Source: Raillietiella orientalis
Taxonomy: Eukaryota
NCBI GenBank assembly: GCA_036172245.1
Contig: JAYWIR010000182.1
Location: 1 to 38,910, forward strand
Length of the DNA: 38,910 nt
Reading direction: 5' to 3'
Part shown: piece after piece, positions 1 to 38,910 of the stretch
Layout of the letters: each line of letters opens with the position of its first letter
How positions within the stretch are numbered: position 1 is the first letter of the stretch
Translations under genes and position numbers: made by a program
The notes under the pieces: generated by a model
Database searches by the model: none
What the model was told of the DNA's origin: nothing
The model's input: the letters and a program-made list of their open reading frames with translations, nothing else

Positions 1-105
1 TGCGTTCCGGTGTTACGACAGGTCCTGTGTTTACGGCCGTGGTGGGGCCTTGTACCACGCATGTAAAGTTTAATAATAAACGCCCCGGGCGTACCCGGGT
101 GATAA
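1..105 (+). mobile_element. 3' UTR/terminus of a LINE copy whose body lies left of the window
   Basis: 1-105 aligns by eye with the 3' UTR of copy E (15228-15332: gacaggtcctgtgtttacggccgtg..gtaccacg..aataaacgccccgggc) and copy D (9562-9675). AATAAA at 75-80, hairpin at 84-99. Confidence 0.85.
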
Positions 106-790
106 CGCCGAATCCCCGGGGCAGACGTTGCACAAGGAACTGTTCGCAGAACTCTCGGTCCGAGTTCTTAAATAGGTCCCAATCCGCGAGACTCTGGAGG
201 CTGACGCCTCGCAGGAATTCGCGAAGATGTTCTTTCGTTCCTGACAGGCGCGTCCAGTCGCCTGGCATACACCAATCCCTGGATGGCGGTCGCTTGTCGC
301 GCGGGCGCATCTCGAAAACTAACCGGGAATGGTCCGACAGCGTCGATCCAAGTGTCCCTCGTTTTCCGACCCGTGGGCACAGGTCTTCGTCGAGGAAGAC
401 GTGGTCCACGCTGCTGACCATCCCGCTTATTTCTGTCAACAAGTTGCGCGCGCGCATGGCGGCGCTCAACTCGTTGATCGCGTTGCCCTGTGCTCCGGGC
501 TGATCTGAGAGCAGACGGACGTTGAAATCCCCTGCTATCAGATGCGCCTTTCGCACGTCCGCGTCCACCAGCCATTCGCGCTTCAAGGTTTCCAGTAACG
601 CGTTGCGCTGCTGGTATCCCTGTTTACCGCTAGGAGCGTACACATTGGTGACGATGAGGTCGATCGAATCGGACCATCTGAGAATCAGTTGGCCGATCCG
701 TCCGTCGTCCCCAAAGCGCACGCCGTTCACGGCCGCGTTAATGGCTGGCTTTAGGAAGAACGCGACCCAACAAGTGTTGCGGATGCAGCA
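106..790 (-). pseudogene. Copy A: APE endonuclease fragment with no RT, fused tail-to-tail to a + strand 3' end
   Basis: Hand translation of the minus strand (not in the ORF track): RNTCWVAFFLKPAINAAVNGVRFGDDGRIGQLILRWSDSIDLIVTNVYAPSG...AHLIAGDFNV...VDHVFL...LSDHSRL...QRLPRGFGV. APE motifs NVYAP, GDFN and SDH are present; it is closest to the copy E endonuclease. Confidence 0.9.
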
Positions 791-796
791 AAGTGC

Positions 797-3700
797 ATAC
801 CACGAATGCAGCAAAGTGCTGCCAGAGCTGCGGCTGGACTGAGAGCGTCCCGCACGAAGACAAGACTGAAGATACATTCAACATTGCCACCATCCGGTAT
901 CCGGAGGGCCGTTTTCAGACGATCTTAAAGAATCCGGACGGCAGGGCATTCAAGTAAGAGGTTAGAGAGCTACTCCCGCTCCCCACACCTGGCACACGCA
1001 GGATTTACTCTTCCCCGCGTCCAGTGGAAGCGGCGCGCGTTGCAGGGTAGACCCCAATGCAGCCACAGAAGCGCCGATTGTTGCCACTTCAGGGGGAGAA
1101 TCCTGGATCCAAGTAGAACCGGGGGCCACTTCAGGTCATCCAATCGAATGCCGAGCAGCTCGCCCCATCTTCTTAATCCACGCGGCTGGAGACTTGGGGT
1201 CGTTGCATCTGTCAACTCTCCCATGGTCCAGCCGCTCATCATCTTCTCTCTGCCTGCGATACGGCAGAGACTTGCCACCTTGGCTTCCGGCTTGCGTGAA
1301 GCGCCCTTTAAAGGAAGGGCATCGCCGTAACAAGAAGTGCGCCTTCCGCTTACGTGCAACTCGGTGGAAATTCAAGAATTTCACGGAGAGTGCGGCGGGC
1401 GTATAAGCCGACACGCAGGCAGTTCATCCGGTCTTCGCACCTTTGGTTCCGCTTAGCCCAGGTGCCAGCAGTCTCTTCCAGCCAAGCGGAGGAGTTGGGA
1501 GGGCCACAAACCATCCAGTCGTTCTCCTTTGCCAGGGTTGCCATGCGGTCGAGCATTAGACCGCATCTTCGCATCTTCCGGCCAGGGCACAGGAGAAACG
1601 ATGCGAGTTCTTCGCAGCGAGACACACGCCAGGCCAGGAGTCGGGCCGGAATGCACCAAGCGGTGCTCCACATCTTCGCTGCGATGGCGAGGGTCCGCCA
1701 TCGCAGCTGGATTTCCACGCGCTCCAGCGTCAGGATGCTGAGACCGCCGTCCCCACGCGGAGCGCACAAGTCCTTCAAGCGGACTCGGGCCCTCCCCTTG
1801 CCCCAAAGAGCTATGCGGAGGAGGTCCTTCGTCCGCTTTTTGATCCTCTCTGTGGGAGGGCAAACAAAAAGCAGGGAACGGAGGAGAGAAGCCGCGAACA
1901 TGTTTCAGACCGCGGCCCGTTCAGGCAGGAAAAACCTGAAGCCTCGGAACGGGCCGATAGCCTTCTCTACTTTTTGAAGGCAGCCGGTCCACGCTTCCGC
2001 AGGGGAGTAGTCCCCCAACGGCACACCAAAGTACTTGAAGTACCTCACCGTGGGGATCTTCAAACGGACCCAGTCTTGCTGTCCTGCCCACGCCGAACCA
2101 ACTGGCATCACGTACGACTTCGCCCTGTTCACCGTAAGCCCGGTAACTCGATTCAGCAGGTCGAAGAACTTCTCGATTGCTGAAGCCGGGGTGGACATAG
2201 GGAGCAGTAGCAGGAGGTAATCCGCATATGCTGAAACCGCAGGCGTTCCGACGCATTCATGCGGCAGGTGCGCCAGAGTTTCCCTGAACGCTTTCATTAC
2301 CAACTCAAAGTAGGTACTAAAGAGCAAGGGGCTCAGGCTGTCTGCCTGTCGGATCCCACGTCGCACCGGCACGCCGTGAACAGTATGCCCGCTGAAAGTA
2401 ACATTGATTAGCACATCGCGCCAGCTAGAGCGCAGATAGGCCAATAATGAGGCCGGGAAGCGGAAGCGTTCCAAAAGCTCCAGCAGGCGATTCTGGTCGA
2501 CGCTGTCGAATGCTATACGAAAGTCGACAACGACCGCAAATGCTCCCTCCCCCATCCGACCATCTGTCGCATGACTTACGGACTTACCGGAATTCCCGGT
2601 GCGCATCAAGCCCCTTTCGTGTTGGAGCTCTAGCCAGGTGGAAGCGTGGAACAGGTTCGCCTGCATGCTTCGCCCCGGAACAGCATACGTCTGTTCCGGG
2701 CTGATGAAGGCGTTTGCAACCCGACCCAAACGCTCAGCTTAAACCTTAGCTATCAACTTGGCATCCGCATCCACTATTGTGATGGGATGCCAGTTGTTCA
2801 TGCTCCTCAGATCTCCTCCCTTAGGGAGAAGCCGCTCCTTTGGCGAACGAAACGAGGCGGGAACGTCACCTGTCTCGCGTATCAGCAAGGTGAGTTGATG
2901 TACCAGGGGGGTTAGCTCAGCCGCGAAAGTTTGATAAAACTCCGCGGACAGGCCGTCCTCACCTGGAGCCTTTCGCCTCTTGAGCATTCCGATGGCCGAG
3001 ATGATCTCGCCCATCGTAAAAGACTCGTCGAGGGACTTTTTCTTCTCTTTCAAGATTGCAGGAGCGCCTTCCGGAAGCAGGATTCGTGATAAATCCCGCT
3101 CATGAGGCGTTCTTGCGAACAGGGAGGAGTAAAAACGCCGCAGCAGACCGCGGATCTGAGCGGGTGCCGAATGTTCCTGGCCCTGATCGTCCAGGAAGCT
3201 GGCCGATCCTTACTGCCAGGCTTGTTTCTTGGCTCCCGCTTTGTATTCCGCCAGCCTGCGAATGTCGGGGGTCCTGGCGTAACGGCGAGCCTGCAGATAG
3301 GCTAGTTAGTTTCGTACCCCGTCCCCAGATCCCGCAGGTAGGTGGTGCAGAGGGAACTGGTCGCAGAACTCCTGGACCAACCGTTCAAAGCGGTCCCAAT
3401 CCTGAAGTGTGTGCATCCTAAAGCTCCGTATGAACGTTCGGAGATGTTTCGGCGCGTCCGGGAGCTTCAGCCAGTCCCCTGGCAAACGCCACGCTGACGA
3501 GGGGGGGCCTCTGTCGCGCGGATGGATTTCAATCACGATTGGTCGATGGTCGGACAACTCGCACGGCAACTTGCAGCGCCTGCCCACACGAGTGCACAGG
3601 TGCTCGTTAAAGAACACGTGATCGATGTTGTCCTCGATCCCTGGTACACTGGCCAACAAATTACAAGTGTGCACCGCTGCGCACACCTCGTTGACCAGGT

Positions 3701-4211
3701 CACGCTCGTGATTCGGCCCAACCGGTTTCAGACGGAAGTCAAAATCGCCTGCAACCAGATGGGCATTCCGCACGCCTGCCTCGGTCAACCAGTCGCGATG
3801 GAGGGCAAGGAAAAATTCTTACCTGGCCCTCCTGTTCGTCAGGTCCGCTCCGCTCGGGGCGTAAACGTTCGTAATGATAAGGTCGATCGAGTCGGATCAG
3901 CTGAGAGTCAGCTGGCCGACACGACCGTGATCGTCGAACCGAACTGCACGGGCGGCGGTCTCGATGGCGGGCCGAAGCAGGTAGGCGACACCACAACTTC
4001 TCGATGTTCCACACCGATACCACAGCCACCCTCCGTAGATGCGTTCGATCTCCTGCGCTTGTTCTGCAGAGATCACTTGGATCTCCTGCAGCAGCACAAG
4101 GTCGAACGATCCTAGAATAGCGGCCCTGTCTCGTCTCCTGCCGGCGTTTATCATGCCGTTCACGTTCCAAACGGCGATGCGCACACGACGGCGGGAACAG
4201 ATTCCCGGCAT
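797..4211 (-). pseudogene. Copy B ORF2 (APE-RT-CCHC), disrupted
   Basis: ORF pieces 3897-4211 (WNVNG, LLQE), 3306-3788 (GDFD, IDH, SDH), 2739-3053 (KAPGEDGL, NWHPIT), 1905-2729 (AFDSVD, GIRQADSLSPLLF, YADY at 2217-2228, KYFGVP), 1350-1901 and 970-1359. Several in-frame stops. Confidence 0.92.
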
Positions 4212-5950
4212 TACTGCCGGGAAGATGACGGTGTGGGGGAACCCGCCTCTTCCGAGGCGGGTGAGATGACCATTAGGGTTTCAGCCTCCTCAACCACCTT
4301 GGGTACCTTTCCGGCTTCAACCCCCTCCATCTCCTCCGTGTCTGTGCGTGGTGGTCTCTCGGGTGACGATTCCCGGGATTCTCCCACGCTCATGGCACCC
4401 TCGCAGTCGGAAGTGATCTCCACGCCTTCGACCTGGAAAGGGTCTTTCCGGGGTTTGCTGGACTTCCTTCCAGCCTTCTGGCGGGGTGCCGCGGAGATGA
4501 AAACTTGATTTCCGGCATGCGCTCCGGGGTCGGAAGTTACCGAGTCCTCGGTGGAGTTCGGACGCCTCACTGCCTTTTTGCCAGCCTTAGAGGGGTCTGG
4601 CTGTAACGATGCAGCCAGCTCCTCCGCCGCACGCTCGAAGGCAGCGTCATCGATCACGGACTCGATGACGGACGCTTCCGCCGGTTCGCTCCCCACGCTG
4701 TTGACATTTTCAACAGTGGGTTGCTCGTCGGTAGCAGCGATTTCTACCTTGCGGCGTTCAGCGAGGACGCGTTCCACGACGACGCTGCATTCTTCGAAAT
4801 TCTCGCTAACCAGCTGTTTTTTATTTTGGTAGGCGAGCTTTTTTTCAATTCGTCGTTCTTTCTTCGACTTTTTCTTTTTCGCTGTGGCTTCTTGCCATGC
4901 CGACACCTTATTGCTTTTGTCGATCTTTTCGGCATCCGTTGCCGTGGTGTCGGCTGAAGCCTGGACCACGGGAGTGGGTGGCACAGCTTGAGCAGCAGCC
5001 TTCGCCGCCAGTTTTTTCTGTAGCAGTCGCGCGCGTTTTTTTAGGTTCCTCGCGGAAACCACGCGCACAGCAAATTGTGGACACACTTCCTTCGTGTGGT
5101 CCATTGTCCCGCATACCAGGCACCGTACGTTGGGGCACCTCCTTTTGAGGTGTCCCGATGTGTTGCAGAAGCCACAGTATTTGGACTTCCCCACGTACCA
5201 GAGGTCGACGCTTTACCCTCCGACCACCAGTTTGTGGGGAAGGGTAGAGCCCTCCCGAACGGTTACACGGTCAGCCGTAAGGCCGCACGGAACTGTGGTA
5301 TAGTCCTCGAAAGGACTAGGCATGGTCCATACTGCATGGAACGTGCCTTCTTTTCCCAACGCGGCGCGTAACTGTTCTTTCCGCATCCGCGCGGTAACTC
5401 GTAAAAGGTGGACCACCATACTGTGGTCCGCCGTAACGGGAAGGAGCCTGCGTGTCCCCATTACCACGGGGATTTGAAGCAGACGTTGGGCCAGATCTGC
5501 ATGTTTGCAGATCAGCTCTACGTAGTGCCCCCCGCTACGAATGGTCATAGCGCCGAGCTCCTCTCCTTTAACATCGAGAGCGCGCAACCCCTTCAAAAAG
5601 GCGCAAGCACTGTCAGCAGAATACAAATTTCCTACCTTGTAGAATAGTGATGGGTTATACCCCTCTTCCACGTAGGCAGATAATTCCGCCGCGGCTGCAG
5701 GCGATGGCTCCGACATGACGGCGCTCCACGCCCGCGCTGCAGCGGGGACCGGTTTTGTGGGGACGGACGCCCCCACCTTGTTCGCCACTGAAGGCGACGT
5801 TGCCGCCGCCCCCTGGCACTCCACCTTCTCTAGAGGCGACGTTGCCGCCGCCACCTGGCACTCCATTTCTTCAGGAGGCGACGCTGCCACCGCCCCCTGA
5901 CACGTACTGGTGGTCGTGTCAGGCATTGCTGCCTGATCGACCACCAACAC
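4211..5950 (-). pseudogene. Copy B ORF1 (gag-like, two CCHC zinc knuckles), one in-frame stop
   Basis: ORFs 5213-5950 and 4211-5194 are in the same frame, separated by TAA at 5213-5215. Knuckles CGFCNTSGHLKRRC and CLVCGTMDHTKEVC, followed by a K/E-rich low-complexity tail. Confidence 0.9.
5793..5904. repeat. 42-nt (14-aa) tandem repeat, about 2.7 units, in the ORF1 N-terminus
   Basis: ggcgacg(t/c)tgcc units start at 5793, 5835 and 5877. They encode CQGAVAASPPEEME / CQVAAATSPLEKVE / CQGAAATSP. The same array is at 8101-8212. Confidence 0.9.
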
Positions 5951-6036
5951 ACACGAAGCCTACACCTAGGGACGGTTCCCTGCACGAGGAGCACCGAGGA
6001 AACACGTCCGCTCTAGCCGACGTAAAGCTTGCGATT

Positions 6037-8339
6037 TTCACCCGGATTTCTCCGAGTCGTTTATTAAAAAAATAAACTATGTAAACAAATTATTAATGGC
6101 TGTGGCAATGCTCCAGCGAGAAGCTAAGAACCACGGCGCCTTCCAATTCAACGGTTTCTAGAACGGTACGGTCCACCAAGGCAGCAGGGGAAAGGGAAAA
6201 AACAAAAAAAATAAACAAAAAAAAACAAAGGATGGGAGGGAACGGGAAGGGATCACTGTTGCTCCTGGGGACGCATCATCCCTCTCAGGATGCTGGCAAG
6301 CTCTTGTTTGTTGTGAACATCCTGGAGTAGCCATCGCGACGCCCTCCTCAGGAATTCGGAGGCGCACTGGATGGCTTCCTGATCGCTAGGTCCTCCCGTC
6401 GCCTTGCTCCAGGCGGCGACGATCCCACGAAGGAAGCACAAGGCTGCTATCGAGGACGCTCGCCGCAGGGCGTCAGCAACGAAAAAGGCTTTTAGTGCGT
6501 CCCTGTAGTTGCTGCAAGGGATACCGATGGCCGCGGCAAAGCGGAACCAAAGGGGCCGAAGGGCAACACAATCCACTAGGAGGTGGGGGAGGGACTCCCG
6601 TTCCCCGCACCTCACACAATTTGGATCCACCGCTCCCCATGTCCAGTGGTGACGATGGGCGTTGCAGGGGAGTCCACAGTGTTGCCACAGGAATGCCGAC
6701 TCTTGCAATTTTAGAAGGAGGATGGAAGTGTTCATAAGAATCGGGAGCCACTTCAGATGTTCAATCGGAACACCCAGCAGCGCTCCTCAGCGCAGAAGTC
6801 CATTAGGAGGCGTACTCGGGGACGCAGCATCAGTTAGCTGGCCCGTCTTCCACTCTCTCTGCTTCTTCTCCTTCCCGGAGATTTTTATTGTAACCTCCCA
6901 CTTCGCCGCAACATCGCTGTCCTGATGTTTCACTAGGGAGTCCAGCGCAGCAGCGAAGGGGGTTCTTCCTGACCACGCTCTCTTCTTAGGATCCTCCAGG
7001 ATCTCACGGAGCGTGCAACTTTTGTAACACCCAAACAGGAACCTTCGTTCCTGATGGGAGGGTTGCAAGCCGAGCTGTCTCCACGTGCGAACGGTTTCCT
7101 GCAACCAGGCACTACCGTTCGCGGGGATACAGGTGATCCATCCTTGATTTTTCCTTGCCAGCGCAGCCATCCTCCGTAGCTGAAGCCCACATCGGTTGAT
7201 GCGGCTTCGATGGAGTGCAAGAAACGACGTTAGTTCCGTCTTGCCGGTGGCTTGCTGAAGGAGGAGACGTGCAGGGACGCACCAACAGGTGCATCACAAC
7301 TCCGGCACAATTGCCAAAATTCGGAACTGGAGCTACTGCTCCAGCCGCTCCAATGTCAGGAGGCCGAGACAACCGTCCCGACGCGAAGCGCACAAGTCCT
7401 TCAAGCGGACTCGGGTCCTCCCGTTGTCCTAAAGGGCGATACGGAGGATGTCCTTCGTCCGCTTTTTGATCCTCTCTGTGGGGGGGCAAACAGAAAGCAG
7501 GGAACGGAGGAGAGGAGCCGCGAACATGTTCCATACCGAGGCCCGTTCAGGCAGGAAAATCCTGAAGCCTCGTAACGTGCCGATAGCCGTCTCTACATTT
7601 TGAAGGCAGCCGGACCACGCTTCCGCAGTTGAGTAGTCCCCCAACGGCACACCAAGGTACTCGAAGTACCTCACCGTGAGGATCCCTAAACGGACCCAGT
7701 CCGTCTGCCCTGCCCACGCCGCACCAACTGGCATCACGGACGACTTCGCCCTGTTCACCGTAAGCCCGGTTCCTCGATTCAGCAGGTCGAAGAACTTCTC
7801 GACCGTTGAAGCCGGGGTGGATATAGGGAGCAGTAGCAGGAGGTCGCCCGCATATGCTGAAACAGCAGGCGTTCAGGCGCATTCATGCGGCAGGTGCGCC
7901 AGAGTTTCCCTGTACGCTTTCAGTACCAACTCAAAGTAGGTACTGAAGAGCAAGGGGCTCAGGCTGTCTCCTTGCCGTATCCCACGTCGCACTTGCACGC
8001 CGTGAACAGTATGCCCGCTAAAAGTAACATTGATTAGCGCATCGCGCCAGCTATAGCCGGTTTTGTGGTTGCGGACGCCCCCACCTCCTTCGCCACTGAA
8101 GGCGACGTTGCTGCCGCTTCCTGGCACTCCACCTTCTCTAGAGGCGACGTTGCCGCCGCCACCTGGCACTTCATTTCTTCAGTAGGCGACGTTGCCACCG
8201 CGCCCTGACACGTACTGGTAATCGCGTCAGGCATTGCTTCCTCTTCGACCACCACCACACACGAAGCCTACACCTAGGGACGGTTTCCGGCACGAGGAGC
8301 ACCGAGGAAACACGTCCGCTCTAGTCGACGTAAAGCTTT
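6037..8339 (-). mobile_element. Copy C: internally deleted LINE (5' UTR and ORF1 start fused to the RT C-half, CCHC finger and complete 3' UTR)
   Basis: 8057-8339 matches B 5749-6030, and about 7440-8053 matches B about 1815-2427. YAGD at 7843-7854, finger CVRCGERESLPHLLVDC, ORF2 stop at 6253-6255, U-rich tract at 6197-6229, AATAAA at 6060-6065 (minus strand). Confidence 0.9.
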
Positions 8340-9675
8340 CGACTGCGTCGACCAGGAGCTCCTCTTGGAGCTCCTGGAACGCTTGGGATTTCCATCCGTC
8401 TTGCTGGCCTACCTGCGCTACTGCAGGCGCTTTGCGCTCATCAATATCAATTTTAACGGCCGACACGTGTTCGGCGTGCCGGTTCGTCGTGGCATTCGGC
8501 AGGGTGACACCCTAAGCCCCCTGCTCTTCAGCATCTACTTTGAGTTGGCGCTGAGAGCATACAGGGAGACTTTGGCAACCCTGCCGAGCTCGTGTTCCGG
8601 CACGCTTGCCGTGTCGCCCTATGCCGACGATCTTCTGCTCCTGCTTCCCGGGTCCACCGCGGCATCGGCGCTCCAGGATTTCTTCGAGTTGCTATATCGT
8701 GGGACAGGCGTCCAGGTAAACAGGACGAGGGCGGAAGGCGCACCCCTTGTTACGGCGATGCCCTTCCTCCAAAGGGCGCTTCACGGAAGCCGGAAGCCAA
8801 GGTGGCAAGTCTGCTGCCGTATCGCAGGCAGAGAGAAGATGATGAGCGGCTGGACCATGGGAGAGTTGACAGTTGCAACGACCCCAAGTCTCCAGCCGCG
8901 TGGATTAAGAAGATGGGGCGAGCTGCTCGGCATTCGATTGGATGACCTGAAGTGGCCCCCGGTTCTACTTGGATCCAGGATTCTCCCCCTGAAGTGGCAA
9001 CAATCGGCGCTTCTGTGGCTGCATTGGGGTCTACCCTGCAACGCGCGCCGCTTCCACTGGACGCGGGGAAGAGTAAATCCTGCGTGTGCCAGGTGTGGGG
9101 AGCGGGAGTAGCTCTCTCACCTCTTACTTGAATGCCCTGCCGTCCGGATTCTTTAAGATCGTCTGAAAACGGCCCTCCGGATACCGGATGGTGGCAATGT
9201 TGAATGTATCTTCAGTCTTGTCTTCGTGCGGGACGCTCTCAGTCCAGCCGCAGCCCTGGCAGCACTTTGCTGCATTCGTGGTATCGTGGCGGCCTGGAAT
9301 GATGCCGAAGATGAAGACTGCATCGTGAGGGACGTCATCGAGTATGCTTCGCGCTTCCTGCAGAGAGCTACCCGATAGCCCCATCTAGGAAAGCTGAAAA
9401 TGGAACTAGAAGGCATCCTGCAAAGAATGGGCGCTCCCAGCAGTTTTCTGTGATCCCTTCCCGGCCCTCCAAACTTTTTTTTTGTGGTTTGTTTTTCTAT
9501 TATATTTTATTTTTGTTTTTTCCCCCATCCCCCTCCACTGCCGAGGAGAGCCACACCGGGCTGCGTCTTGGTGTTCCGGCAGTTCCGGCATTCCGTGGCC
9601 GTCAGTGGGGCCTTGTACCACGTTCTGTATTGACCGTTGAAATGTTTTTAAACAACGTCCCGTCGTATCCGGGTG
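8333..9675 (+). mobile_element. Copy D: 5'-truncated, internally deleted LINE with complete 3' end
   Basis: Starts at the RT motif KAFDCVDQ, with GIRQGDTLSPLLF and YADD (8620-8631). It jumps in frame at about 8730 to the C-terminal region and has stops at 9109-9111 and 9154-9156. ORF2-end TGA at about 9451, then a T tract and the terminal motif at 9650-9674. Confidence 0.9.
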
Positions 9676-9699
9676 GCATCGCCGAATCCCTTGGCGAGT

Positions 9700-9712
9700 G
9701 GACGTGTGTTTC
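9700..9712 (+). promoter_or_regulatory. Conserved 5' UTR GGACGTGT motif (candidate internal promoter element)
   Basis: GGACGTGT(GT)TT is seen in E (9700), B (6000-6009, minus), C (8308-8317, minus) and H (20204-20215, minus), with variants in F (gcacgcgttttt) and G (ggaggtgttttt). The function is inferred only. Confidence 0.45.
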
Positions 9713-9785
9713 CTTCGCTCCCGAGTGAGTCGACAGGAAGCGGTTTTTTCTTGTGCTGTTTGGTGTGGAACATCGTTGGTGTCCG

Positions 9786-11542
9786 ATGGCAGCGATGCCT
9801 GAGGACTCCACGATGGAGGTAGGTGTGGGGGAGGCTTGCCCACCCCCACAGCCTACAGAATCAGGGGCGTTTGCCCCGGAATCGCCCTCGCCGCTCAAGG
9901 AGAGGAGCTGGAGCGCCATGGTGCCCGCGCCGGGCGCGGAAACCATGGCCGAGATGGCGGCCTACCGGGCAGCTGGGTACAAGCCCAGCTTGGTTTACCA
10001 GGTAGGCAATCTCTTTGACGGGCGAACTGCACGCGCTTTTTTGAAAGCGCTGCAGAACGCCAAAGTGTTGAAAAAGGACCTTCACGGTCTATCCGTGCTC
10101 AGCGGGGGTCAGCGCGTCGAGGTTGTCTGCAAGGACATCACCTTGGCGCAAAGCTTGATTAAAACCCCGCTGAACGTGGACGGACGCAAGATTCTACCAG
10201 TCACCATGGACCGCTCCGTAGTGGTCCATCTGACAGGGATCACCAGCCGCATGACGCGGTCTGCGGTTGGTGATCAGTTAAGAAAGTATGGGGATGTTCA
10301 CGCGCTATGGCCAAAGGCCACAATCTTCGATGGCTACGATAGCCTTTTTGGAGAGCAGGCCCCCGCGCGCGTGACGGTGAAGGAGAGTAAGCTTCCCCAC
10401 AAACTAGAAGTCAATGGCGAAGCCGTAGACCTCTGGTACGTGGGGAAACCCCGCTTTTGTGGCTACTGCAATGCAGTAGGACACTTGCGCAAGTTGTGCC
10501 CGAACATTGTGTGCCACTTATGCGGGGAGAAGGGCCACGTACGCCGCGTATGCCCTAAACGCCCCACTCCGGTGCCGCCTGCTGCAAAAAAAGCACAGGC
10601 AAAACGCGGTAAACTGGTCGAAAGACCAAAAAGAGATACTGGCCGGCAGCAGCCGCTAGCCCCTGTTCCTCCCACACAGGCGTCGGAAGAAAAACCCTCC
10701 GAAGACGCGGGAGACCAAGACGGCTGGCAGCTGGTCAAGGTCAGGAAGGAGAAAAAGGTGCCCCCGCGGAACCCGCGAAAGCGGTAAAAAAGACAGCCGG
10801 CAAGGCGAAAAAACCTGGGCCGCGCTCTAAGACCATGCGGGAGTGTACGGTAGCACTGGAGCGCATAGCTGTTCCCGAGATTGCCACCCGGGGCGACGAG
10901 CCTTCCCTCGCCGTTTCCGCCGCGCCCGAGGTTCGCGACGGCGAACCCTCTGTTTACACAGAGGGTCAGCCGCGCGAAATAGCGACGGTCGAAGCCGAGG
11001 ACGCCGCGTTCACTCAGGCGGCGGAGGAACTCGCGGCCACGCTGGCCGATCGTGGGAACCCCTCGCGCAAGGCCGTGCGAAGGCCGGCTCTTGCGAAAAA
11101 GGCCCCCACAGGTGAGTCCGAACTGGGGGCCGGAAGTGCATCCTCCTCCTCAAAGGCACCCCCCAGGAAGTCGGAACGCATGTCCCAGAAACCCAGGGGG
11201 CGCCTCCCCTCCACCAGCGAGGAGGAGAAGCAGGAAGCTAGCGGTAGCGTGTGAATCCCGGAGGGAGAACTCCCACGCTCGGAAGCCGTCGAGCCGGCCA
11301 TTCCCATGGAGGAGGGTGAGCAGGGGGGCGAAGTCCTCCCTGCAGTCACCGAGCCTGAAAGGCACGCCCCCATGGAGGAGGGCCAACAGGTAGGCGCGAC
11401 CCCACCTGAGGGTGACCCGTTCGACGCGCCGTTACCCATGGAGGAGGGGGAAAAGATGCACGCAGCGCCTGACCCTCCTCCTCCACCTAGCGTGCCGCCC
11501 CAACAGGTGGCGGACGCCGCATCGCCATCTTCCCAGGAATAA
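9786..11542 (+). pseudogene. Copy E ORF1 (zinc-knuckle protein), one frameshift and one stop
   Basis: ORFs 9753-10787 (CGYCNAVGHLRKLC, CHLCGEKGHVRRVC), 10835-11254 (frameshift near 10770-10790) and 11306-11542 (in frame after TGA at 11252-11254). Confidence 0.88.
11304..11460 (+). repeat. 66-nt (22-aa) PMEEG repeat, three units, in the ORF1 tail
   Basis: cccATGGAGGAGGG with ATG at 11306, 11372 and 11438. Degenerate homologues lie near 24565-24710 and 35080-35160. Confidence 0.85.
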
Positions 11543-14500
11543 CACCTGGGCTCGCCAGTCGCCGTCGGATTCGCGCCGCCTGTTGCAACGTCAACGGGCT
11601 GCGCGACGACGGTAACAGGCGAAATACGGCCGACACCCTGCGTGAGCTCGACCTGGCCCTGCTGCAGGAGATCCACGTGATCACCGCAGCAGACGCCCGG
11701 GAGATCGAGACGATCGCGGGGGGTCGGTTGTATTGGCGGTGCGGCCTCCGCAACACTTGCGGTGTCGCGTTCTTCGTGAAGCCGGCCATCGACGCTCCCG
11801 TGAAGGGCGTGCGCTTCGATGACGTCGGTCGGGTCGGTCAGCTGATTCTCAGCTGGTCCGTCTCGATCGAATTGATCGTCACGAATGTGTACGCCCCCAG
11901 CGGTAAACAGGGATACAGCGATTGTACCAGGCTGATGGAATCCCTGAAGCGCGACTGGCTGGCGGACACGAACGTGCGGAAGGCTCACCTGATAGCGGGA
12001 GATTTCAATCTCCGTCTGCTAACAGGTGAGCCAGAAACACAAGAGAACGCGATGAACGAGTTGTGCGCCGCCATGCGTGCGCGCAACTTGTTCGCGGGTG
12101 AGAGGGGAATGGTCCGCAGCATCGACCACGTCTTCCTCGACGCTGACCTGTGTTCACGGGTCGGCAAACGGGGTAGGGTTGCGTCGACGTTTTCGGACCA
12201 TTCCCGGTTAATTTTCGAGATGCGGCCTCGCGACAAGGGACCGCCATCCAGGGATTGGCGTCTGCCAGGGGACTGGACGCGACTCTTAGGTGCGGAAGAA
12301 CACCTTCGCGAATACCTTAGAGGCGTCACGCTCCGGAATCTCCAGGACTAGGACCTTTTTAAGGAATCGCTCCGCGAGTTCTGTGAGCAGTTCCCCCTGG
12401 ATCGCCTGTTCCTTGGATTCCGCGTGGGTGTTTGCAACCATCGGGCCTATTTACAGGCTCGTAGGTACGAGAGAACCCCTAATGTCCGTCGCCTGGCCGA
12501 GTACCGCGCCGGGGCCGAACGCCAAGCCTGGCAATCCGGGTCGGCCAGCTTGCTGGACGACCAGGGCCAGGAATGTTCGTCCCCGGCGTCATTACGGCAT
12601 CTTGTGCGGAGTTTTTATTCCTCCCTTTACGCCAGGGAGCCCCCGGATCGAAACGCCTGTCTGCCCTTGCTTCCGGATGGCGCCCTGTCAATAGGGGAGG
12701 AGGAGATGGGAAGCCTCGACGAGTTTTTCACCACCGGCGAAATTCTCGCCGGTTTCAAAAGGCTCAAGAGGCGTAAAGCTCTAGGGGAAGACGGCTTGCC
12801 CGCGGAGTTCTTTCAGAGCTTCGCGGAAGAGCTGGCACCCCTGCTGCTTATGTTGATCAGGCTGATCCGAGACGAAGGCAATGTTCCCGCCTCGTTTCGG
12901 TCAGCCAGAGTGAGGCTCCTTCCGAAAGGGGGAGACCTCAGGGATTTAAAGAACTGGCGTCCGATCACGATCGTGAATACGGACGCCAAGTTGATAGCAG
13001 GGCTATGGGCTTCGCGTCTGGGGCAGGTGGCAGAATCCGTAATTAGCCCGGAGCAGACTTATGCTGTTCCCGGGCGAAGTATGGATGCCAACCTCTTCTT
13101 CGCAAGCACATGGGTGCACCTGCAGAGAAGAGAAAAGAAAGGGATAGGGGAAGTCGGCAACCCCACATTGGGGACGCCAGCCGGGCTGGGAAGGGACCCC
13201 CGGGGGGGGAAGGGGGCCCTAGCGCTCGCAGTCGATCTCCACAAGGCGTTCGACTGTGTAGACCAGGAACTCCTCTTGGAGCTCGCGGGTCGCATGGGCT
13301 TTCCACCCTCCTTGATTGCCTACCTGCGCTTTTGCTGGCGGAATGCGATGATTACCGTCTCTTTCAGCGGTCACAAGGTGCATGGCGTGCCGGTGCGGCG
13401 GGGCATAAGGCAGGGAGATAGCCTCAGCCCCCTGCTCTTCAGCACCTACTTTGAGTTGGTGCTGAGAGCGTACAGGGTGACTCTGGCCCCTTTCCCGAGC
13501 TCGTGCCCCGGCACGCCCACCGTTGCAGCGTACGCCAACGATCTTCTGCTCTTCTTGCCAATGTCCACCCCGGCAAAGGCGGTCGGAGACTTCTTCGATC
13601 TGCTCAGCCGCGAGACCGGACTGCAGGTTAACAGGGCGAAGTCGTCGGTTGTGCCAATAGGTGCGGCGTGAGCAGGGCAGCAGGACTGGGTCCGTCTGGG
13701 GATCCCCACGGCGAGGTGCTTCAAGTACCTTGGTGTGCCGTTGGCGGACTACTCCCCTGCGGAAGCGTGGTCCAGCTGCCTCCAAAAAGTCGAGACGGCG
13801 ATCCGCTCATTCCTGGGAGGCAATTTTCACTTGCCGGAACGTGCCGCGGTTTGGAACGCCTTCGCGGCCCCCATCCTCCGGCCGTTGCTTTTTGTTTTTC
13901 CCTCCACCGTGGAATCCAAGAAGAGGACGAAGGACCTCCTCCGTATCGCCCTTTTGGGCAAGGGGAGGCCCCGATTCCCACTGAAGGACTTGTGCGCTCT
14001 GCGTCGGGACGGCGGTCTTGGCCTCCTGACGTTGGAGCGCGTGGAGAAGCAGCTGCGGTGGCGAACCCTCGCCATCGCTGCGAAGATGTGGTGCACCCCT
14101 TGGTGCACTCCAGCCCGCCTCCTGGCCAGCCGTGTGTCCCGGTGCGATGGACTCGCGTCTTTTCTTCTCAGCCGTGGCGGGAAGATGCGAAGATGCGGCC
14201 TACTGCTCGGGAGCATGGCAACGTTGGCCAAGGAGAACAGCTGGATGGTTTGCTGCCCCGCCAACTCCCCCGCCTGTCTGGAGGAGAATATTGGAACGTG
14301 GGCAGTAGTTAACCAGAGACGCCACGAGACGTGGAATCGTCTCCGATGCAGCTTCTACGCTTGCTGCACGCTGTGGAATCTCCTGAAGAGTCCAGCAAGA
14401 TGCAGGTGGGCAGATACGACCTGCCTAGCTACGGCGCTGCCCTTCCTAAGGAGGGCACTTCACAGCACCCGGACGCCAAGGTGGCAAGTCTCCTGCGGCA

Positions 14501-15127
14501 TCGAGGGACGCGAGAAGTTGATCAGCGGCTGGACAACAGGAGAACTGGCCGACGCCACGACTTCGAGCGTCCAGCCGCGAGGATTAGCAAGATGGGGCGA
14601 GCTGCTGTCCATCCCCAGGGATGAGCTGAAGTGGCCCCCGGTGATGAAAGAATCCAGGATCCTGCCCCTTGAGTGGAAGAGTCGGCGTTGCTCCGGTTGC
14701 AGTGAAGTCTTCCCTGTAACGCGCGCCTCTTCCACTAGACGAGGGGAGCTGTGGATCCTGCGTGTGCCAGGTGAGGCTAGAGGGAGTCGCTTGCCCACCT
14801 TATTGGGGATTGTGCTGCCCTCCTACTTCTTTGGGAACGGTTCGGGACGAAGCTCGGGCTCCCTACGGGCAGCACCCCCAGAGACGTTCTTCGACTCCTG
14901 TTCGTGAAATACGCACTGCAGCCATCGCAGTCTTGTGCTGCGTCCGTTGCATCGTGGCGGCATGGAGCGACGCCAACAACGAAGGAGTGAATGCAAAGGC
15001 GAGAGATGTCATCCCGTATGCCCAACGCTTCTCGCGGAGAGCTGCCGGATGGCGTTAAATGGAGAATATGCAGACAGACCTCGAGGGCTTCGTTCGACGG
15101 ATGGGCCCTCTCCACAGCGAACAGTGA
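11542..15127 (+). pseudogene. Copy E ORF2 (APE-RT-CCHC, about 1190 codons), disrupted
   Basis: The start ATG is degraded to ACA. Motifs CNVNG, LLQE, NVYAP, GDFN, IDH, SDH, KALGEDGLPAEFF, NWRPIT, KAFDCVD, GIRQGDSLSPLLF, YAND (13531-13542) and KYLGVP. In-frame stops at 12349-12351 and 13669-13671, frameshift near 14678. Confidence 0.93.
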
Positions 15128-15301
15128 TCCCTTCCCTGCCCTCCAACTTCTTTTTGTTTCTTTCTTTTTATTTTGCTTTTTGTCTTATCCCCATCCCCCT
15201 TCGCTGTCGGAGAGTGCCACGCCGGGCTGCGTCCCGGTGTCCCGACAGGTCCTGTGTTTACGGCCGTGATGGGGACTCGTACCACGAATGAAGAGTTTAC
15301 A

Positions 15302-15326
15302 AATAAACGCCCCGGGCTTTCCCGGT
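15302..15326 (+). terminator. Element 3'-terminal AATAAA plus stem-loop
   Basis: AATAAAcgcCCCGGGctttCCCGGT. Homologues at 75-99, 6040-6065 (minus), 9650-9674, 22623-22647 and 35406-35430 (minus). Confidence 0.7.
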
Positions 15327-15332
15327 TGACGA

Positions 15333-17961
15333 CGCCGAAGCCCGACGGAAGACGTTCCAGGGGAAACTGGTAGCAAAACTCGCGGAGTGAGCACTTCATT
15401 TCTCCCCAGTTCGCGAGCGTCTCATGATGGAATCCTCGCAGGAAGGCGCGCAGATGTTCGCGCGCTCCTGCGAGTCGCAACCTGTCCCCCGGCAGGCGCC
15501 ACGCTTCAGAGGGTGGAACTCTGTCGCGCGGATGGATGTTGATCACTAGCCGAGGGTGATCGGACAGCTCCGACGCAATTGCTCCTCGATTCCCCACCCG
15601 CGTTCACAAGTGGTTATCGAGGAACACGTGGTGGATTCTGCTAGTCATCCCGGCTTCATCGGCCAACATGTTGCGTGTGTGCATAGCCGCACAGAACTCG
15701 TTGAGCAATTGTGCTCTTATGTCGGGCGCTTCCGTCAGTACGCGGACGTTGAAGTCTCCCGCTATCAGATGCGCCCGCCGCACGCCTGCTTCGGCTAGCC
15801 AGTCTCGCCGCAGGGCTTCAAAGAACGCAGTGCTTTCTGCGCGCCTGTGGCTGGGGCAGGGCGTTTACACGTTCGTGACTACGAGTTCGATCGATTCGGA
15901 CCACTTGAGTACCAGTTGTCCGATTCGACCTTCCTCGTCGAACTGTGCACTGCGCACCGCATTGGCGACGGCCGGCTTGAGCAAGGAGACCACTCCCCGG
16001 GAGTGGTCTCCTCCACCACGCCAAAGTAGCCTCCACCCTGTGAACCTCTCGATTTCCTGGACGTCCTCTGCTCTGAGGGCATGCACCTCTTGGAGAAGTG
16101 CCAAGTCGAAAGGTTGCAGGGTGTCGGCCACGCTACGCCTCTTGCTTTCGCTACGCAGCCCGTTGACATTCCAACAGGCGATACGCAGCTGCCGGCAAGA
16201 GGCGATTCCATGCATCATACTAATGATGGTGGTGGCGTGTGCATTGCCGCCTCCTGTTCGGGAGGCGGCTCGTCGTTGTCCATCTGCGGTGGTGGCGTTT
16301 CGGCAACGACCGGAACGTCTGCAGCCGGACTGAGGTCGATAGGAAGGACGGACCGGATGCTGTCGATAGAGGGATCCCGCGACCTCGCGGACATCGCCTC
16401 CTCGCTATTCGAGCGCATCTCCTCCTGCTCAGCCTGAGGGGGAGCGACGCTCATAGGGTTGCGCGACTTCCGGCCCGCCTTCCTCTTCCGAAGGGCGACG
16501 GAGGGAGGGTTTCCGGCTTCCGCCTCGAACCCTGAAGTTTCCGGGCCCTTCACTTCTGCCGGACGTCTGACGGCCTTCCTTGCAGCCTTTGGCGTCTGCA
16601 TTAAGGTGGCCGCGAGTTCCTCCGCCGCCTTCGTGAAGTTTTTCTCGTCGCTGCTGCTCGCGTGTTTGTCGCAGGATTCCTGCGGCGGTTCGGTGGCGTT
16701 CGCGACGATTGCGGGATTCGCGTTCGCCGATCGACGCTCGATCGACGGAACGCGCTCGATTGTAACGCGGCATTCCTTTATGCACTCGCGCGGCGGAATT
16801 TTTGGTTTGCCGACCGCGGGTTTCTTAGGAACGCTCGCGTTCTGATTTTTTGAGTTTTTTGTGGGGATTTTTTTTGTTTTGTTTTTAATTTGTTTGGGTT
16901 TTTTGCCGGAGACGATTTTCCAGCCTTCCTCGTCGGCATTTGGATCAGAAGCCTCCTTTTGAGGCTCCTGCTCCTTGTGCACGACTTCTTCTGAAGTCGG
17001 CTTTCCATCGCTCTTTGCTTTAAATTCTGCCTGCTTCTCCTCATTTGTCGAAGGGGCTGAAGGCGTTGTCGCGGCGTTTTTCGGGCACACAGCACTAGTG
17101 TGGCCCTTCGCGCCGCAGGTTGGGCATGTGGCATCCGGGCATCTCTTTTGAAGATGCCCGAATGTGTTGCACAGACCACAGTATTTTTCCTTCCCCACGT
17201 ACCAGAGGTCGACGAGCTCGTCGTTGACTTCAAACTTGTGGGGAAGTTCTTTGTTTTCACGGAGAGTTACGCGCGCGGCCACTCGCCCACTGAATGCGCC
17301 TCGATAAGTAAAGGCGTTGGGCTGTTACCACATCGCGTATATCTTCGCGAATTTGTTGATTTCAGTGCGGATGGCTTCATCGGTCATCCGCACCGTTGTA
17401 CCCGTGAGGTGGATCACCATAGAGTGATCCACCGTGTGTGGGAGGAGATTCCGCCCTTCGAACGGAACGGGCGTGCAGAGCAGTTTGTGTGTGAGCGCTG
17501 CATCTTTGCAGATCAGCTCCACGAACTGCCCGCCGCTCCGAATCGAGAAGCAAAGAATCTCCTCGTCAGAGATTCCCATCCTACGGATGGCGTTTCCAAA
17601 TTTCCGCGTTGTAAGCGGTGAATAAAGATTTCCTACCTTGTAAAGGAGGGCTGGGTTGTAGCCCTCCTTTATGTAGGCCTGCACTTCGGCGGCCACGTCC
17701 GGCGGAGCCGCCGCGGCCACCTTATTCCACGCCCTCGCCGGGGTGGCGGGGGCTGATTTTCTGGTGGGGCATGACCCCACCTCCATAAGTTGGGGAGACA
17801 TGGGCCTCACGTCTCCCGTCGCAGGTACTGCGGCGTCTTCAGGCATTTGTGCCTTCGAACGGCAGCACTTCCACACACGAAAACTTCCTTCTCGGTTACG
17901 CTCGCTGGAGCTCACGAAAAACGCGTGCGACCGCGGCGCAGGTTCGCCGCTCGTTAACCCG
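15333..17961 (-). mobile_element. Copy F: 5' UTR, ORF1 and complete APE with no RT, convergent with E
   Basis: ORF1 17846-16215 has one stop at 17325-17327 and knuckles CGLCNTFGHLQKRC and CPTCGAKGHTSAVC. APE 16218-15333 has WNVNG, LLQE, GDFN and SDH and ends at ERLPSGFGV, then runs antisense into the E 3' UTR. Confidence 0.92.
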
Positions 17962-19110
17962 GCGCGAAGGGTTTACGAGAGCGGACCGGGTTTTTTCGGC
18001 TTTTCGCTCTTCTTTTTTTCTGTTTTCGCGGGTTCCTGGTTGGGAACCTTTTTTTGCTTTCGGGCTTTTACTACCTGCGAGCTTTCTTCCCCTTCCACTT
18101 CATGGGAAAGCTTATCCTCCGGCTTTTCCGCCGGAGGTGAAGGTGCTGGCAGCTTCTGTCGGTCACTTTCAACTTTAGGTTTTGCGAACTTTCTCGCCTT
18201 CTTCAGCTGCGCTTATTCGGCGGCCGTTGGTACCGAAATGGGGCGCTTCGGGCACACGCGCCGAACGTGGCCCCGCTCCCCGTACATGTGGCACTGTATA
18301 TTCGGGCAAGTTTTGCGATGGTGACTCATTGTATTACAGTACCCGCAGTAGTGGTGTTTGTCCTCGAACCAGAGGTCTACCGGCTCTTGGCATACATCCA
18401 GCTTGTGAGGTAGCCTTCCACCCTCGTTCACGGTTACACGCGCGGCGGCCTGTCCCCCGAAAAGTCTATCATAGCCGTGAAAAATCGTGAATTTAGGCCA
18501 CAGGGCGTGCACCTCACCGTATTTTCTTAATTGTTCACGAACCGCAGACCGCGTCATGCGGCTGGTGATGCCAGTCAGATGGACCACTACGGAGCGGTCC
18601 ATCGTGACTGGCAGGATCTTGCGCCCGTCCACGTTCAGCGGGGTGGTGATCAGGCTTTGCGCCAAGGTGATGTCCTTACAGACAAACTCAACGCCCTGAC
18701 CCCCGCTAAGCACGGAGTGGCCGTCAAGATCCTTTTCCAGAATATTGGAGTTCTGCAGCGCATTTGTGAAGGTGCGTGCAGTTCGCCCATCAAAGAAGCA
18801 GCCTACCTGATTAACTAGGCTGAACTTGTGTTCAGCTGCCCGGTAGGCAGCCATCTCGGCCATGGCCTCCGCGCTGGGCGCGGCCACCATGGCGCTCCAG
18901 TTCCTCGCCTTGGGCGGCGAGGGCGATTCCAGGGCGGACGCCCCTGATTCTGTAGGCTGTGGGGGTGGGCAAGCCTCCCCCACTTCCACCTTCATCGTGG
19001 TGTCCTCAGGCAAGGATACCATCGGACACCAACTATGTTCCACACAAAACGCACAAAGAGAAAACGCCTTTCTTCCGACTCATTTGGGAGCGACGGAAAA
19101 ACACCTCCGT
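17962..19110 (-). mobile_element. Copy G: 5' UTR and the first two-thirds of an E-type ORF1
   Basis: ORF 18213-19043 aligns with E ORF1 (GEACPPPQPTESGA, PLNVDGRKILPVTMDRSVVVHLTGITSRMTRSAV) and has degenerate knuckles. It is truncated at about 17962, where it joins ccgggtt and the F 5' UTR. Confidence 0.9.
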
Positions 19111-20228
19111 CCCAACCGAGCTCTCGGGGTTGAGATCGCAATGCTCGCGAGCTTCCGTCGGCTCGGTAGCCTGAGGCTTCGCCACGACGCGTTTTTTCAT
19201 GTTTTTCTCCCCTTCTTTGTGGAGGAGAGAAAGAGTTTTCTGCGCATGCGCGCTCGCGATTTTCACAACGCTCTCCGAAGTTTTAAGGTTTTTCTCTCTC
19301 TATTCGCAGCGTTTATTTCGCGATGCGATACGCACTTCGTTCTTGCGCTTTTCGTTTTTTAAAAGGAGCTCCGGGCACGTTTCTTTTGTGTGCCCGGGGT
19401 CGTGGCACTAACGGCAAGCTGCCGAGGGACACTTCGTAAGGCGGTGATCCTCCTGCCCGCATTCCGCGCACACAAGCGCTTGCCCCGCAAAATACAGGCG
19501 GACGATCATTCCATCCACCTGCAGTCGCGTGGGCATTGCCTGGCGATCCGTCATCGTCACTCGCACCTGCGCGAGCCCGCTGTGGTGGTCTTCGAAACCC
19601 TCAGCAGGGTTTCGCAACCTCCAAAGCACGTGATCGGAGGCGAATTTTTCACAGGCATCCACGACCTGGCGGTCCGAAAGGCCCTTGCTCACTCCACTCA
19701 GCCGGACAACGAACGACTGATCCGTAGTTCTGGGGAGTATTTCTTGCCCACGAATGAGCAGCGGCGTGTGCAGGAAACGCTGCGTTAAAAGAGCGTCCTT
19801 AGTAAACACCTCCCAGTAGCCGCACCCACTCATGGGCATCAAGGACTCCATCTGTCCTTTTTGAACTCCAATCCGTTGGAGTTCCAGGCCAAAGTCGCAC
19901 CCAACCCGCTCAGGCATAAGCAAACTTACCTTATACCTGAGTGCAGGCGTGTAACCATTTGCTAACTACGCCTGCAGCTCAGGGCTGTTAAACGAAGGTC
20001 CCATTGTAGCCGCGAGGGCAGCGACCTGGGCGAACGTCCTCGCCGTCGGCGAGGACAGTGGCTCCTTGCTAGCAGCCAAAACCGCCATCTCAGGAGCAGC
20101 TACCGTTCCCTTCTTGAGGCTGATGTTCTTCTTTGCTTCCATTGCAGCACAGAAGCACAGCAGAACAAAAACCCAGAAGGGTCAGCCTACCGCGGTGCGA
20201 CGCAAAAACACGTCCTGACGCGACCGGC
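19111..20228 (-). mobile_element. Copy H: 5' UTR and a divergent third ORF1 type, 3'-truncated
   Basis: Frame from ATG 20142 (MEAKKNISL...RTFAQVAA...GYTPALRYKV) continues through ORF 19408-19923. Knuckles CAECGQEDHRLTKC and CR*CHDPGHTKETC; GGACGTGTTTTT at 20204-20215. Confidence 0.85.
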
Positions 20229-22650
20229 GCTGATGCGGGAGGTGGGAGATGTTCCTGCTTTTTTCCGCTCAGCAAAGGAGCGGCTAATGCCGAAAGGCGG
20301 GGATTTGCTCCACCTAAGCAACTGGCGTCCGATCACCTTGGTGAATTCGGACTTCAAGCTGTTCTCGAAACTTTGGTTCGCGTGGCTGGACAGAATCGCA
20401 GAGTCCTTGGTGAGTCCGGAGCAGAAGTATGCTGTTCCGGGGAGGTCCATGGACGCTAATCTCTTCTTCGCTCGATCATGGTTCAAGTTGCAGGAGCGCG
20501 TGGCTTAGCAGGGACAGGCAACCGAAATCGCCGCTGCCAAAGGTAAGCGGCGGTGTTCAAGGCACGATGGAACGTCGGGGGCTTGGCGGTCCCCTTTGAT
20601 CTCTGCAAAGCGTTCGACAGCGTAATCCAGGACCTCCTTCTAAAGCTTCTGGGACGCCTAGGCCTCCCTACGCATTTCATCGCCTACTTGCGCTCCTGCT
20701 GGCGCCACGCGTTATGCTGTATCTCTTTCAGCGGGCGCCACGTGTACGGCATTCCCATACGGCGGGGTATCAGGCAGGGAGACAGCTTAAGCCCTCTGCT
20801 CTTCAGCATCTTCTTTGAGTTGGTGCTGAGGGCGTACAGGCTGACGCTGGCCAACCTGCCGAGCTCCTGCCCGGGAACACCGGCCGTGGCCGCCTATGCT
20901 GACGACCTTCTCCTGCTGCTGCCCATGTCCACCCCGGCGTCCAGGCTCGAGGACCTCTTTGAGTTCATTCGTCGGGGAGCGGGCCTGAGCGTCAACAGGA
21001 CGAAATCAACCGTTGCAACGGTTGGCTCTACGTGGGAGGGGCAGCCCGACTGGATCCGCATTTGGATCCCCACAGCAGGTGCTTGAAGTACCTCGGCGTT
21101 CCCTTGGGCGCCTTCTGTTTAGCAGAAACGTGGTCGGACTGCATTCAGAAGGTCGAGAATGCTCTGGGCCCGTTCCAAGGCGGCAGTTTCTTCCATTGAG
21201 AACGGGCATTCGTGTGTAACATCTTCGTTGCCGCCCTTCTTTGTCCCCTTTTTTTTTTGTCCCCCTTCCTTCTCGGCTAAGCACCGGGAAGAGCGCCTGT
21301 TACGAAACGCCTTGTGGAAACCGGCGAGGTCCAGGATCCGTTTCAGGGACTTGGCGGCTCCTCGGTATGTTGCTGGATTGAAGATCCTGACCTTTGACTG
21401 CTTGTGTAGTTCCGCATGCTGGCTCTTTGTTCCCAGCTTTGGACTACTCTCTGGTGTGCCCCAGCGCGGCTGCTGCTACGGCGCCGCACGGGTGGCGACT
21501 GACAGCATTGGTTGCACCAGTGCACAACGCGCATCTTGGAAGGATTCGGTTACCCTTTGAAACAGCTCGCCTCGCTTCTGGGAATGCACACGGGGATCTC
21601 CTCCCCGACGACGAAGCTCAACGCCTAGAGGCAGGAATCCTTATCGTCCTGGTCAGCGCAACCTGTTGTGTCACGTTTGGAACTCCGTTGTGTGAACTTT
21701 TTCCCATACTCTCCAGTGGGAGAGGTGTTGGAAGACTAGAACCAGCGGACAAGCTTAGGCGCTATGCCATTCGCCGAAGCACTGTCTGCACTGATGGTGC
21801 GAGACGACAGTGATTTACCGGATAGGTGGGAGTTCGCTTGCAAAATTGCAGGCGAAACCGGACCGCTTGGCGGCTGGCGGATTTACAAGCTGGCACACGC
21901 TGCCACACATCGCTTTCGTGCCAGGCGACATCTTCGGCATAGCGAGCTCCTCTGGGTGCCAACCGAAGAACTTGTGGTCTTTTCTGCGTGTTTGCAAGCG
22001 ACTTTCTTCCACCTTCGTTGGTAAGATGGCGCATTTCTGCTGGTGCATTGGGGTCTTCACTGCAACCAGCGCGCGCACCTGGTTTCCGAAGGATTTGCGT
22101 CCCCGAACTGTGCCAAATGCGGAGCGATGGAATCGCTTCCGCATTTGCTGTCTAAATGCGGTGCCCTCCAGGAGCTGCGGCGGCGGTTGTCTTCATCATT
22201 TCTGCACCCCGAACGCTCCAAAAATGATTGGATGCGCCGCTATTCCTCGCGTGGCGGTCTTTGTCTAGAACCGGTCATCGCAATCATCTACTGCGTTTGC
22301 GCCACTGTCACGGCCCGCCACGTATTCCAGATGCGAGCAGTCCCATCATAGGTCCTCGAGACGGCAGCCTGCAACATGCAACTTGCTGCCGAGTGGCCAC
22401 ATCTTGAAGCGGAAGTACGGAGATTGCAGGAATTCACCGGCAGTTCTGAGATTAGGAACGGCTAAACTGCATACGTCGCCCTCCGACTTTATTTATTTAT
22501 TTATTGTTCCCTACTTGCCTTTCCAAACTCTCAGTGTGCCCTGCCTGAGTGTCGTGTACACGCTTTCCCATCTTCTGTTCCTCTTACCTGGAAACACATT
22601 TCCCTCATGATTTCATTCTATTAATAAACGTCCCGGCGCAACCGAGTAAT
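20229..22650 (+). mobile_element. Copy I: 5'-truncated LINE (RT to 3' end), degenerate
   Basis: PKGGDL..NWRPIT, KAFDSV, GIRQGDSLSPLLF, YADD (20895-20906), finger CAKCGAMESLPHLLSKC. Terminal aataaacgtcccggcgcaaccgagt at 22623-22647. Confidence 0.9.
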
Positions 22651-22669
22651 AAAAGACGACGCTGCAATC

Positions 22670-24185
22670 TTTGATGAGCGCGCTACGGTGCTCTTCCGTC
22701 TTCTGTTGGTAGGCCAGTTTCATCTGTTTGCGATCCACCTCGTTCCACCTCATTTTTTTCTTTCCCGCGCTCGTCGCTTTTTCGCAAGAAGTTCAGGAGG
22801 CCTTTTTTGCACAGTGTTTGGGGCAAAGGAGGGTCCCGTGTGTGACTTAGAGACTTGTGCGCCCCACGCAAGGACGATGGACTTGGCCCACTTGCGCTAA
22901 AGCGCCTGGAACCGCCACTTCTCTTCAGGACTCTCACCCTTTCGGCGGAACTGTGGGACACTTTGTGGTGCTTTCCATCATGCCTCTTGGCACAAAGAAC
23001 CTCCGGATTCGGCGTGCTTTCGTCGTTTCTGTCAATGCACTACCGCTCACAAACGCATTGCCTCTTTCATCTGCACCGCATGGCCTTTGTAGTTCGGGAG
23101 AACGTTTGGATCTCGTGCCTACTCGGTAACGACTCTGGATGGCTACACGAGTCAGTTTCCACGTGGGAAAAGGTCTACGTTTTGGCAAGCACAATAAACA
23201 CTTGCCTGGAAAGACACGCCCCCTGGACGCTGCATGAAATTTTGCACTCTCACGTTAAACTTTTAAAGGTTCTCATTACCCCATTTGCCCCAATGCTGCC
23301 CTTCCTTGGGAACTCCAGGAACAGCAGCGAGCAATAGAAATGGAAAGTGTTTTGCACCATGGACGACAGAACACAAGTGAGAAAGGCGTAAACATCTCGG
23401 CAGCTGAGACGGCAAGTGTAACGCCCAACGGAATTTTATGCTAGAACGCGCTATTCGGACTATCTCCGGAGGAGATGAAGTGGCCCTCGGCGTCCTGGAA
23501 CAGTGGTTCTTTCTTTTTGAAATGGAAGGAGGTGGCGCTGCTTGTTTTATTTTGGGGTTTACACTTCAAAGCACGCCTCTCTCACTGCACATGTGAGTCT
23601 GTGGATACACCTTATGATCTGTGTGGTGAAAAAGGAATATTTTCCCACCTTCTTGTGGACTGCATCCCCTTTCGCCCGCTTTGAGTTAGTCATTCGACGA
23701 TGCTGAGCATTTCCGGAGGCAGCCGCAGGGATATCTTCACGCGCCTGTTCACGAGAGTTGGCCTTCCTCCAGACGCGTTTGTTGCAGCGCTATGTTGCAT
23801 TTGCATAATCGTGTCGACCTGGCACGCATCCAGGAGAAGAGGTCGAAATGGCAAGGATGCCATCCATCGGTTATGCATCTTTGTGCAGAGCTTTTTCAGG
23901 TAACCCAACTTGGACGCTATCACAACGCAGTTTGCTAGGATCCTAAACAGGAACAAAGGGACCCCTAGACGCGCACTGTGATTTCTTCCCCGCCCTCCGA
24001 TACTCAAAATGCATTTGCCCTCTCCACGTTGGAACTATTTGTTTCTTTTTGTTTCCTTCTTCCTAGCCCCTCGCGATGGAAGGACCTTGCCGATCGAACA
24101 CTGGCAAGCAGCAGGCTGTCTTGATGTGGTGAGCCCTTGGGTTCACCATGCGTAAATTAACTGTATATTTATTTGAAAAAATAAA
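22670..24185 (+). mobile_element. Copy J: older degenerate 3' third of ORF2 plus 3' UTR
   Basis: ORFs 22855-23337 (LCAPRKDDGLG), 23475-23684 (MKWP..CGEKGIFSHLLVDC) and 23700-23903. ORF2-end context ctgTGAtttcttccc at about 23978, then a T tract and AATAAA at 24180-24185. Confidence 0.82.
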
Positions 24186-24189
24186 TGGT

Positions 24190-26600
24190 CCAACATATGC
24201 GGGTGCAATTGGAGAGGCTCACTCGCGCGACAGGCTTGCCGGCAGCGAGGATGCGGCCTACGAGTAGGCGGTGGAAGAGCTGGCAGCAACTCTCGTCGAG
24301 CTTCAGAACGCCTCGTGGAAGAAGGTACGTAGGCCGGCACGGGCAAAAGTGGCCACCGCAGGTGAGTCCGACCTGCAAGGCCGGAAGTTTGTTGTCCTCC
24401 TCGGAGACACCTTCGCGGAAATCAGGATGGAAGTCCGAGAAGACGAGGAGGTGCATTTCAGCTCCGAGCGTCGGGGATGAAATGGAAGCCGTGGACATAC
24501 ACATCAGCGTGAGAGCCCAAGACTTGGATCTCCCGCGCGCGAAAGCCGGCGAGCAGGAGATTCCCATAGTGAGGTGTGTGCAAGGGAGAGAAGCACTCCT
24601 GCATGCGCCGAGCTGAACAGTCCGCATCCATGGAGGTGGGCGTACAGGTTGGCGAAACACCACCTTCGTGCTAGGAGCCGGAGACGTCCGCACGTATGGA
24701 GGAGGGTAAGCAGATGGGCGAAAAGCCACCCCCTTCTAGAGTCCCGCCCCATCAGGTGACGGGAGCTACACCGCCAGGTTCCGATGCATAAAACCTGGAC
24801 TCGCCTGTCCCCGTCAGATCCGCGTGGCCTGTTGGAAAGTCAACGGGCTGCGCAACCATGGCAAGAGACGTCACACAGCCATCATCCGGCGTGACTTCCA
24901 CCTGGCGCTCCACCTGCAGGAGATCCACGAGATCACCGTAGCAGACGCCCAGGCGTTCAAAACTTTCTCGAGGGATTGGTTTTACTACGGATGCGGCGCC
25001 CGGAACACCTGTGAGGTCGTGTTCTTTGTCGAGCCAGCCTTCGACGCTGCCGTTGAGGGCGTGAGCTTCTAGGACGACAGTCGGGTCGGCCAACTGACTC
25101 AACTCATGGTCCGAATCGATCGACCTCATCGTCACAAACGCTATCAACGTCAGGCGGAATTTCAATGATCTGAATGTGTTGCAGAAAACCTTTGATGGCG
25201 ACTGGCTGGTGGATACGGACGTGCGGAAGAACCATCTGATAACAGAGGAATTCAGTGTCCGCGCTCGAGGATTCCTTTGGTAGCGTGAATTGCGACGCTG
25301 TGGGACTAGCCTGCAGCTGAGCGGAACGAAGTCTGTTCATCCTTTTTATCGACTGCACGTGAGCTGGGTGGCTGGACTGGATCCGATTGGGAATCCCCAC
25401 GGGTAGGTGCTTCAATTATGCTGGTATTTCGTTAATGGAGTTCGGCACAGCAGGAGACTGATCCGACCGTCTCGAAAAATCATCGTTGGCGATCGATTCG
25501 TTGCAAGAAGGCAGGTTTTATTTGCAGGAACGGGTGGTGGTTTCAATCGCGTTTCCGGTGTTCTTCTGCTCCCTGCTTTTTGTTTGCCCACCCCTTACTT
25601 CATGAAGAGGAGAACAGCAGTCCTCCTGTAGACATTCCTGTGGGGCAAAGGGAGTTCCCGCTTGCGGTTAAAAGACTTGCGTGCTCCACGAGGGGACGTA
25701 AGAATTGGCCTCCTCAATTTGGAGCTCCAGGAGCTTCGGCACCGATTCCGGACTCTCGCCCTTGCTCGGAATTCTGGGACAAGCCTTGGTGCGCCAAAGC
25801 AAAGCACTTATTGTAACGAGCCTCAGGATTCGGAGGACGATCGCGTTTCTGGAGAAGCGCTGCGGCAGGCTCACTCTATGGAGACCGCAGCTGCAGCGAA
25901 TGGAAGTTGCGTTCCGGGAGAACGCCTGAATCTTCGATCTTCCCGGAAACTACTCCGCATGTTTGTGGTAGTCAGTCTTCAAGTGAGAAAAGATCTACGT
26001 CCCGAGTGATACAAGAAACAGTTGCCTGAGGAGGCACGCTCGCTAGACGCTGCAGTAATTCGTGCAATCCCGAAACAAGCTTCTGTGGGAGCAGGTAATC
26101 CCTCATGTTCCAGTGCTGCCTTATTTGGTGTACTTTAAATACAGTAACAAGCAGTGAATTCGGAAAGTGTCTAGCTTCATGGGCACCGGGACGCCATCGA
26201 TACAGGCGCGAGCATCTCGGCAGTTAGCGGAAGCTGCGACCCCGTGTGTCCCGCCCTATGGACTTTTACGTTGGAACGAGCTACTCGCATTACCTCAGTA
26301 GGAGATGAAGTGGCCTCGAGCGTGCTGGAACATTGGCTCCCTTCCGCCGAATTCACAGGATATGTCGTTACCAGTTTTGCACTGGAGACTACCCTGCAAA
26401 GTACGCTTCACTCACTGGACTAATGGAAATGAGGATACCCTGTCTGCACAGTGCGTATACGAGGGAACTTTCCCCACTTTCATGTGAACTGCATCGGTTT
26501 CTTCCCCCTCTAGGATGGTTTTGCTGCAATCCTGAACAAAGACGAAGGCACACCCAGGGACATTTTATGGAGACGTTCCTTATGTACCTCCGTGTCCTGT
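24190..26600 (+). mobile_element. Copy K: highly degenerate, internally deleted LINE (ORF1 tail, APE N-half, post-RT region)
   Basis: EELAATL and MEEG-like repeats, WKVNGLRN..LQEIHEIT (24824-25072), a jump at about 25260 to LRLKDLRAPRGD (25662), and MKWP..LHWRLPC (26305-26487). Confidence 0.78.
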
Positions 26601-27374
26601 TGCAAATCATCATGAAAACCTGATACATGGAATTTCGCAGCTTTCAATTACATAGCGAGTCTCAGAATTTCAGATGACTTGATTGCCACTATGATTGGAG
26701 TAAACTTCTTTACCGGTCAATTGAGTTCAAGAGAGCGCCACTTTTATACACCAGAGTAAAAACGAAATACATTTTCAATTCCACTATAATGCTCTCTAGT
26801 GTGTGATGAGCTCTTTGAGGGAGCCGCTTGATGATTGGTCATTACGACTGCATAGAGTTATGCTTCAGAAACATCGACTTCTCTAATGAGACTTCTTCAG
26901 GCGGAGCCCTTATCTCTGCGTAGGTGGCTCCTAACATCTCCGGTTCCCACCAAGATTTCGTCACTTTACAGTAGGCATTCTTTTGGTGAAAACGATTGTA
27001 AATGCGCTGGCAAAGCAATGGTTTCTCTACAAAAAGTAACAGTTGAATTTCGTATTATTCTATCACCACTAGAATTCTCAAGACGCCTTGGGAAAGCCAA
27101 TTTCAAAAATTGCTAATTGCACTGAAAAAATCGGATTCTTTTACTTGCAAGCGAATATTTTAAAGGCTGTGATTTTGTCAGTGTTTTCTTGGTAAAATGA
27201 TGAGGTCATCATTAAACCGTCACCTTGCACGACAAATAATGACTTTCATGCATCACCACGGTACAAGCAGCAAGTAGACATGATTATTAGTAGTATGTTT
27301 ATTTTCAGTTCATTCCTTCACTACAAGCCAAAAAACATGAAAGGCTGTTTTCTCTACTCATGATTTCGGTTTCC

Positions 27375-28327
27375 TTATATCTTGTTCGTTTCCTTAAATA
27401 GCAAAAAGCTAATGGAATCTTTTTTAAACGTGCAATTGACAAAAAAAGGCGTTGTAGCCACGAGGATCTCTTTTTGATTCGCATTTCTGAAAGATTGTTT
27501 TTAAGAAAAAAGGTTTCCTTGCGATTGCAAAGTGGTTGCGCATTTTCAATGTTGCTCACATTTCTGAAAGCTCATTGGATCATTTTTGTGGGAAGGTTGC
27601 CCAAACCCTCTCATTAGTTTGCGCATTTTGGACGCGAAGTACAATGGTTTTGTGCAGAAAACTAACAATTTCCGGAGACTAAGAAAGGTAGCGCTGGGAA
27701 ATTAATCATCCTTAAAAGGTTCGATTGGTTTCCGAGTTTCGATGTTAAATGATGCAACTGCGACCTAAGTCGAAACCGAGCGTATTCCTTTGATGCCTTA
27801 TTAATTTGTCGCAGATTCTTTTATCCAGGCTGGCGATTATGTCGTCATGGAAGCAGCGGAAAAAGGGGAAGTGTAAAGAGTAAGTGCATGTCCAAATCAT
27901 AAGGAAACACGGATGCGTTATTCATGCGGAAGGGGAGTTCATGCCAGAATGCTTAATAAGGAAGGCGTCTTACTCGATTTCTGGTGTCACATCACACTTA
28001 ACTTGTCCACTAATGAAGATAGGAGTGATTATAACACTGAACGCAGTTCCACAAAATGACTAAGAAAAACAATGTAAACTTTCTGCATGTGCACTGCCTT
28101 CTTACCGTCACCGTAACTGAACAAGAGTGCGTTTGAGGTGTAGGCAACTTATCCGAACTCCATGCTACCTCCCACGGTCCCGATGAAGATGCTGTCACTA
28201 GGGTGAATGAACACTTTCCATTGGGATCCGAAAACGTGAGAGCTTTAATGATCTGGCGATACATCAATGCATTCCCATCAGCGTTGTTCATTTTAAGGCA
28301 GAGAACTGCCATCACCATAAGCAGGCA
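27375..28327 (-). CDS. Probable spliced host gene encoding a small, Cys-containing, possibly secreted protein; 3' exon structure uncertain
   Basis: Exon 28327-28106 (tttcag| ... |gtaag, phase 0), a 46-nt intron 28105-28060 (gtaag...ttttcttag), and exon 28059-27974 (|gtaag, phase 2) join in frame: CLLMVMAVLCLKMNNADG...HSCSVTVT-SFCGTAFSVIITPIFISGQVKCDVTPEI. A tttcag acceptor near 27487 gives the terminal exon ENANQKEILVATTPFFVNCTFKKDSISFLLFKETNKI* (stop 27375-27377). AATAAA at 27298-27303. The function is not recognised. Confidence 0.55.
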
Positions 28328-31300
28328 CTGAAACGTAAAATTTGTCAAAACGAAAATTTTCTACTATGTTGTGCATGGCAGGCAGAGGTCCGGATTGGAC
28401 GCTGGGAAAGTCAATCACTATTCTCGCCTCGATCTCAAATGCACATGGAAACTCTCGAAAAAAGGGAGTTGCGCTCCGACATAGCAGAAAGCCCAATCGA
28501 TAACGTGATTGCTTCAATACTTCCCGTATTTTGAATAACGCGTGTTGTATCTTCACCGCTTTTAGCATTTTCACATACACTAAGCAAGGATAAGCTTAAT
28601 TTTTCAAGCCTCGAAGTTTTGTTGTTCCCTCGAAATAGCTTTGACAGTAATACATGGAAAGCAAATATTCCCGTTGCTCCCATCCCCTGCTCTTGCATAC
28701 AGTCCGAGTGTGTTTTCGACGATGGGGATATAAGGTAAAACCTCGCACGCGGTCAACGTGTGCCTTACACTTGCTCCCAATGATGAAAGGTACGGAACCG
28801 CAGAATAGAGCGGCATTTTTCAAAACATCGCCTTCTAATTGTGAAACACGAAACTGCCATTTCTTCGTTAGCATAGGGAAGGCAAATTTCCGAAAATCGC
28901 GAAAGGGAGCGTTTCGCAAGAGCATATTCCCTGGCATGCATTTTCCAAGTTGCGGTGTCCTGGTTTGCATTCGGTGTATCGCAAATGTTCACCATCAAAA
29001 CTTTCTACTCGCACAAAAGTTTGTTTGAATTATCTTAAGGGATTTCCTTCATTATAACTTCCTTAAGAATTGAGGATTTGAAAGAAGTTAGCACATACGC
29101 ACATTTAAAATCATCATTATACCCAAATTCTTCTAGACTTCCTTTTGTTGTGTACTGCAGCCTTAAAAGCAAAAAGAAGAATGCACTCAAGTATTAGAAG
29201 AATTGAAGTTCCTTTCTTAGAATCGTTGAGGAGTCGATCAATTTATAGTTGCTCGAGGGAGCACAACAGGCGAACCCCTTGCGTAAGTACCGCAATATGG
29301 TTGTTGTCAAAACACAAACACATCATCTCCATGCATGCTAGCAAATTTCTCAGAATTTCTTTTCTTCAGGATCGAAGAGAAAACTCAAGATTCCTCTTCA
29401 TGAGCTGCGTACACCTCTCATGCTTGTGAGCGCTTATGCATGTGTGGTCCGCTGCGTCATTTCTCCCTCATGTTCGCGGAGAGCAGCAGCCAATTCGAAG
29501 CTGCCGCGAAAGGTAAAATAACAAATTGGAGAACTCTTTTGGGAAAGAAAAGAAAGGTTTCACTGCTGAAATGGATGTTGCGAGCATCCTTCTGTGCGCT
29601 TTGTCCAGTTTTCTTTATCTCAATTTCTTAGGCTTACTTTATTGTGAACAGAGAGAGGCATATCGGGGAAGCCGTTGATCACTACTAGTAATATTAAGAT
29701 ATGAAAACTTTGATTCCGGAAATACTGCGTACTAATGAAAAGTGAGGTCGAAGCAGGGTAAGGAAAAATAGGTTCAAAGGTGAAAACAAGCCTAAATGTG
29801 ATAAATAGGAGCTTCAAGATATGGTACGTCGCTTAGCAATTTGCCCAAAAAGTTGAGCTGAGGATTATTATTGCGATGCTTCCATACCAAGAAAGTAGGA
29901 AATAGGCAAAACCATGATGTGATTCCCCCACTTGAGCAGACAGAGAAGTATAAAGATGATACTGCGTTCAAAAGTATACTTGGTTGCCTGGAGGAAAAGT
30001 GCAGGGGAAGAACGAGCTTATAATTGCGTTTATACAATCAACTGGTTTGGTTGTTTACTTCCCAGCTGCTTTAGCTGATGTTGGATAAAAATCGTTGAGA
30101 ACAAAAATGGTAATAAGAAAGAAAATAAGATGAAAATTGTCTATGCCACATAGAGCGAAGAAGAACCACAAATAAACCTCTGAGAAGGATATTCTGAACT
30201 TGGTGAAATTCAACATTCTTGATAATGTAGCGAGTGATCCACCTGGATTCGGCGGTGTTGTCGACGGTAAGTGAAATGGTTTTCTCGTGTTTAACCGCAG
30301 AAAGGTTCTTCACCTTGGTCGCTCACTCGATCGTTTATGCAGAATCTCATTCAGCGCAGTGGAAGGCAATGTGGGAAAAGTCTCAAGCATGAAATATTCA
30401 TACCAATATACAATTTTTCTTTACGACTCCCCAAACAAAGGAGAATCTTCGACTGAATAAACACGCTATTTAAAATCTTCAGAGCGCTTTTATCCGGTAA
30501 AACAGCCAGTAAATACCAACTCGCGGGGAAAGAAGCTCTAAAAATCAAAAACAGGTGTGGCTTTGGATTCCCATGGGAAATTTCTCCGTATCTTGTCAAG
30601 CATACTCAAAGGTCCAAGCAGATTGAAATTAGTTTTGTTTCATTCATAGTCAGAAGAGCGGAACAACAGATGTTTTTGATCGCTAGGGCTTGCACGTTCC
30701 TCTTTCTGCTTCCAAATCGCTAAACAAATGGAAAAAGGCTAATACAAGGGGAAGAAGGTTTCATTTTAGTTTCCATAGAACGCATTCAGCCTCTCTTGAA
30801 GAAAGAATGATACACGGGGTTAATCGACATTTCCGGAATGCCGACTCTGAATTCTCTGTTTGCCATTCTGATTTATGCAGCAATACTGGATCTCCATCAA
30901 GCGAAAGACGGGTGTATTCTCTTGTTGCACCATTGATCATTTGACTGATGTCCTTTGGAGCCTTTGCTGGTCCTTTGGAAAACTTATAATTAAAGGGAAC
31001 ATCCACCACCTATTGCAACCGGGGCTAATGATTTTGCAATCCATTTTATGCGTTCATCATTTCTTAAGTCGGTTAAATTGTTGTCCAACTTCGTTCCAGG
31101 ATTTTGAAGTTTTGCATTGTGAAAAAAATTTGAGTCAGCTTTCCACGGTATAGCACGTAACACCTCAGGAGCTGCATTCATGAAGAAGCTAAATTTTGTT
31201 CAGGGAGCTGAAAATCCATGTGCGCTGCAAAAGATGCAATTATTTTCATGTCTATTCCCAGCCTCTTAAAGAAAGGAATGCTTACCGGCAATTGCGGCAT

Positions 31301-34300
31301 ACTGGTGTTTTGAAAAAATTGGATAATCGCCAATGTGAACCTGCAACGAATCGTCTCAGAAATTCTCGAAGCGTTAGAATGTTTTGCTCTGTTTACTGGT
31401 GCGCAGTAGCTTCAAGGTGCTTCAAGAAGAGAGCTTTGATGAAAAACGTGGACGGTGGGAGAAAATATATCAATGATACATGGAGCAACATGCGAGACAA
31501 ACTTTCTGCCGTGGACATGGAAACCAAGCAGGAGGCTTTGATCTGTGTATCTCCTGACACCTGTGAAAACAAGGCAAGTCGATCTCCCCCGTGTACTCGG
31601 CACGTTTCTGGCTCAGGAGCAGCACGTGTAAACCACGTGAGCAGGAAAGTTGCCAGAAGCAAGTCTTCACGTTTCTGAATACGAATCGAACAAACCAGGT
31701 GTGTGCGAGTTTATCTGGGTAGGGTTCATAATTTATGACTCTTCGCAACTGCGCGAGTTTGCAACTATGCAAACATGGATGCAATGAAATCGAAATCACC
31801 GTCTCTAGATGAACATGCAGCTTAGTCATGGGATTCTTCAAGAGGATTTATGTGTGCAAGAAACACATTCAATAATGCATGTGCATGCAAGAATGAGCTT
31901 AGGAATAATTGGAAAAGGATACATGAAACAGCAATGATGCTAATAAACCAAAATAGTTACGCAATGGTGTGAAGGTTGAGTATTGTCCTGGAGTGCCGGG
32001 CAAGCGGTGCGCTTTCTTGCTCCTGCATTCAGATGATAAAGTCATAGAGTTCGCTGCATGCTTGGAGGCTGCTGCAAGTATGGTTTCGTATGGATACCCT
32101 CAATCAAAATGTCTTGCTTATCAAGATAGATGAAAATATAGCTTTTAGCGAAAGCTACGGCAGCGGGACATGGACAGTACAGCGCTTAAACAGCAAAGAA
32201 TATTAGGAAGTACAGCAGCTTCAGAACAGACCCTCTATCCTCAATAGAGGAGAGAACTTAAATTAGAAAGATTAGAGAAATTACAAGAGCGTTTCCTTCT
32301 CAGGATACACAGCTGCAGTTGTGCTACAATCTATGTTCTCAGTTGAAGATATGTATGGAGAATCACGAAAAATCCAAGGTGGCTTTCCTAAACAAGGCAT
32401 GGAAGTAACGGATTTGTGTGGTTTCATCGAATCTGCCCAAGTTGCAAAAGCAGCATCCTGTAATTGGGATTGGGATTCAGATTTTTGCTCAGGCAGCTTG
32501 TGCTCTACTCACTACTGAAGTTCAGGTTATTCGACTTGAAGGAAGAAAACTACCCACCTGGCAGGCTTAGGGCAACACCGAAGATGAGGAAACCGACGCA
32601 AGAAAGATGCAGTAGATCTGTGCAAACTTTGAAAAGGATGAACTAAATGTGCTTATCTTATTCCAGCAGCTATCGCCCAGGAATCGGGAACAAAGCGCTT
32701 TCTCACTGTTGCTCCCGCACTTTGGTGAGATAGAGCTTCTCTCACAGGTGTGTCACAGGAAGCTGGCATGCGCTCCTGCTCAACAGGAGTCCTCCTTTGG
32801 CGTAACTCGCGCATAATGATTTTACTCGCGCCACTAGCTCCATGGGGATGCCCAGACTCCAGGGAATCAGGCTGCTTCTCGGCATCCACAGTTGTGTCCT
32901 TGTCCGCATTGCTGCCGCCCGCGGACTTTCTTCTGCTATCACGAGAATGCGATGAGTGCTACTGCATTACTAAACTGCGGTTTGTTGGGCGTCTCGGAGT
33001 TGCAGCACTTCAGAAGTGTTTTCCCTGTTCGTTACTTTTAGTAAAAACTCTTCAAAGAGCAGTAAGGAGCTGCGCTAATAATTATATCGACAAAATCTTG
33101 AGGAGAAATGGTTGCATGCATGAATATCTCAGAAAACTTTGTAAGATCGTCATCAAATTATTGCACTTTCCTAGACGCCGTTTTCGATCCGATGTTTTTC
33201 AGGTCCCGTGTCTTGGCAACACTGAATTCAGTTCTTCAAATCCCCACCAGCAATACGGCATGGTCTTCGACGAATTCTTAACTGCGCGAAGTACATTTCT
33301 CTTGTACTCCGATAAAAGTATCTCTTGGTATTCTGTTCTCTGCAGCACATTCTTTGTGAGAGACTGTCTGTTTCCGGCTAAGCATCTTCCGGGATACATG
33401 CATTATGAAACTTAGGAGCAATTTGCTGGTAGATTGCAACCTGCAAGAGCTTGAGCGGATTCATGCTATCATGCGCGATGTCCTGGAATGATGATGTGCT
33501 TGCTGTTGCCTTGTAGATCTCTGTGCTCAACCGTGCAATGTGTTAAAGAAAAACTATTCTTTTCAATGAAGTATAATACTTAGAAACTCCTGCGAAGATC
33601 GGACAAGGAACGTTAATAATTAAAGGTGCAATACACTTTTAAAGATGCGACCACCTGCATACAGGATAACTCTCTTCCATGAAGCAACATTAGCAAACTC
33701 CTCAGCTGTAGAACGGGACCCAATAACCTATCGATGGTTGACGACTTCTCAGCCATCCACCGACCCAGTCAACAACCCAGATCTGCGTATTCTCAAATAA
33801 CACGTAAACAATAACATGTTAACATGGTTAAACCATGTTAGCGTCCTCGTTTTAAACCCCTATCACAACAATACTTTTATTCCATAGTCCATCACAGTAA
33901 CAAATAGACACTTGTCAATTCATAACCCTTTACAGCTTATTGCTGAAAAAGTAAAGCCCTATTTCATAGATTTCGTTGTTGATTACATTCGGTAACCGCA
34001 TTACGCTAGGAATCAACCATACGTCAGCAAACATTACTCAGCTTTGCACATGTTTCGCCATTTCGCGGTCGCAAATAAGAATTACAGAAATACAACTTTT
34101 TTTTCTTTCTCCATCCAAGGATAACTTCAAACATGCCTTTGTCGAAAAATCTGCACCGAATGGATCCGAAAAGTATTTTCCTTATACAGCATTAACCGAC
34201 TGAGTCATGAAGATTCATTTTGTGAATATGAATTCTGCATGGACCCTACAGTGAGGAAAGTGCATACTTTAGTCACTATTCCGCTCAACTTCTCACTGAT

Positions 34301-34889
34301 TTATCAATGCTATTCCCTATCACTATGAAATCATTTCATTACAAACATTCATCACCCCTAATACAATGAGCAACCCAAATGGAGAACATCTGCTTCCACC
34401 GTTCTAATGTCTGCGCGTAAATTTTACTTTCGGTAGATCAAAAATGCTATAGTGACACTATAGGAACGGAAAATGTAATAACGAATGGATCCATTATTAC
34501 AATTGTTCTTCTCGAAGTACGTTGCGATCACTCCCATCTCATGGAAACTTATAGGATGGTGCATCCTCACATCGAACATTTGACATTCCATCTATTTTTC
34601 TGGAAAGTTTTTATTGTTGCCACTTAATCGCAACGCTAATATACTCTTTTGAAGTACATCAAGCAGTCTTAACTTCAAAAATAACTTGCGTTGCTTCGAG
34701 TATCTCGTTTGATAACAGAAATCCTTCTTCCAGTTGCTGCTAACATGTGGTAGTCTTCTTCTTCAAATCCCAGTTATCGATGTTTCGTAATAGGCCTAAA
34801 AATTTCGCTTCAAAAGAAACAGCTGAAACATTTAATAGATCCACTAATGAAATTTAGAATTATCAGGAAATCCACATTCGGCAACAGAA

Positions 34890-35395
34890 GGCTGTGAGCT
34901 TATCCTCATCCGCGGAAACAACCCCCAGAAGTCAGAACGTCAGTCTAAGTAGCCGAATAGATGAATTACAGCACGCTGCGAGGCAAATGGGCAAGCACTT
35001 GAGCGAAAGAGGAAAACGTGAGAAAGAATGTTGCGAATCCATCACGCTCCGACGTCGCGCTGCAGGGAAGGTCCAGGGACGATGGTGAGCAGGAGAGTGA
35101 CTTCCCACACCTTCCATGCGACCCAGCTGATCAGTCGATTCCATGGAATAGGAAGAACAGCAACAGGAAGCACATCGTCCTGCTTGCGCTTCAAAAGATC
35201 GGGGTGCGTAAGTGGCCGTAGAACTTTCCAAGGAATAATGCCTGGATTCGAAAGTCACTGACACATCCGCGTGGTCAATTCGAACGTCAGAAGACTGTGC
35301 AAAGACGACAAAAGACGAGACACGGCCTCTACGCTGCGTGACTTTCACCAGTTGCACCTGTAGGAGATCCATGTGATCACCACATAAACGTCCAA
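34890..35395 (+). mobile_element. Copy L: degenerate ORF1 tail and APE N-terminus
   Basis: TAATG overlap at 35236-35240, followed by MPGFESH*HIRVVNSNVRRL..KRRDTASTLRDF..L*EIHVIT, homologous to the starts of the B and E ORF2. Confidence 0.75.
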
Positions 35396-35399
35396 AAGA

Positions 35400-38160
35400 T
35401 TTCTTACCCGTTCAAGCCGGGTCGTTTGTTCCATATAATATAAACGGGATCAATCACAATCATATAAAATAAACCAGTTGGAAACCTGGTTCCCATTTGA
35501 AGACTAAACAAGGATCAAGAGAAGATTGCTAGCACGCAGGCCTAAATAACAGTCTTGCGAACGGGATGTGTGGACGGGAAACACAAACAAACAAAAACAA
35601 AAGAAAAACAATTAATGGGGATGCCGTGACAAGAGTCTTTGGGATCGCCGTGGTACGCACTGGGATAGAAGAAACGGCACCGGGAATACAGCAGAGCCAA
35701 AAAGGATGGGGTATGTTTGGGCTACAAGACGCAGTGGTCAGCAGATTACGTTGTTCTCAAAACTATGTAAACCAACAATGCATGCCAACGATGTGTTCTT
35801 CTACCTCGTCATCATGATGAGGCCACCTCGCAGCCATGTCCATGAATTCACCTGCAAACGGATGAGCCTCCCTTTGCTTCGCTGAGAACCACAGGGCGTA
35901 GCGGGCCTTAACGAAGGCACGAATGCAACACATGGTTGCGGCAATCGCGCCTAACAAAAGTCCATTCTTGATGGAGAAGCGCAGCTGCACATCAATTGCA
36001 GTGCCTCCTTGCGGCAGGATGCCTGAAATCAGCCTTTGCCACAGTTCATGGAGGTCAATGCAGTCCAGCAAGAGGAGCGGAAAAGACTCGATCTCTCCGC
36101 ACCTCAGACAGTTTGGCAGAGCAGCTCTGCGGAAAACGATGCAGAGCTGCCGATTATAGTGGAATGCTCAGTGTGAAGAAGAGCAGCACATCTTGTTCCC
36201 ATTTTAAAGGAAACACGGTGCTATCCAAAAAAACTGGGGGAACTTATATTTGTTATGGGCAAAACTTAAATGTTCACTCCACTTGAGCAGGCCCTTCGCC
36301 CGATTCCGAGGAGACGCGGTTTCCATCGGCTCCTTTCTCGTCCAGCCGTCCAGGAGCTTGCTCACTTCCGCTATTCTGCAGAACACCCATTTCGCACGCA
36401 TGCAACTGTCGTTGCTTTCCTTCTGGGGAAACAGCGCGGGGGCGAGTGGTATTGTGCCCAGACGATCCGACTTCTTGTCCTGCATGATATCGTCCATTGG
36501 ATGACTGAGGAGAAGTCGCAGGCGTCGAAGTTCTTCCGGACGCGCTCCTTCGGAAGCTACCCAAGATGAAAAAGATTACTGCCGCCATGCATTAATGTTC
36601 ATGGGGCGGCAGGAGATCCAACATTGGGCTTCCAGCAGTGAGGAAAGGTGCCTCAGCGGGAAACCAAACCCTATTCTGGTGTGCCGAAAGTGGGGCAGCA
36701 GCGAATGCAGGCCCTCACTTTCCGTTCATCGCCTTAGTATAAGGCGTGCGGGTAAGCACCACGGCGTAGACCACAGCTTGGCACAGAGCGGCAGCATTCG
36801 AAACACCACCTGCAGCTCTATGCTTTTTAAGTGTAGGATGCCCAAGCTTGCATCCTGGCGCAACGCCAACAAGTCTTTAATCCTAACACGGGATCTTGCA
36901 GCGCGCTACAACGCTTTGCGTAGAAGGCGCTGCGCCCAGACTTTGACTTCCTGGGGGGGTGGACAAACAGAAAACAGGAGGCGGAGGAAAGGGGCAACGA
37001 AGGTGCTGCAGCTGCTGGCCCGTTCCGGCAAGACGAACTCGCCTCCTGAGAACGGGCCAAGTGCACGCTCTGCCTTCCGAAAGCAGTCCGACCACGCTAC
37101 TGCGATGCAGTAGTCGCATGTGGTGATCTTCAGGCGGATTCAGTGTGACTGCTCCTCCCACGTCGCTCCCACTGGAACAACCATGCACTTCCTCCTGTTG
37201 ACGCTCACGCCCGCATCGCGACGGATCAACTGAAAGAAATCTTCAAGCGACGCCGCCCGGGAGGACATGAGCAACAGAAGAAGCAGGTCGTCGGCATAGG
37301 CTGCCACGGCCGGCGTACCTGGACAGGAGCTCGTCAGGTTGGCTGGCCTCAGCCTGGAATCCTTCAGCACCAATTCAAAATAGATGCTAAAGAGCAGCGG
37401 CCTTACGCAATCTGGCTGCCTTATTGCTTGCCGTACCGGCACGCCATACACGCGACAGCCATTAAAAACCATGGATGTAATCGCTTGGCGCAAGTAGGAG
37501 CTCAAGTACTCCAACAGGGATGCCGAAAGACCCACACTTTCAAAGAGCTCCAGAAGAAGCTTTTGGTTCACGCAATCAAATGCTTTGTGCAAATCGACTG
37601 CAACCGCCAAGGCTCCCGGGGTTTCCTTTTGCGACCCGCGCCTCCTTCGGTGAGAGATCCGAAGCGTCACTTCGGCACGACGATCCATCGCCACGCGATG
37701 CTGCAATTGCAGCCATGTGCGGATGAACAAGAGGTTAACGTCCATGGACCGCCCAGGAACAGCGTAGGTCTGCTCCGAACTTAACAAAGACTCCGCGATC
37801 CTTCCCATCCGCGCCACCCAAAGTTTCAAGAACAACTTTACAACTATGAATTCACTAATGTGATCGGACGCCAATTTTTCTGTTGGCGCAAATCTCCGCC
37901 TTTTGGTAGGAGACACACCTTCGCTGAGCGAACCGAGGCGCTTACATTGCTCGCGTCTCATATCAGCCACGAGAGTTGAAGCACCAGGAAGATGAGCTCC
38001 GCCGCAAAACACTGGTAGAATTCAGCGGGGAGACCATCCTCGCCTGGCGCTTCTCGTCTCTCGAGCCGCGAGATGGTTGAAGAAATTTCCTCTGCCTTGA
38101 AGGGCTTATCGAGACGTGCGCGTTTCTCCTCGTCGACAACAGATGCATCAATCGGCGAGT
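35400..38160 (-). mobile_element. Copy M: RT to 3' end of a divergent family member, degenerate
   Basis: APGEDGLPAEFY (ORF 37958-38167), then DLHKAFDCVNQ, AIRQPDCVRPLLF and YADD (37287-37298) in ORF 37140-38012. Finger remnant near 36060-36115, U tract at 35578-35610, terminal aacaaacgACCCGgcttgaaCGGGT at 35406-35430. Confidence 0.88.
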
Positions 38161-38680
38161 GTGTCACGCCTCAGGGCTTCAGCCCTGCGGGCGCTCGCTC
38201 CGGCGCGATTAACTCGTCGTTGAGCGGCGTTATCGGACTCCTCTACGGAGTGCGTTACTCGCGCGATCGACGTGCGTTTGCATCCGTTCGATCGCACCGG
38301 AATCGTCTTCTCGGCGGTCACAGAGGCGGACTTGCAAGCGTTGACGGCGCTGGCTTTTTCTGGGCAGAAGATCCCTCCGCGCGTGTTTTCTTGTTCACGC
38401 GGCTGTTCATTGCCTTTAAAAAGCTCGCGGATGGAGGCTGCGAAGCCTTCTTGGGAGATTTTTATTTTCTCCTCTCCACAACCTTCCATTGGTTGTCACG
38501 ATTTTCGGACACCTCCGCGACTTCCGTCTTGGAAACCTCCGAAGTTTTCGCTGCCGCCTTCAGGGGAGTCGCTTTCGCCCTGCCTTGAAAAGGAGGCAGC
38601 GTATTCACCTTCTTGGCAGCGGGAGATCGCTCCTTTCTTGCCGAGTCGTTGACCTGACTTCGTGGTTCATTGTATAGCGC
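38161..38680 (-). mobile_element. Copy N: probable ORF1 middle fragment fused to M by deletion
   Basis: Minus-strand translation includes AKATPLKAAAKTSEVSKTEVAEVSENRDNQWKVVERKIK, which resembles the ORF1 motifs EEGWKIVSGKK (F) and DGWQLVKVRK (E). Confidence 0.5.
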
Positions 38681-38910
38681 GCACGACGACGGTTAATTAG
38701 TTAATTGTGATCGCGTGTGTCCGCAGAGGGAAAGTGTCCAGAGAAAAGTGAGGGTGGACAAGAGTGTGCTGCGTAGTATCTGCTCATACAACTACAAAAG
38801 AAGCGCCGAGGAGATCACGGAGGAAGACCTGCAAACTTCCTCAGCGGCAGTACCAGCCGTCAGGATGCAGGTACCAGCTGGAGGGTAGAGGACGACGTCC
38901 CTTTTGCAGA

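Follow-up and report, generated by a model that had tools for sequence, protein, structure and literature searches.

Poly(A)-free 3′ ends and nested, probably site-selective insertion of L1-type LINEs at a locus of Raillietiella orientalis

We analyzed a stretch of 38,910 nt (the window) of contig JAYWIR010000182.1 (assembly GCA_036172245.1) from Raillietiella orientalis, numbered throughout from its first letter. The decayed LINE copies found there, their 3′ tails, the resident elements that adjoin these tails (hosts) and the spacers between units are collected in Table 1.

Table 1. LINE copies, tails, junctions and spacers in the window.
Feature	Position	Strand	Details
Tail of copy A	75..103	+	AATAAA 75-80, hairpin CCCGGG-cgta-CCCGGG 84-99, then TGAT; last ~100 nt of A in the window
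Host P1, D-like LINE	104..799	-	ORF2 aa 312->81; tblastn 70% identity, E 1e-95; 80% nt identity to D
P1 junction			codons ...LPRGFGV adjoin tail of copy A
Copy B, second lineage	797..6009	-	5′ UTR start GGACGTGTTTCC 6009-5998, ORF1, ORF2 aa 6-1123; 3′ end cut at ~797
C-to-B spacer, 30 nt	6010..6039	-	between C hairpin and B 5′ UTR; shuffle test z 13.5, 0/500
Tail of copy C	6035..6065	-	AATAAA 6065-6060, hairpin ACTCGG-agaaat-CCGGGT 6057-6040, then GAAAA
Copy C, internal deletion	6040..8317	-	5′ UTR and ORF1 start 8317-8057 (92% to B 5749-6034) joined to RT aa 614 through to tail
Copy C insertion site			antisense in RT of Cp, beside KAFD codons
Copy Cp	8318..9677	+	RT from ..ALVDVKAFDCVDQ to tail
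Tail of copy Cp		+	AAACAA 9650-9655, hairpin CCCG-tcgtatc-CGGG 9659-9673, then TGGC
Target-like part of the 26-nt Cp-to-D spacer	9678..9699	+	antisense reads ..PLAKGFGD, the ORF2 segment behind tails A and D
Copy D, full length	9700..15330	+	5′ UTR from GGACGTGTGTTTCC 9700-9713
Copy D ORF1	9729-10787	+	CCHC zinc knuckles: one by Pfam zf-CCHC, second by eye
Copy D ORF2	11491-15291	+	single frame, 3 stops
Tail of copy D		+	AATAAA 15302-15307, hairpin CCGGG-cttt-CCCGG 15312-15325, then TTGAC
Host E, LINE of third lineage	15331..17928	-	ORF2 aa 316->2, ORF1, 5′ UTR start 17928-17915; tblastn 52% identity, E 6e-90
E junction			codons ...LPSGFGV adjoin tail of copy D
Tail of copy H	22623..22647	+	body from 20230; AATAAA 22623-22628; weak hairpin CGG-cgcaa-CCG, or CCCGG/CCGAG with C.A mismatch
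Tail of copy Fm	35397..35430	-	body 36196-38155; AACAAA 35430-35425, hairpin ACCCG-gcttgaa-CGGGT 35422-35406, <=9 nt more
Host of Fm, endonuclease fragment	35214..35396	+	aa 8-70, ..L*EIHVITT..; tblastn E 9e-8, local alignment score 69

Pfam searches detected an APE endonuclease (Exo_endo_phos, 1.5e-10) and a reverse transcriptase (RT; RVT_1, 4.9e-21) in ORF2 of copy D, and the same pair was found in copy B. A nucleic-acid-binding motif was recognized in ORF1 of D (zf-CCHC, 6.4e-5), with CCHC patterns visible in D, B and F. The best solved relative of the RT was human L1 ORF2p (2e-43 vs. 6e-14 for R2), while the endonuclease matches at 0.01 or better were of the L1 type only. Relatives retrieved from databases carry APE, RT and zf-RVT, and plant L1-type proteins are among them; the LINEs of land plants belong to L1 and RTE only (PMC3472496). 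Protein likeness to solved structures and database relatives thus supports the L1-like character proposed in the earlier note and a probable placement in the L1 group in the broad sense, Tx1 included. A metagenome scan with the C-terminal part of D ORF2 gave 89 pattern matches, none of which was confirmed by tblastn, and a protein atlas search returned generic RT clusters only.

All six stem-loops that the earlier note had assigned to LINE 3′ ends were present. Each of these ends reads AA(T/C)AAACG, or AAACAACG in one case, followed by a short GC stem-loop and approximately 4–5 nt more, the stem-loop lying directly behind AATAAACG, AACAAACG or AAACAACG in all six tails. The terminus is laid out as AAUAAACG, a 4–6-bp GC hairpin (arms CCCGG / CCGGG, loop of 4–7 nt) and 4–5 terminal nt, with the element ending 22–25 nt past the AAUAAA hexamer without poly(A). 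Neither an A-run longer than four nor a simple repeat was observed behind the hairpin in any of the six tails, so that the poly(A) typical of the L1 group is missing, as had been claimed.

Comparison of the lineages showed that a 27-column tail block retains 59–89% identity vs. 20–41% over approximately 96 upstream columns of the 3′ UTR (15 pairs). Conservation of the tail far above that of the remaining 3′ UTR is the pattern of stringent-type 3′ ends. A fuzzy motif composed of AATAAACG, CCCGG, a loop and CCGGGT, with one substitution tolerated per part, matched five of the six ends, vs. a mean of 0.03 and a maximum of 1 in 300 dinucleotide shuffles; the end that it missed is the one with AAACAACG, at 9659–9673. 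The generic combination of AAAC with a GC hairpin close by is no rarity (18 observed vs. 11.3 ± 3.1 in 100 shuffles), which indicates that the conserved specific block, and not the presence of a hairpin, is distinctive. We therefore read the motif as the genuine 3′ end of a set of related lineages of L1-group LINEs. A search for extra tails found AATAAACG at 19310–19317 and AACAAACG at 23776–23783, both on the minus strand and both without a hairpin behind. In a metagenome scan, 12 loci (L001–L012) matched the tail pattern; none codes for anything related to ORF1 or ORF2 (best E 1.6), and they were taken as unrelated matches. A likeness of the tail to the uninterrupted target upstream of the site, approximately 9/29 by eye, was dismissed as chance.

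The hairpin had been described as covarying, and this label is not supported: in the six-sequence alignment none of the six stem pairs alters on both sides (26 of 33 cells pair, 78.8%), and the observed covariation score, calculated from six sequences only, was reached by 500 of 500 shuffles. Fold z-scores of the tails were -1.65, -0.88, +0.46, -4.03, +0.86 and -1.64, clearly better than shuffles in one of six (copy C, -4.03); the value of +0.86 belongs to copy H, whose stem at 22634–22644 has 3 bp only, or four of five pairs with a C.A mismatch. Both the lack of covariation and the weak fold statistics of the other five tails would be expected if the block merely combined a polyadenylation signal with a downstream GC-rich element, or were a palindrome at the DNA level, with no RNA hairpin read by the RT and the absence of poly(A) being due to target-end priming or to loss of a short A-run. 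The arms CCCGG and CCGGG are each nearly their own reverse complement, and a repeated DNA motif would therefore mimic a hairpin; this reading also draws on the near-chance frequency of the generic combination and on the up to four A's that trail two of the hairpins (GAAAA in C, AATAAAAG in H). Yet arms and spacing are kept while loops differ and the 3′ UTRs are otherwise unalignable across lineages, and the element ends are fixed at 4–5 nt past the stem. Moreover, the single stem substitution in copy C yields a G.U pair, not a mismatch, and the helix is lengthened by an A-U pair in copies C and Fm. We consider a signal without RT recognition doubtful, with perhaps a minor share of the probability.

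Examination of the flanks showed that the tails ending at 103 and 15330 are each joined without a gap to the ORF2, read in antisense, of a different host LINE. Both joints fall at the same codons (GFGV), tails A and D entering P1 and E behind the same Val codon. ORF2 homology of the hosts reaches to 4–5 nt behind the hairpin (REFCEQFLVQRLPRGFGV in P1, REFCYQFPLERLPSGFGV in E), and the host letters CGCCGAA begin at 106, 9680 and 15333. A public DNA run containing 0.09 of the sampled words provided contigs that, placed at 80% likeness, span the entire stretch; no RNA run containing sampled words was listed among the public runs. One of these contigs connects 9678 with 12427 in opposite orientation, its shorter side being 107 letters long, and adds, among the joints listed, one more junction at that codon, the third. 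Independent insertions at one nucleotide position of a defined target were thus found at three junctions only, in a site-selectivity sample of six tails and one outside contig.

The two junctions within the window might instead be segmental duplicates of one old composite, as positions 1–300 and 15228–15527 align as a single direct repeat with 72% identity. We regard this as highly improbable, since likeness amounts to 86% between tails A and D vs. 68% nt identity between the adjoining hosts, which come from different lineages (P1 is 80% and E 66% identical to D), and since the junction in the outside contig has a Cp-like tail, and over 54 nt the Cp tail shares only 74–78% identity with those of A and D.

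Beside the minus-strand copy Fm lies a plus-strand endonuclease fragment; hence the Fm tail likewise adjoins an antisense ORF2, at a site other than GFGV. In the flank of copy H, the plus strand matched ORF2 aa 890–922 only weakly (score 42), and the antisense linker found no match; a by-eye reading of this flank as antisense ‘AYQQ’ was dropped after local alignment.

Two true head-to-tail junctions, C to B and Cp to D, were identified, in line with the arrangement first described. At two junctions the hairpin had been said to run straight into the next 5′ UTR. We found instead that the hairpin is followed by 30 nt (6039–6010) at C to B and by 26 nt (9674–9699) at Cp to D before GGACGTG, the start common to the 5′ UTRs, is reached. 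The C-to-B spacer and GGACGT, the first six letters of the B 5′ UTR, jointly match the host sequence that borders the 5′ end of C itself (30 of 33 aligned nt), and this host sequence continues antisense into the RT of Cp (..ALVDVKAFDCVDQE; codons ..ALxDVKAF). Between Cp and D, the spacer is similar to the sequence behind tail A (z 5.2, 0/500 shuffles) and, weakly, to the right flank of D in host E (z 3.1, 5/500 shuffles). The units are thus separated by one target copy (TSD), the likeness to D's own right flank being weak in the case of Cp to D. Target-derived spacers, together with two tails of the same lineage at the same antisense ORF2 codons, fit re-use of a target site better than homing to the 5′ UTR, and the proposal that the elements insert in front of their own 5′ end is the poorer fit, given that the spacers are pieces of antisense ORF2 target and that tails lie at the same codons in other LINEs. 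Probably, the arrays arose by repeated landing at one preferred spot inside the genes of other copies.

Because the left spacer of D is only weakly like its right flank, the Cp-spacer-D arrangement is not a simple double insertion into E, and array exchange or transposition of a dimer has to be added. This weak match (z 3.1) is what would be expected if Cp-spacer-D had arisen outside host E, i.e., if tandem units had propagated as such, either by retrotransposition of a multi-unit read-through RNA or by spread of a founding dimer through unequal exchange or gene conversion, the junction being inherited. Recent exchange inside the nest is indicated by a 553-nt inverted stretch (797–1349 vs. 8731–9284) with 94–99% identity, and a large R1 array is thought to have been expanded by unequal exchange (PMC5932611). 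Propagation of tandem units could also account for approximately 60 nt before the 5′ UTR of E that belong neither to F nor to E and contain ccgggtt. The earlier note had pointed to these letters (17955–17961) in front of another 5′ UTR; the letters are there, but no recognizable tail precedes them, the supposed remnant fails the motif search, and its spacer, a candidate target copy that we dropped, resembles no target (z 1.3 or less). No clear target copy was seen at the 5′ ends of E and F. The two junctions, however, belong to different lineages, each with a spacer that matches its own target, and the 5′ flank of C is continuous with host coding sequence. Inheritance of a ready-made junction is therefore unlikely in our judgment.

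On balance we favor an account that joins a tail-less 3′ terminus, site-selective insertion and arrays built through a re-used target duplication. The 3′ end of the RNA would be set by AAUAAA through cleavage just past the hairpin, and the element's own ORF2 protein may recognize the terminal module in a ‘stringent’ manner and initiate target-primed reverse transcription from one set base; an A tail would consequently not be copied. The endonuclease would be site-selective, a nicking specificity suggested by the observed junction positions: the D-type lineage is predicted to nick the antisense strand of ORF2 in other LINEs at the GFGV codons of the linker between endonuclease (EN) and RT, the B/C lineage to insert beside the RT motif KAFD, and a third lineage behind the endonuclease motif QEIHV. 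Insertion would duplicate approximately 22–33 bp of target and recreate the landing site upstream of the resident copy, and a second insertion at the recreated site would place two units head to tail, separated by a single copy of the target, owing to which a hairpin would never directly touch the next 5′ UTR. More tentatively, and as a possibility that we would not yet lean on, the elements may form a poly(A)-free guild of animal L1/Tx1-like LINEs that shares a ~29-nt AAUAAA-hairpin terminus determining where the RNA ends and which base is copied first, uses lineage-specific antisense ORF2 sites (GFGV linker, RT KAFD, EN QEIHV), lives almost only inside one another and builds arrays via the 22–33-bp target duplication.

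Tail-less L1-type ends and repeated site-specific insertion are known behaviors in a new guise, having counterparts in R1 arrays, Tx1-mobilized SINEs, stringent L1 tails and Zepp nests. Stringent LINEs of the L2/CR1 type, such as UnaL2 and ZfL2, have a 3′ stem-loop near the end and no long poly(A). The elements described here share both traits, but no 3′ microsatellite follows their hairpin and their nearest identified RT relatives are L1-type. Structured 3′ ends can no longer be regarded as alien to the L1 clade, as conserved 3′ hairpins are known from the monocot ‘1a’ lineage (LINE1-1_ZM) and from Chlamydomonas L1-1_CR, and 5 of 15 green-algal L1 families lack a 3′ repeat (Ohshima, 2012, PMC3472496). 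Like these stringent L1-clade LINEs, the present copies combine an L1-group RT with a short, well-conserved 3′ end able to form a hairpin, recognition by the RT being presumed in both; unlike them, they lack an A tail, include AAUAAA in the block and show no compensatory change in six copies (PMC3472496).

In R1 arrays, identical 33-nt duplications of rDNA lie between the tandem units, and double insertion is the explanation given for them (McGurk and Barbash, 2018, PMC5932611). R1 of arthropod 28S rDNA resembles our elements in being APE-type and site-specific and in forming head-to-tail units approximately 30 nt apart (33 in R1, 22–33 here); in contrast, our elements land not in rDNA but in other LINEs, on the antisense coding strand, and among the solved relatives compared their RT is nearest to L1 ORF2p. 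Members of the Tx1 clade, which are likewise L1-related animal LINEs with a fixed place inside another transposon, insert in Tx1D (Tx1L), in Mariner-N4_AMi (Tx1-Mar) and in LTR elements (Tx1-8_Crp, Tx1-4_AMi), and tandem SINEU-3 copies occur ‘sandwiching a TSD’ (Kojima, 2015, PMC4494074). Those tandems, however, are SINE passengers; SINEU, the passenger of Tx1-Mar, bears poly(A) tails, and LINE ORF2 is not reported as a target in the portion of PMC4494074 used. Zepp and ZeppL of green algae are likewise GC-rich L1-type LINEs, and by landing in copies already present they, too, build nested and tandem clusters (Craig et al., 2021, PMC8226300; Blanc et al., 2012, PMC3446292). Yet Zepp has (A)n tails (Table 1 of PMC3472496), of which there are none here, and its arrays consist mostly of 5′-truncated 3′ ends, with no fixed codon-level site described in the parts of those papers used.

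If the RT reads the tail module, these elements would represent an animal L1-group lineage with a strict, poly(A)-independent choice of template, and this would bear on how frequently stringent and relaxed priming have switched among L1 relatives. Antisense sites in the genes of other LINEs would be a new ‘safe harbour’ besides rDNA, snRNA genes, microsatellites and DNA transposons, and fixed landing sites of this kind would explain the growth of GC-rich islands made of LINEs only. For annotation of the Raillietiella orientalis genome, the tail block can be used to mark true 3′ ends and nest boundaries. A possible decayed seventh tail lies at 24180–24206 and was left out of the six-tail counts.

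GC content is 55–62% in the first 26 kb and the last 4 kb of the window, parts that are made up of decayed, related non-LTR retrotransposon copies (table; letters are our own), and 40–44% in between. The segment at 26500-35200, flanked on both sides by GC-rich LINE nests, has this lower GC content and no LINE similarity and presumably represents ordinary DNA of the host; for its ORF at 32729-33415 no match was found in Pfam.

LINE copies recognized in the window
Copy	Position	Strand	Content
A	to 103	+	tail only; last ~100 nt inside the window
P1	104-799	-	ORF2 aa 312 down to 81
B	797-6009	-	5′ UTR, ORF1, ORF2 aa 6-1123
C	6040-8317	-	internally deleted
Cp	8318-9677	+	RT through to tail
D	9700-15330	+	full length; best copy
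E	15331-17928	-	ORF2 aa 316 down to 2, ORF1, 5′ UTR
F	17977-19112	-	ORF1 alone
H	20230-22647	+	RT through to tail
Fm	35397-38155	-	RT through to tail
	22753-26316		further, more distant LINE pieces

The 5′ UTR of copy D starts with GGACGTGTGTTTCC and its ORF1 carries CCHC zinc knuckles (one matched by Pfam zf-CCHC, another CCHC pattern recognized by eye in the translated sequence), while ORF2 (11491-15291, ~1,266 codons) encodes an APE-type endonuclease and an RT. Only three stops interrupt the single frame of this ORF2 along its 3.8 kb, which makes copy D much younger than most of the copies around it. The best solved-structure match to the elements was human LINE-1 ORF2p (2e-43, vs. 6e-14 or weaker for R2 proteins), and the endonuclease domains among these matches were of L1 type only. 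Database relatives of 25–29% identity combine APE and RT, in many cases with zf-RVT, and include plant proteins. Since the LINEs of land plants are L1 and RTE only (PMC3472496), these matches support the assignment of the elements to the L1 group. Two copies have three tandem units of 66 nt in the stretch from ORF1 to the endonuclease domain (11291-11464, 24551-24722), and every unit holds CCCATGGAGGAGGG (peptide ..PMEEG..). In copy C, RT aa 614 follows directly on the 5′ UTR and approximately the first 70 ORF1 codons (8055-8317, 92% identity with B); such an internal-deletion derivative could be a non-autonomous form.

The 3′ ends of these elements carry a terminal block. All six stem-loops listed in the earlier note were found in place, directly behind AATAAACG, AACAAACG or AAACAACG, and its observation that poly(A) and simple-repeat tails are missing also held, with at most four A's and no simple repeat behind any hairpin. 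From the coordinates, the elements end 22–25 nt past the AATAAA hexamer. A fuzzy pattern of the block matched five of the six tails, missing the one with AAACAACG, vs. a mean of 0.03 and a maximum of 1 in 300 dinucleotide shuffles. Identity between lineages is 59–89% in the 27-column block, whereas the ~96 upstream 3′ UTR columns show 20–41%, the level of unrelated sequence. Nothing else indicates as strongly as this contrast that constraint acted on the block during the active life of the elements. The distant copy at 22753-24206 may end in a seventh tail, now decayed (24180-24206: AATAAA, a broken 5′ arm, GCGGGTG).

The description of the hairpin as covarying was not borne out. In the six-sequence alignment no pair is changed on both sides, one pair goes from C-G to U-G, and the observed covariation score was reached by 500/500 column shuffles. 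Pairing is possible in 26 of 33 cells (78.8%); the stem of copy H has only three contiguous pairs, and fold-energy z values against shuffles were -1.65, -0.88, +0.46, -4.03, +0.86, and -1.64. Generic "AAAC plus GC hairpin" arrangements number 18, vs. 11.3 ± 3.1 in shuffles. As the arms CCCGG/CCGGG are nearly their own reverse complement, a repeated DNA motif and an RNA helix are indistinguishable with these data. Still, the persistence of both arms and of their spacing, despite loops that vary in sequence and length (4–7 nt), and the outer A-U pair added in copies C and Fm favour a helix. The six tails thus demonstrate conservation of the block and not covariation of its stem. In the minimum-energy fold of four of the six tails, AAUAAAC pairs with an upstream GUUUA (4–7 bp, AU-rich; 68-81, 15295-15308, and, on the minus strand, 6076-6059 and 35445-35424), giving two adjacent hairpins; the Cp tail has a CGUUG/CAACG pairing instead.

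Tails A and D are each followed by the antisense strand of ORF2 of another LINE, host P1 (104-799, 70% identity, E 1e-95, tblastn) and host E (15325-16266, ORF2 down to aa 2, 52% identity, E 6e-90, tblastn), respectively. Up to 4–5 nt behind the hairpin, the antisense readings are REFCEQFLVQRLPRGFGV in P1 and REFCYQFPLERLPSGFGV in E; uninterrupted copies read on as ..GVCNHRAYLQ (D) and ..GVRN*LAYLQ (B). It could be argued that the two junctions are copies of one composite. Strongly against this stand the hosts, which belong to different lineages and are only 68% identical, vs. 86% for the tails, so that A and D are separate insertions at one homologous site. A third junction coincides with these two: one contig of X1, a public DNA sequencing run, joins 9678 to 12427 on opposite strands, placing a Cp-like tail plus 5 nt at the same antisense ORF2 codon. 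X1 was the only public run found. The assembly may derive from it, but this joint is absent from the window's own joints. Tail Fm adjoins a plus-strand fragment at endonuclease codons (..EIHVITT) that lie in antisense to it. The possible seventh tail is followed by another copy's inter-ORF region in sense orientation, so that a sense-strand target may be used by another lineage.

At the head-to-tail junctions, the hairpin was proposed to run straight into the next 5′ UTR. Instead, spacers of 30 nt (C-to-B) and 26 nt (Cp-to-D), at the junctions that the earlier note named C->B and D->E, precede the shared 5′ UTR start. Upstream of C's 5′ UTR, the RT reading frame of Cp continues in antisense (TSALVDVKAFDCVDQELLLEL), and the C-to-B spacer with B's first six 5′ UTR bases (GGACGT) shows 30 matches to the last 33 nt of this flank (z 13.5, 0/500 shuffles). 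This alignment makes clear where the spacer of the B/C lineage comes from: it repeats C's 5′ host flank, the antisense RT of Cp. The Cp-to-D spacer encodes ..PLAKGFGD in antisense and, like tail A's flank, contains CGCCGAATCCC..GACGT (z 5.2, 0/500 shuffles); its likeness to D's own right flank is weaker (z 3.1, 5/500 shuffles). At both junctions the units are thus separated by a single copy of the target of their lineage. In a third proposed case ccgggtt does precede the 5′ UTR of copy E, but there is no tail motif before it and no target likeness after it. The feature is real and was for the most part correctly observed in the earlier note; its covariation and its direct junctions needed correction. 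Four 5′ UTRs (5998-6009, 8306-8317, 9700-9713, 19095-19112) start GGAC-G(T/G)G..GTTT(TT)CC. The intact hosts of tails A and D also have GACGT, 27 and 25 nt past the hairpin, respectively; microhomology between cDNA end and target may thus set the 5′ junction.

These elements are best explained by a tail-less terminus of stringent type together with site-specific re-insertion. The anatomy and conservation of the block, the three coinciding junctions and the target-derived spacers are directly shown; beyond them, we infer that the block would act as a terminal recognition and processing module: AAUAAA would direct cleavage directly behind the hairpin, and the structured end would be bound by the ORF2 protein for target-primed reverse transcription from a fixed base. 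In sibling ORF2s, the endonuclease would nick the antisense strand at a lineage-specific site, and a 22–33 bp staggered cut would yield a target duplication. This duplication would present the site once more, upstream of the copy already in place, so that arrays would grow head to tail.

Conserved 3′ hairpins are known for L1-clade LINEs of a monocot lineage and for Chlamydomonas L1-1_CR, and 5/15 green-algal L1 families are without any 3′ repeat (PMC3472496). The same pattern of a target copy between units is described for R1, with 33-nt rDNA duplications between tandem units (PMC5932611), and for the Tx1 system, with tandem SINEU-3 copies "sandwiching a TSD" (PMC4494074). The latter source also gives other transposons as targets of Tx1 families, and Zepp is described as targeting its own copies, resulting in nested and tandem clusters (PMC8226300, PMC3446292). 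Keyword searches limited to one open-access collection yielded no paper in which codons of LINE ORF2 serve as a specific target for a LINE. The elements described here differ in combining an L1-like RT, an AAUAAA-hairpin end that lacks an A tail, and landing sites in antisense coding motifs of other LINEs.

The two flanks of copy D do not match, indicating that exchange among arrays, or dimer transposition, also occurred. A 553-nt inverted repeat (797-1349 vs. 8731-9284, 94–99% identical) links the 3′ parts of B and Cp, while all other repeat pairs in the window are 92% identical or less; it shows that such exchange, or an assembly error, is present in the nest, and could stem from recent gene conversion, from the breakpoint of an inversion or from misassembly. 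At 797, copy B lacks its last ~365 nt and the tail.

What the first reader, a model, noticed from the sequence alone, without database searches (positions are those of the whole stretch)
15055..17961. Two tail-to-tail fusions break an antisense endonuclease at the same codon: homology-guided self-targeting or a bidirectional composite element
Seen: at 106-116 and at 15333-15343 a + strand 3' end is fused to a minus-strand APE that stops at RLPxGFG|V. RT-bearing copies continue past this point (E: RLFLGFRVGVCNHRAYLQARR; B: HLPAGSGDGVRN*LAYLQARR). The two RT-less APEs are clearly divergent from each other, so this is not a recent duplication. The junction 11-mer CGCCGAA(T/G)CCC is the reverse complement of the GFG codons, and it also follows the hairpin at the head-to-tail D->E junction (9680-9690). 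Inference, model 1: the RNA 3' end anneals to matching target DNA during TPRT, so copies land at 5' UTRs (sense) or at the APE linker (antisense). Model 2: the mobile unit is ORF1-APE-RT plus an inverted second ORF1-APE arm (E+F, about 8.3 kb). Caveat: the L/M tail-to-tail junction at about 35395 is at a different APE position.
Basis: partly seen in the sequence, partly recalled or inferred. Interest (0 to 1): 0.85.

Follow-up and report, generated by a model that had tools for sequence, protein, structure and literature searches.

The report
LINE that lands backwards in sibling LINEs
Two jumping genes (LINE retrotransposons) have landed backwards at exactly the same codon of two different sibling LINEs, which points to a sequence-specific LINE lineage that uses a short stretch of its relatives' own gene as its landing site.

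Summary
At 105/106 and 15332/15333 a + strand LINE 3' end (AATAAACG, short GC hairpin, 6-nt tail) abuts a minus-strand endonuclease (APE) fragment. Both fragments stop at the same codon (…R/S-G-F-G-V). RT-bearing copies E and B read on past it.

The 11-mer CGCCGAAKCCC occurs exactly 3 times in the window against 0.10 expected, each time directly behind a 3' tail.

The two junctions are not one old duplication. The APE arms are 63.6% alike, but arm A is 79.1% like E's own APE. The two abutting tails are 84.8% alike (Fisher p = 1.2e-5). A contig of a public run shows the same kind of joint with a third pairing.

Best reading: a target-specific L1-like lineage inserts at an 11-bp site that is the antisense of the APE-RT linker codons of sibling LINEs, and duplicates that site. 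The head-to-tail D→E junction is then a tandem insertion sandwiching the duplicated site, not a landing in a 5' UTR. A 14-mer (antisense of the RT K-A-F-D codons) behaves the same way for another lineage in this window. The composite-element model is not supported.

The scan noted the same kind of thing on other pieces of this genome. No genome was held, so there is no genome-wide count.

The parts
1..105 (+). 3' end of element Z (body lies left of the window): AATAAACG, hairpin CCCGGG-CGTA-CCCGGG, tail TGATAA
   Evidence: 84.8% identical to E's last 105 nt; sequence
106..116 (+). Target 11-mer CGCCGAATCCC, the reverse complement of the (R)GFG(V) codons of arm A
105..799 (-). Arm A: APE fragment, ORF2 residues 81-312, cut at its 3' side by Z and at its 5' side at 790-799 against B
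   Evidence: tblastn 70% aa identity to E; 79.1% nt identity to E's APE; no stop in 292 codons
8731..9679 (+). D: 5'-truncated element (end of ORF2 plus 3' UTR), tail TGGCAT; 95-99% identical to B 797-1349 in inverted orientation
9680..9690 (+). 11-mer CGCCGAATCCC between D's tail and E's 5' end; read as the left copy of E's target-site duplication
9691..15332 (+). E: full-length element, 5,642 bp. ORF1 9729-10787; ORF2 11491-14907 with 2 in-frame stops; 3' UTR with hairpin and tail TGACGA
12414..12424 (-). E's own linker site, unoccupied: CGCGGAATCCA, 2 of 11 positions differ from the target
3323..3333 (+). B's own linker site (antisense of B), unoccupied: CCCCAGATCCC, 3 of 11 positions differ
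15333..15343 (+). Target 11-mer CGCCGAAGCCC, the reverse complement of the (S)GFG(V) codons of arm F; right copy of E's target-site duplication
15333..16266 (-). Arm F, APE part: ORF2 residues 2-316, two in-frame stops
   Evidence: tblastn 52% aa identity to E; translation; 63.0% nt identity to E and 63.6% to A
16267..17950 (-). Arm F, inter-ORF region, ORF1 (homology 16887-17852, one in-frame stop) and 5' UTR; the 5' boundary against G is uncertain (about 17925-17977)

Best explanation
An L1-like LINE lineage is target-specific. It includes Z and E, and D was mobilised at the same site. Its landing site is an 11-bp sequence, 5'-CGCCGAAKCCC-3' on the strand that becomes the insert's sense strand. 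That sequence is the antisense of the R/S-G-F-G codons about 75 residues behind the APE domain of sibling LINEs.

Proposed steps:
1. The element's endonuclease nicks the host LINE's sense strand right after …GGGMTTCGGCG.
2. That 3' OH primes reverse transcription from the fixed 3' end of the RNA (hairpin plus a 6-nt tail, no poly(A)). The new copy therefore lies backwards in the host and separates its ORF1-APE part from its RT.
3. The other strand is cut 11 bp away, so the site is duplicated on both sides of the insert.
4. Either copy of the site can be hit again. This gives head-to-tail pairs with the 11-mer between them: D-[11]-E-[11]-F.

Shown:
- the same breakpoint in two host lineages;
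- the exact 11-mer at 3 of 3 tails of this type;
- E flanked by the 11-mer on both sides;
- the arms are not copies of one another.

Inferred:
- that the nuclease, rather than RNA pairing, chooses the site;
- the positions of the nicks;
- the order of the insertions.
For: 1. Same codon and same nucleotide in A and F, while E and B read through.
2. The 11-mer is exact 3 times against 0.10 expected, and 0 of 100 shuffles reach 3. All 3 copies sit directly behind a tail of fixed length.
3. Independence. A-F are 63.6% identical but A-E 79.1%. The tails Z-E are 84.8% identical. The two sides of the junction differ in divergence (Fisher p = 1.2e-5).
4. Run X1: one contig joins a D-type tail (to 9678) to E-type APE at 12427 on the opposite strand, with 107 letters on the shorter side. 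This pairing is not present in the window.
5. Of the 4 APE-RT linkers in the window, the 2 occupied ones carry the exact site. The 2 unoccupied ones differ at 2 (E) and 3 (B) of 11 positions.
6. E is flanked by the 11-mer on both sides (10 of 11 identical), and E's sister G has no 11-mer at its 5' end.
7. A parallel case in the same window. The 14-mer TCGMAAGCTTTACG is the antisense of R-K-A-F-D. It lies between C's tail and B's 5' end (6021-6034), and between B2's 5' end and the RT fragment X. X begins in frame exactly with RKAFD|CVDQELL (8329-8342).
8. The protein, not the tail, seems to choose. B and B2/C share the 5'/RT module (90-92%) and both sit at the 14-mer, although their 3' modules differ (47-68%). 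The D-type 3' module occurs at both targets.
9. Precedent. Tx1-clade LINEs target fixed places in other transposons, in a fixed orientation, with tandem copies sandwiching a target-site duplication (PMC4494074, passages).
Against: - Only 3 junctions in the window and 1 contig outside it. No genome was held, so there is no census of occupied and empty sites.
- The severed RT halves of A' and F' are not in the window. No minus-strand ORF2 hit starts at residue 317. The nested order that would place them left of the window is inferred.
- D is 95-99% like B's 3' part, yet B's 5' end sits at the other (14-mer) target. This needs recombinant lineages or mobilisation in trans.
- Two sites with 1 mismatch to the 11-mer (21772 +, 23004 -) are empty. 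Recognition must therefore need more than these 11 bases, or there was too little time.
- The X|D junction (8729-8731) and the A|B junction (783-819, with a 14-nt direct repeat) are not simple insertions.
- The joint in X1 is placed 2 nt beyond the window's breakpoint, and the contig itself could not be read.
- Whether the 11-mers come from the target, from read-through RNA or from both cannot be told.
Confidence: 0.7

Rival explanations
1. Homology-guided insertion without a specific nuclease. Donor transcripts read through into the flanking 11-mer. This 3' extension pairs with any nicked DNA that carries the complement, so copies land wherever the 11-mer occurs.
For: - The 11-mer is better conserved at the three junctions (10-11 of 11) than the linkers of intact copies are to one another.
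- Tails have a fixed length and no poly(A).
- From my own recall, not from any call: read-through target sequence helps exact insertion of R1Bm and R2.
Against: - Near-identical tails (Z and C) lie at different targets.
- The D-type 3' module is found at both targets, while the shared 5'/protein module of B and B2/C goes with one target.
- Sites with 1 mismatch are empty.
- Pairing may still help, so this is partly a sub-mechanism of the best explanation rather than a full rival.
Confidence: 0.15
2. One ancient tail-to-tail junction, or a composite bidirectional element (E plus an inverted ORF1-APE arm; model 2), was copied as a block and the copies diverged.
For: 1-709 and 15228-15936 align colinearly across the junction at 69.6%. 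The minus-strand reading frame stays open through both junctions.
Against: - The two sides of the junction are unequally diverged: 84.8% against 63.6%, p = 1.2e-5.
- A is nearer to E's sense APE (79.1%) than to F.
- A lacks ORF1 and starts at residue 81, whereas F has ORF1.
- F carries 3 in-frame stops.
- D-[11]-E shows the same tail-plus-11-mer without any arm.
- X1 shows another pairing.
- A transcript of the composite would end in an antisense 5' UTR without the 3' hairpin.
Confidence: 0.07
3. Rearrangement rather than insertion. Ectopic recombination, template switching or break repair inside a repeat pile joined tails to APE at a short patch of microhomology. An assembly error in collapsed repeats is a variant of this.
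For: The pile holds junctions that are not simple insertions: X|D, A|B with a 14-nt direct repeat, and the B/C mosaic with a breakpoint near E coordinate 13950-14070.
Against: The same nucleotide is hit in two diverged arms and at a third place, always at the exact end of a complete tail. A similar joint is present in an independent run. Random repair would not reuse one 11-mer.
Confidence: 0.06

Closest known systems
Tx1-clade target-specific LINEs: Tx1 in the piggyBac element Tx1D; Tx1-Mar in Mariner-N4_AMi; Tx1-9_AMi in Harbinger elements; Tx1-8_Crp and Tx1-4_AMi in LTR retrotransposons (PMC4494074, passages read)
   Same: - An APE-type LINE of the L1 group that lands at a fixed place inside another transposon, in a fixed orientation.
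- Tandem copies that sandwich the target-site duplication.
- The paper attributes target choice mainly to the endonuclease.
   Different: - Here the target lies in the protein-coding sequence of sibling LINEs, between their APE and RT, and is hit in antisense. The element therefore disables relatives, including an arm (A) only 21% diverged from E's own APE.
- Membership of the Tx1 clade was not tested: no named reference sequences were at hand.
Zepp (Coccomyxa/'Chlorella' C-169) and ZeppL (Chlamydomonas) L1 LINE clusters (PMC3446292 and PMC8226300, passages read)
   Same: GC-rich islands of L1-type LINEs built by nested insertion into existing copies, with many 5'-truncated copies and head-to-tail runs.
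   Different: - The passages I read describe targeting of existing copies and tandem arrays of 3' ends. They do not describe one fixed codon or antisense orientation.
- The primary papers (Higashiyama 1997, Yamamoto 2003) were not held, so their target-site detail is unseen.
- Relatedness to Zepp was not tested.
R1/R2-type rDNA-specific LINEs. R1Bm endonuclease specificity: PMC1919474, abstract in search listings only. The role of read-through RNA is from my own recall.
   Same: Precise, repeated insertion at one short sequence of a multicopy target, with a fixed 3' junction.
   Different: The target here is another LINE, not a host RNA gene. R2 uses a different (restriction-like) nuclease.
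Twin-priming inversions of L1 (from my own recall, no call)
   Same: Sense and antisense LINE segments lie side by side.
   Different: In twin priming the inverted piece lies 5' of the sense piece and comes from the same RNA. Here it lies 3' of a complete tail, and arm F belongs to another lineage (63.0% identical to E's APE).

Membership tests
Target-specific APE-type LINE (works like Tx1, R1, TRAS) | Encodes an APE endonuclease and an RT | tested here: met
   Pfam Exo_endo_phos E = 8.1e-12 and RVT_1 E = 2.6e-20 in E. Best solved relatives are L1 ORF2p.
Target-specific APE-type LINE (works like Tx1, R1, TRAS) | Independent copies share one 3' junction at the same nucleotide of the same target sequence | tested here: met
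   3 of 3 tails of this type in the window are followed by the exact 11-mer. The arms are different lineages. One further joint is seen in run X1. The sample is small.
Target-specific APE-type LINE (works like Tx1, R1, TRAS) | Target-site duplication of constant sequence around full-length copies | tested here: inconclusive
   E, the only full-length copy of the type, is flanked by CGCCGAATCCC and CGCCGAAGCCC. The left copy is also D's 3' flank, so its origin is ambiguous. The parallel 14-mer case supports the pattern.
Target-specific APE-type LINE (works like Tx1, R1, TRAS) | The endonuclease cuts the target sequence specifically | not testable with these tools
   Needs a cleavage assay.
Tx1 clade (phylogenetic membership) | RT/APE groups with Tx1 references in a tree | not tested
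   No named Tx1 references were available. The homology search gave only unnamed or generic RT hits below 35% identity, apart from one 69% relative.
Zepp / ZeppL | GC-rich cluster of nested copies of related L1 LINEs | tested here: met
   Positions 1-26,300 and 35,200-38,900 are LINE pieces at 53-65% GC, next to DNA at 39-47% GC.
Zepp / ZeppL | Sequence relationship to Zepp | not tested
   No Zepp sequence was at hand.
Composite bidirectional element (model 2) | Arms co-diverge with their partners, and duplications flank the whole unit | tested here: not met
   Unequal divergence of the two sides. A lacks ORF1. F's outer end lies against G.
Twin-priming inversion | The inverted piece lies 5' of the sense piece and comes from the same RNA | tested here: not met
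   The antisense arm lies 3' of a complete tail. F is 63.0% identical to E's APE.

The most novel reading that the evidence does not exclude
This genome holds a radiation of L1-like LINE lineages whose endonucleases have each evolved a different 11-14-bp recognition site inside the coding sequence of their siblings. In this window the sites are the APE-RT linker GFG site, the RT KAFD site, and a site near APE residue 66. The lineages would then live on, and knock out, one another: a guild of hyperparasitic retrotransposons. It would also be a natural series of re-targeted APE nucleases, with 3' and 5' modules exchanged between lineages.
Probability: 0.45. Interest if true: 0.8.

Novelty: new variant of a known kind. 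Interest (0 to 1): 0.6.

Why it matters
Target-specific LINEs are known for host RNA genes, microsatellites, telomeres, DNA transposons and LTR elements. A lineage whose fixed landing site is a coding stretch of sibling LINEs, hit backwards so that the nuclease is cut off from the polymerase, would be a clear case of transposons using and disabling one another.

It would also explain how dense, GC-rich LINE-only islands are built without harm to host genes.

If several sibling lineages differ mainly in an 11-14-bp specificity, comparing their endonucleases would show how APE-type nucleases are re-targeted. That question is of practical interest for RNA-templated, site-specific insertion.

In six literature searches I found no description of LINEs targeting a fixed codon of other LINEs.

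Tried and rejected
- Whole-genome search: no genome is held for this window.
- Metagenome contigs: a pattern for the E-type tail gave 0 matches. An APE alignment (A1) gave 178 pattern matches, none confirmed by tblastn.
- Protein searches with the two ORFs that read through the junctions (F 15055-15603, A 2-877): no hit. An exhaustive HMMER search with A also gave 0 hits at E <= 0.001. No further junction copies could be found this way.
- Notes of this scan searched for this 11-mer, for the junction sequence and for nearby notes on this window: nothing.
- Rfam on the whole window, looking for example for a 5' ribozyme: 0 matches.
- 3' hairpin: the five tails share a 6-pair stem, but only 1 pair shows a double change, so covariation support is weak.
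- Run X1 holds only contigs. The shown tables do not tell whether a contig bridges 105/106 or 15332/15333, so this locus's own junctions remain unconfirmed by reads.
- A possible fourth instance at the G|F boundary (17925-17977) matches the 11-mer at 7 of 11 positions behind a tail-like 25-mer. I rejected it as evidence because the same stretch also aligns, weakly, with E's inter-ORF region.
- The stretch in front of G's 5' end (19128-19400) could not be resolved.
- Pfam on ORFs of the low-GC stretch 26-35 kb gave only one weak CNH hit below its cut-off.
- Higashiyama 1997 and Yamamoto 2003 could not be read.
Full report
WHAT THE WINDOW IS

Positions 1-26,300 and 35,200-38,900 are a pile of related non-LTR retrotransposons at 53-65% GC. 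Between them lies DNA at 39-47% GC.

The best copy, E (9691-15332, +), has three coding features:
- an ORF1 with a CCHC knuckle;
- an ORF2 with Exo_endo_phos and RVT_1 domains;
- two in-frame stops in ORF2.

Its nearest solved relatives are human L1 ORF2p: RT E = 1.8e-37, APE E = 5.6e-08. A search of 5.8 billion proteins found one close relative (69% identity, unnamed). Otherwise it found only RT proteins below 35% identity.

tblastn and blastn against E give this map:

| Element | Position and strand | Content |
|---|---|---|
| Z | 1-105 (+) | tail only |
| A | 104-799 (-) | APE residues 81-312 |
| B | about 797-6020 (-) | full length |
| C with B2 | 6035-8342 (-) | internally deleted B-like copy |
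| X | 8329-8728 (+) | RT fragment |
| D | 8731-9679 (+) | end of ORF2 and 3' UTR |
| E | 9691-15332 (+) | full length |
| F | 15333 to about 17950 (-) | ORF1 plus APE residues 2-316 |
| G | about 17977-19128 (-) | ORF1 copy, 77.6% nt identity to E |

Further pieces follow to the right.

THE OBSERVATION

A and F both end at …R/S-G-F-G-V, while E and B continue into RT. At the nucleotide level:
- A reads …GGA TTC GGC GT|TATCACCCGGG.
- F reads …GGC TTC GGC GT|CGTCAACCGGG.
- Behind the bar, both are the reverse complement of a complete LINE 3' end: AATAAACG, a 5-6-bp GC hairpin and a 6-nt tail.

The 11-mer CGCCGAAKCCC is exact at 106, 9680 and 15333 and nowhere else. Shuffles give 0.10 on average, and 0 of 100 reach 3. 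Each copy directly follows a tail.

ONE EVENT OR SEVERAL?

The colinear alignment of 1-709 with 15228-15936 (69.6%) is expected under any model, because both the tails and the APEs are homologous. The informative point is that the two sides of the junction are unequally diverged:
- The tails Z and E are 84.8% identical (89 of 105).
- The arms A and F are 63.6% identical (443 of 696). Fisher p = 1.2e-5.
- A is 79.1% identical to E's own sense APE.

A single duplicated block would show equal divergence on both sides, and A and F would be each other's nearest relatives. So two related elements entered two different host lineages at the same nucleotide.

Contigs of the one public run that holds part of this DNA (share 0.17) were laid on 1-20000. 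One contig joins a D-type tail (up to 9678) to E-type APE at 12427 on the opposite strand, with 107 letters on the shorter side. This pairing of tail and arm is not in the window, and it lies within 2 nt of the same site. Only 15 of the 31 joints were shown, and the contig itself could not be read.

WHAT THE D→E JUNCTION IS

E's sister copy G starts at the same base as E (TTGG…GGAGGTG). It has unrelated sequence, and no 11-mer, in front of it. The 11-mer at 9680-9690 is therefore not E's 5' end. E is flanked by CGCCGAATCCC on the left and CGCCGAAGCCC on the right, as an 11-bp target-site duplication would be. D's tail sits at the left copy, at exactly the same offset as the other two tails.

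The simplest reading is repeated insertion at one site, giving D-[11]-E-[11]-arm F. Tandem copies that sandwich the duplicated target are described for Tx1-mobilised elements (PMC4494074, passages).

A SECOND, PARALLEL CASE IN THE SAME WINDOW

The 14-mer TCGMAAGCTTTACG occurs at two places on the minus strand:
- 6021-6034, between C's tail (…CCGGGTGAAAA) and B's 5' end;
- 8329-8342, between B2's 5' end and X.

Its reverse complement reads R-K-A-F-D. X continues in frame with CVDQELLLEL, the conserved RT motif (compare the E alignment). B-type elements therefore entered X backwards at the KAFD codons and duplicated 14 bp, which now lies between tandem copies.

Two further tails were examined:
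- Tail M ends near 35401 and abuts an antisense APE at about residue 66.
- Tail I ends at 22652 and abuts an RT in sense orientation at about residue 775.

In all, six tails were examined. Five abut LINE coding sequence or a duplicated piece of it in antisense. Three different antisense sites are used.

WHAT CHOOSES THE SITE

Z's tail and C's tail differ by about two bases (CCCGGGTGATAA against TCCGGGTGAAAA), yet they lie at different targets. B and B2/C share their 5' UTR/ORF1 (92%) and their RT (90-92%), and both lie at the 14-mer. Their 3' parts are unrelated modules: 47-68% identity beyond E coordinate 14069. B's 3' module is D's (95-99%), and D lies at the 11-mer.

The target thus follows the protein-coding part rather than the 3' RNA module. 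This favours the endonuclease as the chooser, as is held for known target-specific LINEs (statement in PMC4494074). The inference rests on a few copies. D's parent is unknown, and read-through RNA that pairs with the target may still contribute.

SPECIFICITY WITHIN THE WINDOW

- All 3 exact sites are occupied.
- Of the 4 APE-RT linkers present, the 2 occupied ones carry the exact site. E's own differs at 2 of 11 positions and B's at 3 of 11.
- Two other places with 1 mismatch (21772 +, 23004 -) are empty. Either more context is needed or there was too little time.

WHAT DOES NOT FIT, OR IS OPEN

- No minus-strand ORF2 fragment starts at residue 317, so the severed RT halves are not seen. If only insertions occurred, the order G' ⊃ F' ⊃ (X-D, E), X ⊃ (B2/C, B), B ⊃ A' ⊃ Z puts them left of the window. 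This is inferred.
- The X|D junction needs a template switch or a recombination.
- The A|B junction carries a 14-nt direct repeat.
- The lineages are mosaics.

MODEL 2 (AN E+F COMPOSITE UNIT) FAILS

- A has no ORF1.
- The arms are different lineages.
- F has three in-frame stops.
- F's outer end lies against G.
- A transcript of such a unit would lack the 3' hairpin end.

COMPARISON WITH WHAT IS KNOWN, AND NOVELTY

It works like a Tx1- or R1-type target-specific LINE, and the island looks like Zepp/ZeppL clusters. The difference is the target: a fixed coding position of sibling LINEs, hit in antisense.

Six literature searches and passages of four papers showed no such description. The two primary Zepp papers were not available. 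Supplements were not consulted.

Earlier notes of this scan on other pieces of the same genome describe the same kind of mutual targeting, including a KAFD site. Those are unchecked AI notes. What I tested is what lies in this window.

I rate this a new variant of a known kind, with moderate-to-high interest. The rating is limited by the small number of junctions I could examine.

Noticed in passing
6021-6034 (-) and 8329-8342 (-): The 14-mer TCGMAAGCTTTACG is the antisense of the RT codons R-K-A-F-D. It is sandwiched between C's tail and B's 5' end, and again between B2's 5' end and the RT fragment X, which starts in frame at KAFD|CVDQELL. This is a second lineage with its own antisense target and a 14-bp duplication.
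   Followed up: yes
35385-35460 (-) with 35214-35384 (+): A minus-strand element (RT at 36237-38155) ends in …AACAAACGACCCGGCTTGAACGGGTAAGAAA and abuts an antisense APE at about residue 66. This is a third antisense target, at the edge of the low-GC DNA.
   Followed up: partly
22614-22760 (+): Element I ends at 22652 (AATAAACG, hairpin, GTAATAAAA). It is followed by an RT in the same orientation from about residue 775, so not all junctions are antisense.
   Followed up: partly
797-2440 (-) versus 6035-8060 (-) and 8731-9284 (+): Mosaic lineages. B and C are 90-92% identical up to E coordinate about 13918 and 47-68% identical beyond 14069. B's 3' part is 95-99% identical to D, which lies inverted 8 kb away.
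   Followed up: partly
6035-8342 (-): B2/C looks like one internally deleted element: 5' UTR and the start of ORF1 (8057-8342, 92% identical to B), joined directly to ORF2 residue 614 onwards.
   Followed up: partly
783-819 (+): The A|B junction carries a 14-nt direct repeat, ATGCAGCAAAGTGC, around 9 nt. It is not a simple insertion joint.
   Followed up: no
2-877 (-) and 15055-15603 (-): The minus-strand reading frame of both arms stays open across the junction into the antisense of the 3' UTR, for 35 or more codons in A and 96 in F. This may be chance in GC-rich DNA. No protein relative was found.
   Followed up: partly
17925-17977 (-): Behind G's ORF1 stop lies a 25-mer that resembles a tail (TAAAC…CCGGGTTAACGA), then a 7-of-11 match to the 11-mer, in front of F's 5' end. 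G could be an ORF1-only deletion derivative in tandem with F, but the stretch also aligns weakly with E's inter-ORF region.
   Followed up: partly
15135-15190 (+), 6184-6241, 9485-9523, 35585-35625 (-): A pyrimidine-rich run (CTTTTTGTTTCTTTC…) sits at the same place in the 3' UTRs of several lineages.
   Followed up: no
26500-35000: Low-GC stretch (39-47%) without LINE homology. Its ORFs gave no Pfam family above cut-off; there was one weak CNH hit.
   Followed up: partly
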